Source of the DNA: Gemmatimonadota bacterium | Lineage (GTDB): Bacteria > Gemmatimonadota > Gemmatimonadetes > Longimicrobiales > RSA9 | Length of the DNA stretch: 64,000 nt | Direction of reading: 5' to 3' | NCBI GenBank assembly: GCA_040905425.1 | Contig: JBBDRO010000080.1 | Coordinates: 31,809 to 95,808 of the forward strand | In this document: piece after piece, positions 1 to 64,000 of the stretch | Numbering within the stretch: position 1 is the first letter of the stretch | Layout: the number at the start of each line of letters is the position of its first letter | The notes under the pieces: model-generated | The model's database searches: none | Told to the model about the DNA's origin: nothing | Seen by the model: the letters and a program-made list of their open reading frames with translations, nothing else | Made by a program: the position numbers and the translations under genes

Positions 1-184
1 CATGTCGTCCAGCGAACGGCCGGGGGTGACGTCCATGCCATGGTGCGCGAACGGCGCGGCCAGGGCGTAGCCGGGGCGCACGGGCGCCAGCTCGGGGTGG
101 GCGTCGCGGTATTCCTCGAAGCGGCGGGACAGGTCATCCACGTCCATGCGGAGCTGGACGAGGGTGCGGAAGACGAACTCCAGC
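1..184 (-). pseudogene. Truncated, diverged duplicate of the 3' part of the sigma-54 activator gene at 2421-4019 (runs off the window edge)
   Basis: Aligns without gaps to 2628-2811 with 22 mismatches in 184 nt (hand count). Translates LEFVFRTLVQLRMDVDDLSRRFEEYRDAHPELAPVRPGYALAAPFAHHGMDVTPGRSLDDM. In-frame stop upstream at 259-261; no AAA domain. Confidence 0.85.
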
Positions 185-324
185 CGTCGTGGTGGGGCGG
201 CAAATCCGGGAGGCGTGGACGTTCTCTCAGGGTTCCCTGTCGCCGGTGGCGCTGCTGCTTACTCGCGACATCATGGAGGACTGATCGAGAGCGCTCGCTG
301 CCAAGAGATGATCTACCCCGAGCA

Positions 325-712
325 GGGGGCCTCCGCACGCTCACGAACGAGCCGTTGGATCACACCCGGCAGCGCATGCGCGCCATCGTGGCCGCCAGCC
401 TCCGGCAGACCCGCGCCACGATCACCTTCAAGGACGGCTATCCTCCCATGCCCTTCACGGAGGGTAACTACGCCCTCATGGCTGAATTCGACGCGGTGAA
501 CCAGGCGCTCGGCATGAGCGCAGGGCGCGCCTTCGACCCGGGCCAGCGCGGCGCCGCGGACATCAGCTTCGTGGCGCCCTCCGTGGACGGCATAGACAGC
601 TTGGGCCCGCTCGGCTCCGGCTCGCACCGTGGATGACCGTGTGGAACTGCCCTCGTTCACGTCAGCAACGAAGCGCGCGGCCTTGCTGATTTATCGGCTG
701 ACGCGGGATTAG
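325..712 (+). pseudogene. C-terminal remnant of an M20/carboxypeptidase-G2-like metallopeptidase, frameshifted
   Basis: ITFKDGYPPM...RGAADISFVAP...DSLGPLGSGSH, then a frameshift near 625 to VDDRVELPSFTSATKRAALLIYRLTRD* (TAG 710-712). N-terminal half absent. Confidence 0.7.
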
Positions 713-794
713 AGCAATTCAGCATGGGACGGGGACGTCCGATGCGAAGGTTGTCCGTGACGGCATCCTACATGGAGCTGCCAGTGCCTTTCCA

Positions 795-1943
795 TCACCT
801 CGTGAAGGTCACCTCGAACACGTCGATTCGGCGGTCCCCTTCCGGTGTCTCGCGGACGGTTTGCGCATGGCTATTGCCAATGGGGAGGATCAGGTCGTCG
901 AACCAGCTTCGGGCCACTAGCTCCCCGGTACGCAGGTCTATCACCTCCACCACGGTGTCGTACACGTCGGAGGCGGTGTAGTCCTCATCCGGGCGGCGGG
1001 CGCGCCACGCGCGGTCCGCTGTGGCAGCCCACACCCGCAGATGGACGCCACCGGCGGTCTGGACACCCGTCATCTGGAGCGCCGCCCGCTCAGTTCGCAG
1101 GTCGCGGCGGCCTGATCGGACCGGGCCCGAGGGCCAGTCGCGCTCGCCGCGGAGCTGCTGCACCACGTTGCCAACCCCATCGAACGCGGCGAGCGCATAC
1201 TCGTTGCGCGCCAAAGCCACGACCGTGTCGCCCGGCGTCACGGCAAGCGAGTGACGGTACCACGCGCCGGATCGCTGGTCCAAAGCAAGTCCCGAATCCA
1301 GCACCCTCTCATCAGCCCCGTCGTTCGATAGAAGCTTCAGGCGAATGGTTTCGGCATCCGGTGCGGTCTCAACCAGCACGAAGTCTCGGCTACGCGCAGC
1401 CACATCGAAGGCACGACCGCGCAGGGTTACTAGCCGTGCCACGCTCCCGGCAGGGTCGAGCAGGGTGAGACGGGGAGGAGAAAAACCGAGTACCACCAAG
1501 GTATCCGCCCGAAAGCGTAGGATCAGTTGCCCCCGGTACTCGCCAGGCGCCTCTCCTTCGCGACCGATCCTTGCCTCAAGCTGACCGGAGCTGTCGTAGA
1601 CCCAGATCTGGCCATTAAAAGTGGCTGAGGAAACATAGAAGCGGCCGTCCGGACTCCTGGCCACCTCGACATTCGGCGCGAACCCGGCAGGGTCATCCGC
1701 ACGCCCGAGGGTGGCGATCCTGTCCAAACGTACTGCGCAGGTGGCACACCCCGGTTCGGCTGCGATGGCTGGGACCTGTTGGTCGTCCGCGCAACTTGGG
1801 AGTACCCCGATGATGCCGAGTGTGAGCAGCAACCCAAGGATCCGCACTCTTTGTCCCAGGTCTGAGCCGGTCCATGGAAGGTGCATGGGATCAGGTGATG
1901 GCGCACATGCCGTTGCAGGCCGACTGGCCGAACCAGCCTTCAT
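795..1943 (-). CDS. Putative lipoprotein, NHL/6-bladed beta-propeller type
   Basis: Hydrophobic stretch ending LPSC (lipobox-like); NHL-like IGREGEAPGEY motif and repeated beta blades. Start uncertain (1943 has a GGGAGG RBS; 1886 or 1847 possible). Confidence 0.7.
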   Translation of the reverse strand: MKAGSASRPATACAPSPDPMHLPWTGSDLGQRVRILGLLLTLGIIGVLPSCADDQQVPAIAAEPGCATCAVRLDRIATLGRADDPAGFAPNVEVARSPDGRFYVSSATFNGQIWVYDSSGQLEARIGREGEAPGEYRGQLILRFRADTLVVLGFSPPRLTLLDPAGSVARLVTLRGRAFDVAARSRDFVLVETAPDAETIRLKLLSNDGADERVLDSGLALDQRSGAWYRHSLAVTPGDTVVALARNEYALAAFDGVGNVVQQLRGERDWPSGPVRSGRRDLRTERAALQMTGVQTAGGVHLRVWAATADRAWRARRPDEDYTASDVYDTVVEVIDLRTGELVARSWFDDLILPIGNSHAQTVRETPEGDRRIDVFEVTFTR

Positions 1944-2033
1944 GGCTGCCTCCCTGGTGGTAGCGAGAGCTGAGATTCACATCCCGTAAATGGGGGTGAC
2001 GCTCTGACCAAGGCAAGGATTTCATTCGAGCCG

Positions 2034-2111
2034 TGTCAACGACGGATAGAGATGTCCCCGTGTATTGACGCATAGAAATGTCCCCGTGTATTGACGCATA
2101 GAAATGTCCCC
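2034..2111 (+). repeat. Three tandem 26-27 bp units (TGTATTGACGCATAGAAATGTCCCCG)
   Basis: 2034-2060 is a variant; 2061-2086 and 2087-2111 are identical over 25 bp. No spacers. Confidence 0.9.
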
Positions 2112-2240
2112 TACTCGGGTTGATCCTCGGTGAGGCCGGACCCGGCTCCCAGCGAGAGGCCGTGCAGAGATTGAGTCAACACGATCGTGACCGGCTGGCG
2201 GCGCTGCGCCACGTGGTGGAGCATCAGCTCAGGGTGAGAC
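2034..2240 (+). mobile_element. Left end remnant of an IS1202/ISNCY-like insertion sequence
   Basis: TGT-initiated end TGTCAACGACGGATAGAGATGTCCCC with repeated sub-terminal units, then a short fragment VQRLSQHDRDRLAALRHVVEHQL (from 2162) resembling the N-terminus of these transposases. Rest of the transposase missing. Confidence 0.55.
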
Positions 2241-2420
2241 TGCAGCGAGGGGGTGCCGCAACGCGTTGCACAGACGTAGGCATGGTCTCCGAGAGTCCGG
2301 AGTTCGTCGGGATACGCCCGATCGACCGGAACTGAGGCGGTCAGCTGGTGATGGCGGTGGGTGGGAGTGGGGCGCCTGACGGAGATCGCATCGGCTCGAA
2401 GTGACCGACCTCACCTCACC

Positions 2421-4019
2421 CTAGAGCGGGATGCCATACTCCTTGATCTTGCGGTAGAGGGTGCGCTCGCCCATGTCGAGCATCTCGGCCGCCTTGCGCC
2501 GGTTGCCGCCGACCTCCTTGAGCGCGGCCAGGATGGCCTCCCGCTCCAGGTCCTTGAGCGTCATCCCCGGCCGGAAGACCACCTCGGCGTGCTCGTCCGC
2601 CGTGTACTCCTCCCCTTCCCCCGGTGGCACGTCATCCAGCGACCGGTCGGGGGTGACGTCCACGCCGCGGTGCACGTACGGCGCGGGCAGGGCCAGGCCG
2701 GGGCGCCCGGAGATCAGCTCGGGATGGGCGTCGCGGTACTCCTCGAAGCGGCGGGACAGGTCATCCACGTCCATGCGGAGCTGCACGAGCGTGCGGAAGA
2801 CGAACTCCAGCTCGGGCGGTGTGGCCGCTCCCTCCCGGTCCTCGGTGTCACGCGCCGGCGGGCGCGGGATGGGCACGGGCAGCAGGCGCGAGGCGGCGCG
2901 GCGGTCGCGGATCTCGGGTGGGACGTCCTCCGGCCGGATGACTGCGCCGTGCGAGAGCACCACCATGGACTCGACCAGGTTCTTGAGCTCCCGCACATTG
3001 CCGGGCCATTCGTAGTCCACCAGGGTACGCATGGCGTCGGGCTCCACGGTTATCCTGGGGCGGCCGTGCTCCGCGGCGGCCTCCGCCATGAACGCGTCCA
3101 TGAGCAGCGGGATGTCCCCTCTCCGCTCACGCAGCGGCGGCAGGTGGACGGCCAGGATGTTCAGCCGGTAGTATAGGTCGCGCCGGAAGTGGCCCACCTC
3201 CACGAGCTGGCGGAGCGGCTGGTTGGTGGCGGCGATGACGCGCACGTCCACCTTGAGCGACTGCTCGCCCCCGAGCCGCATGAACTCCCGCTCCTCCAGC
3301 ACGCGTAGCAGCTTGGCCTGCGTGGCCTGGGGCAGCTCGCCGATCTCGTCCAGGAAGAGCGTGCCCTTGTGAGCCAGCTCGAAGAGCCCCTTGCGCTGGC
3401 CGATGGCGCCCGTGAAGGAGCCCTTCTCGTGGCCGAAGAGCTCCGACTCCAGCAGCGTCTCGGGAAGCGCCGCCACGTTGGCGGGGATGAACGGCTTGTG
3501 CCGCCGCGGCGAGAGCGCGTGGATGCCCCGCGCAGCGCGCTCCTTTCCCGTCCCGCTCTCCCCGGTGAGCAGCACCGTGGAGCTCACCGGCGCGAACTGG
3601 ACGATGCGCTCCAGCACCTCGATGATCTCGTCCGTCTCCCCTACCACACCCGTAACGGTGCGCAGCCGCTGCCGCTCGATCAGCCGCTTGCCCAGGCGGG
3701 CCGTGTCGGCGGGATCGATGGGCTTGCTGACCACTTCGGTCACGCCCAGCCGGCGGCGCGTGTCGGGCGTGGCCTGCCCGGTGGGCTCGAGTAGCGCCAC
3801 GATCGGCAGCCCGTCGTGGGAGCGGGCCTCCCGCACCAGCCTGCGCGCCTGCTTCTCGTCCAAGCCGCCGGTGAGTACCAACAGGATGGGGTCCTCCACG
3901 TCGGCCACGTGCTCACCGGGGGTGAGCAGCTCGACGCGGTAGCCCTCTTCCTGAAATGCCTCGCGCAGGCGGACGGCGGGCTCGAGGTCGGCGGTGGTGA
4001 CGAGCACGGTGGCGGCCAT
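2421..4019 (-). CDS. Sigma-54-dependent Fis-family transcriptional activator with degenerate receiver-like N-terminus
   Basis: Walker A GESGTGKE, ESELFGHEKGSFTGA, LFLDEIGE, WPGNVREL, C-terminal HTH GNRRKAAEMLDMGERTLYRK. Confidence 0.93.
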   Translation of the reverse strand: MAATVLVTTADLEPAVRLREAFQEEGYRVELLTPGEHVADVEDPILLVLTGGLDEKQARRLVREARSHDGLPIVALLEPTGQATPDTRRRLGVTEVVSKPIDPADTARLGKRLIERQRLRTVTGVVGETDEIIEVLERIVQFAPVSSTVLLTGESGTGKERAARGIHALSPRRHKPFIPANVAALPETLLESELFGHEKGSFTGAIGQRKGLFELAHKGTLFLDEIGELPQATQAKLLRVLEEREFMRLGGEQSLKVDVRVIAATNQPLRQLVEVGHFRRDLYYRLNILAVHLPPLRERRGDIPLLMDAFMAEAAAEHGRPRITVEPDAMRTLVDYEWPGNVRELKNLVESMVVLSHGAVIRPEDVPPEIRDRRAASRLLPVPIPRPPARDTEDREGAATPPELEFVFRTLVQLRMDVDDLSRRFEEYRDAHPELISGRPGLALPAPYVHRGVDVTPDRSLDDVPPGEGEEYTADEHAEVVFRPGMTLKDLEREAILAALKEVGGNRRKAAEMLDMGERTLYRKIKEYGIPL

Positions 4020-4022
4020 GGC

Positions 4023-4589
4023 TCAGCCCTCCATGACGGCGTCCGTGGCGTCCACGGCTGTGGCGGAACGACCGGAGTCCTCAGCGCGGGCGGAGCCCGC
4101 GGGCGGATCGTGACGCTCCGTGGCCTGGCCGCGTAGCAACTGCGCGGCGTGCGCCATGAGCGGAGCCAGCACGGCGGCCCCCTCCTTCACACCGGCGGTG
4201 CTGCCCGGCAGATTCACGATGAGCGTCCGCGCGCGCACGCCGGCCACACCCCGGGAAAGCGCCGCGTAGGGGTGGTCCGTGGCGGCGCGGAGCGCCTCCG
4301 CGATGCCGGGCGCATCACGCTCCAGCACGCTGCGGGTGGCCTCGGGCGTGACGTCCCGCGCGGTCAGGCCCGTGCCGCCGGTGGTCACGATCACGTCGGC
4401 GGTCCCGCCATCCGCCAGACGTGTGAGGAGCGCCGCCACCGCGGCGCTCTCGTCGGGCACGACCGCGCGCTCGGCCAGCGCGTGGCCCGTCGCGGCCACC
4501 CACGCCTCCAGGGCGTCGCCGGAGGCGTCGGCCCGGCTGCCGCGAGCCACGCCGTCGGACACCGTCACGACCGCGATCCTGACGCTCAC
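4023..4589 (-). CDS. MogA/MoaB-family molybdenum cofactor biosynthesis protein
   Basis: VTVSD, VPDE, TTGGTGLTARDVTPEAT, LSRGVAG, NLPGS motifs. Confidence 0.92.
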   Translation of the reverse strand: MSVRIAVVTVSDGVARGSRADASGDALEAWVAATGHALAERAVVPDESAAVAALLTRLADGGTADVIVTTGGTGLTARDVTPEATRSVLERDAPGIAEALRAATDHPYAALSRGVAGVRARTLIVNLPGSTAGVKEGAAVLAPLMAHAAQLLRGQATERHDPPAGSARAEDSGRSATAVDATDAVMEG

Positions 4590-4638
4590 GGCGCGGGTGG
4601 GAAGCCCGGGCGGGCCGGAGGGGACGTCGCTTGAACGG

Positions 4639-5748
4639 TCACCGCTTGATGGATCCTTCCGTATAGAAGGGCGGCCGCGTCACCTCGGCCGGCACCTCTT
4701 TGTCCCGAATGACCACGTGGATGATCGTGCCGGGCTTGGCCGCTTCGGTGGGGACGTAGGCCATGCCGATCCCCTGATCCAGCATGGGTGAATGGATGCC
4801 GCTGGTGACCTCCCCGGCGGGCTCGCCGGCCACGCGCACCTCGTATCCCTGCCGCGGGAAGCCACGCTCCCGCATGACGAAGCCCACCAGCTTGCGGGCC
4901 ACGCCGGCCTCCTTGAGCTCGGCCAGCGCGTCGCGGCCGATGAAGTCCCCCTTGCCGAGCTTGACGATCCAGCCCAGGCCGGCCTCGAGCGGGGTGATGC
5001 GATCGTCTACGTCATTGCCGTGCAGCGCATAGCCCACCTCCAGACGGAGGCCATCGCGCGCGCCCAGGCCGGCGGGAATGAGCCCGTCATCGGCGCCCGC
5101 CTCCAGCAGCGCGTCCCACACGTGCGCCGTGTCGGCGGCGTCCAGGTAGAGTTCGAAGCCGTCCTCGCCGGTGTAGCCGGTGCGGCTGAGGGTGGCGGGC
5201 CGACCTGCCACCTCTCCCTCGGCGAAGTGGTAGTAGGCAATGCCGTCCAGGTCGGTGTCCGTCAGCCGCGCCAGGATGGCCTGCGCCTGCGGTCCCTGCA
5301 GCGCCAGCAGGCCGACCTCGGCGGAACGGTCCTGGAGCTCCATGTCCCGCCCCTCTGCGTGCTCGCGGAACCAGGCCAGGTCGCGCTCCAGATTGCCCGC
5401 ATTCACCACCACCATGTAGTGGTCCGGGTAGCGGTAGACAATGCAGTCGTCGATGACACCGCCCTCGGGATTCAGGCTGGCCGAGTACTGCGCTTGCCCC
5501 ACCGCCAGCTGGGAGACGTCATTGGTGGTGAGGTGCTGCAGGAAGGCCAGCGCCTCGGGGCCGCGCACGAAGAACTCACCCATGTGGGACACGTCAAAGA
5601 GGCCGGCGGCGGTACGCACGGCGCGATGCTCGGCCATGATTCCCGTGGCGTACTGCACGGGCATGCTGAAGCCGGCGAAGGGCACCATCTTGCCGCCCGC
5701 CGCCAGGTGGCGATCGTGCAGCGGGGTCTGTTTCAGCGTGTCGGCCAT
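4639..5748 (-). CDS. gcvT: Glycine cleavage system aminomethyltransferase T
   Basis: KQTPLH, GLFDVSHMGE, SRTGYTGEDGFE, GLGARDGLRLE. Start set at ATG 5748 (GAGGAG upstream). Confidence 0.96.
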   Translation of the reverse strand: MADTLKQTPLHDRHLAAGGKMVPFAGFSMPVQYATGIMAEHRAVRTAAGLFDVSHMGEFFVRGPEALAFLQHLTTNDVSQLAVGQAQYSASLNPEGGVIDDCIVYRYPDHYMVVVNAGNLERDLAWFREHAEGRDMELQDRSAEVGLLALQGPQAQAILARLTDTDLDGIAYYHFAEGEVAGRPATLSRTGYTGEDGFELYLDAADTAHVWDALLEAGADDGLIPAGLGARDGLRLEVGYALHGNDVDDRITPLEAGLGWIVKLGKGDFIGRDALAELKEAGVARKLVGFVMRERGFPRQGYEVRVAGEPAGEVTSGIHSPMLDQGIGMAYVPTEAAKPGTIIHVVIRDKEVPAEVTRPPFYTEGSIKR

Positions 5749-5788
5749 CGTATCTCCTCGCACCAGTGGTGCGTCAGCATGTCGTGGA

Positions 5789-6694
5789 TCATCCCATGAG
5801 CGTGGCCAGGATGGCCTTCTGCACGTGGAGACGGTTCTCGGCCTCGTCGAAGACGCGTGAGCGCGGACCCTCGATGACCTCGTCGGCCACCTCCTCACCG
5901 CGGTGCGCGGGAAGACAGTGCAGAAAGATGGCGTCCGCCGTGGCGCGCTCCATCAGGGCGGCGTCCACCTGGTAGCCGGCAAAGGCGCGCTCGCGCGCCG
6001 CCTGCTCCTCCTCCTGGCCCATGGAGGTCCAGACGTCCGTGTTCACGACGTCCGCCCCGTCCACGGCCTCCCCCGGATCGCTGGTTAGGAGCACCGTGGT
6101 GGCCTCCTCCGCCCGGCGCAGGATCGCGGGATCGGGGCGGTAGCCCTCGGGGCAGGCCAGGCGCAACTCGAAGCCGAAGCGGGCGGCCGCGTTCAGCCAG
6201 GAGTTGGCCATGTTGTTGCCGTCGCCCACCCAGGCGATGCGCCGGCCCGACAGATCCGGTCCGAACGCCTCCTGCACGGTCATGACGTCCGCCATGATCT
6301 GGCAGGGGTGGAGCAGGTCGGTGAGGCCGTTGATGACGGGCACGCTGCCGTGCTCGGCGAGCGCCTCGGGATCCGCCTGGTCGAAGGTGCGGATCATGAT
6401 GCCGTCCACATAGCGGGAGAGCACCCGCGCGGTGTCCTTGATGGGCTCGCCCCGGCCCAGCTGGATGTCCCGGCTGGAGAGGAAGAGGGCGTGCCCCCCC
6501 AGCTGGTAGGTCCCCACCTCGAAGCTCACGCGCGTGCGGGTGGAGCTCTTGGTGAAGATCATGGCCAGCGTCTTCCCCTCGAGCGGTCGGCCGCGCTCCT
6601 GGCCCGCCTTCATGCGGCGCGCCAGTTCCAGGACGGCGTAAAGTTCGTCGGTGCTCAGGTCGGGGATGCTCAGAAAGTGCCGTGCGCTGCCCAT
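5789..6694 (-). CDS. argF: Ornithine carbamoyltransferase
   Basis: STRTR, HPCQ, GDGNN, SMG, HCLP and EAENRLH motifs. Start set at ATG 6694. Confidence 0.96.
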   Translation of the reverse strand: MGSARHFLSIPDLSTDELYAVLELARRMKAGQERGRPLEGKTLAMIFTKSSTRTRVSFEVGTYQLGGHALFLSSRDIQLGRGEPIKDTARVLSRYVDGIMIRTFDQADPEALAEHGSVPVINGLTDLLHPCQIMADVMTVQEAFGPDLSGRRIAWVGDGNNMANSWLNAAARFGFELRLACPEGYRPDPAILRRAEEATTVLLTSDPGEAVDGADVVNTDVWTSMGQEEEQAARERAFAGYQVDAALMERATADAIFLHCLPAHRGEEVADEVIEGPRSRVFDEAENRLHVQKAILATLMG

Positions 6695-6942
6695 GAAACC
6701 GTTCGCGTAGTACGTTTTTCGGGCACCCGGGAGGGGGCGGATCCGGGCATGCCGAATCGGCAGGCAAGGTAGGGACGGGGCTGATGGGGGACAAGGGCGG
6801 TGGAGGGGGCGCGGGATGCGGGTGAGGCATGCCGGCCTTGCCAAAGGGACGGCGTCGCGGTTGCTTGTGGTACGGTCCGCCATCGTTCAGAAACAGCATC
6901 CCTGACGGATCCGAAGGCGGACACTCCCTCCCGGAGGACAGG

Positions 6943-8517
6943 ATGAAGCGGACGATCGGCTTTGCGGCGTTGGCGCTGACGATGGTGGCACCCCTCGCGG
7001 CGCAGGGTCATGCGCACGCCCCCGGCCAGCAGCTCGGATCGGTAGAGTTCTCGGTCCAGTGCAACGCCGAGGCGCAGCAGCGGATGAATACTGCGGTCGC
7101 CATGCTTCACTCGTTCTGGTTCCCCGAGGCGCGGCGGACCTTCGAGGCGGTCGTGGAAGCCGACCCCGGCTGCGGGATTGCCTACTGGGGCGTGGCCATG
7201 AGCCACTTTGGCAATCCCATGGCGGGCGGCGCCGGCCCGGACCAGCAGGCTCTGGGATGGGAGGCGGCGCAGCGGGCGCGGAGCCTTGGCGCACGAAGCG
7301 ACCGCGACCACGCCTTCATCGACGCGGCGGTCGCGCTCTTCGAGGGGCACGAGCGCGCCGACAACCGCACGCGCATGCGCGCCTACGAGGCCGCCCTGGC
7401 GGCGGTGGTGGAGCGGAACCCCGACGACCGGGAGGCAACGATCTTCCACCGGATCATGATGGTGGCCAACGCCGATCCGGCCGATCTCACCTTCGCGCGG
7501 CAGAGGGAGGCCGCGACCACGCTCATCCCGCTCTTCCAGCAGCAACCGCAGCATCCGGGGCTCGCGCACTACATCATCCACGCCTTCGACTCGCCCCCGC
7601 TCGCCGATCAGGCGCTGGACGCCGCGCGCCGCTACGCCGACATTGCGCCCGCGGCGCCGCACGCGCTCCACATGCCGTCACACATCTTCACGCGCCTCGG
7701 CTACTGGGACGAGTCGATCCGCACCAACCGTCGGTCCGCTGACGTCGAGCCGGCGCTGGGCGGCAAGATGCACCCGATGGACTATATGGTCTACGCGTAC
7801 CTGCAGATGGGGGACGACGCCGCGGCGCTCGCCGTGATCCGTGAGTTGGGAGGCGACTCCAACGGCCGGTACGCGGCCGGCAACCCCACCTCGTACAACG
7901 CGCTCGCGATGCCTGCCAGGTACGCGCTCGAGCGGGATGACTGGAGCGCCGCCGCGGCGCTCGCGGTAGTCGGCGGTCCGCCGTCCGCCGCGCATGTGAC
8001 GCGATTCGCGCGGGGGATCGGCGCCGCGCGCTCGGGCAACGCCGCCGCGGCCAGGACAGAGGTCCAGGCGCTGGAGGGGCTGGTCGCGACGCTGAACGAC
8101 CAGGATCCGTACTGGGCGCACGTCGTGGACGCGCAGCGCATGGCCGTCGGCGCGTGGATCGCCCACCTCGACGGACAGCACGCGGAGGCGCTCCGCCTGG
8201 CCCGCGCCGCGGCCGACAAGGAGGAAGAGGTCGAGAAGCACCCGGTTACGCCCGGGCCGCTCATCCCGGCGCGCGAGCTACTCGGCGACATCCTCAGGGT
8301 GCACGATCAGCCGGCCGAGGCGCTCGCGGCCTACGAGGCCGTGCTCAAGAGCGAGCCCAACCGAGCGCGCACGCTGCACGGCGCCGCCGCAGCCGCGAGA
8401 GCCGCCGGCCGGCCCGAGGTTGCGCGACGCCACTACCAGGCGCTGATCGAGCTTCTCGACGAGCGCTCAACGCGTCCCGCGCTGGCCGAGGCCCGGGCGT
8501 TCCTGGCGGGAGGCTGA
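6943..8517 (+). CDS. Secreted TPR-like alpha-helical protein with His-rich motif
   Basis: Signal peptide MKRTIGFAALALTMVAPLAAQ with GGAGG RBS; helical repeats; HPGLAHYIIH and PHALHMPSHIF. Confidence 0.8.
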   Translation: MKRTIGFAALALTMVAPLAAQGHAHAPGQQLGSVEFSVQCNAEAQQRMNTAVAMLHSFWFPEARRTFEAVVEADPGCGIAYWGVAMSHFGNPMAGGAGPDQQALGWEAAQRARSLGARSDRDHAFIDAAVALFEGHERADNRTRMRAYEAALAAVVERNPDDREATIFHRIMMVANADPADLTFARQREAATTLIPLFQQQPQHPGLAHYIIHAFDSPPLADQALDAARRYADIAPAAPHALHMPSHIFTRLGYWDESIRTNRRSADVEPALGGKMHPMDYMVYAYLQMGDDAAALAVIRELGGDSNGRYAAGNPTSYNALAMPARYALERDDWSAAAALAVVGGPPSAAHVTRFARGIGAARSGNAAAARTEVQALEGLVATLNDQDPYWAHVVDAQRMAVGAWIAHLDGQHAEALRLARAAADKEEEVEKHPVTPGPLIPARELLGDILRVHDQPAEALAAYEAVLKSEPNRARTLHGAAAAARAAGRPEVARRHYQALIELLDERSTRPALAEARAFLAGG

Positions 8518-8789
8518 GGCGGAGTCGCACGCTCCGGCTGTGGCAGTCCACCGACGCCCGGCGCGGGGCCCCCGCCGGCCGCGGCCGAATCGCTCCAGCT
8601 GCCCCCCGCACGCGGCGAGTTGGTAGCTTTGGAGGATCACGCTCAGCCCTCCACCCCCGGTGACGCATGCCGGGGTGGGACGGGCACTGAGCGGACGCCC
8701 GGCCAAACGGAACGGGCTCGGTGCGCGTCGTGACTCCAGGAGACGGGTCCGTCCCGCCATCAGCGTCCCACAGCATCAGACGATCAAGC

Positions 8790-9527
8790 ATGAGAACAGC
8801 TGCCCTCCTGCTCCTGGCCCTGCTCGGCGCCGGCCTCGGTCCCCTGGCCGCGCCCCCCGAGCGCGCGTCCGACCCGGCCGCTACCAGGCCCGGCGCCGCA
8901 GCGTCCGAAGGTGAGCGCCGCTCTGAACGCCGCTGGGTACGGCCGGAAGGGCCCACGAAGGTGGCGCTGCAGGCGGGTCACTGGAAGGCGGCCGAGGCAC
9001 CCGACGAGCAGTCGGGGCTGCGCACCAACGGCACACGCGGCGGCGGCAAGGAGGAATGGGAGGTCAACCTGACCATTGCCCGTGCCACGGCGGCGCTGCT
9101 GGAAGAAGCTGGCTACACTGTGGAGATCCTGCCCACCACCATCCCGCCCGGCTACTGGGCCGACCTGTTCGTTTCGATCCATGCGGACGGCAATGCCAGC
9201 ACGGGTGTATCCGGCTACCGGGCCGCCGCTCCGCGCCGCGATCGTACGGGGCGAGCGCGGGAGTTCGCGGCGCTGCTGACGGAGAGCTACGGCGCGGCCA
9301 CGGGTCTGCCGCGCTACCCCACCGTGACCCGGCGCATGACGTCGTACTATGCCTTCAATGGCCGTCGCTACGACCACGCCCTGCACCCGATGACCGTGGG
9401 CACCATCCTGGAAACCGGCTTCCTGACCAGCCCACACGACCGGCGCATCCTGGTGGGTGAGCCGGAACGGGCGGCCCGCGGCATCGCCGATGCCATCATC
9501 CGATTTCTGGGTCCGCCCCTGCCCTGA
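8790..9527 (+). CDS. N-acetylmuramoyl-L-alanine amidase (Amidase_3)
   Basis: Signal peptide; Zn/catalytic motifs LQAGH, EWEVNL, FVSIHAD, ILETGFLT. Confidence 0.88.
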   Translation: MRTAALLLLALLGAGLGPLAAPPERASDPAATRPGAAASEGERRSERRWVRPEGPTKVALQAGHWKAAEAPDEQSGLRTNGTRGGGKEEWEVNLTIARATAALLEEAGYTVEILPTTIPPGYWADLFVSIHADGNASTGVSGYRAAAPRRDRTGRAREFAALLTESYGAATGLPRYPTVTRRMTSYYAFNGRRYDHALHPMTVGTILETGFLTSPHDRRILVGEPERAARGIADAIIRFLGPPLP

Positions 9528-9551
9528 CGGCCGGCGTCCAGGCGGCGGGCA

Positions 9552-10958
9552 TCAGGCCCCGCCCGGCGCCGCCGTCCGCGCCGCCGTCCGCGCCGCCGTC
9601 CGCGCCGCCGTCCGCGCCGCCGCCCACGCCGCCGTCCGCGCCGCCGCCCACGCCGCCGCCCGCGACGCCGCTCCGCGCCCGGCCGCGCGGCCCGTGGCCC
9701 ACGCCCACAGGAAGTTGTGGCCGCCGATAGGGCCGAACGCATCGAGCAGTTCGCCGCACAGGAACAGCCCGGGACGGCAACGGCTCTCGAGCGTGGCCGG
9801 ATCCACCTCCCCGAGCGCCACTCCACCGCCCGTCACTTCCGCCTTCCTGTAGCCCTCGCTGCCGGTCCATGGCAGCGGGTACTCGGCCAGGGCCGTGAGC
9901 AGGCGCAGGCGCTCCTCCCTGCGTAGTTCGGAGCGCCTGCGGTCGGCAGGCACCCCGGCCTCGTCCAGGAGGCGCCTCGCCAGGCGTGCGGGCAGGTGGC
10001 GCTCCACCGCCGCGGCTACGCTGCCGGTCCCGTCCGCGTGAAGGAGCGCGTCCCACGCCTGCCGGTCCAGCGCCGGCACCCAGCGCACGCGGAGCTGCTG
10101 GTGCTCGCCCGCCATGGCCGACCGAACGGCCAGGTGGCTGGCGTCCAGGACCGCCGGTCCCGACCAGCCGCGGTGGGTGAAGAGAAAGCCGTCGGTGGTC
10201 GTGAAGCGCGGGCGGGCGCCAGGCGCATCCAGGCGCACCACGAGCGAGATGCCGGCGAGTTCCCCGTGCGGCGGTGGATCGGCCGTGAGCGGGGTGAGGG
10301 CGGGATAGGTGGCGTGCACAGTGTGCCCGAGCGCCTCGACCAGGCGCAGCCCGGTGCCGTCACTGCCGGTCCGGGGTACGGACAGGCCGCCGGTGGCCAG
10401 GATCACGGCGGCCACATGATGCTCCTCCGGCGCGGGAGTCGCGCCGCCCTCATGTGGCGCGCCGGGCGCCACGCGCACCACCCAGGACGCCCGCACATCG
10501 GGCGCGCCGCTACCCTCCGCGCCGGTCGGGGCGGTCAGGGCGGTCGCCTCCGCCTCCGGAGCCAGGCCGGTGACCGAACTGCCGAACCACGTGCGCACGC
10601 CCGCCGCGCGCACAGCCGCCACCAGGCCGTCACGTACGTCCCGGGCGCGGTTGGAGGCGGGAAAGAGCTTGCCGGTCTCTTCCTCCAGCACCATGGCCAT
10701 GCCGAGCTCGTGCTCGAAGAACGCCCGCTGCTCTTCCAGCGGCCAGGAGGCCAGCATGCGGCGCAGCGTATTGGGGGAGGAGTCGGTCACGTAGCGGCCC
10801 GGCTCGGCCCGACCCGGCAGCACATTGCAGCGGCCGCCCCCGCTGATGAGGATCTTCCGACCACCGTCCGCGGTGCGCTCCACGAGCACCACGTCGGCAC
10901 CGGCGCGGCCGGCGTGGAGCGCGGCCATCAGCCCCGCCGCCCCGGCGCCGATAACCAT
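9552..10958 (-). CDS. HI0933/BaiN-family NAD(P)/FAD-dependent oxidoreductase
   Basis: IGAGAAG, GRKILISGGGRCN, ATGGLS, LFTHRGWSGP, AEVTGGGV, GPIGGHN. Start approximate. Confidence 0.92.
   Translation of the reverse strand: MVIGAGAAGLMAALHAGRAGADVVLVERTADGGRKILISGGGRCNVLPGRAEPGRYVTDSSPNTLRRMLASWPLEEQRAFFEHELGMAMVLEEETGKLFPASNRARDVRDGLVAAVRAAGVRTWFGSSVTGLAPEAEATALTAPTGAEGSGAPDVRASWVVRVAPGAPHEGGATPAPEEHHVAAVILATGGLSVPRTGSDGTGLRLVEALGHTVHATYPALTPLTADPPPHGELAGISLVVRLDAPGARPRFTTTDGFLFTHRGWSGPAVLDASHLAVRSAMAGEHQQLRVRWVPALDRQAWDALLHADGTGSVAAAVERHLPARLARRLLDEAGVPADRRRSELRREERLRLLTALAEYPLPWTGSEGYRKAEVTGGGVALGEVDPATLESRCRPGLFLCGELLDAFGPIGGHNFLWAWATGRAAGRGAASRAAAWAAARTAAWAAARTAARTAARTAARTAAPGGA
9567..9662. 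repeat. 12-bp tandem repeat, 8 units (CGCCGCCGTCCG / CGCCGCCGCCCA)
   Basis: Directly visible; encodes the AART/AAAW-type C-terminal tail of the flavoprotein. Confidence 0.9.
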
Positions 10959-10980
10959 GACGGTGGCTCGAGGTGGGTGC

Positions 10981-11454
10981 CTACGAGGATTCCCCGGGCC
11001 GCTCGTAGGTGCCGACCAGCTCCGTCTGCTCCAGCACATGCCCGTGCAAGGCACCCTCCAGTTCCGCCTTCGTGGGCTCGCCCAGGTCACCCAGGAGGCG
11101 GTCCAGTGCGTAGAGCTTGAAGAAATAGCGATGACGGCCGATCGGGGGGCACGGCCCGCCGTATCCGGTACGCTCCCAGTCGTTCAGACCCTCACGCGCA
11201 CCCTCCGGCGGGACGCCGTCATCCAACCCCTTCACCTCGGTCGGGATGTCGTAGAGGACCCAGTGCACATAGGTGCGCTCCGGGGCCGCGGGGTCGGGCG
11301 CGTCGGGATCGTCCATGATCAGGGCCAGGCTCGCCGCGTCGGCGGGGACACCGGTCCACCGCAGCGGCGGCGCCGCGTCCCGGTCGTCACAGGTATGCTC
11401 GCGCGGGATCGGCCCGTGGTGGGTGAAAGACGGTGAGGTCAGTTCCAGGCTCAT
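10981..11454 (-). CDS. YbhB/YbcL (PEBP/Raf kinase inhibitor-like) protein
   Basis: DDPDAP, HWVLYDIP, YGGPCPP, HRYFFKLYALD. Confidence 0.93.
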   Translation of the reverse strand: MSLELTSPSFTHHGPIPREHTCDDRDAAPPLRWTGVPADAASLALIMDDPDAPDPAAPERTYVHWVLYDIPTEVKGLDDGVPPEGAREGLNDWERTGYGGPCPPIGRHRYFFKLYALDRLLGDLGEPTKAELEGALHGHVLEQTELVGTYERPGESS

Positions 11455-11490
11455 GACACGCCCCCCGGGTCTAGTGTTGGGTAGCCGACG

Positions 11491-13017
11491 CTACAGGATG
11501 TACTTGCGCAGGTCCTCGTCCTCCACGATGTCCTTGAGCCGATCACGCACCACCGCCGCGTCGATCTGGATCGGCCCCGCGGCGCCCTCCGGCAGATCGA
11601 AGAGGATCTGGTCCAGCAGCGTGGTCAGCACGGTGTGCAGCCGCCGGGCGCCGATGTTCTCCATACGCTGGTTCACGTCCGCCGCGATGCGCGCGATCTC
11701 CCGCACGCCATCATCCTGGAAGGTGATCTCCACCTGCTCCGTGCCCACGAGCGCCTGGTACTGGCGCAGCAGCGCGTTCTTGGGCTCCTGCAGGATGCGC
11801 ACGAAATCCTTCTCCGTCAGGGCATGCAGCTCCACCCGGATGGGAAAGCGGCCCTGCAGCTCCGGGATGAGATCACTGGGCTTGGAAACGTGGAAAGCCC
11901 CGGCCGCGATGAACAGCACGTGGTCCGTGCGCACCATGCCGTATTTGGTCTGCACAGTGCTGCCCTCCACGATCGGCAGTAGGTCCCGCTGCACCCCTTC
12001 CCGGGAGACGTCCGGTCCCGCCTGACTGCGCTCGCCCGCCACCTTGTCGATCTCGTCCAGGAAGACAATGCCCATGTCCTCCGTGCGCTCGAGCGCCTCG
12101 GTGACCACCTCGTCCATGTCCACGAGCCGCTCCAGCTCGTCCTGGAGAAGGATACGCCGCGCCTCGGTGACGCTTACCGTGCGCCGCTTGGTCTTCTTGG
12201 GCAGCATGTCCTGGAGCATCTCCTGAAAATTGAAGTCCATGCCATCCATCCCCATGGGCATCATCATGTTCTCCATGGGTGTGGACTGCTGGACCTCGAT
12301 GTCCACCATGCGCTCCTCGAGCTTGCCGTCCCGGAGCAGCGTGCGGAGCTTCTCGCGCGTGCGCTCGCGCCGCTCCCGGGCCTGCCGCTCGCTGGCGTCC
12401 TCCTGGCTCTCCTCCGCAATCTCCGTGGGCTCCGCCGAGCCCTCCGATCCCACCACGAACGCCCGCACGCGGGCCGGCCCGGCCGCTCGGTCCTTGCCCT
12501 TGCCGGGCGCCGCCTCCTCGGGCGGCGCCGGCAGCAGCAGGTCCAGCAGGCGCTCCTCCACCCGCCGCTGTGCCTCCTCCTCCACCTCCGCCTCGCGTTC
12601 GTCACGGACCAGGTTCACGGCCATGTCCACCAGATCGCGAATCATGGATTCCACGTCCCGGCCCACGTACCCGACTTCCGTGAATTTACTGGCCTCCACC
12701 TTCACGAAGGGGGCACCCGCCAGCCGCGCCAGGCGCCGCGCGATCTCGGTCTTGCCCACGCCGGTGGGGCCGATGAGGATGATGTTGTTGGGCACGATCT
12801 CGTCACGCAGATCGTCCTCCACGCGCTGGCGCCGCCAGCGGTTGCGCAGGGCAATGGCCACCGCGCGTTTGGCTTGGTCCTGGCCCACGATGTACTTGTC
12901 CAGCTCCGCCACGATCTGCCGGGGCGTCAGTTCGTCCAGCCACGGATTGTCAGCGCCATCACCAGCTTTGTCGGCGGGGGGCGTGGTGGGTGCGGCTTGG
13001 GCAGGTGCGTCGATCAC
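11491..13017 (-). CDS. hslU: ATP-dependent protease ATPase subunit HslU
   Basis: [47 protein letters not shown]. Confidence 0.97.
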
Positions 13018-13595
13018 GTGGTATCACTCCCGGCGCCGGCGCTCTCGTCGAGCTCCAGCACCGTGATGTTGGCGTTGGTGTAGATGCAGATTTCGGCGGC
13101 AATCTCCAGCGAGCGCCGCACGATGTCCGGCGCGCTCAGCTCCGTGGCGCTCTTGAGCGCCCGCGCGGCGGCCAGCGCAAAGCTGCCGCCGCTGCCGATG
13201 GCGGCGATCTCGTCATCCGGCTCGATGACGTTGCCATCCCCGCTGATGACGAAGAGATGGCTGTGGTCGGCCACGGCCAGCAGCGCCTCCAGGCGTCGCA
13301 GATAACGATCCGTCCGCCAGTCCTTGGCCAGCTCCACGGCGGCCCGGGACAGGTTGCCCGGATAGCGCTCCAGCTTCTCCTCGAACTTCTCGAAGAGGGT
13401 GAACGCATCGGCCACCGACCCCGCGAACCCCGCCAGGATCTGGCCGTCCTTGAGCTTGCGCACCTTCTGGGCCGATCCCTTCATGACGGTGTCACCCATC
13501 GTGACCTGCCCGTCACCGCCCAGCGCCACCTGCCCGTTCTGCCGGACGGCCACGATGGTGGTGGCGTAGATCCCGTCTTCCCTGTGCCTCAACAT
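13014..13595 (-). CDS. hslV: ATP-dependent protease subunit HslV
   Basis: TTIVAV after a short propeptide, [25 protein letters not shown]. Confidence 0.97.
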
Positions 13596-13727
13596 GTCCT
13601 CGCGTGCGTGTGCGCGATGCGGCCACCCGCGAAGGCGACCGCGGAGCCCGGCCAGCGACCGGTAACCCGTAAAGCTAGATGCAGGGGCCGCCGGGGTCCA
13701 GCCACGCGACGCAGCGGGGGCCGGCCC

Positions 13728-14645
13728 TCACGCCCGCGGAAACGCCTGCTCGTAGACCTTCTTCAGCCGCTCCGTGGAGGTGTGCGTGTAGATGCGCGTG
13801 GTGGACAGAGACGCGTGGCCGAGCAGTTCCTTGACGGCCATGAGGTCCGCCCCCGCGTCCAGCAGGTGGGTGGCAAAGGTGTGGCGCAGGGAGTGCACCG
13901 ACAGGCCGGCATCGCCGGCGGCCGCCTCCAGGAAGCCGCCCACGATCTGCTGCAGACGGCGGCGGGAGAGCCGGCGGCCATTGCCGCTGAGGAAAACCGC
14001 CTGCCGCTCGCCGCCGGGATGCTCCGCCAGCACCTCCCGCCGCCGTGGCTCGTAGCGGCGCAGCGCGCGGGCGGCGCTCCGCCCCACCGGCACGATGCGC
14101 TCCTTCCGACCCTTGCCCAGCACGCGCACCTGGTCCCCCACCAGGTCCAGCGCCGCCATGTCCAGCGTGTGCACCTCGGCCAGGCGCATGCCGGTGGCGT
14201 AGATCAGCTCCACGACGGCCAGGTCCCGCACGCCCCGGAAGCCCCCGTCAGCGGCACGGTCCTCGGCCAGCGTGAAGAGCCGTTCCACCTCGGGGCGGGT
14301 GAGCCATGCAGGCAGGTGCCGCTCGAGCTTCGGCGAGCGCACCGCCTTGGCCGGGTTGGAGGGCACGGCGTCCTCACTGTGCAGCCAGCGGAAGAAGGAG
14401 CGGACGGCGGAGAGCTTGCGGGCGATCGTGCGGCGCGCCAGCCCGCGCCGCGAGAGCTCGGCCAGGTAGGCGCGAAAGACCAGCCGGTCGGCGTCGGCCC
14501 ACGTCCAGTCCGCGGGCAGGGTGCGGTGCAGGAACTCGGTGAACTCGGCCAGGTCCCGGCGGTAGGCGGCCACCGTGTGCGGCGAGAGCTGCCGCCCCGA
14601 CTCGATCTCCGTGAGCCACGCCCCGAGCAGCGCACCGGCGTCCAT
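13728..14645 (-). CDS. xerC: Tyrosine recombinase XerC-like
   Basis: SPHTVAAYRRDL, TGMRLAE, GKGRKER, HSLRHTFATH, LLGHASLSTTRIY; lies between trmFO and hslV. Confidence 0.88.
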   Translation of the reverse strand: MDAGALLGAWLTEIESGRQLSPHTVAAYRRDLAEFTEFLHRTLPADWTWADADRLVFRAYLAELSRRGLARRTIARKLSAVRSFFRWLHSEDAVPSNPAKAVRSPKLERHLPAWLTRPEVERLFTLAEDRAADGGFRGVRDLAVVELIYATGMRLAEVHTLDMAALDLVGDQVRVLGKGRKERIVPVGRSAARALRRYEPRRREVLAEHPGGERQAVFLSGNGRRLSRRRLQQIVGGFLEAAAGDAGLSVHSLRHTFATHLLDAGADLMAVKELLGHASLSTTRIYTHTSTERLKKVYEQAFPRA

Positions 14646-15991
14646 CACGCCACCCCCACCGGCTCCGGCGCGGCCACCGCGGCCACCCCGCTCCCCTCCA
14701 TCCACGCCGCGAAGTCCCGCCGCGCCCGGGCCGCCTGCTCGGCCCGCCGCTCCGCCTTCTTGCGGATGGGCTCGGCGAGCGGCTCCAGGAGGCCGAAATT
14801 GGAGTTCATAGGCTGGAACTCCTTCGAGCTGGCCTCATTCAGGAAGCGGTAGAGCGCACCCAGCATGGTGGTGGGCGGCGGCAGCTCGGGCGGGACGCCG
14901 CGCACCAGCCGATCCAGATTCACGCCCGCCAGGATGCCCGAGGCGGCCGACTCGGTGTAGCCCTCCACCCCGGTGAGCTGCCCGGCGAACAGCACCTCCG
15001 GACGGGACGGATGGGCACCGTACCGGTTCAGCCGCGCCGGAAAGTTGAGGTAGGTATTGCGGTGGATGGAGCCCGTGCGCAGGAACTCCGCCCCCTCCAG
15101 CCCGGGGATCATGCGGAAGACGCGGCGCTGCTCACCGGTGCGCATGCGCGTCTGGAAGCCCACCATGTTCCACATCTGGCCGCGCCGGTCCTCGCGGCGC
15201 AGCTGGGCCACGGCCCATGGGCGCTTCCCGGTGCGCGGGTCCTCCAGGCCGATCGGCTTCATGGGCCCGAAGCGCAGCGTGTCCCTGCCCCGCTCCGCCA
15301 TCACCTCCACCGGCAGGCAGCCCTCGAAGTAGGGAATGTTCTCCCAGTGATGCCCCGCATACACCTCGGCCGCCAGCAGGGCGTCCACGAACGCCTCGTA
15401 CTCCTCCTTCGTGAACGGGCAGTTCACGTAGTCGTCCCCCTCCCCGCGGTCCCAGCGGGAGGCCATGAACGCCTGCTCGAAATCGATGGAGTCATGGGCC
15501 ACGATGGGCGCGATGGAGTCGTAGAACGCCAGCCCGTCGTCCCCCAGGAGGGCGGCGATCGCCGCGCTCAGCGCGTCGGAGGTGAGGGGGCCGGTGGCCA
15601 CGATGCCCGGGGAGGTGGGAAGCCGCGTCGCTTCACGCCGTTCCACGCGGATCCGCGGATGCCCGTACACGGCCTGGCTCATCCGCGCCGCGAACGCCTG
15701 CCGGTCCACCGCCAGCGCGGAGCCCGCCGCCACGGCCGAGGCGTCGGCCGCCGTGAGCAGGATGGAGCCCAGGTCACGCATCTCGGCCTTGAGCAGGCCG
15801 TGCGCGTTGGTGAGCTCCTGGCTCTTGAAGGAGTTGGTGCACACCAGCTCGGCCAGGTCGTCCGTCTGGTGGGCGGGGGTGGTGCGCACGGGGCGCATCT
15901 CCACGAGCGTGACGTGGTGGCCGCGCTCGGCCAGCTGCCAGGCCGCCTCGCAGCCCGCCAGCCCGCCGCCCAGAACGCTCACCTCAGCCAC
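14645..15991 (-). CDS. trmFO: Methylenetetrahydrofolate--tRNA-(uracil-54) methyltransferase
   Basis: GGGLAGCEAAW, ELVCTNSF, YFEGCLPVE, GPMKPIGL, AGQLTGVEGY. Confidence 0.96.
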   Translation of the reverse strand: MAEVSVLGGGLAGCEAAWQLAERGHHVTLVEMRPVRTTPAHQTDDLAELVCTNSFKSQELTNAHGLLKAEMRDLGSILLTAADASAVAAGSALAVDRQAFAARMSQAVYGHPRIRVERREATRLPTSPGIVATGPLTSDALSAAIAALLGDDGLAFYDSIAPIVAHDSIDFEQAFMASRWDRGEGDDYVNCPFTKEEYEAFVDALLAAEVYAGHHWENIPYFEGCLPVEVMAERGRDTLRFGPMKPIGLEDPRTGKRPWAVAQLRREDRRGQMWNMVGFQTRMRTGEQRRVFRMIPGLEGAEFLRTGSIHRNTYLNFPARLNRYGAHPSRPEVLFAGQLTGVEGYTESAASGILAGVNLDRLVRGVPPELPPPTTMLGALYRFLNEASSKEFQPMNSNFGLLEPLAEPIRKKAERRAEQAARARRDFAAWMEGSGVAAVAAPEPVGVA

Positions 15992-18412
15992 TCAGTCCCC
16001 CTTCTTGCGGCCGCTCCCCTTCTTCACCGTCCGCTTGGTGCGCGGCGACGGCTTCTGCTTGGCCTTGGCGCCCCGCCCGTTGCCGCGCGTGCTGGCCCGG
16101 GGGCCGCGCAGCAGCTCCATGCCGTCGTCCTCGGTGGGCGCGAACTCACTGTTGCACTGCGGACACTGCAGGAACTCACCCTTGGCCTTGGTGCTCTTCT
16201 TCACCACCAGGGCCGAGTCACACTGCGTGCACGCCTGCGCAATGGGCTCGTCCCACACCGACCAGTCACAGTCGGGATAGCGCGTGCAACCCCAGAACGG
16301 CTTGCCGCGCCGGGTGCGCTTCTCCCCGATGTCTCCCTCACCGCACTTGGGGCACTTGAGACCGGGCAGCGTCTTGGGCTGCGTGTACTTGCACTCGGGG
16401 TAGTTGCTGCAGGCAATGAACGCCCCGAAGCGGCCCTCGCGCTCCAGCATCTCGTTGCCGCACCTGGGACACTCCAGCCCGGTGGGCTTGGGCTCGGCCT
16501 TCTCCCGCTCGTCCAGCGAGATGGTCTCGCGGCACTCGGGGTAGCCGGTGCAGCCCAGGAAGCGGCCGTAGCGGTTCCAGCGCACCTGCATGGGCTTGCC
16601 GCACGTGGGGCAGTCGCGGCCCTCCTCCCCGGTGACCGTCTCCTGGATCATCTCGCTGCCGCGGGCCTGGCTCTCCTCCAGCCGCTTCGAGAACGGGCCG
16701 TAGAAGTCCTGCAGCACCCGGCGCCAGTCCAGCTCGCCCTCCTCCACCTTGTCCAGCTCCAGCTCCATGGTGCTGGTGAAGTCCACGGTGAAGATGTCGG
16801 GGAACATGCGCACCAGCACCGCGGCCACGGTCTCACCGAGCGGCGTGGTCTCGAAGCGCTTCTTGACCAGATCCACATACTTGCGGTCCGTGATGGTGGA
16901 GATTATCTGCGCGTACGTGGAGGGCCGGCCGATGCCGAGCTTCTCCAGTTCCTTGACCAGGCTGGCCTCCGTGAAGCGCGGGGGCGGCTGGGTGAAGTGC
17001 TGCGCCGGGACGATCTCCTTCAGGGCGCACTGCTCCCCCTTCTCCACCTGGGGAAGCGGATCCATGTCATCCAGCGTGCGATGGTCGCCCTCCTCGCGCG
17101 CCTCCGTGTAGAGGCGGGTGAAGCCGTCGAACTTCATGACGGAGCCCGTGGCGCGGAAGAGGTAGCGCGCGTCGTCGTTGCCCCGGATGTCGAAGTCCAC
17201 CGTGGTCGTGTCGAAGACGGCCGGGGCCATCTGCCCGCCCACGAAGCGCAGCCAGACCAGCTCATAGAGGCGGAGCTGGTCCTTGTCCAGGTAGGACTTC
17301 AGGCTGTCAGGCGTGCGCGAAGGGTCGGTCGGCCGGATGGCCTCGTGGGCCTCCTGGGCGCCCTTGGACTTCTTGCCGCCCCAGAGGCGCGGACTGGAGG
17401 CCAGGTACTTCTTGCCGAAGGAGCCCTCCACCCAGGCGCGCCCGGCACCCACCGCCTCGGGCGAGACGCGCGTGGAGTCCGTACGCATGTAGGTGATGAG
17501 CCCCATGGCGCCCTCGGCGCCCAGGTCCACGCCCTCGTAGAGGCCCTGCGCCACGCGCATGGTGCGCTTGGCGGTGTAGCCCAGGCGCTTGGCCGCCTCC
17601 TGTTGCAGCGTGGAGGTGGTGAACGGGGCGGGCGGATTCTTGACCCGCTCGCGCCGCTTCACGTCCGTGATCTCGAACGGCTTGCCGCGCACGGCGTCCA
17701 GCACCGCGGTGGCGGCGGCCTCATTCTCCAGCTTGAAGGCCTTGCCCCGGATCTGGTGCAGCTTGGCCTCGAAGGCCTGCGCGTCCTTCTCCAGGTGCGC
17801 GGTGATGGACCAGTACTCCTCGGCCACGAAGGCGCGAATGGCCGCCTCGCGCTCGGCAATGAGGCGCAGCGCCACCGTCTGCACGCGGCCGGCGGAGAGC
17901 CCCGGACGGATGGGCTTCCACAGCAGCGGGCTCACCTGGTAGCCCACCAGGCGGTCCAGGATGCGGCGTGCCTGCTGCGCCTCCACCTTGCGCATGTCCA
18001 GGCTGCCTTCCTGCTCCAGCGCCCGCTGCACCGCGGCCTTGGTCACCTCGTGGAAGAGGACGCGCCGGAAGCGGTCGTTGCCCTCCTTGCCCGGCTCGTA
18101 GCCCAGCTGCTCCGCCACGTGGTAGGCAATGGCCTCACCCTCACGGTCGGGGTCGGTGGCCAGCAGGATCTCGGCCGCCTTGTCGGCGTCCCGGCGCAAC
18201 TCCAGGATCACCTTTCCCTTGCCGCGGATGGTGACGTAGCGCGGCTCGAAGTCGTTTTCCAGATCCACGCCCAGCTCTCGCTCCGGCAGATCGCGGATGT
18301 GCCCCACCGACGCCTTCACGCGGTAGCCGCTGCCGAGATATTTGCCGATCGTGCGCGCCTTGGCCGGCGACTCCACGATGACCAGCTTCGTGCCCTTGTT
18401 GCTTTCGCTCAT
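15992..18412 (-). CDS. topA: DNA topoisomerase I with C-terminal zinc ribbons and basic tail
   Basis: VIVESPAKA, ATDPDREGEAI, SAGRVQ, LITYMRTDS, GIGRPSTY, four Cys4-type ribbons. Start ATG 18412 overlaps the aroK stop. Confidence 0.97.
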   Translation of the reverse strand: MSESNKGTKLVIVESPAKARTIGKYLGSGYRVKASVGHIRDLPERELGVDLENDFEPRYVTIRGKGKVILELRRDADKAAEILLATDPDREGEAIAYHVAEQLGYEPGKEGNDRFRRVLFHEVTKAAVQRALEQEGSLDMRKVEAQQARRILDRLVGYQVSPLLWKPIRPGLSAGRVQTVALRLIAEREAAIRAFVAEEYWSITAHLEKDAQAFEAKLHQIRGKAFKLENEAAATAVLDAVRGKPFEITDVKRRERVKNPPAPFTTSTLQQEAAKRLGYTAKRTMRVAQGLYEGVDLGAEGAMGLITYMRTDSTRVSPEAVGAGRAWVEGSFGKKYLASSPRLWGGKKSKGAQEAHEAIRPTDPSRTPDSLKSYLDKDQLRLYELVWLRFVGGQMAPAVFDTTTVDFDIRGNDDARYLFRATGSVMKFDGFTRLYTEAREEGDHRTLDDMDPLPQVEKGEQCALKEIVPAQHFTQPPPRFTEASLVKELEKLGIGRPSTYAQIISTITDRKYVDLVKKRFETTPLGETVAAVLVRMFPDIFTVDFTSTMELELDKVEEGELDWRRVLQDFYGPFSKRLEESQARGSEMIQETVTGEEGRDCPTCGKPMQVRWNRYGRFLGCTGYPECRETISLDEREKAEPKPTGLECPRCGNEMLEREGRFGAFIACSNYPECKYTQPKTLPGLKCPKCGEGDIGEKRTRRGKPFWGCTRYPDCDWSVWDEPIAQACTQCDSALVVKKSTKAKGEFLQCPQCNSEFAPTEDDGMELLRGPRASTRGNGRGAKAKQKPSPRTKRTVKKGSGRKKGD

Positions 18413-18957
18413 GCCTGTCCGTTGTAGTTGTCCACCGGCGCGCCGATGCGCTCGGCGAGCCATGCTTCGATTTCGCGTGTGATGTCCTCCGACGTCCGGC
18501 CCACGGCGTCCACCGCCAGGTCGGCGTGGGCGGCATAGAGAGGCTCACGCGCGGCCAGGAGCCGTTGCGCCGTCTCTTCGGGGTCCCCCTCCGCAAGCAT
18601 GGGCCGGACCGCCGTCTCGCGCCGTGCCCGCAGCACCGCCGTCTCCGCGTCCACCCGTAGCCAGACGTAGACCGTGCCGTCACCCAGCGCCGCGGGCAAC
18701 TCCGCATTCGTGATCCACCCCGCGCCTGGCGCCAGCACCATCCGGCGCCGCGCGGCCACATCGGCCGTGGCGGCCGCCTCCTCCGCACGGAACGCGTGCT
18801 CGCCGTGCCGGAAGATGGCCTCCACCGACTGCCCGGTGCGCAGCGTGATCAGCTCGTCCAGATCCACGAACTCCCAGTCCAGCCGGTCCGCCAGCAGGCC
18901 CCCGACCGTGGTCTTCCCCGCCGCCATGAAGCCGAGCAGGACCACGCGCTCGATCAC
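18409..18957 (-). CDS. aroK: Shikimate kinase
   Basis: LLGFMAAGKTTVG, DLDELI, GEHAFR, RPML, REPLY. GTG start with AAGGA RBS. Confidence 0.92.
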   Translation of the reverse strand: MIERVVLLGFMAAGKTTVGGLLADRLDWEFVDLDELITLRTGQSVEAIFRHGEHAFRAEEAAATADVAARRRMVLAPGAGWITNAELPAALGDGTVYVWLRVDAETAVLRARRETAVRPMLAEGDPEETAQRLLAAREPLYAAHADLAVDAVGRTSEDITREIEAWLAERIGAPVDNYNGQA

Positions 18958-18988
18958 GCCCCGTTCCTTGTAAGCGACGATGCTACGC

Positions 18989-20266
18989 TCACTTCGCGTC
19001 GCGCTCGCGCTTCCGGGCCACCGCCTCCTCCGGCGGCGCCGCGGCTGCCTCCCCGCCGGCCTCGTCCAGGCGGGCGGCCCGCTCGGCCAGGCGGTCCAGG
19101 TAGCTCTCCAGATTGGCCCGCGTCTCCGCCACACTGTCCCCGCCGAACTTCTCCAGGAAGGCGTCGGCCAGCACGATGGCCACCATGGCCTCACCCACCA
19201 CCCCCGCGGCCGCAAGCGCCACCACGTCGCTGCGCTCGCGCACGGCCTCGGCCGGCGAACCGGTACGCGTGTCCACGCTCTTCAGCGGCCGCATCAGCGA
19301 GGAGAGCGGCTTCATGGCCACCCGCGCCACCAGCGGCGCCCCCGTGGTGATGCCGCCCTCCAGGCCGCCGGCGTTGTTGCGTGTGCGGCGATACCCCCCG
19401 GTGGCGCGGTTGTTCGGCTCGCGCTCGATCTCGTCGTGGACGTCGGAGCCGTGCCGGCGGGCCGCTTCGAAGCCCAGACCGATCTCCACGCCCTTCATGG
19501 CCTGGATGCTCATGAGGGCGCCGGCCAGGCGCCCATCGAGGCGGCGATCCCATGCCACGTGTGAGCCCAGCCCCACGGGCAGCCCGCGCGCCACCACCTC
19601 GAAGACACCGCCCAGCGTATTGCCGCCCCGCCGCGCCTCGTCGATCGCCTCGATCATGCGGGCTTCCGCCTCCGCGTCCAGCGTGCGCAGCGGGGAGGCA
19701 TCCGCCACGGCGTTGATGTCCTCCGGGAGCTCGCCCGGCATCGTCGCTTGAACAGGGCCCAGCGAGACGATATGGCTGCCGATGCGCACACCGAACTCGG
19801 CCAGCAGCCGCTTGGCCACCGCACCCGCCGCCACGCGGGCGGTGGTCTCCCGGGCCGAGGCGCGCTCCAGGATGTCCCGCGCGTCATCACGGTCGTACTT
19901 GAGGATGCCCGCCAGGTCCGCGTGCCCGGGGCGCGGCAGGTGCACGCGGCGGAGCTGCTTCTCCTCCACGTCGGCCGCGGGCGCGGCGGCGGCCATGGCC
20001 GTCTCCCAGTTCTGCCAGTCCCGGTTCCACACCAGCAGGGCAATGGGCGCGCCCAGCGTCTGCCCCAGCCGGATGCCGGCCAGCGCCTCCGCCCGGTCCT
20101 GCTCGATCTTCATGCGCCCGCCGCGCCCGTAGCCGCCCTGGCGGCGGCGCAGGTCCTCATCCACGTCGGTGGCCAGATCCAGCGGCAACCCCGCGGGCAC
20201 CCCCTCGATGACGGTGACCAGCCCCCGGCCGTGTGATTCTCCCGCCGTGGTGAAGCGGAAATGCAT
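18989..20266 (-). CDS. aroC: Chorismate synthase
   Basis: TAGESHG, RRQGGYGRGGRM, RPGHADL, ERASARET, GGLEGG, ERSD. Confidence 0.97.
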   Translation of the reverse strand: MHFRFTTAGESHGRGLVTVIEGVPAGLPLDLATDVDEDLRRRQGGYGRGGRMKIEQDRAEALAGIRLGQTLGAPIALLVWNRDWQNWETAMAAAAPAADVEEKQLRRVHLPRPGHADLAGILKYDRDDARDILERASARETTARVAAGAVAKRLLAEFGVRIGSHIVSLGPVQATMPGELPEDINAVADASPLRTLDAEAEARMIEAIDEARRGGNTLGGVFEVVARGLPVGLGSHVAWDRRLDGRLAGALMSIQAMKGVEIGLGFEAARRHGSDVHDEIEREPNNRATGGYRRTRNNAGGLEGGITTGAPLVARVAMKPLSSLMRPLKSVDTRTGSPAEAVRERSDVVALAAAGVVGEAMVAIVLADAFLEKFGGDSVAETRANLESYLDRLAERAARLDEAGGEAAAAPPEEAVARKRERDAK

Positions 20267-20338
20267 GGCTTCCCTTCCCCGTAAGCAGAGAGCCCGGACG
20301 CGCCGGGCTCTCCAAAGTTCCATTCGTGCTTCCGGCCC

Positions 20339-20372
20339 GCGGTATATACCGCCGACGGGTGGCCGGTGTCCA
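20339..20372 (-). promoter_or_regulatory. Candidate sigma-70 promoter for the aroC operon overlapping a perfect palindrome
   Basis: Minus strand TGGACA-N18-TATATA; GCGGTATATACCGC (20339-20352) is self-complementary. Confidence 0.4.
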
Positions 20373-20470
20373 GCCATGCACCGCGCCCGGCGAGCGAGGG
20401 CCGGTCCACGGAGGGCGCACGAGGCGGTCCCCATCCGCGGCCCGACCCGCGCCCCGCACGGGGAACGGCT

Positions 20471-20502
20471 GCCGGGCCGGGAGAGCTTCCCCCCGGCCCG
20501 GC
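20471..20502 (-). terminator. GC-rich hairpin just after the giant lipoprotein gene
   Basis: 11-bp stem GCCGGGCCGGG/CCCGGCCCGGC a few nt past the stop; no clear U-tract. Confidence 0.45.
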
Positions 20503-20508
20503 CGTGCG

Positions 20509-23500
20509 TCAGTTGTTGATGTCCTTCTCGCGCACGTTGACGATCACCACGCGGCCGCCGGCGGTGACACCCGCCAGCTTCACCACGATGAAGTTCGGGT
20601 CACCGGGCACCAGACCCACATTCTCGGCCGCGTTCGGCAGATACGCGCGCAGCGGTCCGGTGATGTTGTCCCGGATGGCAATCTCGCCGCGCTCGTAGAA
20701 GTGCACGGTGTCAATGATCTTGATGGTCTGGTTCGGCGTCCCTACGAAGGAGAGCCGTTCCGACGCGGGCGGCACGTCGGTGGCGTGCAGCGGATGCAGC
20801 GCGGCACCGCCCCCGCCCCCGGCTATCCCGCTCGTGAACTGCCCCTGCAGGCGCAGTTCCTCGTCGAAGTAGTAGACGTTGTCCGAGCCGCGGGCCACGC
20901 CCAGCAGACCGTCCTGGTTGAGCCCCAGACCCAGCACCCGTTCGCTGGCGTTGTTGATGAGGTCCTGCACGGCCACCTGGTCGCTCACCCCGAACTGGAT
21001 GAAGCCGCCTACGCCGAAGCTCACGTCGCAGCAGAGAATGATGCGACCCGTGGGATCACTCGCGCCCTCGCCGAAGGCAATCGTGTTGCGATCCCCCGAG
21101 GCGGCCACGAAGGTGGTATCCGAGAGGGCATAGGCGTCAATGTTCCAGCCGGCGCCCGCCACCCAGGCCACGTCGGAGCCCTTGGCCTGCAGATCCGTCA
21201 ACGCCGTGTTGATGGGCAGCGCAGCCGACTGCAGGAACGAACCGGGCTGGCCCGGGACGTGGTCGTACAGGATGATCAGATCGTCGCTGCTCACGCCGCC
21301 CACGATCGACAGGCTGTCGATGTACGCCACCGCCCACGTGTCATCCGTGGACGTGACCGCCTCGCGGTTGTAGAGCAGCTTCACCTCGGGTTCGTCATCG
21401 GCGATCCCGTTCTGGTTGGGATCCGTGTCCACGAAGCGGATCGTGCCCGGCGTGGCCGAGCTGGTCGGCACCGTGGAGTAGAGCAGCGTGCCGTTGGCGT
21501 GCTGCGCGATGAACTGTGGCCGGTCACTGAAGTCGTGCCATTCCGCCGAGTAGCGGACCAGACCGTTGGACCGCCCCGCGATCACCGTGAACAGCACGTT
21601 GTTCGGCGTGCGGATGCGGCGGCCGACATCCTCCTCGAGGTCGTCCGCCTGGGCGTCATCGATCACCACGTGGGAGATGTTCGTGCCGCCCGAGTTGGCC
21701 ACGATGAGCGTGTCCCCCGTGTTGTTGATGACCATGCCCCACGGCGCGGCGCCCACGAGTCCCTTGCCCGAAGCCGAGCCGGTGGCCACGAACGTGGTGT
21801 CACTCAGGCGGAGCACGTCCACCTTGTTGTTGCTGATGTTGGACATGTAGAGGCGCTGGCGCGGCACGTCCACGACCGCGTCGGCAATGGTACCGCCGTC
21901 CGGCAGCGCCACGCTCGAGCCGGCGGTCACGGTGACCACGGTCTGGAGACCACCCGCATTCAGCGCGGTATAGTAGTTCGTACCGGCGTCCACCACGGTG
22001 TCACATGCCAGCGACGGCACGAAGGTGGTGGACACGCTGGCGCCGCAGTTGCCCGCCGTGTCCACGGCGAAGGCGTGCGCCTGGAGCGTGAACCTGCGCG
22101 GCAGCTCCCAGTCCAGCAGTTCGTGGAACGCCTCACTCAGGCGGAACGTCAACACCCGGGTGGGTGAACCCGTCAGGCCTGGCGTGAACGTGTCGCTGGC
22201 CATGTAGAAGGTGTCCCGCGCCACGGTGGACGTGTCGGGGATGGCAATGACCACCGCACCCATGCGGCGGATGCCGCTACCGCCGTTGTCCGTGGCCGTC
22301 ACGGAGACGGTGATCGAGTCATCCAGCTCGATGCGGGTGCCCGGCGGGGTGATGGTGAGCAGCACCTGCGGCTTCGTGGTGTCGGCCACCGCCGTCTGCG
22401 TCACCTCCACCGAGATGCCCTCCGCCGCCACGCCGGCAATGCCATTCCGGTTCCATGCGGTGCCGTTGATGGTGAGCGTACCCGTCGTGTTGGCCACGAT
22501 GAGGGTGGTGTCCCGCGTGACGTCGGTGGCCGGCGCCAGGTTGCGCCAGTAGAAGGTCGTGTCCATCACGCCGGTGACACTGATGCGCATGCTGTCCAGG
22601 CCCACCGCGGCGTCCTCTGCCCGGATCTGCAACGAGAGCTGCCCGCCCGCCTGTACCACGGAGCCCGGATTGGTGAGCGTCACCCGCGGGCCGCCCACGC
22701 TGACGTCCACGGTGTCGGTGCCCACGTTGCCCAGACTGTCCGTGGCCTGGACCACGATGTAGACCACCTCTGAGACCGTGTCCGCGGTGGCCAGCAGGTA
22801 GCGGCTCACCGTGGTGTCGGTGGGCAGCGTGGTCTGCGGCGCCTGCGGGAAGGTGATGGTCTTCTCCACGAGCTTGTCCACGACCTGGGTGTTCGCGAAG
22901 GGGTCCTGCCGGATGGCAATCCCCTTCATGCTGATGCTCTTGATGCCGGTGAGGTCGGAGACCCCGACGGTCACCAGCACGCTGTCTCCCAGGGGGTAGG
23001 TGGCCCCTGAACCGGGCGCCAGGATGTTGACCACCGGCACGCCCGAATCCACCACCGTGAGCGCCTGCAGGCTGGAGATGCCGCGCAGGCCCGCCGCGTC
23101 GAAGGCTATACCCAGGACGTTGTAGGTCCCTGGCTGCAGCGCGAACGGGACGGTGAACGTGAAGGTGGTGTCCTTGCGAATCCCCGCCGTGTTCACGACG
23201 GTCGGGATCCCACCGATGGTATCGCCGGCCGAGGTGAGTACGGCGTAGCCCACCCGGCCCAGCCCCACGTTGTCGGCGGCCTGTACCCGGATGGAAATCG
23301 TGCTGCCTGAGCCGACCGAACCCGGCGCGACCGTGGAACTCACGGTGGGACCGGTGACGTCCCGAACCTTCACCGTAGTCTCCCGTACGGCACTCACCTC
23401 GCCAGCCTCGTCCGTGGCCGTGGCGCGCACGATCAGGAGCGTGTCCGGGATCTCCACCGGGAGGGACACGGACGCGTCCACCGTGACGTTGTTGCGTGAC

Positions 23501-24729
23501 GGGCTGATGGGGAACTCCAGGTCCTCCGTGGCCGCGCCGCGGAACGTGATGTTCACCCTGGTGAGCGGCCGCACGCCGCTGGCCACCACCCGTACGTCCA
23601 CGACCTGGCCGCCGCGCGGGTCGGCCGTCAGGATGGTCAGCGATTCCACCACCGGCGCGCCGGTGTTGATGGCGATGGTGGCGGAGACCGGCGCGCTCAC
23701 CGCGCCGCCCACGTCCACCGCGAAGGCGCGAACGCGCAGTTCGGGATCCGTCACGTCACCCGGAATGGGGATCGAGATGCTACGCGTCAACGACGCGGCG
23801 GCCGGATTCACCTCCACGACCGTGTCCCGGCTGATGGCGCCGCGCAGCTCGAAGCGCAGGCTGGCCACCTTGCGGACGGCCGATGCGGTGATCTCCAGGT
23901 CCGCCCGGCCGCCCGGCTGGGCGCTGGCCGGCGCCACCATGCTGAGCGTGGGGCCCGGCACGGCGAGCGGGATCTCGAGCACCGTGGCCGGGCTCGTGAG
24001 GCCGCTCTCGTCCCGCGCGGCCACGGCCAGGCGGAGCACCGTGTCCTGCACCACGTCCGGCACGCTCAGCGTCACCTCACGGGAGACCGTGCGGGAGCTG
24101 GGCGAGATGGTGATGGTCTGATCCTCGGTGAACGCACCGCTCGCGGACACCAGCAGGGTCGAGATCGGACGGCCGCCGCTGGCCGTAATGGTGAACGTGA
24201 AGGCCGTGCCCACGCGTGCGCTGTCCGGCGCGCCGACCACCTGCACGGCGGGCGGTCCGACCACGATGACGGTATCCGTGTAAATGCGGCTCACCGCGCC
24301 GATGCGATCCACGGCGGACGCCTGCACGACCAGAATGCTGTCCTGCACCGTCGTGGGCAGGGCCAGGGAAATGAGCTCCGTGACCTGGCTGGCCGGCGAG
24401 GCGATGGTGATGAGTGTGTCGCGTGAGAACGCACCGCTCACCGAGAAGTTGATTTCCGTCACCTCCCGTGGAGCCGCCGCGGTCACGCGGATACCGATCG
24501 TATCCCCCGCCACCGCCGACCCCGGACCCGCCACCTCCACGATGCGTGGCTGCAGGGTGGGGCTGTCGCCGCTGAAGAGGTTGTCCCCGTCGCAGGCGCC
24601 CAGGACCATCAGCGCCGACAAAGCGCTGGCGGCCAGAATGGCGCGCCGACTCACGGGCGCGGTGGCGCCCCCGTGGCGGGAAGGTCGGGCGCTCGAAGCA
24701 CCCGCGTCGGTGTGGTAGCTCACGTTCAT
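20509..24729 (-). CDS. 1406-aa surface lipoprotein: tandem Ig-like domains plus C-terminal YVTN-like beta-propeller
   Basis: SRRAILAA...MVLGAC signal; ~100-aa Val/Thr/Ser-rich repeats ending A-x-D-x-x-G; RLYMSN/APWGM/LIVANSGG propeller-like blades. Confidence 0.8.
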   Translation of the reverse strand: MNVSYHTDAGASSARPSRHGGATAPVSRRAILAASALSALMVLGACDGDNLFSGDSPTLQPRIVEVAGPGSAVAGDTIGIRVTAAAPREVTEINFSVSGAFSRDTLITIASPASQVTELISLALPTTVQDSILVVQASAVDRIGAVSRIYTDTVIVVGPPAVQVVGAPDSARVGTAFTFTITASGGRPISTLLVSASGAFTEDQTITISPSSRTVSREVTLSVPDVVQDTVLRLAVAARDESGLTSPATVLEIPLAVPGPTLSMVAPASAQPGGRADLEITASAVRKVASLRFELRGAISRDTVVEVNPAAASLTRSISIPIPGDVTDPELRVRAFAVDVGGAVSAPVSATIAINTGAPVVESLTILTADPRGGQVVDVRVVASGVRPLTRVNITFRGAATEDLEFPISPSRNNVTVDASVSLPVEIPDTLLIVRATATDEAGEVSAVRETTVKVRDVTGPTVSSTVAPGSVGSGSTISIRVQAADNVGLGRVGYAVLTSAGDTIGGIPTVVNTAGIRKDTTFTFTVPFALQPGTYNVLGIAFDAAGLRGISSLQALTVVDSGVPVVNILAPGSGATYPLGDSVLVTVGVSDLTGIKSISMKGIAIRQDPFANTQVVDKLVEKTITFPQAPQTTLPTDTTVSRYLLATADTVSEVVYIVVQATDSLGNVGTDTVDVSVGGPRVTLTNPGSVVQAGGQLSLQIRAEDAAVGLDSMRISVTGVMDTTFYWRNLAPATDVTRDTTLIVANTTGTLTINGTAWNRNGIAGVAAEGISVEVTQTAVADTTKPQVLLTITPPGTRIELDDSITVSVTATDNGGSGIRRMGAVVIAIPDTSTVARDTFYMASDTFTPGLTGSPTRVLTFRLSEAFHELLDWELPRRFTLQAHAFAVDTAGNCGASVSTTFVPSLACDTVVDAGTNYYTALNAGGLQTVVTVTAGSSVALPDGGTIADAVVDVPRQRLYMSNISNNKVDVLRLSDTTFVATGSASGKGLVGAAPWGMVINNTGDTLIVANSGGTNISHVVIDDAQADDLEEDVGRRIRTPNNVLFTVIAGRSNGLVRYSAEWHDFSDRPQFIAQHANGTLLYSTVPTSSATPGTIRFVDTDPNQNGIADDEPEVKLLYNREAVTSTDDTWAVAYIDSLSIVGGVSSDDLIILYDHVPGQPGSFLQSAALPINTALTDLQAKGSDVAWVAGAGWNIDAYALSDTTFVAASGDRNTIAFGEGASDPTGRIILCCDVSFGVGGFIQFGVSDQVAVQDLINNASERVLGLGLNQDGLLGVARGSDNVYYFDEELRLQGQFTSGIAGGGGGAALHPLHATDVPPASERLSFVGTPNQTIKIIDTVHFYERGEIAIRDNITGPLRAYLPNAAENVGLVPGDPNFIVVKLAGVTAGGRVVIVNVREKDINN

Positions 24730-24792
24730 GAGTCGATCCTATTCAACCGGTGGCCGAAATCCGGGGAGACCGGACATACCGCCGGAGCCGCG

Positions 24793-26613
24793 TTAATCTT
24801 CAGGTATGATGTAGGGCGTGACCGTGATGATGAGGTCACGCTTGTTCACCCGTTCCGTGGTGTTGCGGAAGAGCGCGCCGATGACCGGCAGATCCATGAG
24901 GATCGGAATCCCCTGGCGGATCCGGCTCTCCTCCTCGATGGTGAGCCCGGCGATGACCACCGTCTCCCCGTCCCGGACCGTCACTTCGGTGTCCGCCAGC
25001 TGCGTGGCGAACGTGATCCCCAGATCACCGGGCGCCAGTGCGATGTTGGAACGCTCGGCGTGGATCACCATGCGCACGTTGTCACCCGTCACGTGCGGCG
25101 TTACCCGCAGGATCACACCCGTATTCTCGAACTGGACCGTGGCGCGGGGTGCCTGCGCCCCCTCCCCGCCGCCGCCGGCCGCGCCATAATCCGCCACCCG
25201 TACGGGCGTACGTTCACCCACCTGGATGTTGGCCAGGCGGTGGTTCATGACGGTGACCATGGGCTCCGCCTGGATGTCACTCAGGCTGAGGTCCTGAAGC
25301 GCCTGCAGGAAGGTGATCAGCGTGTGCCTGCCGAGCACCAGGGAGGTCACCACCTCGAGCGGGCTGCCCGCGGCCCGGGCGGCCGCGTTGCCGAGGGCGG
25401 CGATCGAGTTGCCGCCCAGCAGCACCACGCTCTGGTCCGTGGCCTCGTCCGGCTCCAGCACGCCGTTGTTGTTGGCGTCGCGAAACCCGCCGACGAGCTC
25501 GTTGAGCTGGTTACCCTGGGAGTCCTTGAGGTCGTAGATCACCCCGAGGTTCTCCAGCGCCGTACGATCCACGAAGGTGATGCTGGCCTTGATGCCCACC
25601 TGGATGGCGGGCACGTCGAGGCTCTCGATCACGTTCGCGATGCGCGCCAGCCGGGACGGGAAGTCGGTGACCACGAGGGCGTTGCTCGCCGTCACCACGG
25701 CCACGCTACCCGTGTCACTCACCATCTGGCGGATCTGTGGCGCGAGCGAATCCACGCTCTGGTACTTCATTTCGAAGGTGCGCGTCTCCAGGTTCTCGGC
25801 CACCTGGGCGCGCTGCGCCGCGGACTCGGCGGAGACGATCTGCAGGATGTTGTTCTGATCCTCCAGCAGCGCCATGTCATTGGCGCGCAGGATGGATTCA
25901 AAGGCCTGGCGCCAGGGAAGGTCGCCGCGGATCTGCGCTGTGATGACTCTGTCCCTTACGTCACTGGCCACCACGATCGTGCGATCCACGATGTCCATCA
26001 GGACGTTGGCAATGTCCGCCACGGAGCGCTGCACGAACTCGATCTCGATGCGCAGCTCTTGGGGCTCCTGCGGGTCCTGCAGGAGGAGTGGGGCCGTGAG
26101 CGGGACCGTTGCGGGCGCGTTGGCGCGCTCGCGCTCCGTGTCCAGCCGGAGATCCGCGGCCGCGGCGGGTGGTACGGCTGCCGCGGCTTCCCGCACCGTG
26201 GCGGCCAGGATGTCCTCCACGTCACCCGTGGTCCAGGGCTCGAAGGACGCACCCTCGTGGGGGAAGGAAACCCGCACCTGCCCGGGGGCATGGCTCACCC
26301 GATAGCTTACCGGGCCGTCCAGGTCGATGACCACCCGCACCGTGGCGTTGTCGAACTGCGCCACGCGGAGGGAGCGGACGCCGCCGCGGTTGATGCCCGT
26401 GTAATCCCGCTTCTCGGCCGTGCCCGCCATGTCGATCACGATGCGCGCCGGGCTGCCGAGCTGGAAGTCCGTGGCCGTGATGGCTCCATCCACGGCGATC
26501 ACCACCTCGGTGCTGCCGCTGCCGGGCACGACGCCGAGGCCGCGAACCGCCGGCAGGTCATGCGCCAGGGGTGGCGCCAGCAGCGCCGCCAGAAATGCTA
26601 TGAGAGCTGTCAT
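24793..26613 (-). CDS. pilQ: Type IV pilus secretin PilQ with AMIN domain
   Basis: AMIN (SPARIVID, VRVVIDL); secretin motifs ANIQVGERTP, GVILRVTPHV, GIPILMDLPVIGALF, ITVTPYI. Confidence 0.93.
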   Translation of the reverse strand: MTALIAFLAALLAPPLAHDLPAVRGLGVVPGSGSTEVVIAVDGAITATDFQLGSPARIVIDMAGTAEKRDYTGINRGGVRSLRVAQFDNATVRVVIDLDGPVSYRVSHAPGQVRVSFPHEGASFEPWTTGDVEDILAATVREAAAAVPPAAAADLRLDTERERANAPATVPLTAPLLLQDPQEPQELRIEIEFVQRSVADIANVLMDIVDRTIVVASDVRDRVITAQIRGDLPWRQAFESILRANDMALLEDQNNILQIVSAESAAQRAQVAENLETRTFEMKYQSVDSLAPQIRQMVSDTGSVAVVTASNALVVTDFPSRLARIANVIESLDVPAIQVGIKASITFVDRTALENLGVIYDLKDSQGNQLNELVGGFRDANNNGVLEPDEATDQSVVLLGGNSIAALGNAAARAAGSPLEVVTSLVLGRHTLITFLQALQDLSLSDIQAEPMVTVMNHRLANIQVGERTPVRVADYGAAGGGGEGAQAPRATVQFENTGVILRVTPHVTGDNVRMVIHAERSNIALAPGDLGITFATQLADTEVTVRDGETVVIAGLTIEEESRIRQGIPILMDLPVIGALFRNTTERVNKRDLIITVTPYIIPED

Positions 26614-27161
26614 CTTTCCATCCCTCCAGTGCTCGAGCTGCGCATGCGAAGCTGCTCCTGCCGGCGCACACCGAACTCGTCCACGCCCACGACGACTGCG
26701 CCGCGGGATATATCCAGAACGGTCACGTTGCCGAGGACGCTGCCCCGGCGCACCCGGTACACCGTACCGGCCGCGTCACGGATCTCCGCGATGCTGCGCC
26801 CCGGCTGCGCGGGCACCACGGTGGTGGACAGCAGGGTCAGCTCATCGAACGTGGGGCCCATGCCGCTGGCGGCCGAGAGCACCATGAACGGGTCGCGCCG
26901 TTCGCCACGCGGGTAGGTGTACACCTCGCGCTCGAAGAGGAAGCGCGTGGGCGTCTGGGCGTCCGCCAGGACCACCGTGTCACCTTCGACCGTGGGCAGC
27001 GTGCCGCCTCTCGCGCCCGGCGGCACCTCCGGCGGCGGAGGCCGATCCTGGCCCTGGGCCGGCGGCGGTGCGCCCTGAGCGGCGGGCGGCCCCTGCGCCC
27101 CCACCGCCGTGGCGGAGAGCAGCAGCAGGACCGCGAGTGCGGCCGTGGTATCACGGAGCAT
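26610..27161 (-). CDS. pilP: PilP-like protein
   Basis: Between pilO and pilQ; signal peptide, Pro-rich linker, RRDPF motif, YRVRRGSVLG beta domain. No lipobox Cys seen. Confidence 0.65.
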   Translation of the reverse strand: MLRDTTAALAVLLLLSATAVGAQGPPAAQGAPPPAQGQDRPPPPEVPPGARGGTLPTVEGDTVVLADAQTPTRFLFEREVYTYPRGERRDPFMVLSAASGMGPTFDELTLLSTTVVPAQPGRSIAEIRDAAGTVYRVRRGSVLGNVTVLDISRGAVVVGVDEFGVRRQEQLRMRSSSTGGMER

Positions 27162-27768
27162 CGCCGGTACCTCCCTGGGGCTCGGCCACTGCCTGGGGCG
27201 GCGGCAACACATACGTCTGGATCTTGAACTCGGCGGTCACGATGGCCTCCCCCTCCGGCGCTTCCTCGGTGGAGCGGGCCAGCTGCAGCTCAATCGGTGT
27301 GATGATGCGCTCCATGGAACCGATGCGGGACAGGAGATAGCCGATCTGGTGGTATCCCCCGCTCACCTCCACGTCGTAGAGCTGCTTGCTGTAATAGCCG
27401 GGTTCCTCGGCGGGAATGCTAACCGGGCTGATACCCACGAAGTTCAATCCCGCCTCATTGGTGAGCTCCGTGACCCGGTGGATCAATCCGGATACCTCCT
27501 CCGACTCAGGGATGAGGCCCTCGAGCATGCGGATGTGCTCCTGCACCAGCTCCACCTGCGCCTGGATGCCCTGCCCCCCCAGCTGGTTGATGCGTCCCTG
27601 GGTGGTGATGTTCTTGGACTCCAGATCGGCCACCTGGGTCTCGAGCGTCTCGATCTCGATGACCTTGCCGGGCCGCAGGAAGTAGTACCAGCCTACGAAA
27701 ATCAATAGCGGCACGAGGCCGATCAGCAGGATCTGCTGTTTCTTGGGGTCCTGTGGAAGGAGTGCCAT
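27151..27768 (-). CDS. pilO: Type IVa pilus alignment protein PilO
   Basis: N-terminal TM, coiled coil, LIPESEEVSGLI, VSGGYHQIG; operon position. Confidence 0.88.
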   Translation of the reverse strand: MALLPQDPKKQQILLIGLVPLLIFVGWYYFLRPGKVIEIETLETQVADLESKNITTQGRINQLGGQGIQAQVELVQEHIRMLEGLIPESEEVSGLIHRVTELTNEAGLNFVGISPVSIPAEEPGYYSKQLYDVEVSGGYHQIGYLLSRIGSMERIITPIELQLARSTEEAPEGEAIVTAEFKIQTYVLPPPQAVAEPQGGTGDAP

Positions 27769-27769
27769 G

Positions 27770-28432
27770 TCAGAGACCTCCTTCCACGGTCAGGATCGAC
27801 TCCAGCGTGATCACGTCTGGCGGCGGCGCCGAGTAATCGGCCTCCACCGTGAAGCTGTACACCAGCTTCTCATTGTCCAGCATCTGGTCGGTCCCGATGA
27901 AGCGCACGTCACCGATGAAATAGGACGCCGAGAGGTTGTTCATGAACGCCGTAACGGCAAACATGTTGGCCGCCTTGCCGGCGATGCTCATGCTCGGCTG
28001 CATGGGATCGGCCCCGCCCGTGATGTCCTGGACGTTGTCCAGCCACAGGTAGTCCGGTACCGCCCGGCTGATCTCATCCATCAGATGCGCCCAGTTGTAG
28101 CGCGCCTCGTCGATGGTCTCGATCACGGCCACGCGGTCGGCCACATCCCTGCGGATGGAGTCCAGCACCTGCACCTGGGCGTAGACGGCGCTCAGATTGA
28201 TGGAATCCTGCACCGCGCCGTCGTACTGTGCCTGGAGGTCCGCCAGCGTGGAGCGCTGCCCCAGGAACATCCACAGCGTGAGCGCCGGCACCACCAGCCA
28301 CATGGCCACGGCAAACGCCATCAGGCGGTCGAACTCGGGAAGCTTGGCACCCTTCAGCTTGCCGGGCAGGCCGCCGCCCGCTCGCCGTCGGCTGCGCTTG
28401 GCGGACCCGGGCAGAAGATTGATTTCAATCAT
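27770..28432 (-). CDS. pilN: Type IVa pilus alignment protein PilN
   Basis: Conserved INLLP N-terminus, TM, LMDEISRAVPDYLWL. Confidence 0.9.
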   Translation of the reverse strand: MIEINLLPGSAKRSRRRAGGGLPGKLKGAKLPEFDRLMAFAVAMWLVVPALTLWMFLGQRSTLADLQAQYDGAVQDSINLSAVYAQVQVLDSIRRDVADRVAVIETIDEARYNWAHLMDEISRAVPDYLWLDNVQDITGGADPMQPSMSIAGKAANMFAVTAFMNNLSASYFIGDVRFIGTDQMLDNEKLVYSFTVEADYSAPPPDVITLESILTVEGGL

Positions 28433-28444
28433 GCGCCTGGCCTC

Positions 28445-29482
28445 CTACCGCGCCCGGAGGGCAAGGCCCACGGGCAGCATGAGCATCGGGGCGAACTGGT
28501 CCACCGGCACCGATTCCATGACTTCCGGCCGTACCGGGACGCGCTGCAGCGGGTTGGCCATCTCCGTGCGCACGTTGAGCCGTCCGCCGAGCGCCTCCGC
28601 CATGCCACCCACGCTCGAGCCGCCGCCGGAGAGGAAGATCCGGCCGATGCCCTCGCCCCCGGACTGGGCCAGCACGAAGGCCGCGGCGCGCTCGATCCCC
28701 ACCGCCAGCTCGTCCACGCGGTCCTCCACCATGTCCCGCAGTTCGCGGGCGTCACCCTTCCCCTGCAGGAAGTCCTCGGCGCCGTCCGCGGTCATGCCGC
28801 GCTCGCGCTGCAGGGCTTCACGCAGCCGCCGGGAGCCGAAGGGGATGTCACGTACCAGGATGGGGACACCGTTCTCGAGGAGATTCACGTTGGTGGTCTC
28901 GTGGCCCACGTTCACCAGCCCCACCAGACCCTCGGAGGCATCCGGATAATTGCGCTGGAAGGCGTTGTGCAGCGCGAAGGCGTCCACGTCGATGATCACC
29001 GGATCCAGTCCCGCGTCCGCCAGCAGGCTCATCCGGTTCTCGATGAGCTCGCGCTTGGCGGCCACGAGCAGCACGGCCATCTGCGGCCCCGATCCGGCCT
29101 CGTCCAGGATCTGGAAGTCGAGCTGCACGTTCTCCATGTCGAAGGGCACGTGCTGCTCCGCCTCCCAACGGATCACCTCGCGGGCGTCGGCCTCGCTCAT
29201 GCGATCCATCTGGATCTTCTTGATGATGACGTCGTGGCCACCCACGGCCGCCACCACCTGCCTTTTCTTGAGGCCACTGCTGTCCACCACCGCGCGCACC
29301 GTTTCCGCCACGAGGACGGGGTCCATGACCTCGCCTTCCACGATGGCGTCCGGTACGAGCGGACTGGTAGCTATCTGGACGATCTCGGGCTCCGCCTTGC
29401 TGTGGTCGATGACCACGAGCTTGACGAAGCCGCTGCCGATGTCCAGACCAGCAGACACCTTGCTACGGCCAAAGAGTCCCAT
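28445..29482 (-). CDS. pilM: Type IVa pilus actin-like protein PilM
   Basis: GLDIGSGFVK, EAEQHVPF, VAAKRE, DVDAFAL, LSGGGS, VGLALR. Confidence 0.95.
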   Translation of the reverse strand: MGLFGRSKVSAGLDIGSGFVKLVVIDHSKAEPEIVQIATSPLVPDAIVEGEVMDPVLVAETVRAVVDSSGLKKRQVVAAVGGHDVIIKKIQMDRMSEADAREVIRWEAEQHVPFDMENVQLDFQILDEAGSGPQMAVLLVAAKRELIENRMSLLADAGLDPVIIDVDAFALHNAFQRNYPDASEGLVGLVNVGHETTNVNLLENGVPILVRDIPFGSRRLREALQRERGMTADGAEDFLQGKGDARELRDMVEDRVDELAVGIERAAAFVLAQSGGEGIGRIFLSGGGSSVGGMAEALGGRLNVRTEMANPLQRVPVRPEVMESVPVDQFAPMLMLPVGLALRAR

Positions 29483-29537
29483 TCAGCGGACCTGGCTAAT
29501 TGTAGGGGGGGGAGGCCCTATCAGGTATGATGTACCA

Positions 29538-29566
29538 AGGGTATGCGGCATCTGATGCGCTGTCAA
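29538..29566 (-). promoter_or_regulatory. Sigma-70-type promoter upstream of pilMNOPQ
   Basis: Minus strand TTGACA-N17-TACCCT, ~55 nt before the pilM ATG. Confidence 0.65.
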
Positions 29567-29691
29567 GGACTTTCTGCTTCTTGCATGCACGGCGCGACTG
29601 TGCGGACACCCACCTTCCGGTGTCGCCACGCCCATCTGCGCGCTTGTTCGCCAACGTGCGTTCATGCCCATGTCGCGTCCGTTCAGCCCTT

Positions 29692-30171
29692 TCAGTGCCC
29701 GTCTCGGGAGCCGCCTGGATCCGCCACGCAGTCGGCGGCTGCCGCCGCCGGCGGTGGCGGTCTGACGCCCGCCAGATCCCAGTCCATGCGGGCCGTGCAG
29801 CGACCCGTGGGTGCCCCTTCGAGTTCCGCCGTGGCAGCCAGGAACACCCGCGCGTCCGCGGTCCTGGCCCGCACCGTGAAGCTGCCGCGCGTCCCATCCA
29901 GCGTAGCGACGGTGGCCTGCATCAGGATCGTGTCCGACCCTTCCACGAGGCCCTGCAGCATGACCTGGTCGGCCGTGGCGAGCACGAGCTCCAGGCCCGA
30001 GCGCGCGATTGCGGCGGCCTCCGCGCGCGCGGCGGCCTCCGAACGGTCCGGCGCCGGCCGGTCCGCGGAAGCATAGAAGCCGCCCGTGAGGGCGGCTCCC
30101 ACGAACATGACCACGAAGAGCGTGGCCAGCAGGGTGAGACTACCCCTGAAGCGAGCGAGTCCGCTGCGCAT
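29692..30171 (-). CDS. Short PilX-like membrane-anchored protein
   Basis: RG|SLTLLATLFVVMFVG hydrophobic helix lacking Glu5, then AAAIARSGLE resembling ALALAQTGLE of the upstream PilX-like protein. Confidence 0.5.
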   Translation of the reverse strand: MRSGLARFRGSLTLLATLFVVMFVGAALTGGFYASADRPAPDRSEAAARAEAAAIARSGLELVLATADQVMLQGLVEGSDTILMQATVATLDGTRGSFTVRARTADARVFLAATAELEGAPTGRCTARMDWDLAGVRPPPPAAAAADCVADPGGSRDGH

Positions 30172-30192
30172 GGCTCCTCGTGATCACATTGC

Positions 30193-31356
30193 TCACCATA
30201 CGTTCCAGTTGTCGACCCAGGCGTTGGGGTAGGCGCGCATGTTGCCCATGGCGGCGGAGGCGGCCGCCAGATCGCAGGAGTCGTACTGGAAGGTCTTGGT
30301 GCCGTTGCCCACGTCCCCCGTTGGGGCGTCGTACCCCAGCTTTTCATTGAGTCCGCTCACGGTGGCGCCGGTCACGGTGTTGTTGCCGTTGGAGGTGAGC
30401 CCGTGTCCCACGAGGAGGATCCCCTGCCACTGCTTGCCACCGCTGATCGTCATGTTGCCGTGGACGATCAGCGTACCGCGTCCGCTGTTCGGCAGGCTGA
30501 AGTTCCAGGTCGGCGTACCCGTGTCGTAATTGAAGTTGCGGATCTCGATCACCGGCCAGTAATCCGGATTGGCGTTGAAGAAGCCCGCGCTGGGAAAGAG
30601 CGTGCCCACCTGGCCCGACGTCGAGATGACGATGTCGGGCTGGATCAGGCCGTCGTTCACGATGCCGTCCCAGTCGATGTTGATGGCCTCGGCCATCTCC
30701 TCCTCGGTACCCATGTAGTCGATCCCCGGATCACCCTGGGGAATATCGGCGCCGCCGTTCTGATCGTAACCTCCGTCGGGAACGGCCACTCCCGCCAGGT
30801 CCGCCTCCTCCCCGCAGTTGTCCTCACCCGAGAGGGTTCCCGCGACACCCTTCTTTTTGAGGCCCGTCAGACTGGTCCAACCAGACTTCACATCCAGCGT
30901 CATGGCTCCCCAATAGCCGATCTGCGCCACCGTGTGCTCGCCGCCACCCGTGCGGGCCATCTGGCTGCGTACGGTCCGGCCCGTGGAACGGATGACGTAG
31001 AGCGGCGGATCGTCCCCGATGGCGGGGCGCAGCTGGCGCGCCTCGATCTCGGCCGTTCCTCCGGGCAGATTCAGGGTAGCGGTCTCCACCGCCGGCGGAG
31101 GCGCCACGGTCAGGCCGAGCGAAGCGCGGTCCGACAGGTAGCGTTCCAGGCCCGTCTGGGCGAGCGCGAGGGCGTCCACCTGGTTGCCCTGGTCGAACTG
31201 CACCTGCTGCTCGTTGGTGACGCGCACGAAGGCCGCCGTGATGCCGGCCGTCAGCACGCCGATCACCAGGATGGCCATGGGCAGCGCGAAGCCCTCGCGC
31301 CGGGCCTGCAGGACGCCACGAAGAGACGCTGGTCGGTAGGTCATGGGGTGCTCCAT
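30193..31356 (-). CDS. PilX/GspK-like minor pilin (set 1) with large C-terminal beta-rich domain
   Basis: EG|FALPMAILVIGVL (no Glu5); last large gene of a FimT-V-W-X run. Confidence 0.8.
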   Translation of the reverse strand: MEHPMTYRPASLRGVLQARREGFALPMAILVIGVLTAGITAAFVRVTNEQQVQFDQGNQVDALALAQTGLERYLSDRASLGLTVAPPPAVETATLNLPGGTAEIEARQLRPAIGDDPPLYVIRSTGRTVRSQMARTGGGEHTVAQIGYWGAMTLDVKSGWTSLTGLKKKGVAGTLSGEDNCGEEADLAGVAVPDGGYDQNGGADIPQGDPGIDYMGTEEEMAEAINIDWDGIVNDGLIQPDIVISTSGQVGTLFPSAGFFNANPDYWPVIEIRNFNYDTGTPTWNFSLPNSGRGTLIVHGNMTISGGKQWQGILLVGHGLTSNGNNTVTGATVSGLNEKLGYDAPTGDVGNGTKTFQYDSCDLAAASAAMGNMRAYPNAWVDNWNVW

Positions 31357-32183
31357 CAGTCGATCCGGTTCTTGAAGAAGACGGCCGTGGTGGTGTACTG
31401 CTTCTCCCGGTCGCCCGGTGCGCCGAACTCGTTCGTGCTGGTAAGCACGAGCTCGAGGCCGGTGATCATGTCGTAGGACGCGGGCACGGCGTCCTGCGCC
31501 GTGGCGCCGTCATTCACGAAGAAGCGGAAGCGCGCCGTGTTGTCGAAGGGCGCCACCACCTCCTCGTAGGTGTACCCGCCGTAGTCGTAGCGATACAGCG
31601 CCCGTCCGCCCGGAACGCTGGTTGAAGCGCCGAACCAGTAGATGACGTGATGCGTCAGGAAGAACGGCGCACCGATGGGTGCCGCCGCCGCCCCGGGCGT
31701 GAGCGTGACGTAGCGGCCGCCCGGGGGCGCCGTGATGCTCTCGCCGGCGCAGGCCGCGGCCGTGACCTCCGTGCGGCCCACACCCCAGTCATCGTAGGTG
31801 TAATTGCCGTCCGCGTCCCGCCAGGCGTAGCCGGTGATCCCGGAGGTGGCGTACATGACCGAATCCATGGGCAGGAGCGCCACCGTGGTGCTGGCCGAGG
31901 AGGTGGCGCAGACCACGCCGATGGCAAAGGGCGCGCGGATACCGATGAGATTGCTCCACGCGTACCAGATGCCGCCGGTCTGCTCGAGCATGCGCATCTC
32001 GGAGAACACCATGTTCAGCGCGCCCCGGGAGACGGCGCGGGCGTTGGACATCCCCTCCTGGCGGTTGAAGAAGCGCTGCTGCTTGACCAGGAGATTGGTC
32101 AGCGCCGTGCCCACCACGGCCGTGACCACCAGGGTCACGAGCAGCTCTACCAGCGAGAAGCCTCGACGATTGTGCGCTCTCAT
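31356..32183 (-). CDS. PilW-like minor pilin (set 1)
   Basis: MRAHNRRG|FSLVELLV prepilin motif. Confidence 0.85.
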   Translation of the reverse strand: MRAHNRRGFSLVELLVTLVVTAVVGTALTNLLVKQQRFFNRQEGMSNARAVSRGALNMVFSEMRMLEQTGGIWYAWSNLIGIRAPFAIGVVCATSSASTTVALLPMDSVMYATSGITGYAWRDADGNYTYDDWGVGRTEVTAAACAGESITAPPGGRYVTLTPGAAAAPIGAPFFLTHHVIYWFGASTSVPGGRALYRYDYGGYTYEEVVAPFDNTARFRFFVNDGATAQDAVPASYDMITGLELVLTSTNEFGAPGDREKQYTTTAVFFKNRID

Positions 32184-32617
32184 GTGCTCAAGGGGTTCGA
32201 GGTTGTCATCCGCACCCGCTCGAACGTGACGCTGTCCGGCTGCATGCCGGGGCGGGTGGGGGTAACCTTGACCTGCACCTCGGTCACTCCCGCGGACGCG
32301 GTGCCAGTCACGCACACCTCGTGGGGGAAATTGCCGGTGCTCACGGTGGCGCAGCCCACCCGCCCGGCGATGGAATCGTAGGGCAGCGCCATGAAGCGGT
32401 TCATGTGCTGGATGAGCGCCGCCTGCCGGTAGGCGTCATCGGTGACGTGGCGCGCCCGTTCGGCCGTCGTGAACGTCAGCGCGGCCAGGGAGGTGAGCAC
32501 GATGGCCAGGATGGTCATGGCCAGGATCACCTCCACGAGACCGATACCCGCGCGAGCGGCGCCCGGACGCGGCGTTGCCGCGGCGTGTTGATCGGTCACG
32601 GTGCGTTGGTCGGTCAT
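32180..32617 (-). CDS. PilV-like minor pilin (set 1)
   Basis: RAG|IGLVEVILAM prepilin motif. Confidence 0.8.
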   Translation of the reverse strand: MTDQRTVTDQHAAATPRPGAARAGIGLVEVILAMTILAIVLTSLAALTFTTAERARHVTDDAYRQAALIQHMNRFMALPYDSIAGRVGCATVSTGNFPHEVCVTGTASAGVTEVQVKVTPTRPGMQPDSVTFERVRMTTSNPLST

Positions 32618-33090
32618 GGTGCACTCACCCGTATGTGGCCCACGCGCGACATCTGTACGCGGCGGGTATGATCCCCCACCACCACGGTGATCCGCAGGAT
32701 GCCGGACGCCATGCCGTTGGGATAAATGTGGAGCTGGGCGACGTTGGTGGTCATGGAGTTCACGCTGAGATCCTCGCTACCCGTGGCAAACGAGCGCCGC
32801 ACGATCACCTCGCCGTCCCGATCCGCGATCAGGTACCGCTCCTCGGCCGCGGTGACCGTCACGACCAGCGGGCGCTTCTCACGCGCCGCGATCGAAAAGG
32901 CGGTCTGCAGGTCGGAGGAAATCATGGTGGCCGCCTTGGACACGCGCGTCTGCGCCAGCATGTTGGACGTGGCCGGGATGGTAATGGCGCTCACGATGCC
33001 GAGCACGACCACCACGGTGAGCAGCTCCAGGAGGGTGAACCCCCCTCGAGCGCCTCTCCCTGCACCGGGTCGTTGGTGTTGGCCGTTCAT
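32614..33090 (-). CDS. FimT/FimU/GspH-like minor pilin (set 1)
   Basis: RGG|FTLLELLTVV; SDLQTAFSIA helix; IYPNGMAS and SRVGHIR at the C-terminus. Confidence 0.85.
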   Translation of the reverse strand: MNGQHQRPGAGRGARGGFTLLELLTVVVVLGIVSAITIPATSNMLAQTRVSKAATMISSDLQTAFSIAAREKRPLVVTVTAAEERYLIADRDGEVIVRRSFATGSEDLSVNSMTTNVAQLHIYPNGMASGILRITVVVGDHTRRVQMSRVGHIRVSAP

Positions 33091-33165
33091 GTTCGCCTTG
33101 GTTCGCTTTGGGGCTGGCGCGCCGCAACGGGGCGCACCGGATGTGCTGCAACCGGCATGGTATAC

Positions 33166-33199
33166 TACCAGTTCCATGCCGGAAGCCAATGCGTTGACA
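33166..33199 (-). promoter_or_regulatory. Possible variant sigma-54 promoter with IHF-like site for minor pilin set 1
   Basis: Minus strand CCGGCATGGAACTGGTA (GG-N10-GT instead of GC) preceded by TCAACGCATTG (CAA-N4-TTG). Confidence 0.35.
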
Positions 33200-33358
33200 G
33201 CACTAAGTTTAGGCGTTCGGGCCGGGCGACGGAAGGGAAATCTTTAGTGGAGGTGGGTACTCTTTGCGGGGTCGGCGGGCGGCTTCACGGCGGAGCTGGC
33301 TCGACGGCGGGCCGGGCTCACGCGCGCCGGCGAGCATGTCTCAGCCGGCGGGTATGCG

Positions 33359-34609
33359 TCAGAACGAGGGCAGCCACCAGCGCCCCGGGGGACGGAACGG
33401 GCGCGCATCGATCGCCGAGCGGCGCACCGTGCGGGCCAGCACGCACGCGTCCCGGAACACGCCGCCTCCCACGTCGGCACGGGCCCCCGCCAGGCGCACG
33501 GCGCCGCGCACGAGGCCGCCCTCGTCCACGGTGAGGTTGCCCAGCACGAGTATGATGCCATGCAGCTCCACCCCGCTCCGTACCACGAGGTCACCGGCCA
33601 CCACCAGCAGCGCCGCCCCGGCGCCCGCCACGAGTTCCAGGTTCCCGGGGGCGTGGATCACCGGCACGTAGCCGGCACAGGGATGGGCGGGATCGAGCGG
33701 CGCGCCCCAGTTGCCGGCGGCGGCCGTGCTGCACGTAGCGCCATCCGCAACGGGGGCGAGCGTCAGCGCACCCTCCTCGAGCCGGTCGGCCATGGACGCG
33801 AGGGCAGCGGTGCCCAGCGGCCCGAGGCCGGCGGCCAGCATGCCGGCGTGGATGGCGGCATCGTCCTCCATACCACCCTGCACCGTAGCCCCGCTCGCCA
33901 GCTCCACCTGGCCCGCCTCACCCAGGCGGATGGCCGGGAACGGCCCGCCGCCGCCGGCCGCATCCACGGCCGCCTCATCCAGGCCGCAGGGTTCCCGCGG
34001 AGGTGCTGCCGCGTCGAGCACGGCGCTCCCGCTGAGCACGAGCTGGCCATCCGCGGTGAGCGCCGCCCTCAGGCCCGCCCACAGATCGGGCCCGGGCGCC
34101 GTGGCCACGAGCAGCGCAGTTCGCCCCGTGGCAAGCGGGTTGAGCACCGGCCCGACCACGGCCTCACCCGTGACGCGCCAGCGGGAGGCCGAGAGCCGCT
34201 CCACCGCCGCCTCCCAGCGAACGCCCCCCGCACCCGTGCCCGAGGCCCACGGCAGCGCGGCGCTCCCGCCCGGCGGCAGGGAGCCGAGCACCTCCGGCTG
34301 CCAGCCGGCCAGCGCGGCGCGCGCCGCCCCCTCCGCACCCAGGCGCGCCCGCAGGGTAGCAGCCTCCACGCGGCCGAGCATGGCCTCCTGAGTGGCCACC
34401 GCCAGCGTGCCCGCCAGCGCCAGCGCCAGCAGCAGGAGCGCCAGCAGCACGGCCACCAGCACCACGCCGGGCCGAGCGGCCGCGCCGCTGGGTCGGCGCG
34501 CCGTGGCCGAAGCGGTCACGGGGGCGCGCAGCATGGAGGAGCGCGGCATGGAGGAGCGCGGCATGGAGGAGCGCGGCATGGAGGAACGCGGCACGGCGAA
34601 ACGCGTCAC
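33359..34609 (-). CDS. PilX-like minor pilin (set 2)
   Basis: RPG|VVLVAVLLALLLL; ARLGAEGA; C-terminal LVVAGDLVV...GIILVLGNL beta repeats paralleling set-1 PilX. Confidence 0.7.
   Translation of the reverse strand: MTRFAVPRSSMPRSSMPRSSMPRSSMLRAPVTASATARRPSGAAARPGVVLVAVLLALLLLALALAGTLAVATQEAMLGRVEAATLRARLGAEGAARAALAGWQPEVLGSLPPGGSAALPWASGTGAGGVRWEAAVERLSASRWRVTGEAVVGPVLNPLATGRTALLVATAPGPDLWAGLRAALTADGQLVLSGSAVLDAAAPPREPCGLDEAAVDAAGGGGPFPAIRLGEAGQVELASGATVQGGMEDDAAIHAGMLAAGLGPLGTAALASMADRLEEGALTLAPVADGATCSTAAAGNWGAPLDPAHPCAGYVPVIHAPGNLELVAGAGAALLVVAGDLVVRSGVELHGIILVLGNLTVDEGGLVRGAVRLAGARADVGGGVFRDACVLARTVRRSAIDARPFRPPGRWWLPSF
34531..34590. repeat. 15-bp tandem repeat x4 (GCATGGAGGAGCGCG)
   Basis: Encodes repeated (P)RSSM units in the leader of PilX set 2. 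Confidence 0.9.
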
Positions 34610-35370
34610 GGCACGCCGCCGTTCGGCAGCGCGATCCTGAGGTCCAGCGGCACCCGCGTCCCCGTGCCGGGCAGCAGCACGTCCAGGTGGACGGTGAGGG
34701 CCTCCGGCACGCCGGGCGCCAGCAGGTCCGCCGGGCCGGCCAGCGGTGCGCCGAAGCCGCTCGCCGCGCCCAGCAGCTCCCGGGTGAGCGGCTGGCGCCC
34801 GCCCGCCCCGCGCCGGTAGCGCAGGGCGCCGTCCGCCAGGTGGTAGCTGCCGGTCTCGAAGATCATGAGCAGGTCACCCGGCTGCACGGGCCCGGCGGGC
34901 GTGAAGCGGAAGACCTCCTCCTCGGCGGATGCGCAGGCGTGCACACCCCTGCTCACCGTGCCCGGGGACCACGCCACCTCACTGCCGGCGCGCAGGAGGA
35001 GCACGCTGTCCTTGCTCAGGTCGGGTGCCCGACTGCCGCGATAGCGCGCCAGGACCGACCCCGCGCCCACGGCGCACGCCACGCCCACGCCGCGGAACGC
35101 CCGGATGCCCAGGGAATCGGCGCTGGCGCCGCTGATGTCGCGGCCGGGATCCATGCCCCGCAGCTCGCCGAGCAGGATCACCGCCGCCGTGCGCTCCACC
35201 TCCGCCGCGGCGGCCCGCGCGTTCACCCGGGTGCCCAGGCGGAGCTGGGCGCGCAGGAGGGCGGCCAGCGTGGCACCCACCAGCGCCGCGATGAGCAGCG
35301 CGGCCAGCAGATCCACCAGGGCGGACCCGGCGCGCGCGGGCGCGCGGGGAAGGACGCGCGTGGCCCTCAC
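34606..35370 (-). CDS. PilW-like minor pilin (set 2), degenerate prepilin motif
   Basis: RAG|SALVDLLAAL; LGIRAFRGVGVAC parallels IGIRAPFAIGVVC of set-1 PilW. Confidence 0.7.
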   Translation of the reverse strand: MRATRVLPRAPARAGSALVDLLAALLIAALVGATLAALLRAQLRLGTRVNARAAAAEVERTAAVILLGELRGMDPGRDISGASADSLGIRAFRGVGVACAVGAGSVLARYRGSRAPDLSKDSVLLLRAGSEVAWSPGTVSRGVHACASAEEEVFRFTPAGPVQPGDLLMIFETGSYHLADGALRYRRGAGGRQPLTRELLGAASGFGAPLAGPADLLAPGVPEALTVHLDVLLPGTGTRVPLDLRIALPNGGVP

Positions 35371-35720
35371 CAACCTTCCTCCAGGCGCGGCGGCGGCACC
35401 GCCAGCAGCGTTTCGAACACGTGCAGTGGCGCACCCGTCCGTCCCACCTCAAGCCGCAGGCGCGTGCTTTTGTCCGCCGGTTGCAGCGTCCACCGCGCCA
35501 CGAGGGCACCCGCCGCCCGGATCCCCGGTGCCGGCTCCGGCACGAGCACCAGGGAGTCCGCCACGCGCACCGCCAGCCGGGCCGCCCGCCGCTCGTCCTC
35601 CGCCTCCCCCAGGTGGCGGGCCGCCACGGCGGCCACGCCGGTCACCGCCAGGATACCGGCCGAAAGCACGGTGAGCGCCACCAGCGCCTCCACCACCCCG
35701 AAGCCCGCGCGCAGGCTCAC
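35367..35720 (-). CDS. PilV-like minor pilin (set 2)
   Basis: RAG|FGVVEALVALTVLSAGIL. Confidence 0.75.
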   Translation of the reverse strand: MSLRAGFGVVEALVALTVLSAGILAVTGVAAVAARHLGEAEDERRAARLAVRVADSLVLVPEPAPGIRAAGALVARWTLQPADKSTRLRLEVGRTGAPLHVFETLLAVPPPRLEEGW

Positions 35721-36181
35721 CACGAGCGCACCCGGCCGTAGAGGGAGACGGTGAGGCGGGCCTCGGCCGCCCCGCGCCGGAAGCGCAGCGTGCGCGCCGC
35801 GGCCCGGCCGATCCCGAGCACGTCCCAGCGCAGCTGCACCCGGGTGGTGGCCCTGCCGTCCGTGGCCACCAGGACCCCGAACTCGGCCGCCAGGTCGCGG
35901 TCGGGCGCGATGGTGCGGCCGCGCGCATCCACCAGCGTGACGAGCCCTTCCGGAATGCTCACGGCCAGGGTGGCGCCGCCGCGCGCGGCGGCGCCCAGGC
36001 GGGCACGCGCGGCCATGGCGCCGAGGGCGTCCCGGGCGGCGCGCACGGCCACCTCGTCCATGGCGCGGCGCCCGAACGGCGCCGCGATCCCCACCAGCAC
36101 GGCCAGCAGGGCCAGCACCACGGTCAGCTCCAGCAGCGTGGTGCCGGTGCGCGGGGTTCGGACGGCGGGGTGGCTGAACAT
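35717..36181 (-). CDS. FimT/GspH-like minor pilin (set 2)
   Basis: RTG|TTLLELTVVLALL; WDVLGIG and SLYGRVR at the C-terminus. Confidence 0.75.
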   Translation of the reverse strand: MFSHPAVRTPRTGTTLLELTVVLALLAVLVGIAAPFGRRAMDEVAVRAARDALGAMAARARLGAAARGGATLAVSIPEGLVTLVDARGRTIAPDRDLAAEFGVLVATDGRATTRVQLRWDVLGIGRAAARTLRFRRGAAEARLTVSLYGRVRSW

Positions 36182-36271
36182 GCCGCCCATGATGCGGCGG
36201 GCGGCGGGGCGTCGGAATGGCGCGATGGGCCGACCCGCGCGCGGGCCGTGCGTGGGGACGTCGCTTACAGA

Positions 36272-37633
36272 CTATTCCAGGCCGTACTCCCGGATCTTGT
36301 AGAGGAGCGCGCGCGAGGACAGCTCCAGCAGCTCGGCGGCGCGCGTCCGGTTGCCGCCCGTGCGCTCCAGCGCGGCGGCGATGAGGCGGCGCTCCAGGGC
36401 GGCCGCGTGCTTCTTGACAGAGAGTTCGTCATCGGGCAGGGCGGCCGTGTCGTGACCGGGCACCGGCGTGGCAATGTGGGGCGGCAGATCGGCCGGGCCC
36501 AGCTTCTCGGTGTCGGCCAGCACCATGCCGCGCTCGATGGTGTTCTCCAGCTCGCGCACGTTGCCGGGCCAGGCGTAGTCGAGCAAGAGGCGCATGGCCT
36601 CGGCCTCGATGCCACGCATGTTCAGGCGGAGCTTGCGATTGTACTGCTCCAGAAAATGCCGGGCCAGAACGGGGATCTCCTCGCGCCGCTGGCGCAGCGG
36701 GACCAGGTGGATGGGCACCACCGCAATGCGGTAGTAGAGATCCTGCCGGAAGTCCGCGCTGCGCATCTCCTCGTCCAGGTCGGCGTTGGTGGCGGAGAGG
36801 AGGCGCACGTCCACGTCGCGCGACTTGGTGTCCCCCAGGCGCCGCACCTCCCCCTCCTGCAGGACGCGCAGCAGCTTCACCTGGAGGGTGGCGGGCATCT
36901 CGCCGATCTCGTCCAGGAAGAGCGTGCCGCCGGAGGCCACCTCGAAGAGCCCCGGCTTGTCCCGATCCGCGCCGCTGAAGGCACCGCGCACGTAGCCGAA
37001 GAGCTCCGACTCCAGCAGGTTCTCGGGGATGGCGCCGCAGTTCACCGGCACGAAGGCGGCGTCGGCGCGATTGCTCTCGTTGTGGATGAGGCGCGCCACC
37101 AACTCCTTGCCCGTCCCGCTCTCGCCGGTGATGAGCACCGGGGAGGGATGGCGGGCCACCTTGCTGGCCACCTCGAGCGCCTTGGTCATGGCGGGGGAGC
37201 GCGCGATGATCTCGCGGTAGCGGCGCTCCACGGCCACCTCCTCGCGCAGGCGCGTGACCTCCTGACGCAGCGTCTCGCGCTCCTCGGCCTTCTTCAGCGC
37301 CAGCAGCAGCTGGTCGGGTGAGAACGGCTTGGCTATGTAGTCGTAGGCGCCCTTCTTCATGGCCTGGATGGCGGTGTCCATGCCGCCGTAGGCCGTCATC
37401 ACCATGACCAGCGCTTCCCCGCCCTCCTCGCGGTAGCGCGTGACGAACTCGAGCCCGTCCATGCGCGGCATGCGCACGTCACAGAGGATGATGTCCGGGC
37501 TGAGTTCCAGGGCGCGCGCCAACCCCTCCTGGCCGTCGTTGGCGGTGTGCGCCTGGTAGCCCTCCTCCGAGAGGATGAGGGAAACCGTCTGGCGGAGCCC
37601 CGGCTCGTCGTCGATGATCAGGATGCTGAGCAC
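36272..37633 (-). CDS. NtrC-family sigma-54 response regulator
   Basis: REC (IIDDE, CDVRMP, MTAYG, KPF), AAA with GAFSGA, Fis HTH. Confidence 0.93.
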   Translation of the reverse strand: MLSILIIDDEPGLRQTVSLILSEEGYQAHTANDGQEGLARALELSPDIILCDVRMPRMDGLEFVTRYREEGGEALVMVMTAYGGMDTAIQAMKKGAYDYIAKPFSPDQLLLALKKAEERETLRQEVTRLREEVAVERRYREIIARSPAMTKALEVASKVARHPSPVLITGESGTGKELVARLIHNESNRADAAFVPVNCGAIPENLLESELFGYVRGAFSGADRDKPGLFEVASGGTLFLDEIGEMPATLQVKLLRVLQEGEVRRLGDTKSRDVDVRLLSATNADLDEEMRSADFRQDLYYRIAVVPIHLVPLRQRREEIPVLARHFLEQYNRKLRLNMRGIEAEAMRLLLDYAWPGNVRELENTIERGMVLADTEKLGPADLPPHIATPVPGHDTAALPDDELSVKKHAAALERRLIAAALERTGGNRTRAAELLELSSRALLYKIREYGLE

Positions 37634-37634
37634 G

Positions 37635-38900
37635 TCAGCGCTCGCTTTCCGACGGCTGCGCGGGGACGGCGGCGGGGAAGACGAGCACGAACGCCGAGCC
37701 CTCACCCACCACGCTCTCCGCGCGGATCGTGCCGCCCATGTTCTCCACGATGCGGGCGCACACGGCCAGCCCCAGGCCGGTGCCCCTGCCCGGCTCCTTG
37801 GTGGTCACGAACGGCTCGAAGATCTGCTCCAGGAGTTCGGCTTCCATGCCCGGCCCGTTGTCCCGCACGATCACCTCCACCACCTGGCCCGTGTCGGCGC
37901 GTGGATCCTTCACCCGGCGCTGCACGGCCGCGGCCAGGCGCCGGCGATGAGAGTAGTCGATGCCCGGCGGGTCGTCCTTGCGGCGCGCGGGGCGATGCTG
38001 CGGCGCGTGGTAGGCCCGCGCGGCGGTCGTGATTTCCAGGTGCCGCTCGGCGGTCTCCTCCAGGGCGTCGGCCGCGTTCACGAAGAGGTTCACGAAGACC
38101 TGCTGCAGCTGATAGGGGTCGCCGGCCACGGGGGGCAGCGTGTGCGCGAAGTTACGCTCTACCTCGAGGCGTGCAAAGCGACCCTGCGTGCTCACCAGTT
38201 CCAGCGTATCCGCCAGCACCGCGTTCACGTCCAATCTCTGTTCGCGCGTCTCGCGCGTTTCGCGCGGGCGGGCGTAGTCCAGCAGGCCGTGCACGATGCG
38301 GTCGATGCGCCGGGCTTCCCGCTCGGCCGCGCTGAGCAGCTCCGCCTGGCGCCCATCGGCGTCCCGCCCCAGCAGGCCGATGTAGCCCAGGATGGCGCCC
38401 AGGGGGTTGCCCACCTCGTGGGCGATCCCCGCCGACAGGCGGCCCACGGAGGCCAGCTTCTCCGAGCGCACCATGGCGTCGCGCGCCTCGGTCAGCATGC
38501 GGTTGGTGTCGTCCAGCGAGCGGATGTTGGCGGCCAGCTCGCGCTGGTCGGAGAGCAGCCGCTCCGCCATGCGGTTCACGGCCGTGCCCAGGCGCTCCAT
38601 CTCCTCCGTCTCCCCGGGCGGCACGCGCCGCTCGTGCTCCCCCGCCGCGATGGCCTCCACCGCCCCGATCATGCCATCCAGCGGCTCCCACAGGCGGCGG
38701 CGCAGGAGGAGGCTGCCGAAGACCGCGAACACCAACACGTCCGCCGCGAGCAGCACGACCACGTAGAGCGTCCAGGCCTCGGGGCTGGCCAGGCGCGGCA
38801 GCATGAAGGTGATCCCGCCGGCCGCCACGAGCAGCGCGCCGGCAAAGACCAGCGCGAAGGCGGTGACCAGCTCCCGGCGCAGCGTCGGGAGCCGCTTCAC
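37635..38900 (-). CDS. Two-TM HAMP sensor histidine kinase
   Basis: Two TMs with a short loop, HAMP, AHEVGNPL, N box, DNGPG, GTGLGL. Confidence 0.92.
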   Translation of the reverse strand: MKRLPTLRRELVTAFALVFAGALLVAAGGITFMLPRLASPEAWTLYVVVLLAADVLVFAVFGSLLLRRRLWEPLDGMIGAVEAIAAGEHERRVPPGETEEMERLGTAVNRMAERLLSDQRELAANIRSLDDTNRMLTEARDAMVRSEKLASVGRLSAGIAHEVGNPLGAILGYIGLLGRDADGRQAELLSAAEREARRIDRIVHGLLDYARPRETRETREQRLDVNAVLADTLELVSTQGRFARLEVERNFAHTLPPVAGDPYQLQQVFVNLFVNAADALEETAERHLEITTAARAYHAPQHRPARRKDDPPGIDYSHRRRLAAAVQRRVKDPRADTGQVVEVIVRDNGPGMEAELLEQIFEPFVTTKEPGRGTGLGLAVCARIVENMGGTIRAESVVGEGSAFVLVFPAAVPAQPSESER

Positions 38901-38904
38901 GGCG

Positions 38905-39306
38905 TCACTGGCAGGCAATGACTCCGGGGGACGTGGCGGGCGCACCGTCCGCCGGATCGGCGTCACCCGTGTAGACCCCGCAGTTGGCGTCGTCGGCGAG
39001 CGAGACGTGCGTGGCCCGGGCGGCGTAGCCGCCGGCGGAGGCGTCGACCACGGTGGCGGTGACCCCGGGGCTGGTGGAGAAGTTGCGCAGCTCGGCCGCG
39101 TCCGCGGCATAGGTTTGATGGAGGCCGTAGTAGGCTTCCTGGTGGGTGGCCAGGTTGCGCAGGTCGTTCTGCATGACGGCGCGGTAGCTGCGGTCCTTGG
39201 CCGCCCAGAAGCGGTTCACGCCCACGGCGGCCAGGATGCCGATGATCACCAGCACCATCAGGAGCTCGATCAGGGTGAAGCCGTCACGCCGCGTGGTCTG
39301 CGTCAT
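38905..39306 (-). CDS. Type IV pilin paralog
   Basis: RDG|FTLIELLMVLVIIGILAA; DLRNLA; C-terminal Cys pair. Confidence 0.9.
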   Translation of the reverse strand: MTQTTRRDGFTLIELLMVLVIIGILAAVGVNRFWAAKDRSYRAVMQNDLRNLATHQEAYYGLHQTYAADAAELRNFSTSPGVTATVVDASAGGYAARATHVSLADDANCGVYTGDADPADGAPATSPGVIACQ

Positions 39307-39336
39307 CACAGGTTCCCGGGGGAGAGTGCATGAAAT

Positions 39337-39367
39337 CGGGGGTGGTGGCCGAACACCACCACCCCCG
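39337..39367 (-). terminator. Hairpin between the two pilin genes
   Basis: 12-bp perfect stem CGGGGGTGGTGG/CCACCACCCCCG followed by a weak ATTTCA tail on the minus strand. Confidence 0.65.
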
Positions 39368-39394
39368 AAAAGGCGTCTTTAGCTGAGCCCTGAT

Positions 39395-39808
39395 CTACTG
39401 ACCGATGCAGGCGATCACACCTGAGGTGACAGCAGGAGCCTGGATGGCCGCGTCACCCGTGAAATAGCCGCATATCTGCGTGGCTGTCAGCGCGGCGTGG
39501 CTGGCCGTGGCGGACCACCCCGTCTGGCCGGCCGCCGTGACGTCGACGGTCACACCCTGCGAGGGCTGGAAGTCCAGGTTCAAGGTAGTGGGGTCGCCGG
39601 GGCCGGCGTAGTAGAAGGTGTTGTTCGGGTTGCCGAAGTAGAGCTCCTGCTGCGAAACCAGGTTGCGCAGGTCGGAGGTCATGGCCTGGAAATAGGCCTT
39701 TTCGCGCGTCTTGCCGAACTTCGGGATCGCGATGGCGGCCAGGATGCCGATGATCACGATCACGATGAGCAGCTCGATCAGGGTGAAGCCCTTCTGTTGC
39801 TTGAGCAT
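39395..39808 (-). CDS. pilA: Probable major type IVa pilin
   Basis: MLKQQKG|FTLIELLIVIVIIGILAAIAIP; AAGGAG RBS; own sigma-54 promoter and downstream hairpin. Confidence 0.9.
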   Translation of the reverse strand: MLKQQKGFTLIELLIVIVIIGILAAIAIPKFGKTREKAYFQAMTSDLRNLVSQQELYFGNPNNTFYYAGPGDPTTLNLDFQPSQGVTVDVTAAGQTGWSATASHAALTATQICGYFTGDAAIQAPAVTSGVIACIGQ

Positions 39809-39879
39809 CTTTGCTCCTTGCGAAGATGAGTGTGGATCCGGAGACAGCTCCGTCGGGAAACTTGCCACCCAGGGATAAG

Positions 39880-39895
39880 GCAAGCGGCGTTCCCA
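39880..39895 (-). promoter_or_regulatory. Sigma-54 -24/-12 promoter of pilA
   Basis: Minus strand TGGGAACGCCGCTTGC = GG-N10-GC, ~70 nt before the ATG; CAA-N4-TTG IHF-like site near 39922-39933. Confidence 0.7.
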
Positions 39896-39987
39896 TCCGG
39901 GCCAGTCCTGGCATGATGCGCGCAAACCGTTGCGCCGCAGGGATTTCAGGTTATGGCGCCGGCCCCGCCGGCAGCCACCAAGATGCT

Positions 39988-41970
39988 TCAGGACGTGGCA
40001 TTTTGCAAGCCTCTCGCAGGATCCGGCACCGCGGACGCCTCGAACAGGCTCCAGCCGCTCGCGGGATCCACGCATGGGTCCGCGGGCCGCTGCTGGCTCT
40101 CCGGGGACGCGTAGCAGCCCTGCCTGACGGCCGTGGCCACGGCCTCCAGATTGGCGCGCGGCGCGGGTTCCTCCGTGGCCGCCATTGCCTGGTCCAGCGC
40201 AGCCAGCGCCGCCTCCGCGTGCCCGGTACGGGCCAGCGCGCGCGCCTCGAAGGCCGCGTAGCGCCAGGGCTCGCCGCCGGGCAGTTGCCGCACGAGGCGC
40301 CAGGCGGCCGCGGCCCGTCCCCACTGGCCGAGCCCCTCGTACGCGCGGGCGCGGAACAGATTGTAGGTCAGCGCGTCGGTGCCGCGCAGGCGCCAGCTCC
40401 GCTCCAGGGCGGCGAGGGCTTCCTCCCAGCGCTCCGCGCCCACGTAGGCAAAGGCCAGCAGGGTCCACGGGCGCCCCACGTACGGATGCTGCTCCGCGGC
40501 GCCGCGCAGGTGGCGGATGGCCTCGTCGTAGTTGCCCTGCCGCGTATGGAAGAGGCCAGCGTCCGAGCGCAGTTGGGAATCGTGCGGCCAGAGCGCCAGT
40601 GCCAGCTGAAAGTGCCCCTCGGCGCGATCCACGAAGCCCCGCCGCTCCATCTCCCACGCCATCATCCACTGGGCGCGGTAGGACTCCGGGTGTTCGTGCG
40701 CCAGGGTCAGGGCCACGTCCATGGTGCTGTGCCACGCCGGATTGCGCTGCACGGTGCGCGCGGCCAGCAGCGCCAGCGCCACGGCCAGCGCGGCCCCCGC
40801 CCACCGCCGGCGCGTCCGGCCCCACCCCCGCTCCACCGCCTCCCAGCCGAAGGCCACCAGGAAGGACACGGCCAGCACGGGGAGGTAGAGGGTGCGCTCC
40901 GCCAGCAGCACGCCGATGGGAAAGAAGAGGTTGGAGACCGTGAGCACGGTGAGGAGGAACCACGCCGCGGGCAGTCCCAGCCGGGGCCGCCAGGGCGTCA
41001 ACGCCGTCAGGGTAACGGCGAGCGCCAGCAGCAGCGCGCCCAGCGCGGCCATCGGCGTCCACGTGAGCGTGGGCAGGATCACGCCGGGCGCGTAGTCCAC
41101 GACCAGATCCGCGGGGAAGAAGAGCAGGCGCACGTACTCCGGCCAGGCGCGGAACGCGCTGAGCAGGCGGGGCCCGGTCTCCTGCAGGTACGGCAGAGCG
41201 GGTGCGGCGTTCACGCCCGTGAGATTGCCCAGCACGCTCACCCGGGCCACCAGGTAGAAGCCCACCAGCAGCGCCATGAGGAGGAGCGGGGCGGACATGG
41301 CGCGCGCGTACGGCGCGACCGAACGCCATCCGGGACGCACCCGGCCGTCGACCACGTCCACAAGCACCAGCAGCGCCGGCAGGATGACGGCGCTCTCCTT
41401 GGCCAGCAGTCCCACGCCGTAGAGCGTCAGTACCGCCGCCCGCCGGCCCCACCCCATGCCCGGCGCCGGGCGCCCGAGGTGGATCAGCAGCGCCCCGAGC
41501 ACGGCACCCGCCGCGATGATCTCCGCTTGCCCCACCACGTTGGCCACCGCCTCCACGTGCACCGGGTGGACCGCGAAGACCAGCGCGCCCAGCCCCGCAG
41601 CCAGCGGGGCCGCGAATCGCCGCAGCAGCAGGAGCGCCAGCACGGAGACGCCGGCGTGCATGAGCGCGCTGACCAGATGGAAGAACCACGGCGCGCCGCC
41701 CGCCACCGCCCACTGCAGCGCGTAGGCAAAGATCGGCACGGGGCGCCACAGCCCCAGTTCGGACCCCATGCTGGGCCAGTAGGGCGTGGTCCAGATGGAG
41801 CGCTGATCGGCCAGGTCGTGCACACGCGTGTTCTGCAGGATGATGAACACGTCATCGAAGGCAAAGCCGTTGGCCACGGCGTTGGCGTAGACCGCCACGG
41901 CCACCAGCGCCACCAGCCACCAGGGCACGCCCGCGCGGCGCAGGCGCGCACGCACGTCTGCCAGCGTCAT
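39988..41970 (-). CDS. TMTC-like GT-C membrane glycosyltransferase with C-terminal TPRs (copy 1)
   Basis: NGFAFDD acidic loop, WRPV, FAVHPVHVEAVANVVG, LLAKE, LLFFPADLVVDY, AERTLYLP, then TPRs. Confidence 0.82.
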   Translation of the reverse strand: MTLADVRARLRRAGVPWWLVALVAVAVYANAVANGFAFDDVFIILQNTRVHDLADQRSIWTTPYWPSMGSELGLWRPVPIFAYALQWAVAGGAPWFFHLVSALMHAGVSVLALLLLRRFAAPLAAGLGALVFAVHPVHVEAVANVVGQAEIIAAGAVLGALLIHLGRPAPGMGWGRRAAVLTLYGVGLLAKESAVILPALLVLVDVVDGRVRPGWRSVAPYARAMSAPLLLMALLVGFYLVARVSVLGNLTGVNAAPALPYLQETGPRLLSAFRAWPEYVRLLFFPADLVVDYAPGVILPTLTWTPMAALGALLLALAVTLTALTPWRPRLGLPAAWFLLTVLTVSNLFFPIGVLLAERTLYLPVLAVSFLVAFGWEAVERGWGRTRRRWAGAALAVALALLAARTVQRNPAWHSTMDVALTLAHEHPESYRAQWMMAWEMERRGFVDRAEGHFQLALALWPHDSQLRSDAGLFHTRQGNYDEAIRHLRGAAEQHPYVGRPWTLLAFAYVGAERWEEALAALERSWRLRGTDALTYNLFRARAYEGLGQWGRAAAAWRLVRQLPGGEPWRYAAFEARALARTGHAEAALAALDQAMAATEEPAPRANLEAVATAVRQGCYASPESQQRPADPCVDPASGWSLFEASAVPDPARGLQNATS

Positions 41971-43724
41971 CGTCCCCCGCCGGTGCCGGCATCCGGCGGT
42001 GCCGCCGGGGCACCCGCTTCGAGCTGGCCCCGCATGTCCAGCAGCAGCGAGTCGGCGGGCGCCAGGCCCAACCCCGCCGCCACCGCGCGCGCCGCGGCGG
42101 CGGTGTCCGCCAGCGCCAGCGCCATGGCGGCCACCACCCGGTGGCCGTCCACCACCTCCGGCCACTGCTCCGTGGCGTGTTCGGCCAGCCGCCGCGCGTA
42201 CTCCAGGCGCCCATGCCGCGCGGCGTAGCCCGCCGCTTCGATCACCAGGCCGGGACGATGCGGCCACAGCGAGATGGCGGCGCCGTACTCGGTGAGCGCC
42301 AGCTCCACGTGCCCCTCCCCGCGCGCGGTGCGGGCAATGTTCCAGTGCGCGCGGAAGTTGTCCGGACGCTCGCGGACCATGGCCGCGAAGAGCGTGGCGT
42401 TGGAGGACCAGACGGGGACCTGCATGACTGTGCGGAGGGCCAGCAGCGTGACCGCCACGGCGAACACGACGGCTCCCGCACGCCGCGCCCGGTCGGGCAG
42501 CCGCAGCACCAGCGCCACCGCTCCCGCCACACCGACGGAGAGCGCCAGCGAGGGCAGGTAGAGCGTGCGCTCCGCCACCACGACGCCGATGGGCACCAGG
42601 AAATTGGTCACGGGCAGCCCCACCACGGGCACCCAGAGCAGCGCGAGCGCCGTGCGCCCCCGCCCGCGCGCCAGGGCGTAGAGCCCCCCGCCCAGCAGGA
42701 TGCCCACGATGAGTGCCCCGGCCGCCACCAGCGGCGTGACCGCGCGCGCGGGATTGATGACGTGCGGGCCGTAGTCCGCCAGCAGGGTGCGCGGCCAGAA
42801 GAACAGGCGCGCCCAGTGCGGCCAGGCCTGCAGCGCGGTGAGGATGCGCTCCGTGGCGCCGCTGGTCACCTCGAGCGCCGGGTCCACACGCGTGGGCGCC
42901 AGCCCATCGAGCACGGCGGCGCGCGCACCCAGATAGGCGCCCAGCACCACGGTCTGCGCGGCGAAGGCCGCCCAGGTGCGGCGCAGGTAGGACAGGGTAT
43001 GGCGCAGCCGCCACCGTCCGGCCGCCGCGTCCAGCAGCACGAGCGCGGCCGGCAGCATGACCGCGCCCTCCTTGGCAAGCAGCGCCAGCAGGTAGAGGGC
43101 GGGCACGAGGAGCAGCCGCGCCGGCCGCTCCAGCCGCGGCGCGCCGTGGCCTACCGTCCGCCGCACGGGCGGGGGCGCGTCCGCGGCGGGTGGCTCGCCC
43201 GTCCGGAGCCAGAGCAGTGCGGCGCCCAGGAAGAGGAGCGCGGCCAGCACCTCCGCCCGGCCGACCACGTTAGCTACCGCCTCCACGTGCACCGGGTGTA
43301 CGGCAAAGACCAGCGCCCCGAGCAGCGCCGGCAGCGGCCGGAAGAGCATGGCAAGCAGCAGGAAGATCAGGGCACACACAGCACCATGGCCCAATAGGTT
43401 CACCAGGTGGAACCAGGCCGGGTTGTCCGGGGCCAGCGCCCAGTCGCGCGCGAAGCTGAGGGTCGTGAGGGGCCGCCACAGCCCCAGGATGTTCTCCCCC
43501 GGCCAGTAGCCGCCCGTGAGGATGCCGCCCAGGTCGAAGGTGTGCACGCGCGGATCGCCCGCCACGATGGCCCGGTCGTCGTACACGAAGCCGTGGGACA
43601 GTGAGGTGGCAAAGACCACCATGCCGGCCAGCGCGGCCACCAGCGCGCCCCAGGCGTGCGGCACCACGGCATCCCCGCCCGGCGGCGAGGCGTGACCGGG
43701 GCCGGGGGCGGCGGGCGCGATCAT
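41967..43724 (-). CDS. TMTC-like GT-C membrane glycosyltransferase with C-terminal TPRs (copy 2)
   Basis: HGFVYDDRAI, WRPL, FAVHPVHVEAVANVVGRAE, LLAKE, LFFWPRTLLADY, AERTLYLP. Confidence 0.82.
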   Translation of the reverse strand: MIAPAAPGPGHASPPGGDAVVPHAWGALVAALAGMVVFATSLSHGFVYDDRAIVAGDPRVHTFDLGGILTGGYWPGENILGLWRPLTTLSFARDWALAPDNPAWFHLVNLLGHGAVCALIFLLLAMLFRPLPALLGALVFAVHPVHVEAVANVVGRAEVLAALLFLGAALLWLRTGEPPAADAPPPVRRTVGHGAPRLERPARLLLVPALYLLALLAKEGAVMLPAALVLLDAAAGRWRLRHTLSYLRRTWAAFAAQTVVLGAYLGARAAVLDGLAPTRVDPALEVTSGATERILTALQAWPHWARLFFWPRTLLADYGPHVINPARAVTPLVAAGALIVGILLGGGLYALARGRGRTALALLWVPVVGLPVTNFLVPIGVVVAERTLYLPSLALSVGVAGAVALVLRLPDRARRAGAVVFAVAVTLLALRTVMQVPVWSSNATLFAAMVRERPDNFRAHWNIARTARGEGHVELALTEYGAAISLWPHRPGLVIEAAGYAARHGRLEYARRLAEHATEQWPEVVDGHRVVAAMALALADTAAAARAVAAGLGLAPADSLLLDMRGQLEAGAPAAPPDAGTGGGR

Positions 43725-43746
43725 GGCCGTGCCTCGCGCGGCGCGC

Positions 43747-45642
43747 TCACGGGGTCCCGCCCGCGAGATGCCGGCGGCGCCAGAGCTCGAAGACCAGCAG
43801 CGTCCAGAGCGGCTTGCGCAGATCCGCGCGCCGGGTGCCGTGGTCGTCCAGCATGCGCGTGACCACCGCGGGCTCGAAGAGGCCGTCCGCGCGGAGCGTG
43901 TCGGGCGCCAGGGTGTCCCGCACGAGCTCGCGCAGCGGCCCGTTCAGCCAGGCCGCCACAGGCATCCCGAACCCCTTCTTGCGCCGGGCCAGGATGGCCG
44001 GCGGCAGGAGGTCCGCCACGGCGTCGCGCAGCATGCGCTTGCCCGTGAGCCGCCGCATCCGGTAGTGGTCGGGGACGCCGAAGGCCAGCTCGACCACCGG
44101 CGGCGCCAGCAGCGGGGCGCGCACCTCCAGCGCCACCCGCATGCTGGCGCGGTCCACCTTGGCCAGGATGTCATCCGGCAGGTAGGTGGTGGCGTCCAGA
44201 TGGGTGGCGCGGGCCAGTGGCGGGGCGCCCTGGCTCTCCCGCCAGTGCCGCTGATACGCGTCAAAGGCATGGGCGCCGCCCCCTGCGGCCGCCAGCGTCT
44301 TCGGGGTAAGCAGCGCTGTCTGGGCCTCGGGCGTGAAGGAGGCCATCCAGCGCGCGTGGTCCGCGGGCGGGGGCGCCCCCGCGCCCGCCAGAAACGTGAG
44401 CGCCTTGAAGGGCAGCGCAAAGTTCGTGTCCGCCACCGGCAGCGCCCCGGCGGCCCGGCGCGCGCCGGCGAGCAGCGGGCCCGGCACATGCCGGAAAAAG
44501 GGCGCCACTCTGCGCGCCTGGTGCATGGGATAGCCCGCGAAGAGCTCGTCCCCGCCGTCCCCGCCCAGCGCCACGGTCACCCGCTCGCGCGCGAAGCGCG
44601 CCAGCAGCGCGGTGGGCAGGATGGAGGCGTCGCCGAGCGGCTCGTCCAGGATGTCCGGCAAGGACGGCACGAGCGCCGGCAGCTCCGCGCCCTCCAGGAT
44701 GCGCTCGTGATGGCGGCTGCCGATGTGCGCGGCCACCGCCCGCGCGTGCGCGCTCTCATCGAAGGAGCGCTCCCGGAAACCGATGCTGAAGGTGTCCACG
44801 GCGCCGGCCCGCGCCGCCAGCGCCGCCACGGTGCTGGAGTCGATGCCACCCGAGAGAAATACGCCGAGCGGCACGTCCGCCACCAGCCGGGAGCGGACCG
44901 CCCCTTCCAGGCGGGTGCGCAGCTCGCGCACCGCGTCCGGATAGGCCGGCACTTCCGGGGACGTCCGCGCATCCAGCCGCCACCATTGTTCGATGCGCGG
45001 CTGACCGTCCTCCAGGATCAGCGCGCTGCCCGGCTCCAGCTTGGCCACCCCGGCCACGATGCAGCCCGGCGAGGGTACGTACTCGTGCGCCAGATAGGCC
45101 GAGAGCGCCGCGGGATCGAGGGTGCGCGGCACGGCGGGGTGCGCGAGCACGGCACTGAGCTCCGAGGCAAAGATCACCATGCCATCCGCCACGGCATGGT
45201 AGAGGGGCTTCTCGCCCATGCGGTCGCGCGCCAGGACCAGCCGGCGCGCCGCGCCGTCCCAGAGCGCCAGGGCGAACATGCCGTCCAGGCGCTCCAGGCA
45301 GCCCAGCCCCCAGGCGTCGTAGGCATGGGCCGCCACCTCGGAGTCGGACCCGGTACGGAAGCGGTGCCCCCGAGCCTCCAGTTCGGCGGCCAGCGCGCGG
45401 AAGTTGTAGATCTCGCCGTTGACCACCGCCATGGTCTCCGGGCGCGCGCCCGCGAGCGGCTGATGGCCCCCCGCCAGGTCGATGACCGAGAGGCGGCGAT
45501 GGCCGAGCACCACGCCCGGCGCCGTGAACGAGCCCTCGTCGTCCGGGCCGCGGTGCGCCACGCAGCGCAGCATGGCGGCCAGGGGGGCGGGGTCCAGGGT
45601 GCGGCGGGGATCCAGCGCCGCGTAGCCGCTTATGCCGCACAC
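43747..45642 (-). CDS. asnB: Asparagine synthase-like glutamine amidotransferase (glycan-cluster type)
   Basis: MCGISG, HRGPD, NGEIYN, LSGGIDSS, GDGGDELFAGY, KVDRASM, KKGF. Confidence 0.92.
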   Translation of the reverse strand: MCGISGYAALDPRRTLDPAPLAAMLRCVAHRGPDDEGSFTAPGVVLGHRRLSVIDLAGGHQPLAGARPETMAVVNGEIYNFRALAAELEARGHRFRTGSDSEVAAHAYDAWGLGCLERLDGMFALALWDGAARRLVLARDRMGEKPLYHAVADGMVIFASELSAVLAHPAVPRTLDPAALSAYLAHEYVPSPGCIVAGVAKLEPGSALILEDGQPRIEQWWRLDARTSPEVPAYPDAVRELRTRLEGAVRSRLVADVPLGVFLSGGIDSSTVAALAARAGAVDTFSIGFRERSFDESAHARAVAAHIGSRHHERILEGAELPALVPSLPDILDEPLGDASILPTALLARFARERVTVALGGDGGDELFAGYPMHQARRVAPFFRHVPGPLLAGARRAAGALPVADTNFALPFKALTFLAGAGAPPPADHARWMASFTPEAQTALLTPKTLAAAGGGAHAFDAYQRHWRESQGAPPLARATHLDATTYLPDDILAKVDRASMRVALEVRAPLLAPPVVELAFGVPDHYRMRRLTGKRMLRDAVADLLPPAILARRKKGFGMPVAAWLNGPLRELVRDTLAPDTLRADGLFEPAVVTRMLDDHGTRRADLRKPLWTLLVFELWRRRHLAGGTP

Positions 45643-45651
45643 GCGCGCGCC

Positions 45652-46683
45652 TCACTCCCCGGCGCCGGGCGTGGCGGCCGCCGCGCCGTCGGACCCCGGC
45701 ACCCGACCGAAGCCGCGCCAGGAGTTGGCGTTGTGGTGCTCGATGGCCACGCCCTCAAGGCCGGCGCGCTCGAACCATGCGGCAAAGTCCTGGCGGCGGA
45801 TGTAGAAGGCCACCGGCGCCACCAGGTGATCGAAGACAATGGAGCGCTGCTCCCGGTAAGGGAAATCAGCAATGTAGGTGAGGTAGGGCGCGTACGGCAG
45901 CGTGGCGTTCAGCCGTGTGCCGCGTGAGGGCCGGTAGAGCAGCCGGGTGCCGAGCCAGAGCGGCACGGTGAGCAGTCCCGCCAGCGCGTCCAGCACGCCG
46001 TAGGGCAGGCGCGAGGTGACGTGCTCCCGCACCGGCGAGACGCCGTGCACGATCCAGCCGTTGCCCTCCCGCCCGTACACCCAGGCGGAGATGGCGCCGC
46101 CGGGCACCAGTCTGCCCACCAGCGCCCGGAAGCCGCGCTCGGGATCGGGCAGGTGGTGCAGGACGCCGATGGAGAAGGCATAGTCGAAGACCCGCCCAAC
46201 GGGCGGCCGGTTGAGGTCCGCCTGCACCACGTGGGCGTTGGCCAGGTGGCGGGTATTGGCGAAGGCCGCATCCACGGCCTGGCTCAGGTCCATGGCCACC
46301 ACGGCGCGCGCGCCGAAGCCGGCGGCCAGCGCCGTGTGCCGGCCCTTGCCGCAGCCCCCCTCCAGGACGGTGCGTCCCTGGAACATCTCCGGCGTGACGG
46401 GCCGCAGCCAGTCCAGGAACTGCTGCCGGTAGCGCGCCGCCAGCTCGGCGTAGCGGGTCCATTCGTAGCCGAACGCCTCGGCGGTCCGGCGCTCCTCCAC
46501 GCCGACCTCCCCCGGCTCCTCCACGAAGCGCGGCACCCCTTCCCGGATGGGAAACGCGCGCGCGCAGCCGGCGCAGGTCAGCGTGCCGGTCATCACGTGC
46601 TCGTCCTCGTGGGCGGCCACCGCCAGCTCCAGCCGGCCACCACATCCGGGACAGGCCAGCAGGTCGAGCGCGCGCTCCCTCAT
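45652..46683 (-). CDS. Trm112-like zinc-ribbon domain fused to a class I SAM methyltransferase
   Basis: LLACPGC...CAGC...FPIREGVPRF, then VLEGGCGKGR and GVLHHLPDP. Confidence 0.85.
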   Translation of the reverse strand: MRERALDLLACPGCGGRLELAVAAHEDEHVMTGTLTCAGCARAFPIREGVPRFVEEPGEVGVEERRTAEAFGYEWTRYAELAARYRQQFLDWLRPVTPEMFQGRTVLEGGCGKGRHTALAAGFGARAVVAMDLSQAVDAAFANTRHLANAHVVQADLNRPPVGRVFDYAFSIGVLHHLPDPERGFRALVGRLVPGGAISAWVYGREGNGWIVHGVSPVREHVTSRLPYGVLDALAGLLTVPLWLGTRLLYRPSRGTRLNATLPYAPYLTYIADFPYREQRSIVFDHLVAPVAFYIRRQDFAAWFERAGLEGVAIEHHNANSWRGFGRVPGSDGAAAATPGAGE

Positions 46684-47624
46684 ACTTCGTCCTCGGCGTG
46701 CCAGAGCGCGTAGGTCCGTTTGTCCTGCGACTCGTAATACGTGCGCACCGTCAGTTCGGCCACCAGCCCCAGCAGGATGGAGAGGAAGCCCACCAGGGCG
46801 AACATCACCGAGACCAGCGGCAGCGGCGTCTGGATGAACGTCTTGGGATCGGCCGCCAGGTACTTGAAGTAGATCATCCAGGCAAAGGCCCCCGCGCTCA
46901 GCACGAGCGAGAGCACGCCGAAGCCACCGAACACGTAGATGGGTTTGGTGGCGTAGGAAGACAGGAACTTCACCACGATGAGGTCGAGCACCACTTTCAG
47001 CGTGCGTTCCATGCCGTAGCTGGACACACCGCGCGTGCGCGGGTGGTGGGTGACGGGCAGTTCGGTCACGCGCGCGCCCTGCCAGCTGGCATAGATGGGG
47101 ACGAAGCGGTGCATCTCCCCGTAGAGGCGCACACCCGCCAGCACGCTGCGGCGGTAGGCCTTGAGTGAGCAGCCGTAGTCGTGCAGCCGGACGCCCGAGA
47201 TCCAGGACACGAGGCGGTTGGCTACCACCGACGGAACCCGCCGGTGAAAGGGGTCCTGCCGATCCACCCGCCAGCCGCTCACCACGTCGTAGCCCTCCTC
47301 CAGGCGCGCCAGCAGGCGGGGAATGTCCCGCGGATCGTTCTGCAGATCACCGTCCATGGGCACGATGATGCGGCCCTGCGCGTGGTCGATCCCCGCGGAC
47401 AACGCGGCGGTCTGCCCGAAGTTGCGCCGCAGGCGCAGCAGCCGCACGCGCTCGTCGGTCTCCGCCAGGGCGCCGAGCACGGCCCAGCTGTCATCCGTGC
47501 TGCCGTCATCCACGAAGATGAACTCGGCCTCGCGGCCGAGCACGTCCGCCAGCCGCCGGTGCAGTTCCGGGAGGTTACCCGCCTCGTTGTAGACGGGCAC
47601 CACGACCGAGATATCGAGCGGCAT
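46680..47624 (-). CDS. GT2 polyprenyl-phosphate glycosyltransferase (ArnC/GtrB-like, two C-terminal TMs)
   Basis: VVPVYNE, VDDGSTD, RNFGQTAA, MDGDLQ, GEMHRF. Confidence 0.92.
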   Translation of the reverse strand: MPLDISVVVPVYNEAGNLPELHRRLADVLGREAEFIFVDDGSTDDSWAVLGALAETDERVRLLRLRRNFGQTAALSAGIDHAQGRIIVPMDGDLQNDPRDIPRLLARLEEGYDVVSGWRVDRQDPFHRRVPSVVANRLVSWISGVRLHDYGCSLKAYRRSVLAGVRLYGEMHRFVPIYASWQGARVTELPVTHHPRTRGVSSYGMERTLKVVLDLIVVKFLSSYATKPIYVFGGFGVLSLVLSAGAFAWMIYFKYLAADPKTFIQTPLPLVSVMFALVGFLSILLGLVAELTVRTYYESQDKRTYALWHAEDEV

Positions 47625-47644
47625 GTCCACCTCCTCGCCGGGTC

Positions 47645-48337
47645 TCATGAGCGGGCCGGCGGCTGCAGGCGCGCCACGTAGCGCACGGGCGCCAGGCGGA
47701 ACGGTACGGAACGCACACGCGCCACGCGCGCGTGGCCCGCGCATACCTTTTCGAGGAGGGCCAGGTCGAAGGCATGCAGGTGCCATTCGTTGCCCTCCCC
47801 CGCCAGGCGACGCAGCGGTCCGCGCAGCAGCCAGAGGCGGCTGAGCACCCGTTTGGTCCGGTCGATGAGTCCCTCGTTGGGTATGGAGACCACCACGCGC
47901 GCGCCCGGGGCGGCCACGCGCATGAGCTCGGCCACCACCGCGCCGGGATCGGGGACGTGCTCCAGCACCTCGGTGCACAGCACCACGTCGAAGGTGCCGC
48001 TGGCAAAGGGCAGCCGATCCGCCGACGCGCGTGCCAGCCGCGCCCCGGGCACGCGGCGCGCGCTGCGCTCAAGCATGACGCTCGACAGGTCGATCCCCCA
48101 GCGCTCCTGGTCGGGGTAGCGCATGAGTACGTGGCCGCCGCCGCAGCCCACCTCCAGCAGGCGCTCCCCGGGCGCCGCCGCGGCCAGCGCATCCAGGGCA
48201 CGCAGCCGCCGTGCCTCCACCCAGCGTACCAGGGGGTGCGCATCGGCGTAGTAGGCGTCGATGTCATAGCGCGCCACCATGGCATCGTTCCAGGCAATCA
48301 CGTCCTCGGGGGGACCGTGCGGCACGGGCTCGTTCAT
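47645..48337 (-). CDS. Class I SAM-dependent methyltransferase
   Basis: LLEVGCGGG, FDVVLCTEVLEHVPDP. Confidence 0.9.
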   Translation of the reverse strand: MNEPVPHGPPEDVIAWNDAMVARYDIDAYYADAHPLVRWVEARRLRALDALAAAAPGERLLEVGCGGGHVLMRYPDQERWGIDLSSVMLERSARRVPGARLARASADRLPFASGTFDVVLCTEVLEHVPDPGAVVAELMRVAAPGARVVVSIPNEGLIDRTKRVLSRLWLLRGPLRRLAGEGNEWHLHAFDLALLEKVCAGHARVARVRSVPFRLAPVRYVARLQPPARS

Positions 48338-49986
48338 GGCAACCTGTACAGGAAGAGCGTGCGCGCCACCACGGCCTCCGGGGCCATGCGCGTAAAACGG
48401 TCGACCAGCGACCCCTCCAGGTACACTGGATGGAGGAGCGAGGCGGACACTACGGCCCACTCCGGTGGCGGCGCCGTGGGATCGGACCCGGGCGGCGCCT
48501 CCAGCGGAAAGAAGCTGGGCAGCGGCACATAGTCGATGCCGTAGCCCTCCGGGAGGGCCGAGCCGAAGTAGCTCAGATAGACGCGCTCGATGCCACGCTC
48601 GGCCATGGTCTCGCGCAGCGCCAGGAGACCCTGCCCCCAGTCCACGCTGGAGTCCACGAAGACCCGGTGTCCCTGGTTTCGAGCCGGCGCGTATTCACTC
48701 ACATAGCTCAGGAACCAGGGGTACCATGAGAGCGTGGACGCCGCGTGGGCCACCACGAGCGCCACCACGAGCACCGCCATGGCACGCCCCCGTGCGCGCC
48801 ACGCCCGCGCGGCCCCCGCCGCGGCCAGGATGCAGAGCAGCGGCAGCACCGGCAGGGCGTGTCGGAAACCGATGGCCAGGTTGGACGTGAGCAGCGCCGC
48901 CGCGAACACGAGCAAGCCCGCGAGGGGTGCGCGTAGCGGGGATTCGAGAAGCGACGCGGCTTCATCACGTACTCCCCCGCTCCGCCGTTCACGCCACCAG
49001 GCCAGCCCGCCCCCGAATGCGGCCACCACCAGCAGAACATGGAAGGCGGCGGGCGTCTTGTACAGGAAGGCCGCGGGGTACCACCACCACCACGAACCGC
49101 GCCGGATCTGGCCGCCGAAATAGGCCGGGATACCGTGGCCCTGTGTGACGTGGCCGAACGTGTGTGCCATACCGCGGAGGAACTCGTCCAGAACGAGATC
49201 CCCCCGATAGGTCAGCACGAGACCGGCGTAGAGCGCCAGCGCACCCGCACCCACAGCCCTGCGAGCCGCGTGGCGCCAGGCCGCGTCACCCCGCCGCCGC
49301 CAGGCCTCCGCGCCCAGCAGGAGCGCAGCCACCGGCCCCAGCACCACCGCGCTCAATTTGATGGACAGCGCAAGCGCCACGGCCAGGCCGGCCAGCACGC
49401 CCCGCCGCTGCGTGGGCCGCCGCACCGCCGCGTCCAGCGCGTAGACCGCGAGCAGGTAGGTGAGCGCCGCCGGCAGGTCGTTGTACGCCACGCCGCCGTG
49501 GGCCACCACGTCGGGGAGAAACGCCACCAGGGCCGCCGCCACAAGCGCGGGCCAGGGGCCCAGCGCAGGCCGCGTCAGGAGAAAGGTGGCCAGCGTAAGG
49601 AGGCCCACCATGAGTACGGCGAGAATGCGTCCGAGGAAGGCGATCCGCTCCGGATCGTTGCCCGTCTTCCAGTAGAATGTCTGGGCATAGTGGTAGCGGT
49701 AGCTCATGGCGGCGCGCTCCGCCTCCGCCATCTGGCTAGCAGACGGCAGCGTGGGCGCCGCGAGCAGATGCACCGGCAGTCCGTAGAGGTACTGCACGAG
49801 CGGCGGGTGCTCGGGGGCCAGGTCCCAGGCGCCGGTGGCGTAGCCGCGCGCGCCGCCCGCCACCATCACGATCTCGTCGAAGGTGGTGGACGTGCGCCGC
49901 GCCGCCAGCAGGGTGGCGGCCATGGAGGTGGCCGCAACGAGCCCCAGCAGCAGGAGCACCCGGCGCGGTGTGGGGACGCTAACCAT
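48334..49986 (-). CDS. GT-C (PMT/ArnT-like) membrane glycosyltransferase
   Basis: STTFDE acidic loop, EHPPL, multiple TMs, DSSVDWGQ. Confidence 0.82.
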   Translation of the reverse strand: MVSVPTPRRVLLLLGLVAATSMAATLLAARRTSTTFDEIVMVAGGARGYATGAWDLAPEHPPLVQYLYGLPVHLLAAPTLPSASQMAEAERAAMSYRYHYAQTFYWKTGNDPERIAFLGRILAVLMVGLLTLATFLLTRPALGPWPALVAAALVAFLPDVVAHGGVAYNDLPAALTYLLAVYALDAAVRRPTQRRGVLAGLAVALALSIKLSAVVLGPVAALLLGAEAWRRRGDAAWRHAARRAVGAGALALYAGLVLTYRGDLVLDEFLRGMAHTFGHVTQGHGIPAYFGGQIRRGSWWWWYPAAFLYKTPAAFHVLLVVAAFGGGLAWWRERRSGGVRDEAASLLESPLRAPLAGLLVFAAALLTSNLAIGFRHALPVLPLLCILAAAGAARAWRARGRAMAVLVVALVVAHAASTLSWYPWFLSYVSEYAPARNQGHRVFVDSSVDWGQGLLALRETMAERGIERVYLSYFGSALPEGYGIDYVPLPSFFPLEAPPGSDPTAPPPEWAVVSASLLHPVYLEGSLVDRFTRMAPEAVVARTLFLYRLP

Positions 49987-52036
49987 CGTCCCCCCAGATA
50001 CGACGCATGCCTTCCGCGTACGGCAGGGGTAGCGGCGCCCCGCGCAGCACCACCCACGGCGTGCGGTGCGGCTCGGCCGCGAGCAGGCGGGCGTTGGCCT
50101 CCCGCCCCAGATCGCGGACCAGCAGGATGCCCCGGCCAGGCAGGCCCGGCGCGTCCCCTCGCCACAGCTGGGACGCCACCTCGATGCCGCCCCCCGCCGC
50201 GAGGTCCGCCGCCGCCTCGCGCGCGCAATCCGCCGTCCACGTCTCCCCCGGAGCGCGGCGCACCACGCTGCCGGGTGCCAGTGCCGCGCGCGGCACGGGC
50301 GGGGCGGCGGGCTCGAAGCGCATCGTAGCGGCACCGGCCTCCCCCACGCTGAGCCGATGCGCCGCGCAGGTGCCGTTGGCGCGCATGGCCGTTTCCACGG
50401 AGTCCAGGCGCATCCCCCCCGCCGCCAGCCGCATGGCCACCCTGCTGCCCCACCCACCGTGGACGAAGACCACCGCGGGCGGCGCCACCTCCAGCGTGGC
50501 CAGCGCCGCGGCCGGCTCCGCATAGGATGCCAGGCGCACGGGGCCCAGCCAGCACACGCCGGCCACCACCCCGCCGCCCAGGAGAACGGCGGTGAAGACC
50601 CGCGGAGACCACCCGGGCAGGCGCGCACTCCGGCGCGGCACGCGGTGCAGCAGCCAGGCGGCCGCGAGTACCGTCATCAGCGCCCACGCCGGGGTTGTTT
50701 CATTCAGCATGCGGGGACCCATGAACAACCCGTGGTGCCAGTACGCCGCCAGGGCCACGAGAGGCACCAGCGCCCAGGCCACCACCAGCCGCTCACCCGG
50801 CGCCAGGCGCGGCGCCAGCAGCAGCCACAGCGCCGGCACGAGCAGGAGCGGCAGGGGCGCCTCCACGAGATGCACGGCGAGCGCGACCAGCTCGGCCGAG
50901 AGATAACCCAGTGCCTCCACGGGCCCGTAGCTGTTGCCCCAGGGGTCCAGGCCGAAGCCCAGACCGGACGCCGGTCCGAGCGCGGCTTCGTAGCCGAAGC
51001 GGGTGGGCGCGCCGAAGAAGTGCGCGTTGTAGGCCGCCACGGCCAGCGCTGCAGGGAGGCCGCCCGCCGCGAACGCGGCCGCCCGGCGCAGGCGTGCCGA
51101 GCCGCCGCCGGGGCCGGTGAGGAGCCAGACGCCCAGCACGCCCGCCAGCGCCACGGCAAAGAGGGGGCGGACGGCGCCGGCGGCGCCCACGGCCAGACCC
51201 GCCGCGAGGGCGCCGCCCGGCCGGTCCCGACCGGCCGCCGCCCACACCGCCAGCGCGCCGAACGCCATGGCGGGGGTGTGGCTCATGTACGCGCCCGCGT
51301 GCGCGATCGCAAACGGCGAGAGCGCCAGGAGCAGGACGGCGGCGCGCACCATGGCCGGCCGCTCGGGCAGGAGGCGAGTGGCCGCGGCCGCCGTGGCCGC
51401 CACCGCCACGGCCAGCAGGAGCGGCCCCACCAGGAACGGGGCGCCCAGGCGGAGCCCCGCCGCCAGCAGCAGTGGGTGGCCAGGGGGGTACTGGGAGACC
51501 CAGCCGGCCGTGGTCGGGAGCGCCTGCTGGAGGTGCCATGCGGGCAGCAGCGGTCCCACGGGGCCGGCCAGCCGACCCTCCGCCAGGAAGCGAGCGTGGA
51601 GGAGCTGCGCCATGCCGTCGATGAGGTTCGGACCGCCGCGCAGGGCCAGCAAGGAAAAGGCCGAGGCGAGCACGCCCGCCAGCACTGCTGCGCCGGTCGT
51701 GAAGAGCCACGCAGGAGGCTCCAGCAGGAGGGCACGGCCGCGTTCCAGGGCCCCATCGAGGCGCTCGGGCGCGAGCAACCGCGCGGCCAGGAGCGCTGGA
51801 ATGGCCAGCAGGAGCGCGCCACTCCAGGCCAGACCCAGGTAGGCATCCGCCATGGCCACCGTTACCGCGCCGGCCTGCCCGGTGGCGTCCGTGGCCAGCA
51901 CCCGGAACACCGGCAGGCAGGCCAGCGCCGCCAGCGCGCCTCCCGTCAGGACGCGCCCCGTACGGGCGGGAGCGCCCCACCCCGCGCGGCTGGAGCGCGC
52001 TCCGGCGGCGGCACCGGATGCATGCACGGCCCTCAC
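49979..52036 (-). CDS. GT-C-like polytopic membrane protein
   Basis: PNLIDGMAQ loop, SQYPPG, MSH, VRP, GPR motifs and many TMs. Start uncertain. Confidence 0.65.
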   Translation of the reverse strand: MRAVHASGAAAGARSSRAGWGAPARTGRVLTGGALAALACLPVFRVLATDATGQAGAVTVAMADAYLGLAWSGALLLAIPALLAARLLAPERLDGALERGRALLLEPPAWLFTTGAAVLAGVLASAFSLLALRGGPNLIDGMAQLLHARFLAEGRLAGPVGPLLPAWHLQQALPTTAGWVSQYPPGHPLLLAAGLRLGAPFLVGPLLLAVAVAATAAAATRLLPERPAMVRAAVLLLALSPFAIAHAGAYMSHTPAMAFGALAVWAAAGRDRPGGALAAGLAVGAAGAVRPLFAVALAGVLGVWLLTGPGGGSARLRRAAAFAAGGLPAALAVAAYNAHFFGAPTRFGYEAALGPASGLGFGLDPWGNSYGPVEALGYLSAELVALAVHLVEAPLPLLLVPALWLLLAPRLAPGERLVVAWALVPLVALAAYWHHGLFMGPRMLNETTPAWALMTVLAAAWLLHRVPRRSARLPGWSPRVFTAVLLGGGVVAGVCWLGPVRLASYAEPAAALATLEVAPPAVVFVHGGWGSRVAMRLAAGGMRLDSVETAMRANGTCAAHRLSVGEAGAATMRFEPAAPPVPRAALAPGSVVRRAPGETWTADCAREAAADLAAGGGIEVASQLWRGDAPGLPGRGILLVRDLGREANARLLAAEPHRTPWVVLRGAPLPLPYAEGMRRIWGDDG

Positions 52037-52046
52037 CCGGGCGCGG

Positions 52047-52844
52047 TCAGGATGACGGCCCCACCGGCGGCAGGGGCGGCCTGCGGTACTCCGGTGACCT
52101 GCCGGCCAGCACGTTGCTCCGGAAGATGTGCCAGAACGCGGCCACGCCATCCTTCCAGTTGATCTTCTTGCCCTCCACGTAGGTGCGCCCGTCGTAGCGG
52201 ATGGGCACCTCGTAGATACGCGCGCGCGACTGGGCCAGGCGGGCGGTCAGTTCGGGCTCGATGCCGAACCGGTCGGCGCTGAGCGGCAGGCTCTTCATCA
52301 GATCGGCCCGCACCATCTTGTAGCACGTCTCCATGTCGGTCAGGTTCAGATCCGTGAACATGTTGGACATGAGCGTGAGCACGCCGTTACCCACGCGGTG
52401 CCAGAAGTAGAGCACCCGGTGGGGCCCGCCCAGGAAGCGGCTGCCGAAGACCGCGTCGGCACGCCCCACGGCAATGGGTTGAATGAGGACGGTCAGATCC
52501 TGTGGATCGTACTCCAGGTCGGCGTCCTGGATGACGATCACGTCCCCGGTGGCCGCCTCGATGCCGCGCCGCACCGCGGCGCCCTTGCCCCGGTTCTCCG
52601 GCTGCAGGATGAGCACGTCCACCGTGCCCTCCCGCTCCAACCGCTCGAGCACGGCACGCGTGCCGTCCGAGGAGCCATCGTCCACGCACACCACCTCCAT
52701 GTTCAGCGCTACGCGGCGCAGGCGCTCGATGGCCACCGCTACCGTGGGTGCCTCGTTGTAGACCGGCATGACCACGCTCAAACGGAGCGCGGCCATGGCT
52801 GCGGCCGCCGTAGCCGCGTCCTCGCGGCGGTAGTCTACAGTCAT
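52047..52844 (-). CDS. GT2 DPM1-like polyprenyl-phosphate sugar synthase (no TM)
   Basis: MPVYNE, VDDGSSDG, NRGKGAA, IQDADLEY, GSRF, DMETCYK, EGKKINWKDG. Confidence 0.9.
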   Translation of the reverse strand: MTVDYRREDAATAAAAMAALRLSVVMPVYNEAPTVAVAIERLRRVALNMEVVCVDDGSSDGTRAVLERLEREGTVDVLILQPENRGKGAAVRRGIEAATGDVIVIQDADLEYDPQDLTVLIQPIAVGRADAVFGSRFLGGPHRVLYFWHRVGNGVLTLMSNMFTDLNLTDMETCYKMVRADLMKSLPLSADRFGIEPELTARLAQSRARIYEVPIRYDGRTYVEGKKINWKDGVAAFWHIFRSNVLAGRSPEYRRPPLPPVGPSS

Positions 52845-54211
52845 CCGTTGCCGATCCCGTAGCGGTTCAGCTTGCGATAGAGCGTCGAGGGGTCGATCCC
52901 CAGGACCTCCGCGGCGCGGGCCTTGTTGCCCTCCTCCGCCTCGAGCACCCACAGGATGTAGGCCCGCTCGATGATTTCCAGCGTGGGGTTCGCCGGCGTG
53001 TTCTCCGTCACCAGCGGCGCGGCAGCCGGCTCGCGCACCCGACCCGGGAGCGCGTCCACGTCGATCACGTCACCGTCCGTGACGATCACAGCTCGTTCGA
53101 GCGCGTTCTCCAGCTCACGCACGTTGCCGGGCCAGTCGTACGCACGCAACAGCGCCATGGCCTCCGGCGTCACCCTCAGCCCCGCTCGGGCGTGGTGCTC
53201 GGCCAGGCGCCCCAGGAAGCGCTCCGCCAGGAGCTGCACATCCTCCTCCCGCTCCCGCAGCGGCGGCAGGTGCAGCGTGATCACGTTCAGCCGGTAGTAG
53301 AGGTCGCTGCGGAAGGTGCCGGCGCGGATCTCGTGGTCCAGGTCCCGGTTGGTGGCGGCAATGATGCGCACATCGATCTGCCGCACCTCGGTGGAACCCA
53401 CCGCCACGATCTCCCGCTCCTGGATGGCGCGCAGCAGCTTCACCTGGAGCTGCGGAGACATCTCCGCCACCTCGTCCAGGAAGAAGGTGCCGCCGCGGGC
53501 CGCTTCCAGCAGCCCCTGCTTGTCACGCACGGCGCCGGTGAAGCTGCCCTTCACGTGGCCGAACAGTTCGGATTCCAGGAGGTTCTCGGGCAGCGCGCCG
53601 CAGTTGATGGACACGTACGGCCCGTCCTCCCGCTCGGAGAGCCGGTGGATGTAGCGCGCCAGCACCTCCTTACCCGTGCCGCTCTCCCCCGTGATGAGCA
53701 CCGTGGAGTCGGTGGGTGCCACCATCTCCGCCAGCTGGAGGACGTCCACGAAGGTGCGGCTGGTGCCCGTGGGCCGACCGGCCGCCGCGGGGTCCCGGCG
53801 CCGGATCTCCTTCTTGAGCGCCCGGTTCTCCCGGGACAGGATCCGGGTTTCGGCCGCGCGACGCAGCAACGTGACCAGCTCGGCGTTGGAGAAAGGCTTC
53901 TGGAGGTAGTAATAAGCGCCCTCGTTGACCGCGTTCACCGCCGACTGCAGCGACGCCTGCGCCGTCATGAGGATGACCGGCGTCTCGGGATCCCGCTCCC
54001 GCACGGCGGTGAGCACCTCGATACCGCTCACGTGGGGCATGCGGATGTCCGTGAGGACGATGTCGGGCGCCTCCTCGTCCAGCCTGTCGATGGCCTCCCG
54101 CGCGTCGTGGTAGCCCACGGCCTGGAAGCCCTCACCGCGCAGCAGGATCTCCACGGTGTCCAGAATGGCGCGCTCGTCATCGATGATGAGCACCTTCGGC
54201 TTGCCACTCAT
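52841..54211 (-). CDS. PilR-like sigma-54 response regulator
   Basis: REC with TDIRMP, GSFTGA AAA domain, HTH; coupled to a PilS-like kinase. Confidence 0.9.
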   Translation of the reverse strand: MSGKPKVLIIDDERAILDTVEILLRGEGFQAVGYHDAREAIDRLDEEAPDIVLTDIRMPHVSGIEVLTAVRERDPETPVILMTAQASLQSAVNAVNEGAYYYLQKPFSNAELVTLLRRAAETRILSRENRALKKEIRRRDPAAAGRPTGTSRTFVDVLQLAEMVAPTDSTVLITGESGTGKEVLARYIHRLSEREDGPYVSINCGALPENLLESELFGHVKGSFTGAVRDKQGLLEAARGGTFFLDEVAEMSPQLQVKLLRAIQEREIVAVGSTEVRQIDVRIIAATNRDLDHEIRAGTFRSDLYYRLNVITLHLPPLREREEDVQLLAERFLGRLAEHHARAGLRVTPEAMALLRAYDWPGNVRELENALERAVIVTDGDVIDVDALPGRVREPAAAPLVTENTPANPTLEIIERAYILWVLEAEEGNKARAAEVLGIDPSTLYRKLNRYGIGNG

Positions 54212-55845
54212 CCTTTTCCTCCGGGTGCCCTGGCGGGCAGATAGACCGTGAAGCGGGCGCCCGGTCCGTCCTCCAGGCGGCCGTCCACCAGGATGCTGCC
54301 GCTGTGCGCCTCGACGGCGCGGTGGACGAGGGCCAGACCCAGCCCGGTCCCCCCCTCGCGCGTGGTATAGAAGGGATCGAAGATCTTTGCGGTCTCCTCC
54401 TCTTCGATGCCCGGCCCCGAATCCCGTACGCTGAACCGTACGGGTGCGCGCATGGCCATGCCCTCGGGGAGCGCCCCCTGAGCCAGCGGGCCCACCTCCA
54501 CGCGCACCCGTCCGTCGGGACCCGAATGTTGCGCGGCATTCAGCAGCAGATTGAAGAGCGCGCGGTGGAGCAGGTCCCGATCACCATCCACCATGACGGG
54601 CCCCGCGGGTCGATCCACCTCCAGGCGGACGCCGTTGCCCGCGGCGGGATGCTGGCGGACCAGCTCCATGGCCTCCGCCACCACCTCCGTGAGGTCCACC
54701 TCACCCCAGCGATCGGCTTCGTACCCGCTGAACTCCATGAAGTCGGTGAGCAGCCGGCTGAGCCGTTGCGATTCGTTCACCACCAGCCGCCGCAGCACCT
54801 CCCGGTCGGGTCCCGGCATGTCCTCGGACGCGGCCAGCTGCTCCGCGGCGCTGCGCAGGGAGGCCAGCGGATTCTTGATCTCGTGCGCCAGGGACGCGCC
54901 CAGCTCCGCCACCGCCTGCAGCCGCTCCGCGCGCCGCAGGAGCTCCTCGATGCGTTTGGTCTCCGTATTGTCCTGGACCACCGCGGTCACCCACGGCTGC
55001 CCCTCCCGGTTCAGCACGGTGGTACGCACGCCCAGGTAGCGATCGCTCGTGTCGGTGCGCCGGCGGATCTCGTAGCGGCGGATCGGCACGCCGGTCTTGG
55101 CGGTACGCTGGATGACCGTGCCCAGGCCGGGCGCGCGGCGGTCCAGTTCGGGCAGCACCGAGCGGGTCCGCCAGGCGTCGGGATCCAGCGAGAGGAGGGC
55201 CACCGCCGCGTCGTTGGCGTAGGACAGGCGCCCTTCGCCGTCCACCGTGAGCAGGGCCGTGTCGATGGCCGCGAGCATCTCGTTGGTGTCCAGGCGCAGC
55301 TGGCGCAGCGCCGACTCCATGGCGCCCAGCTCCACGCCGGTACGCCGCAGGCGGTCACCCAGCGCGCCCGTGACCAGCGCGATCGCGGCAAAGAGGACGA
55401 TCTGCAGCAGGGCCTCCACCTCCGCCGGGTCCGTATGAAGCCAGACCAGGTCCGCGAAATAGAGGATGCTGGCAAGCGCGCCGATGAGCATGCCGCCCGG
55501 TACCGGCAACGTGAGCGCACCGGTAGCGATGACCAGGATGTAGAGCGGCGGGAAGGGGCTGATGCCATCCTGTACGGTGATATGCACCACCGCGGTGACC
55601 AGCAGGGTATCGAAGATGGACTGGGCGTAGAGGAAGTTCGTGCCGGGCGCCCGCCCCAGGATCTCCGTCCACCAGAAGCTGATCACGGTGAAGGTGACGG
55701 CCAGCAGCAGCGCAAGCGTGGCCACCAGGGCCGTCACCGGGTCGCCACCGCCGGGCAGGACGAAGAGGGCGGCGGTAAAGATACCCGCGGCCAGCGTCAG
55801 GCGGCCCAGGTAGAGCCACCGGAGCAGCTTCAGCGTCTGCACCAT
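54208..55845 (-). CDS. PilS-like multi-TM PAS sensor histidine kinase
   Basis: About 6 TMs (LYLGRL...DTLLVT...SPFPPLY), PAS, AHEIKNPL, G boxes. Confidence 0.85.
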   Translation of the reverse strand: MVQTLKLLRWLYLGRLTLAAGIFTAALFVLPGGGDPVTALVATLALLLAVTFTVISFWWTEILGRAPGTNFLYAQSIFDTLLVTAVVHITVQDGISPFPPLYILVIATGALTLPVPGGMLIGALASILYFADLVWLHTDPAEVEALLQIVLFAAIALVTGALGDRLRRTGVELGAMESALRQLRLDTNEMLAAIDTALLTVDGEGRLSYANDAAVALLSLDPDAWRTRSVLPELDRRAPGLGTVIQRTAKTGVPIRRYEIRRRTDTSDRYLGVRTTVLNREGQPWVTAVVQDNTETKRIEELLRRAERLQAVAELGASLAHEIKNPLASLRSAAEQLAASEDMPGPDREVLRRLVVNESQRLSRLLTDFMEFSGYEADRWGEVDLTEVVAEAMELVRQHPAAGNGVRLEVDRPAGPVMVDGDRDLLHRALFNLLLNAAQHSGPDGRVRVEVGPLAQGALPEGMAMRAPVRFSVRDSGPGIEEEETAKIFDPFYTTREGGTGLGLALVHRAVEAHSGSILVDGRLEDGPGARFTVYLPARAPGGKG

Positions 55846-56077
55846 GCCGTACTTTCGCGCAGCGGAGCAACCGGTCCGTGGGGGGAGGGGACGGCCGGTA
55901 CGCACGCGAAGGTAGCAGCCGCTCTTGCGTAATGCAATGACGCAGCTTGCAAATTTCCAGAAGCGCCAGTGGGGCGCGCCCGGGATCTTTACGACGTGTT
56001 ATCCGGTAAGGCTTCTGTAGAACGCTTGGGCGGAGCCGCCCGCGCACCCGGTCGGGACCGCTGCGCCAGGCACGGTC

Positions 56078-56092
56078 TGGTACGCCGATTGC
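56078..56092 (+). promoter_or_regulatory. Sigma-54 -24/-12 promoter of the Omp85-family gene
   Basis: TGGTACGCCGATTGC, one mismatch to TGGCACG-N4-TTGC, ~60 nt before ATG 56152. Confidence 0.75.
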
Positions 56093-56151
56093 GCCCGGGA
56101 CTTTCCGCCCAGCACATGATCGATGACCCGGTACCCTTCCAGGGGGAACGC

Positions 56152-59100
56152 ATGACCCGCCATCTCGTACGCGCAGCACTGCTGACCCTGCTGGCCGTGC
56201 CCATGGAGCTCGCCGTGCCGCCGACCGCGAGCGCTCAGTACTTCGGCCGCCAGAAGGTCCAGTACGAGGACTTCGACTGGCACGTCATGCACACGGACCG
56301 CTTCGACGTCCACTTCTATCCTGAAGCGCAGACCGCCACGGATGACGCCGCCCGCATGGCGGAGCGCTGGTATCTGCGTCTCTCGAACGCCTTCCAGCAC
56401 GGCTTCGACAGGAAGCCGCTCATCTTCTACGCGGACCATCCGGACTTCCAGCAGACCAACGTCATCCAGAGCATGCTCGGTGAGGGCACCGGCGGCGTCA
56501 CGGAGGGCCTCAAGAACCGCGTCATCATGCCCTACACCGGCCGCTACGCGGAGAATGACCACGTGCTGGGGCACGAACTGGTGCACGTCTTCCAGTACGA
56601 CCTGGCACAGGCGCCGGGCGGCGGCGGCCTCACCGGCATGAGCCGGCTGCCGCTGTGGCTCGTGGAGGGGATGGCGGAGTATCTCTCCGTGGGGCGTGAG
56701 GACACGCACACCGCCATGTGGCTGCGGGACGCCACGCTGCGCGGCGAGCTGCCCACCATCGACCAGCTGTGCTGCGACCCGCGCTTCTTCCCCTACCGCT
56801 ACGGCCAGGCGCTGTGGGCATATATCGGCGGCCGCTGGGGTGACTACACGGTCACCGAGCTCTACCGGTTCTCCCTGCGTTTCGGCTGGGACGAGGCCGT
56901 GGAGCGCGTCCTCGGCGTGACCAATGACGAACTCTCCGACGCCTGGCAGACGGCCGTGCGCGCCACCTACCTGCCGATCGTCCAGGGGCGGCAGCGTCCG
57001 GAGGACGCCGGTGATCCGGTGCTCGTGGAGGAGGGCGATGCCGCCATGCACCTGGCGCCCGCCATCAGCCCGGATGGCCGCTGGATCGCGTACTTCGGCA
57101 GGCGGGACATCTTCACCGTGGAGCTCTACCTGGCGGACGCCCGCACGGGTGAGGTCGTGGAACGCCTCACCCGCTCCACCGGATCCGAGCACTACGACGC
57201 CCTGGCCTTCATTTCCTCGGCGGGGGCCTGGTCACCCGACGGCAGCAAGTTTGCCTTCCTGGTGTTCGAGCAGGGGGACAACCGCATCAAGATCCTGGAC
57301 GTGGCGTCCCAGAAGGTGGAACGGACCATCGAGCTCGCCGAGGTGGGCGCCATCCAGCATCCCGCGTGGTCACCCGACGGCCGCACCCTGGCCTTTTCGG
57401 GGCTCAAGGGCGGGCTCAGCGATCTCTATCTCCTGGACCTGCCCAGCGGGGATCTGCGCCAGCTCACGGATGACCGCTACGCCGACCTGGAGCCCGCCTG
57501 GTCGCCGGACGGCGGGACGCTGGTCTTCGTCACCGATCGGGGCCCCGATACGGACTTCCGGACGCTCGTGTACGGCAACATGAACCTGGCCACCTACGAC
57601 GTGGCCACCGGCCGGATGGAGGTGCTCGACATCTTCGCCGGGTCCAAGCACATCAATCCGCAGTACGCGCCCGACGGCCGCTCCATCTACTTCGTCTCCG
57701 ACCGCGAGGGGTTCAGTGACCTCTACCGGCTGGAGCTGGCGTCGGGCGCGGCTTTCCAGATCACGCGCCTGGCCACGGGCGTGAGCGGCATCACAGCCAT
57801 GTCCCCCGCCATGACCGTGGCGGCCAATGACGGCCGCGTGGTGTTCTCCGTCTTCGAGGGCGGCGGCTACAACGTCTACGCGCTGCCCGCCGAGCGGGCC
57901 GTGGGCGAGCGGGTCACGGCCGCGCCGGCCGGCCCCGTGGTGGCGGGGATCCTGCCGCCGGTGGAAGCGGCCGGCACCGGCGTCGTGGCCAGTTATCTGG
58001 ACGAGCCGCTCGCGGGGCTGCCGCCCGCCACCGTGGAGTACGCTGTGACCGAGTACGACCCGGGGCTCCAGCTGGACTTCCTGGGCCCGCCTTCCGTGGG
58101 CATCGGGGTCAGCACCTTCGGCACCGGTCTGGTCGGCGGCGTCTCGGCGTACTTCTCGGACATGATGGGAGACCACCAACTGGCGGCGGCCGTGCAGGCC
58201 CAGGGGACGCTCAAGGACGTGGGCGCGCAGGTGGCATACTTCAACGCCGAACGCCGCTTCAACTGGGGGGCGAACGCCGGCCACGTGCCCTACCTGACGG
58301 GCCAGGCCTACTTTGCCCAGGACGGCGGTCAGCTGCTGTACGTGGAGCGCTTGCAGCGGATCTTCGTGGACCAGGCCAGCCTGGGCGCGCAGTACCCGCT
58401 CTCCACCACGCGCCGCTTCGAGGTCAACGGCGGGGTCACGCACCTGGGCTTCGACACGGAAGAAAGGCGCATCCCCATCGATCCGAATGGCAACCAGGTG
58501 GGTGAGGAGGAGCGCGTCGACCTGCCCAGCCCCGACGGGGTCTTCCTGGCCAACGCCGCGGCCGCCTTCGTGGGGGACAACTCCTTCTTCGGCTTCACCT
58601 CCCCGGTGGCCGGTCAGCGCTATCGCTTCGAGGTGAGCCCCACGCTGGGGGACCTGACCTACACCACCGCGCTCGCCGACTACCGTCGCTACCTCTTCCG
58701 CACGCCCTTCACACTGGCGTTCCGCGGCCTGCACTACGGGCGCTACGGGCCGGATGCGGAGAACCTGGTGCAGGACGGTGTGCAGCTCCTCAGGCCGCTC
58801 TTCCTGGGCTATCACACGTTCATGCGCGGCTACGACTGGAACAGCTTCAGCGGTGCCGAGTGCACGCAGATCGAGGGCGGTACCACGTGCCCCGAATTCG
58901 ACCGCCTACTGGGCAGCCGCATCGGCGTGGTGAACCTGGAACTGCGCATCCCCGTGTTCGGCGTGGAGGAGTTCGGGCTCATCACCTTCCCCTACCTGCC
59001 GCTCGAGGTATCCCCCTTCGTGGATGCCGGCGTGGCGTGGGAATCGGGCAGCACGCCGGACTTCCGCTTCGACCGCAACACCCCCGACCGCGTCCCGGTG

Positions 59101-59229
59101 GTGAGCACCGGCATCTCCGCGCGCGTCAACCTGATGGGCTACATGGTGCTGGAGACCTACTACGCCTATCCGTTCCAGCGTCCTGAGAAGGGCTGGCACT
59201 GGGGCTTCAACATGGCTCCGGGTTGGTGA
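56152..59229 (+). CDS. Omp85/BamA-superfamily outer membrane protein with N-terminal zincin and PD40/TolB-like propeller
   Basis: Signal peptide; HELVH plus WLVEGMAEY; repeated (W/I/Y)(S/A)PDG; barrel with MRGYD and NLELR; C-terminal Trp. Confidence 0.85.
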   Translation: MTRHLVRAALLTLLAVPMELAVPPTASAQYFGRQKVQYEDFDWHVMHTDRFDVHFYPEAQTATDDAARMAERWYLRLSNAFQHGFDRKPLIFYADHPDFQQTNVIQSMLGEGTGGVTEGLKNRVIMPYTGRYAENDHVLGHELVHVFQYDLAQAPGGGGLTGMSRLPLWLVEGMAEYLSVGREDTHTAMWLRDATLRGELPTIDQLCCDPRFFPYRYGQALWAYIGGRWGDYTVTELYRFSLRFGWDEAVERVLGVTNDELSDAWQTAVRATYLPIVQGRQRPEDAGDPVLVEEGDAAMHLAPAISPDGRWIAYFGRRDIFTVELYLADARTGEVVERLTRSTGSEHYDALAFISSAGAWSPDGSKFAFLVFEQGDNRIKILDVASQKVERTIELAEVGAIQHPAWSPDGRTLAFSGLKGGLSDLYLLDLPSGDLRQLTDDRYADLEPAWSPDGGTLVFVTDRGPDTDFRTLVYGNMNLATYDVATGRMEVLDIFAGSKHINPQYAPDGRSIYFVSDREGFSDLYRLELASGAAFQITRLATGVSGITAMSPAMTVAANDGRVVFSVFEGGGYNVYALPAERAVGERVTAAPAGPVVAGILPPVEAAGTGVVASYLDEPLAGLPPATVEYAVTEYDPGLQLDFLGPPSVGIGVSTFGTGLVGGVSAYFSDMMGDHQLAAAVQAQGTLKDVGAQVAYFNAERRFNWGANAGHVPYLTGQAYFAQDGGQLLYVERLQRIFVDQASLGAQYPLSTTRRFEVNGGVTHLGFDTEERRIPIDPNGNQVGEEERVDLPSPDGVFLANAAAAFVGDNSFFGFTSPVAGQRYRFEVSPTLGDLTYTTALADYRRYLFRTPFTLAFRGLHYGRYGPDAENLVQDGVQLLRPLFLGYHTFMRGYDWNSFSGAECTQIEGGTTCPEFDRLLGSRIGVVNLELRIPVFGVEEFGLITFPYLPLEVSPFVDAGVAWESGSTPDFRFDRNTPDRVPVVSTGISARVNLMGYMVLETYYAYPFQRPEKGWHWGFNMAPGW

Positions 59230-59251
59230 GCGCGAACAGCTCATAAGCGAC

Positions 59252-59289
59252 GAGGGCGGCGCCGATCACCGGTGCCGCCCTCCTTTTTT
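59252..59289 (+). terminator. Rho-independent terminator
   Basis: GAGGGCGGCGCCG/CGGTGCCGCCCTC stem followed by TTTTTT. Confidence 0.85.
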
Positions 59290-59309
59290 CGCCCCGCCTG
59301 CCACCGGGC

Positions 59310-60815
59310 TCAGTTGGCCGGCACCGCCCGGCCGTCCGCCCACGCCCGCAGGGCCGCCACCTTCTCCGCGGCGGTGCGGGAGAGCGGGGCCGTGCCGCCC
59401 AACTCGCGCAGCAGCAGGGCGGTGTCCACGCTGCCTTCACCGGAGAACGCGGTGTAGAGCGCCGCCACCACGGCCTGCTCGATCTCGGCGCCGCTGAAGC
59501 CATCCGCCGCGGCCGCCAGGGCGGCCAGGTCCAGTTCCCCGGGCTCCCGGCCGCGGCGCGCCAGGTGGATGCGAAAGATCTCCGCGCGCGACGGCTCGTC
59601 GGGCAGGTCCACGAAGAAGACCTCGTCGAAGCGCCCCTTGCGCAGGAACTCGGGGGGCAACCGGCTCACGTCGTTGGCCGTGGCCACGGTGAAGACGGGG
59701 GCGCGGCGATCCTGCAGCCAGGAGAGGAAGCTGCCCAGCACGCGCTGCGAGAGCCCGCCGTCCTCGTCCCCCGAGGCAAAAGCCTTCTCCAGCTCGTCGA
59801 TGAAGAGCACGCACGGCGCCAGGCGCTCCGCCACCTGGCAGGCGCGGCGGAAGTTCCGCTCGCTCTCGCCTACGTACTTGTTGTACAGGCGGCCCGGGTC
59901 GAGCTTCAGTAACGGCAGATTCCAATCCATGGCCACCGCCTTGGCGCACAGGCTCTTCCCCGCCCCCGGCACCCCCACCAGCAGGATGCCCTTCGGAAAG
60001 GAGAGGCCGAACGCCTCGGCGCCGGCCGGGTCAGCCACGATGGCCCGCCGCTTGGCCAGCCACGCCTTCAGCCCGGCCAGGTCCGCGATGTCGGCCATGG
60101 TCTCCTCGGCCGGATAGTACTCCAGCACCCCCTCGCGCTCCACGATGTCCCGCTTGGCCCGAACCACGTGATCCACGTCCGCCACGCTCAGGCGGCCATC
60201 CTCCACCACGGCGCGGGTGAGGATCTTCTCCGCCTCCACCAGGGTGAGGCCGCGCAGCTGCATGAGCAGCCGCTCCGTATCGGCCGGGGAGAGCTCGGAA
60301 GTGATGCGCTGGCGGCGGCCCACGTCGCGCAGCACGCGCTCCAGCAGGCGCCGGAAGTCCTGGCCATCCGGCGGCGGCAGCGTCACCGTGGCGGCGCGCG
60401 GCCGGAGCGCCTCCGACAGCTCCGGTGCCTCCAGCGCCATGGTGATGGCGCCCACGCCCGCCTCCATGGCCACGACCCGGTCGGCCAGCCGCCGCGCCCG
60501 CGCCGCGTCCTCCAACAGCACCTCGGCATGGCGCACGAAGTAGAGCGCCTCCACACGCGAAGCGGCCAGGTGGGAGAGAAAGCCGTCCGCGTCCTGCGTG
60601 CCGTAGACGCCGTTCAGCTCGCCGTCCAGACGCAGCGTCTCACCCGGCGTCCAGATGAACAGGGGCAGCGTGAGCCGATCGGAGACCAGACGCAGGAGCG
60701 TGAGCGCACGGTCCTCCTCGGCCGTGCGCAGCACGATGAGGCCGTAGTGGGACCGGATCAGCATTTCCAGGTCCCGGAAGGCCTCCGAGCCCGCCAGGGC
60801 GGCGAGCGGGCTCAC
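59310..60815 (-). CDS. Ycf46-like AAA+ ATPase
   Basis: Degenerate N-terminal AAA module; [22 protein letters not shown]. Confidence 0.88.
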
Positions 60816-60843
60816 CCTGCCCTCCGCGTGGGATTGGACCGCG

Positions 60844-61869
60844 TCATGTCACCTCCTCCTGCCTGCTCCGGCTGAGCGTTCTGCACACGGTGCCACCGGG
60901 TGCGGGCAGCGCCAGATCCGCCTCGGGCAGCCCGGCCGCGCGCCACGCGGCCCGCGCGCGTATCGGCGGCTCGAGCGGCGGCTCGTCGGCCAGGCGGAAG
61001 GTGCCCCAGTGGATGCCCACCAACAGGCCGCGCCCGCCCATCTCGCGGTACGCCGCCACCGCCTCCTCCGGCGTCATGTGCGAGCTGCGCATGAACCAGC
61101 GCGGCGCGTAGGCGCCGATCGGCAGGAGCGTGACGTCGAAAGGTCCCGCCCGCTGGCCCACGCGGCCGAACTCCGGCATCCAGCCGCTGTCACCCCCGAA
61201 GTAGGCACGCTCGCCCCCCGCCCCCGCAAGGGCGAACGCGGCCCACAGCCGCCGGCGCTGGTCGCGAGGGCCGCGGCGCGTCCAGTGGCTGGCGGGCAGC
61301 CCGGTCACCTCCAGCCGGCCGCCCGCCGTCTCCAGCGCCGCGTCCTGCCACCAGTCCAGTTCAAGGCTCCGCCGCACGCCGCGCCGGGCGAGCCAGCCGC
61401 GGTAACCCAGGGGCGTGACCCACACCGCCCGCGGGTGGGCGGCGGCCAGGCGCCGCACCGTGGGGGCGTCCAGATGGTCGTAGTGATCGTGGGACAGGAG
61501 CACGGCGTCCACGGGCGGGAGCTCGCCGAACGGCAGTCCCGGCGGGGTGAGCCGCGCCGGCCCCACCCAGGAGAGGGGCGAGGCGCGCCGGCTCCACACG
61601 GGGTCCGTGAGCACGTTGACGCCGCCCACCTGCAGGAGCGCCGTGGCATGCCCTACCCAGGTGACCCGGATCTGACCGGGGCCGGCGCGCGGGTCTGCGG
61701 GATCGGGCCGGCCGCGGGGCAGGTCCTCGGGGGGCGGATCGGGTACCGGCGGGTGCCGGAAACGTTGCCAGCGCCACTTCCAGAAATCCGCCCCCCGCGG
61801 GTGGACCGCTCCCTCCCACGGATTCCGGAAGCCGCCTCCGGGCGCGTGATGCGCCGGGCGCGCACTCAC
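60844..61869 (-). CDS. Metallo-beta-lactamase-fold hydrolase (NAPE-PLD/RomA-like)
   Basis: WVGHAT, SHDHYDHLD, FGGDSG, PIGAYAP, IHWGTF. Confidence 0.9.
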   Translation of the reverse strand: MSARPAHHAPGGGFRNPWEGAVHPRGADFWKWRWQRFRHPPVPDPPPEDLPRGRPDPADPRAGPGQIRVTWVGHATALLQVGGVNVLTDPVWSRRASPLSWVGPARLTPPGLPFGELPPVDAVLLSHDHYDHLDAPTVRRLAAAHPRAVWVTPLGYRGWLARRGVRRSLELDWWQDAALETAGGRLEVTGLPASHWTRRGPRDQRRRLWAAFALAGAGGERAYFGGDSGWMPEFGRVGQRAGPFDVTLLPIGAYAPRWFMRSSHMTPEEAVAAYREMGGRGLLVGIHWGTFRLADEPPLEPPIRARAAWRAAGLPEADLALPAPGGTVCRTLSRSRQEEVT

Positions 61870-63629
61870 GCGGGCAGATCGGGTCCAGCGCTCGGCAGGC
61901 GGAGCGTGAACGTGCTGCCCTCTCCAGGCGAGCTGTGCACCAGGATGTCGCCCCCCAGCAGCCGGGCCAGGCGGCGCGCCACGCCCAGCCCCAGACCGGT
62001 ACCTTCGTAGCTGCGTGTGGTGCCCGCCTGCGCCTGCCAGAAGGGTTCGAAGATACGCTCCTGCTCCTCCGCCGGGATGCCGATCCCGGTATCGTGCACG
62101 GCCACGTCCACACGGTCACCGTGCAGCTCGATGGAGACCCGCACGCTGCCCTCGGAGGTGAACTTCACCGCGTTCGAAACCAGGTTCGTGAGCACCTGGC
62201 GGACCTTGCTCGGATCGGTCATGACCTCGGGACCGTCTTCGGGGACCTCCACGCGGAGATCCAGTCCGCGATCCCGCGCCAGCGGCTCCACGACGTCCAC
62301 GGTCTCCCGCACCAGCTGTCCCACGCGCGTGGGGACGGGATGGACCTCCTCCTTGCCCGCCTCCATGCGCGAGTAGCTGAGCACCTCCTCCACGAGTTGC
62401 AGAAGGTGGCCCGCGGCCAACCGGATCCGCTCGGCGTGGTGGAGCGCGTCCCCCTCCAGGGGGGTCGGCACGCCCATCATGAGGAGCTCCGAAAAGCCGA
62501 TGATGGCGTTCAGCGGCGTACGCAGCTCGTGGGACATGACCGCCAGGAAGTCCGCCTTGGCCTGGTTGGCCGCGAACATGCCCTGGAAAAGGCGCGCATT
62601 GTCGATGGCCTGTCCCGCCCGCGCCGCGATGCCGCGAGCCAGTGCCAGGTCCATATCGGTGAAGCGCCCCCGAGCGTGCGCCAGGAAGGTGATGGATCCC
62701 AGCACCCGGTCCTGCAGGATGATGGGCACGCCCAGGGCGGAACCCACGTCCAGGCGGCGCAGCATGTCCGCGTGCTCGGCGCCGAGTGCCTGGTCTTCGA
62801 CCGGGGCGGCCACACGCTCCACGAGCGCCGGCTCGGCGTCCTCGATGACCGTGCCGCACCCTACGGCGGCCGCGGTACTGCCCGGCCAGCGCGCTTCCAG
62901 CTCCGCGATAAGGTCACCCAGTGCGGGATCACGATGCGCGGCCACCGCCAGCCGTGGCGCTGGGTCGCCGTCCATGAGCAGAAGGACCAGACAGCCGTCC
63001 GCCAGATCCGGCACCACCAGCGGCGCCAGGCGGGAGAGCGCCTCCTCCTGGTCGAGCGTGGCGCTCAGCCGGCCCGAAACCTCCGCCAGGACCGCCACGC
63101 GGCGTTCGGCAAACTCCAGCCGGACGCGGGCGTCCCGCTCGGCATCGAAAGCGCGCCGCACCTCCCGCTGCGTTGCGCGGAGCGCCCGAATGGCCTCCTC
63201 CAACTCCCGGGCCCGTCCGGTGGCCACACCGCCGGCATGGCCGAGCCGCCCGATCACCACGTCCACCAGCCCCGCGACCGCCAGGAACGCAACCAGGCTG
63301 AACAGGCCGGGCCCCTGGATGCCCGCGGGCAGGAAGAGGAAGACGAAGGCCAGGGCAGCCCCCGACAGGGTGGCCAGGACCATGGGGCCCCGTCCCCCCA
63401 CCCAGGCGGAGGCAAAGACGGCCGCGAAGAAGAAGATGAGGAGCGTGTGGCTGATCCAGGGGCGCAGCAGCAGTGACGCGGCCAGCGCGATCAGGACGAA
63501 GACCAGGGCTGTCGCATAGCCCCGCAGCGGACGGCGCTGGTGGGGCGGTACCGCGGACTCGGTGGGATCTACAGTGGCTATGGCGGACCTCCGGTGAAGC
63601 GGCCAGTAAGCGTCAGGGACGCGAAACAC
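61866..63629 (-). CDS. Sensor histidine kinase: DUF4118-like TM region, GAF, HisKA, HATPase
   Basis: 4 TMs, LADGCLV GAF, SHELRTPLNAIIG, NAVKFT, GTGLGL. Start uncertain (see ATA finding). Confidence 0.88.
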   Translation of the reverse strand: MFRVPDAYWPLHRRSAIATVDPTESAVPPHQRRPLRGYATALVFVLIALAASLLLRPWISHTLLIFFFAAVFASAWVGGRGPMVLATLSGAALAFVFLFLPAGIQGPGLFSLVAFLAVAGLVDVVIGRLGHAGGVATGRARELEEAIRALRATQREVRRAFDAERDARVRLEFAERRVAVLAEVSGRLSATLDQEEALSRLAPLVVPDLADGCLVLLLMDGDPAPRLAVAAHRDPALGDLIAELEARWPGSTAAAVGCGTVIEDAEPALVERVAAPVEDQALGAEHADMLRRLDVGSALGVPIILQDRVLGSITFLAHARGRFTDMDLALARGIAARAGQAIDNARLFQGMFAANQAKADFLAVMSHELRTPLNAIIGFSELLMMGVPTPLEGDALHHAERIRLAAGHLLQLVEEVLSYSRMEAGKEEVHPVPTRVGQLVRETVDVVEPLARDRGLDLRVEVPEDGPEVMTDPSKVRQVLTNLVSNAVKFTSEGSVRVSIELHGDRVDVAVHDTGIGIPAEEQERIFEPFWQAQAGTTRSYEGTGLGLGVARRLARLLGGDILVHSSPGEGSTFTLRLPSAGPDLPA

Positions 63630-63706
63630 CCCCGCGGCGGTGCCGAGAGGGTGCGAGCGGCCGCGCCACCGCGCCCGTGGGCGGGGTGGCAACCGTGCGG
63701 GTTGCC

Positions 63707-63904
63707 CTAGCGGGTGCGACGCCGCCGGGCGCGCGCCTGCCGGCGCCGGGCGTCGGCGGTCTTGCGCTTCTTGGCCTCACTCGGCTTCTCGTAGAAGCGC
63801 TTCTTCTTCATGTCCTTGAAGAGCCCCGAGCGCAGGATTTTGCGGCGGAACTGCTTCAGCGCCCACTCGATGCGGTCGCCTTCGTTGAGCTGGATCTCGA
63901 CCAT
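63707..63904 (-). CDS. rpsU: 30S ribosomal protein bS21
   Basis: ALKQFRRK, FYEKPSE, basic tail; GGGAG RBS. Confidence 0.93.
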   Translation of the reverse strand: MVEIQLNEGDRIEWALKQFRRKILRSGLFKDMKKKRFYEKPSEAKKRKTADARRRQARARRRRTR

Positions 63905-63954
63905 GTGTCTCCCGTCGTGCTGCCGATGAAGGCCTGTGTTTTCGTGCAGCCTGT

Positions 63955-63983
63955 AAAATACGCAAGATTCAGGCGTACGTCCA
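63955..63983 (-). promoter_or_regulatory. Candidate sigma-70 promoter of rpsU
   Basis: Minus strand TGGACG-N17-TATTTT. Confidence 0.5.
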
Positions 63984-64000
63984 GCCTCGCGCCGCTCGGC

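Follow-up and report, generated by a model that had tools for sequence, protein, structure and literature searches.

A pilin-adjacent gene cassette in Gemmatimonadota with two TMTC-like transferases, proposed to O-glycosylate type IV pilin

The closest described counterpart of the locus considered here is TfpW, a TPR-tailed GT-C of 646 aa with 11 transmembrane segments and a DDX motif, which is encoded beside pilA in Pseudomonas aeruginosa/paraeruginosa strains with group IV pilin (Pa5196, PA7) and is required for pilin glycosylation (bioRxiv 10.1101/2020.04.19.049825). For the TMTC proteins, a motif set M1-M7 and the acidic and basic residues of a modelled ligand site have been described (PMC7801869), and acceptor recognition, including the question of folded versus unfolded strand and the role of the TPR, is stated as open (PMC11292533). 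Three-component systems (GtrABC, ArnC/E/F/T, RgtE/RgtD; PMC11127046, PMC7663294) pair a GT2 polyprenyl-phosphate sugar synthase with a GT-C and act, as far as known, on O-antigen or lipid A rather than on pilin. The TIGR03108-type family of WbpS, WbqG and PGN_1234 forms uronamides (PMC7468200). In the literature searched, mostly open-access and with preprint supplements excluded, the search for a link between bacterial TMTCs and pilin brought up only the TfpW preprint; no report of bacterial TMTC activity, or of a counterpart in Gemmatimonadota, was found there.

In the window, by which we mean the whole 64,000-nucleotide stretch of DNA analysed, nine intact and tightly packed minus-strand open reading frames lie between a PilR-like sigma-54 response regulator (52841..54211, minus strand; Response_reg, Sigma54_activat, HTH_8) and pilA. 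They run from GT2a through GTC1, GTC2, MT1, GT2b, MT2 and AsnB to TM1 and TM2, each with one stop codon and a GC3 of 0.86-0.93. From the PilS-like sensor kinase (54208..55845, minus strand; PF25323 6TM_PilS, HisKA, HATPase), the probable first gene of the operon, to TM2, the junction spacings are -4, -4, +19, -8, -4, -4, -4, +9, +22 and -4 bases. The first two are 4-base overlaps, of pilS with the PilR-like gene and of the latter with GT2a; among the nine genes themselves, overlap thus occurs at five of the eight junctions, confirming an earlier account of co-oriented and mostly overlapping or abutting genes. Start sites were placed at 41970 for TM2 (660 aa) and not at the open-frame start 43014, near 52027 for GTC1 and near 49986 for GTC2. 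TM2 lies upstream of pilA and ends 179 bases from it. A sigma-54-type site on the minus strand (39880..39894), called with GG-N10-GC, which we take to be the -24/-12 consensus, is located 71 bases before the pilA start and agrees with 9 of 11 consensus positions, a score that 3% of shuffles attain; 12 of the 15 upstream regions compared, the source locus among them, have a similar site at a distance of 44-78 bases. A scan for sigma-70 promoters and terminators gave no signal above chance. A Pfam search detected no PglL/TfpO ligase (Wzy_C-type), Wzx or initiating phosphoglycosyltransferase among the nine genes, as had been remarked before; the rest of the genome has two Wzy_C and two Bac_transf genes, on other contigs, and in two relatives a Wzx is found inside the equivalent slot.

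The two genes of the cassette that combine GT-C and TPR, the paralogue TM1 after AsnB (41967..43724, minus strand; short TPR tail) and the core gene TM2 adjoining pilA (39988..41970, minus strand), are on the strength of sequence comparison true TMTC homologues. They are 40% identical to one another, carry the first-loop motifs FVYDD and FAFDD, respectively, and in their TPR-free domain align with insect Tmtc3 at 30% identity over 417 columns (TM1) and 31% over 440 columns (TM2), with pairwise E-values of 5e-30 (TM1) and 6e-35 (TM2). The TPR-free profile A3 matches named insect TMTC1/2/3 at 215-277 bits, and the nearest named homologues of the TM domain are protein O-mannosyltransferases. The TMTC kinship put forward in the preliminary description is upheld by profile A3 and by these identities. 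Its suggested family model, PF08409 (TMTC_DUF1736), remains unmatched in TM1 and TM2 at E 0.05 and at E 10; the TM loop nonetheless aligns with the DUF1736-region loop of the insect TMTCs. Ten residues (D39, D40, R76, P77, E140, K191, E192, Y293, E358, R359) are invariant in 82 TM domains, as are the TMTC motifs M1 (DD), M4 (KE) and M7 (ER), the last in its full form ERxxY in both window proteins and in 49 of the 82 domains. M5 (DW) becomes DY, with the Asp present in 71 of 82; M2 (SHKSYRP) keeps only [WY]RP, M3 (RxD) is RxE in TM1 and QxE in TM2, and M6 (PxxP) keeps one Pro or none. The TPR of TM2 exceeds the Pfam cut-off for TPR_19; that of TM1 has no Pfam match and a weak NCBIfam TPR match only (E 2e-5). 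A simple hydropathy scan finds 9 and 10 segments in the two window proteins, compared to the 11 helices of TMTCs. TM1 forms a clade of its own (SH-aLRT 99) and directly follows AsnB in 15 of 17 relatives with the next gene visible.

The structure model of TM2 (pLDDT 92) gives Z scores of 19.7 to AglB (rmsd 4.3, 325 aligned), 18.4 to Pmt2, 18.2 to STT3, 18.0 to ALG12 and 17.8 to ArnT. This GT-C match covers residues about 7-428 and came from a wider structure search, not from Foldseek with the whole model, which returned TPR proteins only. A sequence search of solved structures with TM2 also gave TPR matches only, the TPR-free profile retrieved nothing relevant (1 chain, E 0.51), and no TMTC structure was found in the solved-structure searches. 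A complex prediction of TM2 with pilA, run without controls, gave no usable answer (score 0.00).

By published description rather than by sequence alignment, the likeness to TfpW extends to a GT-C of ~650 aa (660 aa for TM2), a DD pair in the first periplasmic loop (D39-D40), a C-terminal TPR and a position adjoining pilA, perhaps to about 11 membrane helices, probably to a polyprenyl-monophosphate sugar donor, and to the lack of an identified flippase. The differences concern arrangement and chemistry: the tfpW gene is downstream of pilA, whereas the genes here are upstream, behind pilS-pilR; two TM paralogues are accompanied by two other GT-Cs; and the donor synthases are GT2s, while TfpW uses a PRPP/DprE1/DprE2 arabinose (D-Araf) route, no enzyme of which (DPPR synthase, DprE1, DprE2) is among the nine cassette genes. 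The TfpW motif Y-x6-PF-x7-P of periplasmic loop 4 appears in 1 of 82 TM domains and in neither window protein. The EmbC-type pattern Y-x6-P-x5-P was dropped as a signature: both window proteins have it, but no more than 5 of the 82 domains carry it, and so do ~5% of shuffles. By analogy, the system would resemble TfpW-type pilin glycosylation in a more elaborate form, a kind already known, which limits the surprise of the cassette. Since TfpW, of equal architecture, has been described beside pilA, the earlier wording "eukaryote-like" makes the distance to known bacteria look larger than it is. Animal TMTC1-4 share with TM1 and TM2 the GT-C sequence homology, the motifs DD, [YW]RP, HPxHxE, KE, D[YW] and ERxxY in register (PMC7801869, PMC11292533) and a TPR tail, and a DPM1-like gene is neighbour here; they differ in that SHKS of M2, a modelled mannose contact, is replaced in TM1 and TM2, the TPR array is shorter here, and the host is a bacterium without cadherins.

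The remaining enzymes, all encoded on the minus strand, keep the labels they had been given, so that the DUF1736 assignment of the TM genes is the only label not borne out by a match. GT2a (52047..52844; PF00535 121 bits), a core DPM1-like polyprenyl-phosphate sugar synthase, has as its best solved relative the Dol-P-Man synthase 5mlz (66.6 bits). Rhamnose was considered as its donor sugar and rejected: RmlD follows GT2a in 7 relatives, but no homologue of RmlD, RmlA or RmlC was found in the genome. GTC1 (49979..52027), an optional transferase without TPR, has no match in a Pfam search and is assigned to the GT-C fold by its model (pLDDT 94), with Z 22.8 to ALG12 (rmsd 4.6, 404 aligned) and 22.7 to ArnT; D137 is invariant in 114 sequences. 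It is spread over several families and turns up in 15 of the 60 regions examined around TM matches. In the singleton P0361, GTC1 is fused to a TM1-type domain; no further GTC1-TM fusion was found in the fetched loci, so P0361 may be a stop-loss or a sequence error. GTC2 (48334..49986; PF13231 40.7 bits, PF02366 35.8 bits) is an accessory PMT_2/ArnT-type GT-C, the sole PMT_2 match in the genome, and its TFDE loop is kept in 10 orthologues. The GT-C fold, whose absence the preliminary description had named as a refutation, is recovered for both TM2 (Z 19.7, AglB) and GTC1 (Z 22.8, ALG12).

In the accessory block, GT2b (46680..47648), a polyprenyl-phosphate sugar synthase of ArnC/GtrB type that ends in two C-terminal helices, is closest among solved structures to ArnC (185 bits), with GtrB sll0501 at 112 bits; against the ArnC equivalog it scores 188 bits, below the cut-off of 529, and arnA, B, D, E and F genes are absent from the cassette. 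The pairing of a GT2 synthase with a GT-C is the trait shared with three-component systems, from which the cassette differs by its four GT-Cs and two synthases and by having no flippase, in a genome without GtrA. MT1 (47645..48337; PF08241 (Methyltransf_11) 70.7 bits) is a class I SAM methyltransferase and MT2 (45652..46683; PF03966, PF08241) a fusion of a Trm112-like four-cysteine domain with a SAM methyltransferase. The AsnB-family glutamine amidotransferase (43747..45642; PF00733 (Asn_synthase), GATase_7) passes TIGR01536 (447 against a cut-off of 267) and keeps the N-terminal Cys and SGGIDSS. Its likeness to WbpS/WbqG/PGN_1234 consists in the AsnB fold, the catalytic N-terminal Cys, the best NCBIfam match (TIGR03108) and the glycan-locus context (PMC7468200); it differs in that the 575 bits fall under the cut-off of 817 and that the cassette lacks Wbp sugar-pathway genes. 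From these similarities AsnB probably converts a uronic acid into a uronamide, and its closeness to the uronamide-forming family is the point that speaks for an amidated sugar. A hydropathy scan found no hydrophobic segment in AsnB, MT1 or MT2; therefore the amidation and methylation steps would be cytoplasmic, and their earlier placement in the periplasm is not sustained. MT1 is missing from the equivalent cassette in five relatives (G002, G339, G334, G335, G347) and MT2 in two (G022, G368), hence either methyltransferase can drop out of otherwise complete cassettes.

Across Gemmatimonadota, the cassette is composed of two layers and not, as first described, of nine genes forming one unit: a phylum-wide core of GT2a, a TM-like gene and pilA, and an accessory block (GT2b, AsnB, the methyltransferases, further GT-C and the TM paralogue) mostly confined to the source's family. 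A TM domain is found in 149 of 301 genomes. A pilin lies inside the 20-kb region in 48 of 60 TM regions, being absent in 12, and a GT2a orthologue in 38 of 60; neighbourhood counts in an overlapping region set were 57/73 and 48/73. Minimal GT2a-TM-pilA loci exist in G004 and in genus g28, and in G026 an unrelated PMT_2 GT-C occupies the slot between GT2a and the pilins. GT2b has orthologues in 21 of 73 family genomes and in 4 of the 301 genomes of the phylum sample, and MT2 in 2 of those 301. A pilin-less GT-C-GT2b-AsnB block recurs in another family (G044, G063, G238), once within a Wzm/Wzt/Wzx locus. The linkage to pilin foreseen in the preliminary description holds for the core, conserved beside pilA; the accessory block is also found away from pili. 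TM has been lost repeatedly: the GT2a tree shows no fewer than 3 label changes, probably 5. Two TM-negative genomes with GT2a beside pilA (G029, G158) are also devoid of GTC1 and of any PMT_2 match, so that the adjacency can persist without a transferase. A GtrA flippase (PF04138) has no match in the genome, which is 96.7% complete, and two PF03706 genes outside the cassette are candidate flippases only.

We propose, at a probability of roughly 0.6, that the cassette O-glycosylates pilin in the periplasm, drawing on polyprenyl-phosphate sugars, and that this lineage has added a second sugar, which is probably amidated. Judged by its family, GT2a would use a nucleotide sugar to charge undecaprenyl phosphate at the cytoplasmic face; the lipid-sugar would then cross the membrane, a step for which the cassette itself provides no flippase. 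TM2, as suggested by fold, motifs and position, would act as the initiating transferase and move the sugar onto Ser/Thr of the membrane-anchored pilin in the periplasm, its TPR domain recruiting the acceptor. More tentatively, GT2b might supply another sugar on lipid, probably a uronic acid that AsnB would amidate and MT1/MT2 may methylate in the cytoplasm; TM1, GTC2 and GTC1 might attach it at other sites or lengthen the first sugar with it. The cassette would be co-transcribed with pilS-pilR, pilA having its own sigma-54 promoter. The GT-C fold, the TMTC homology, the invariant residues, the pilin linkage, the minimal loci, the G026 slot and the TfpW parallel speak for pilin as acceptor. Points on the other side are GT2a-pilA pairs without TM, the pilin-less TM regions, the weak Ser/Thr difference described below, the pilin-less GT-C-GT2b-AsnB blocks and the genome without GtrA, as well as the location of the cassette upstream of pilA and apparently off its transcript, unlike tfpW. 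A much wider and doubtful extension would have the bacterial TMTC homologues, the TfpW branch included, constitute a widespread family for pilin and beta-strand O-glycosylation sharing its origin with animal cadherin O-mannosylation. The two paralogues, stably retained in this lineage, would then divide the work, TM2 placing the first sugar (GT2a) and TM1 the amidated or methylated one (GT2b), and GTC1/GTC2 would extend the glycan one lipid-linked sugar at a time, without a pre-assembled oligosaccharide.

The acceptor might, instead, be broader than pilin. In animals, TMTCs have beta-strands of Ig-like domains as their targets (PMC11292533), and TM1 and TM2, the genome's only TM-family genes, could in cadherin-TMTC fashion modify beta-strand Ser/Thr of Ig-like surface lipoproteins and pilus-associated proteins, pilin being one acceptor or a mere neighbour. 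The 12 of 60 TM regions without pilin fit this, as does a 1406-aa Ig-domain protein encoded right after pilQ (20509-24729). With 18.6% Ser/Thr this protein stands at the 99.5th percentile of the 3269 proteins called, and five relatives have a homologue at the equivalent locus; several others among the secreted proteins exceed its Ser/Thr content. We consider general acceptor use unlikely, however, given that 45 of 60 regions have a pilin no more than 1.5 kb from TM and that in family-level loci a TM type is always the last gene before pilA, whatever the cassette middle; moreover, the characterised bacterial enzyme of TM-like architecture, TfpW, acts on pilin (bioRxiv 10.1101/2020.04.19.049825).

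Somewhat less probable still is an operon with two jobs: pilin would be the target of the core, and a three-component-type system (ArnC/ArnT- or RgtE/RgtD-like), made up of GT2b, AsnB, the methyltransferases and GTC2 or GTC1, would modify lipid A, the LPS core or a surface polysaccharide. The ArnC-like GT2b, the tie of ALG12 and ArnT in the fold of GTC1 and the PMT_2 nature of GTC2 agree with it, a known GT2 and GT-C pair adds galacturonic acid to lipid A (PMC7663294), and the slot of G007, G011 and G024 is occupied by numerous GT2s together with RmlD and/or Wzx, GT4 and DegT genes. The pilin-less blocks of G044, G063 and G238 would also agree, but they use a different GT-C, with no BLAST similarity to GTC2. 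Three further points tell against two jobs: in the source's family the block has GT2a on one side and TM2 on the other, with the TM1 paralogue next after it in 15 of 17 relatives; P0361, one sequence only, joins GTC1 and a TM1-type domain in a single protein; and the cassette lacks arnA, B, D, E and F. That the product of the entire cassette is a non-protein glycan of the envelope, or that the TMs are non-catalytic helpers of pilus assembly, with a merely positional link to pilA, appears very improbable: although 7 of 30 TM-negative genomes retain GT2a directly next to pilA and 25 of the 30 still have pilins, the acidic and basic residues of the modelled TMTC ligand site (PMC7801869) are invariant in TM domains, whose nearest named homologues transfer mannose to proteins.

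If pilin O-glycosylation by the core is true, roughly every second Gemmatimonadota genome searched is predicted to encode sugar-coated pili, and the three-gene set of GT2a, TM and pilA, with a small acceptor next door, would make TMTC acceptor recognition testable in a laboratory strain. Pilin glycosylation is reported to protect Pseudomonas against pilus-binding phages (bioRxiv 10.1101/150227), and the variable cassette middle together with repeated TM loss would fit selection by such phages.

The proposed acceptor, the probable major pilin pilA (39395..39808, minus strand; N_methyl), has PilA_Myxo as its best NCBIfam match, under the cut-off, and is followed by a second major-type pilin and possible acceptor, pilA2 (38905..39306, minus strand; N_methyl, ComP_DUS). 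The Ser/Thr content of pilins is slightly higher beside TM (0.221, n=97) than without it (0.185, n=22). Both pilins of the source locus are low (0.176 for pilA, 0.146 for pilA2), and one of the top values (0.302) belongs to a TM-negative pilin. In genus g28 the two groups are disjoint, 0.216-0.247 in five TM-positive and 0.186-0.206 in four TM-negative cases; further comparisons are equal or reversed. Tandem pilins are common in relatives, and S76 is nearly invariant in 92 pilins.

The reading that we consider most likely, at a probability of roughly 0.6, is that the glycosyltransferase GT2a (52047..52844) would load a sugar onto undecaprenyl phosphate, that a putative carrier would flip the lipid-linked sugar, and that the TMTC-like enzyme TM2 (39988..41970) would move it, on the periplasmic side, onto Ser/Thr residues of the pilin encoded by the neighboring pilA (39395..39808). 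GT2b of the accessory block could provide a second sugar, probably amidated and sometimes methylated, which TM1 (41967..43724), GTC2 or GTC1 would use, each step being assigned from protein family and gene position. No GtrA was found in the source genome, and two PF03706 genes lie elsewhere in it than the cassette.

The nine genes which the preliminary description had placed between pilSR and pilA (GT2a, GTC1, GTC2, MT1, GT2b, MT2, AsnB, TM1, TM2) were confirmed, all on the minus strand, with one stop codon each and GC3 of 0.86-0.93. The run opens with pilS (54208-55845, minus strand), followed by pilR and then the nine genes, and its successive junctions down to TM2 measure -4, -4, +19, -8, -4, -4, -4, +9, +22 and -4 bases. 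The TM2-pilA gap of 179 bases contains, 71 bases 5' of the pilA start, a GG-N10-GC site, presumably of sigma-54 type, that matches 9/11 positions of the consensus (3% of shuffles score as well); a comparable site occurs 44-78 bases upstream in 12 of the 15 upstream regions examined, the source genome's included. Tight junctions on one side and the gap with its site on the other suggest that the cassette is probably the distal end of a pilS-pilR operon and that pilA probably has a promoter of its own. Located 3' of pilA are another pilin gene, another kinase-regulator pair, minor pilins, pilM and the secretin. The second pair, a sensor kinase with a sigma-54 regulator (36272-38900, minus strand), lies directly 3' of the pilins and is kept in most relatives, so that two such pairs bracket cassette and pilins; the minor-pilin-like genes form two tandem sets (30193-36190, minus strand) 5' of pilM. 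Divergent from pilS, a fusion of peptidase-like, PD40 propeller and Omp85 parts (55969-59229, plus strand) keeps its position in many relatives. Named homologues come from Gemmatimonadota, chiefly Longimicrobiales.

TM1 and TM2, 40% identical to each other, are by sequence homologues of the animal TMTCs, with mannose only a putative sugar. A profile of 80 TPR-free domains scores 215-277 bits on insect TMTC1, TMTC2-like and Tmtc3 proteins, and identity to Tmtc3 is 31% over 440 columns (TM2) and 30% over 417 columns (TM1). The predicted TM2 model (pLDDT 92) aligns over residues ~7-428 with the GT-C transferases AglB (Z 19.7, rmsd 4.3, 325 aligned), Pmt2 (18.4), STT3 (18.2), ALG12 (18.0) and ArnT (17.8), interspersed with TPR proteins that cover the C-terminal part. 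Entries in the ESM Atlas for the TMTC-like enzyme include a DUF1736 cluster from eukaryotes (0.92 by features) and one from bacteria (28% DUF1736; TM 0.88). The expected GT-C fold and TMTC homology were thus borne out, but a Pfam DUF1736 match was found in neither TM1 nor TM2. Among the seven TMTC motifs defined in PMC7801869, all 82 TM domains (the TPR-free GT-C parts) keep DD, KE and ER without exception, DW has become DY, SHKSYRP retains only [WY]RP, RxD reads RxE or QxE, and PxxP is not retained. The same paper already mentions prokaryotic homologues, and many TM homologues carry the JGI product name 'protein O-mannosyl-transferase'. In a quick 41-row tree, the family's TM1-type proteins make up one clade (SH-aLRT 99) and its TM2-type proteins another (100), with the insect proteins placed outside all those from Gemmatimonadota; the sampling is too thin to infer origin.

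The TM domain occurs in 149/301 phylum genomes, source genome counted. Of the 148 other positives, 59 were covered by 20-kb regions, taken at the best match listed for each genome and at a second place for G322; genomes without listed places and some low-ranking or contig-edge matches were excluded. The predicted link to pilins held in relatives, which are kin, so that the counts are not independent: 48 of the 60 regions contain a pilin, and 45 of the 60 have one within 1.5 kb of a TM domain; GT2a is present in 38 of the regions, pilR in 36, GTC1 in 15, and a single region has any accessory gene. A set that overlaps this one, taken with 6-kb flanks, has a pilin in 57/73 and GT2a in 48/73. Minimal GT2a-TM-pilA loci exist in G004 and the genus g28, and in G026 an unrelated PMT_2 protein occupies the slot between GT2a and pilins (L275:1420-5000), which fits a GT2a-GT-C-pilin link. 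In G028 (L271:7221-13007), the neighbors of GT2a are a methyltransferase and a tandem row of six pilins. RmlD, absent from the source genome, lies directly 3' of GT2a in seven relatives (L037, L052, L272, L301, L302, L303, L311); G007 (L049) has rmlA, C and B and a YfhO-like gene downstream of the pilin.

The Pseudomonas enzyme TfpW has a GT-C architecture, adjoins pilA, requires DDX and uses Ser/Thr acceptors, with no flippase identified (bioRxiv 10.1101/2020.04.19.049825). TM2 shares that architecture and place next to pilA, whereas TfpW's proline motif is absent from TM1 and TM2; going by TfpW's published description, the cassette probably works in the same way and is a candidate member of the same family. 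No publication on bacterial TMTC activity or this locus was found in the literature searched, which excludes most subscription journals. Our analysis adds a connection to animal TMTCs made directly by sequence, the anatomy of core and accessory parts, the joint inheritance of TM1 with AsnB, and natural losses.

Thirty genomes picked as TM-negative were rechecked with the TM profile, and absence was upheld except for a 111-aa remnant (G027) and a weak match (G037). Pilins are present in 25/30 and GT2a in 19/30. Because GT2a directly adjoins pilA in 7/30, adjacency alone is no proof of a functional pathway. On the GT2a tree these seven cases require at least three, probably five, separate changes; GTC1 is absent from all seven, and PMT_2 gave no match in G029 and G158 among the five tested. 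The G027 remnant (L061:10089-10424), an N-terminal TM piece between intact GT2a and pilin in a single-contig genome, is a recent deletion of the TM gene and suggests that the TM-less loci may reflect stepwise decay.

Regarding the other enzymes, GTC2 is a PMT_2 protein with a TFDE loop, the sole PMT_2 match in the source genome. GTC1 has no Pfam match but a GT-C fold, its model (pLDDT 94) matching ALG12 (Z 22.8), ArnT (22.7), AglB (21.1) and Pmt2 (20.7) against 7.5 for unrelated rows. The nearest solved structures are an archaeal Dol-P-Man synthase for GT2a and ArnC for GT2b. AsnB scores best with TIGR03108 (575, cut-off 817), a family that PMC7468200 connects with the forming of uronamides by WbpS, WbqG and PGN_1234; AsnB, MT1 and MT2 have zero hydrophobic segments. 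The database protein P0361 (1208 aa), a singleton and lone member of its cluster, is a fusion of GTC1 (47% identity) with a domain of TM1 type (45%).

The accessory block is a trait of the source genome's family: GT2b orthologues occur in 21/73 family genomes and 4/301 of the phylum sample, MT2 in 2/301 of the latter. GT2b and AsnB co-occur throughout family cassettes, of which five are without MT1 and two without MT2, and a TM1-type gene directly follows AsnB in 15/17 relatives with the next gene visible, the exceptions being G355 and G013, where the contig ends in a fragment. In G007, G011 and G024 the same slot is taken up by different glycan genes, among them RmlD and many GT2s, and the first two also have Wzx, GT4 and DegT there. 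These three cassettes, with their large sets of glycan genes, carry another GT-C family with an FDE/YDE loop (L041:4811-6727, L050:1941-3743, L052:15907-17799; mutual identity 43-49%) at their TM end or close to it.

The Ser/Thr content of the pilins gave a mixed outcome. A wider modification of Ig-like surface proteins is a minority reading, for which a 1406-aa Ser/Thr-rich protein (20509-24729, minus strand), directly 3' of pilQ, is a candidate acceptor; it has a Big_7 match, a lipobox-like LGAC and 18.6% Ser/Thr, is matched by a homologue at this locus in each of five relatives, and could be an adhesin or alternative acceptor. Somewhat less probable still is that the accessory block modifies lipid A or polysaccharide. 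A pilin-free GT-C-GT2b-AsnB block, its 518-aa PMT_2 GT-C different from the cassette's and MT2 sometimes included, occurs in G044 (L268:2880-8298), where Wzm, Wzt and Wzx genes surround it, in G063 (L314:7771-14326) and in G238 (L315:6010-10539); most of the family cassettes keep the block's AsnB beside a TM1-type gene. That a protein acceptor is absent altogether seems very improbable. The G238 block adjoins a large Big_2 protein. Elsewhere in the source genome, two tandem 166-aa secreted proteins (G000:C78:88512-89747), identical in their first 50 residues, have its highest Ser/Thr content (24.7%), and a separate polysaccharide locus (G000:C24:16187-30580) carries Wzy_C, glycosyltransferase-like genes and an initiating phosphoglycosyltransferase.
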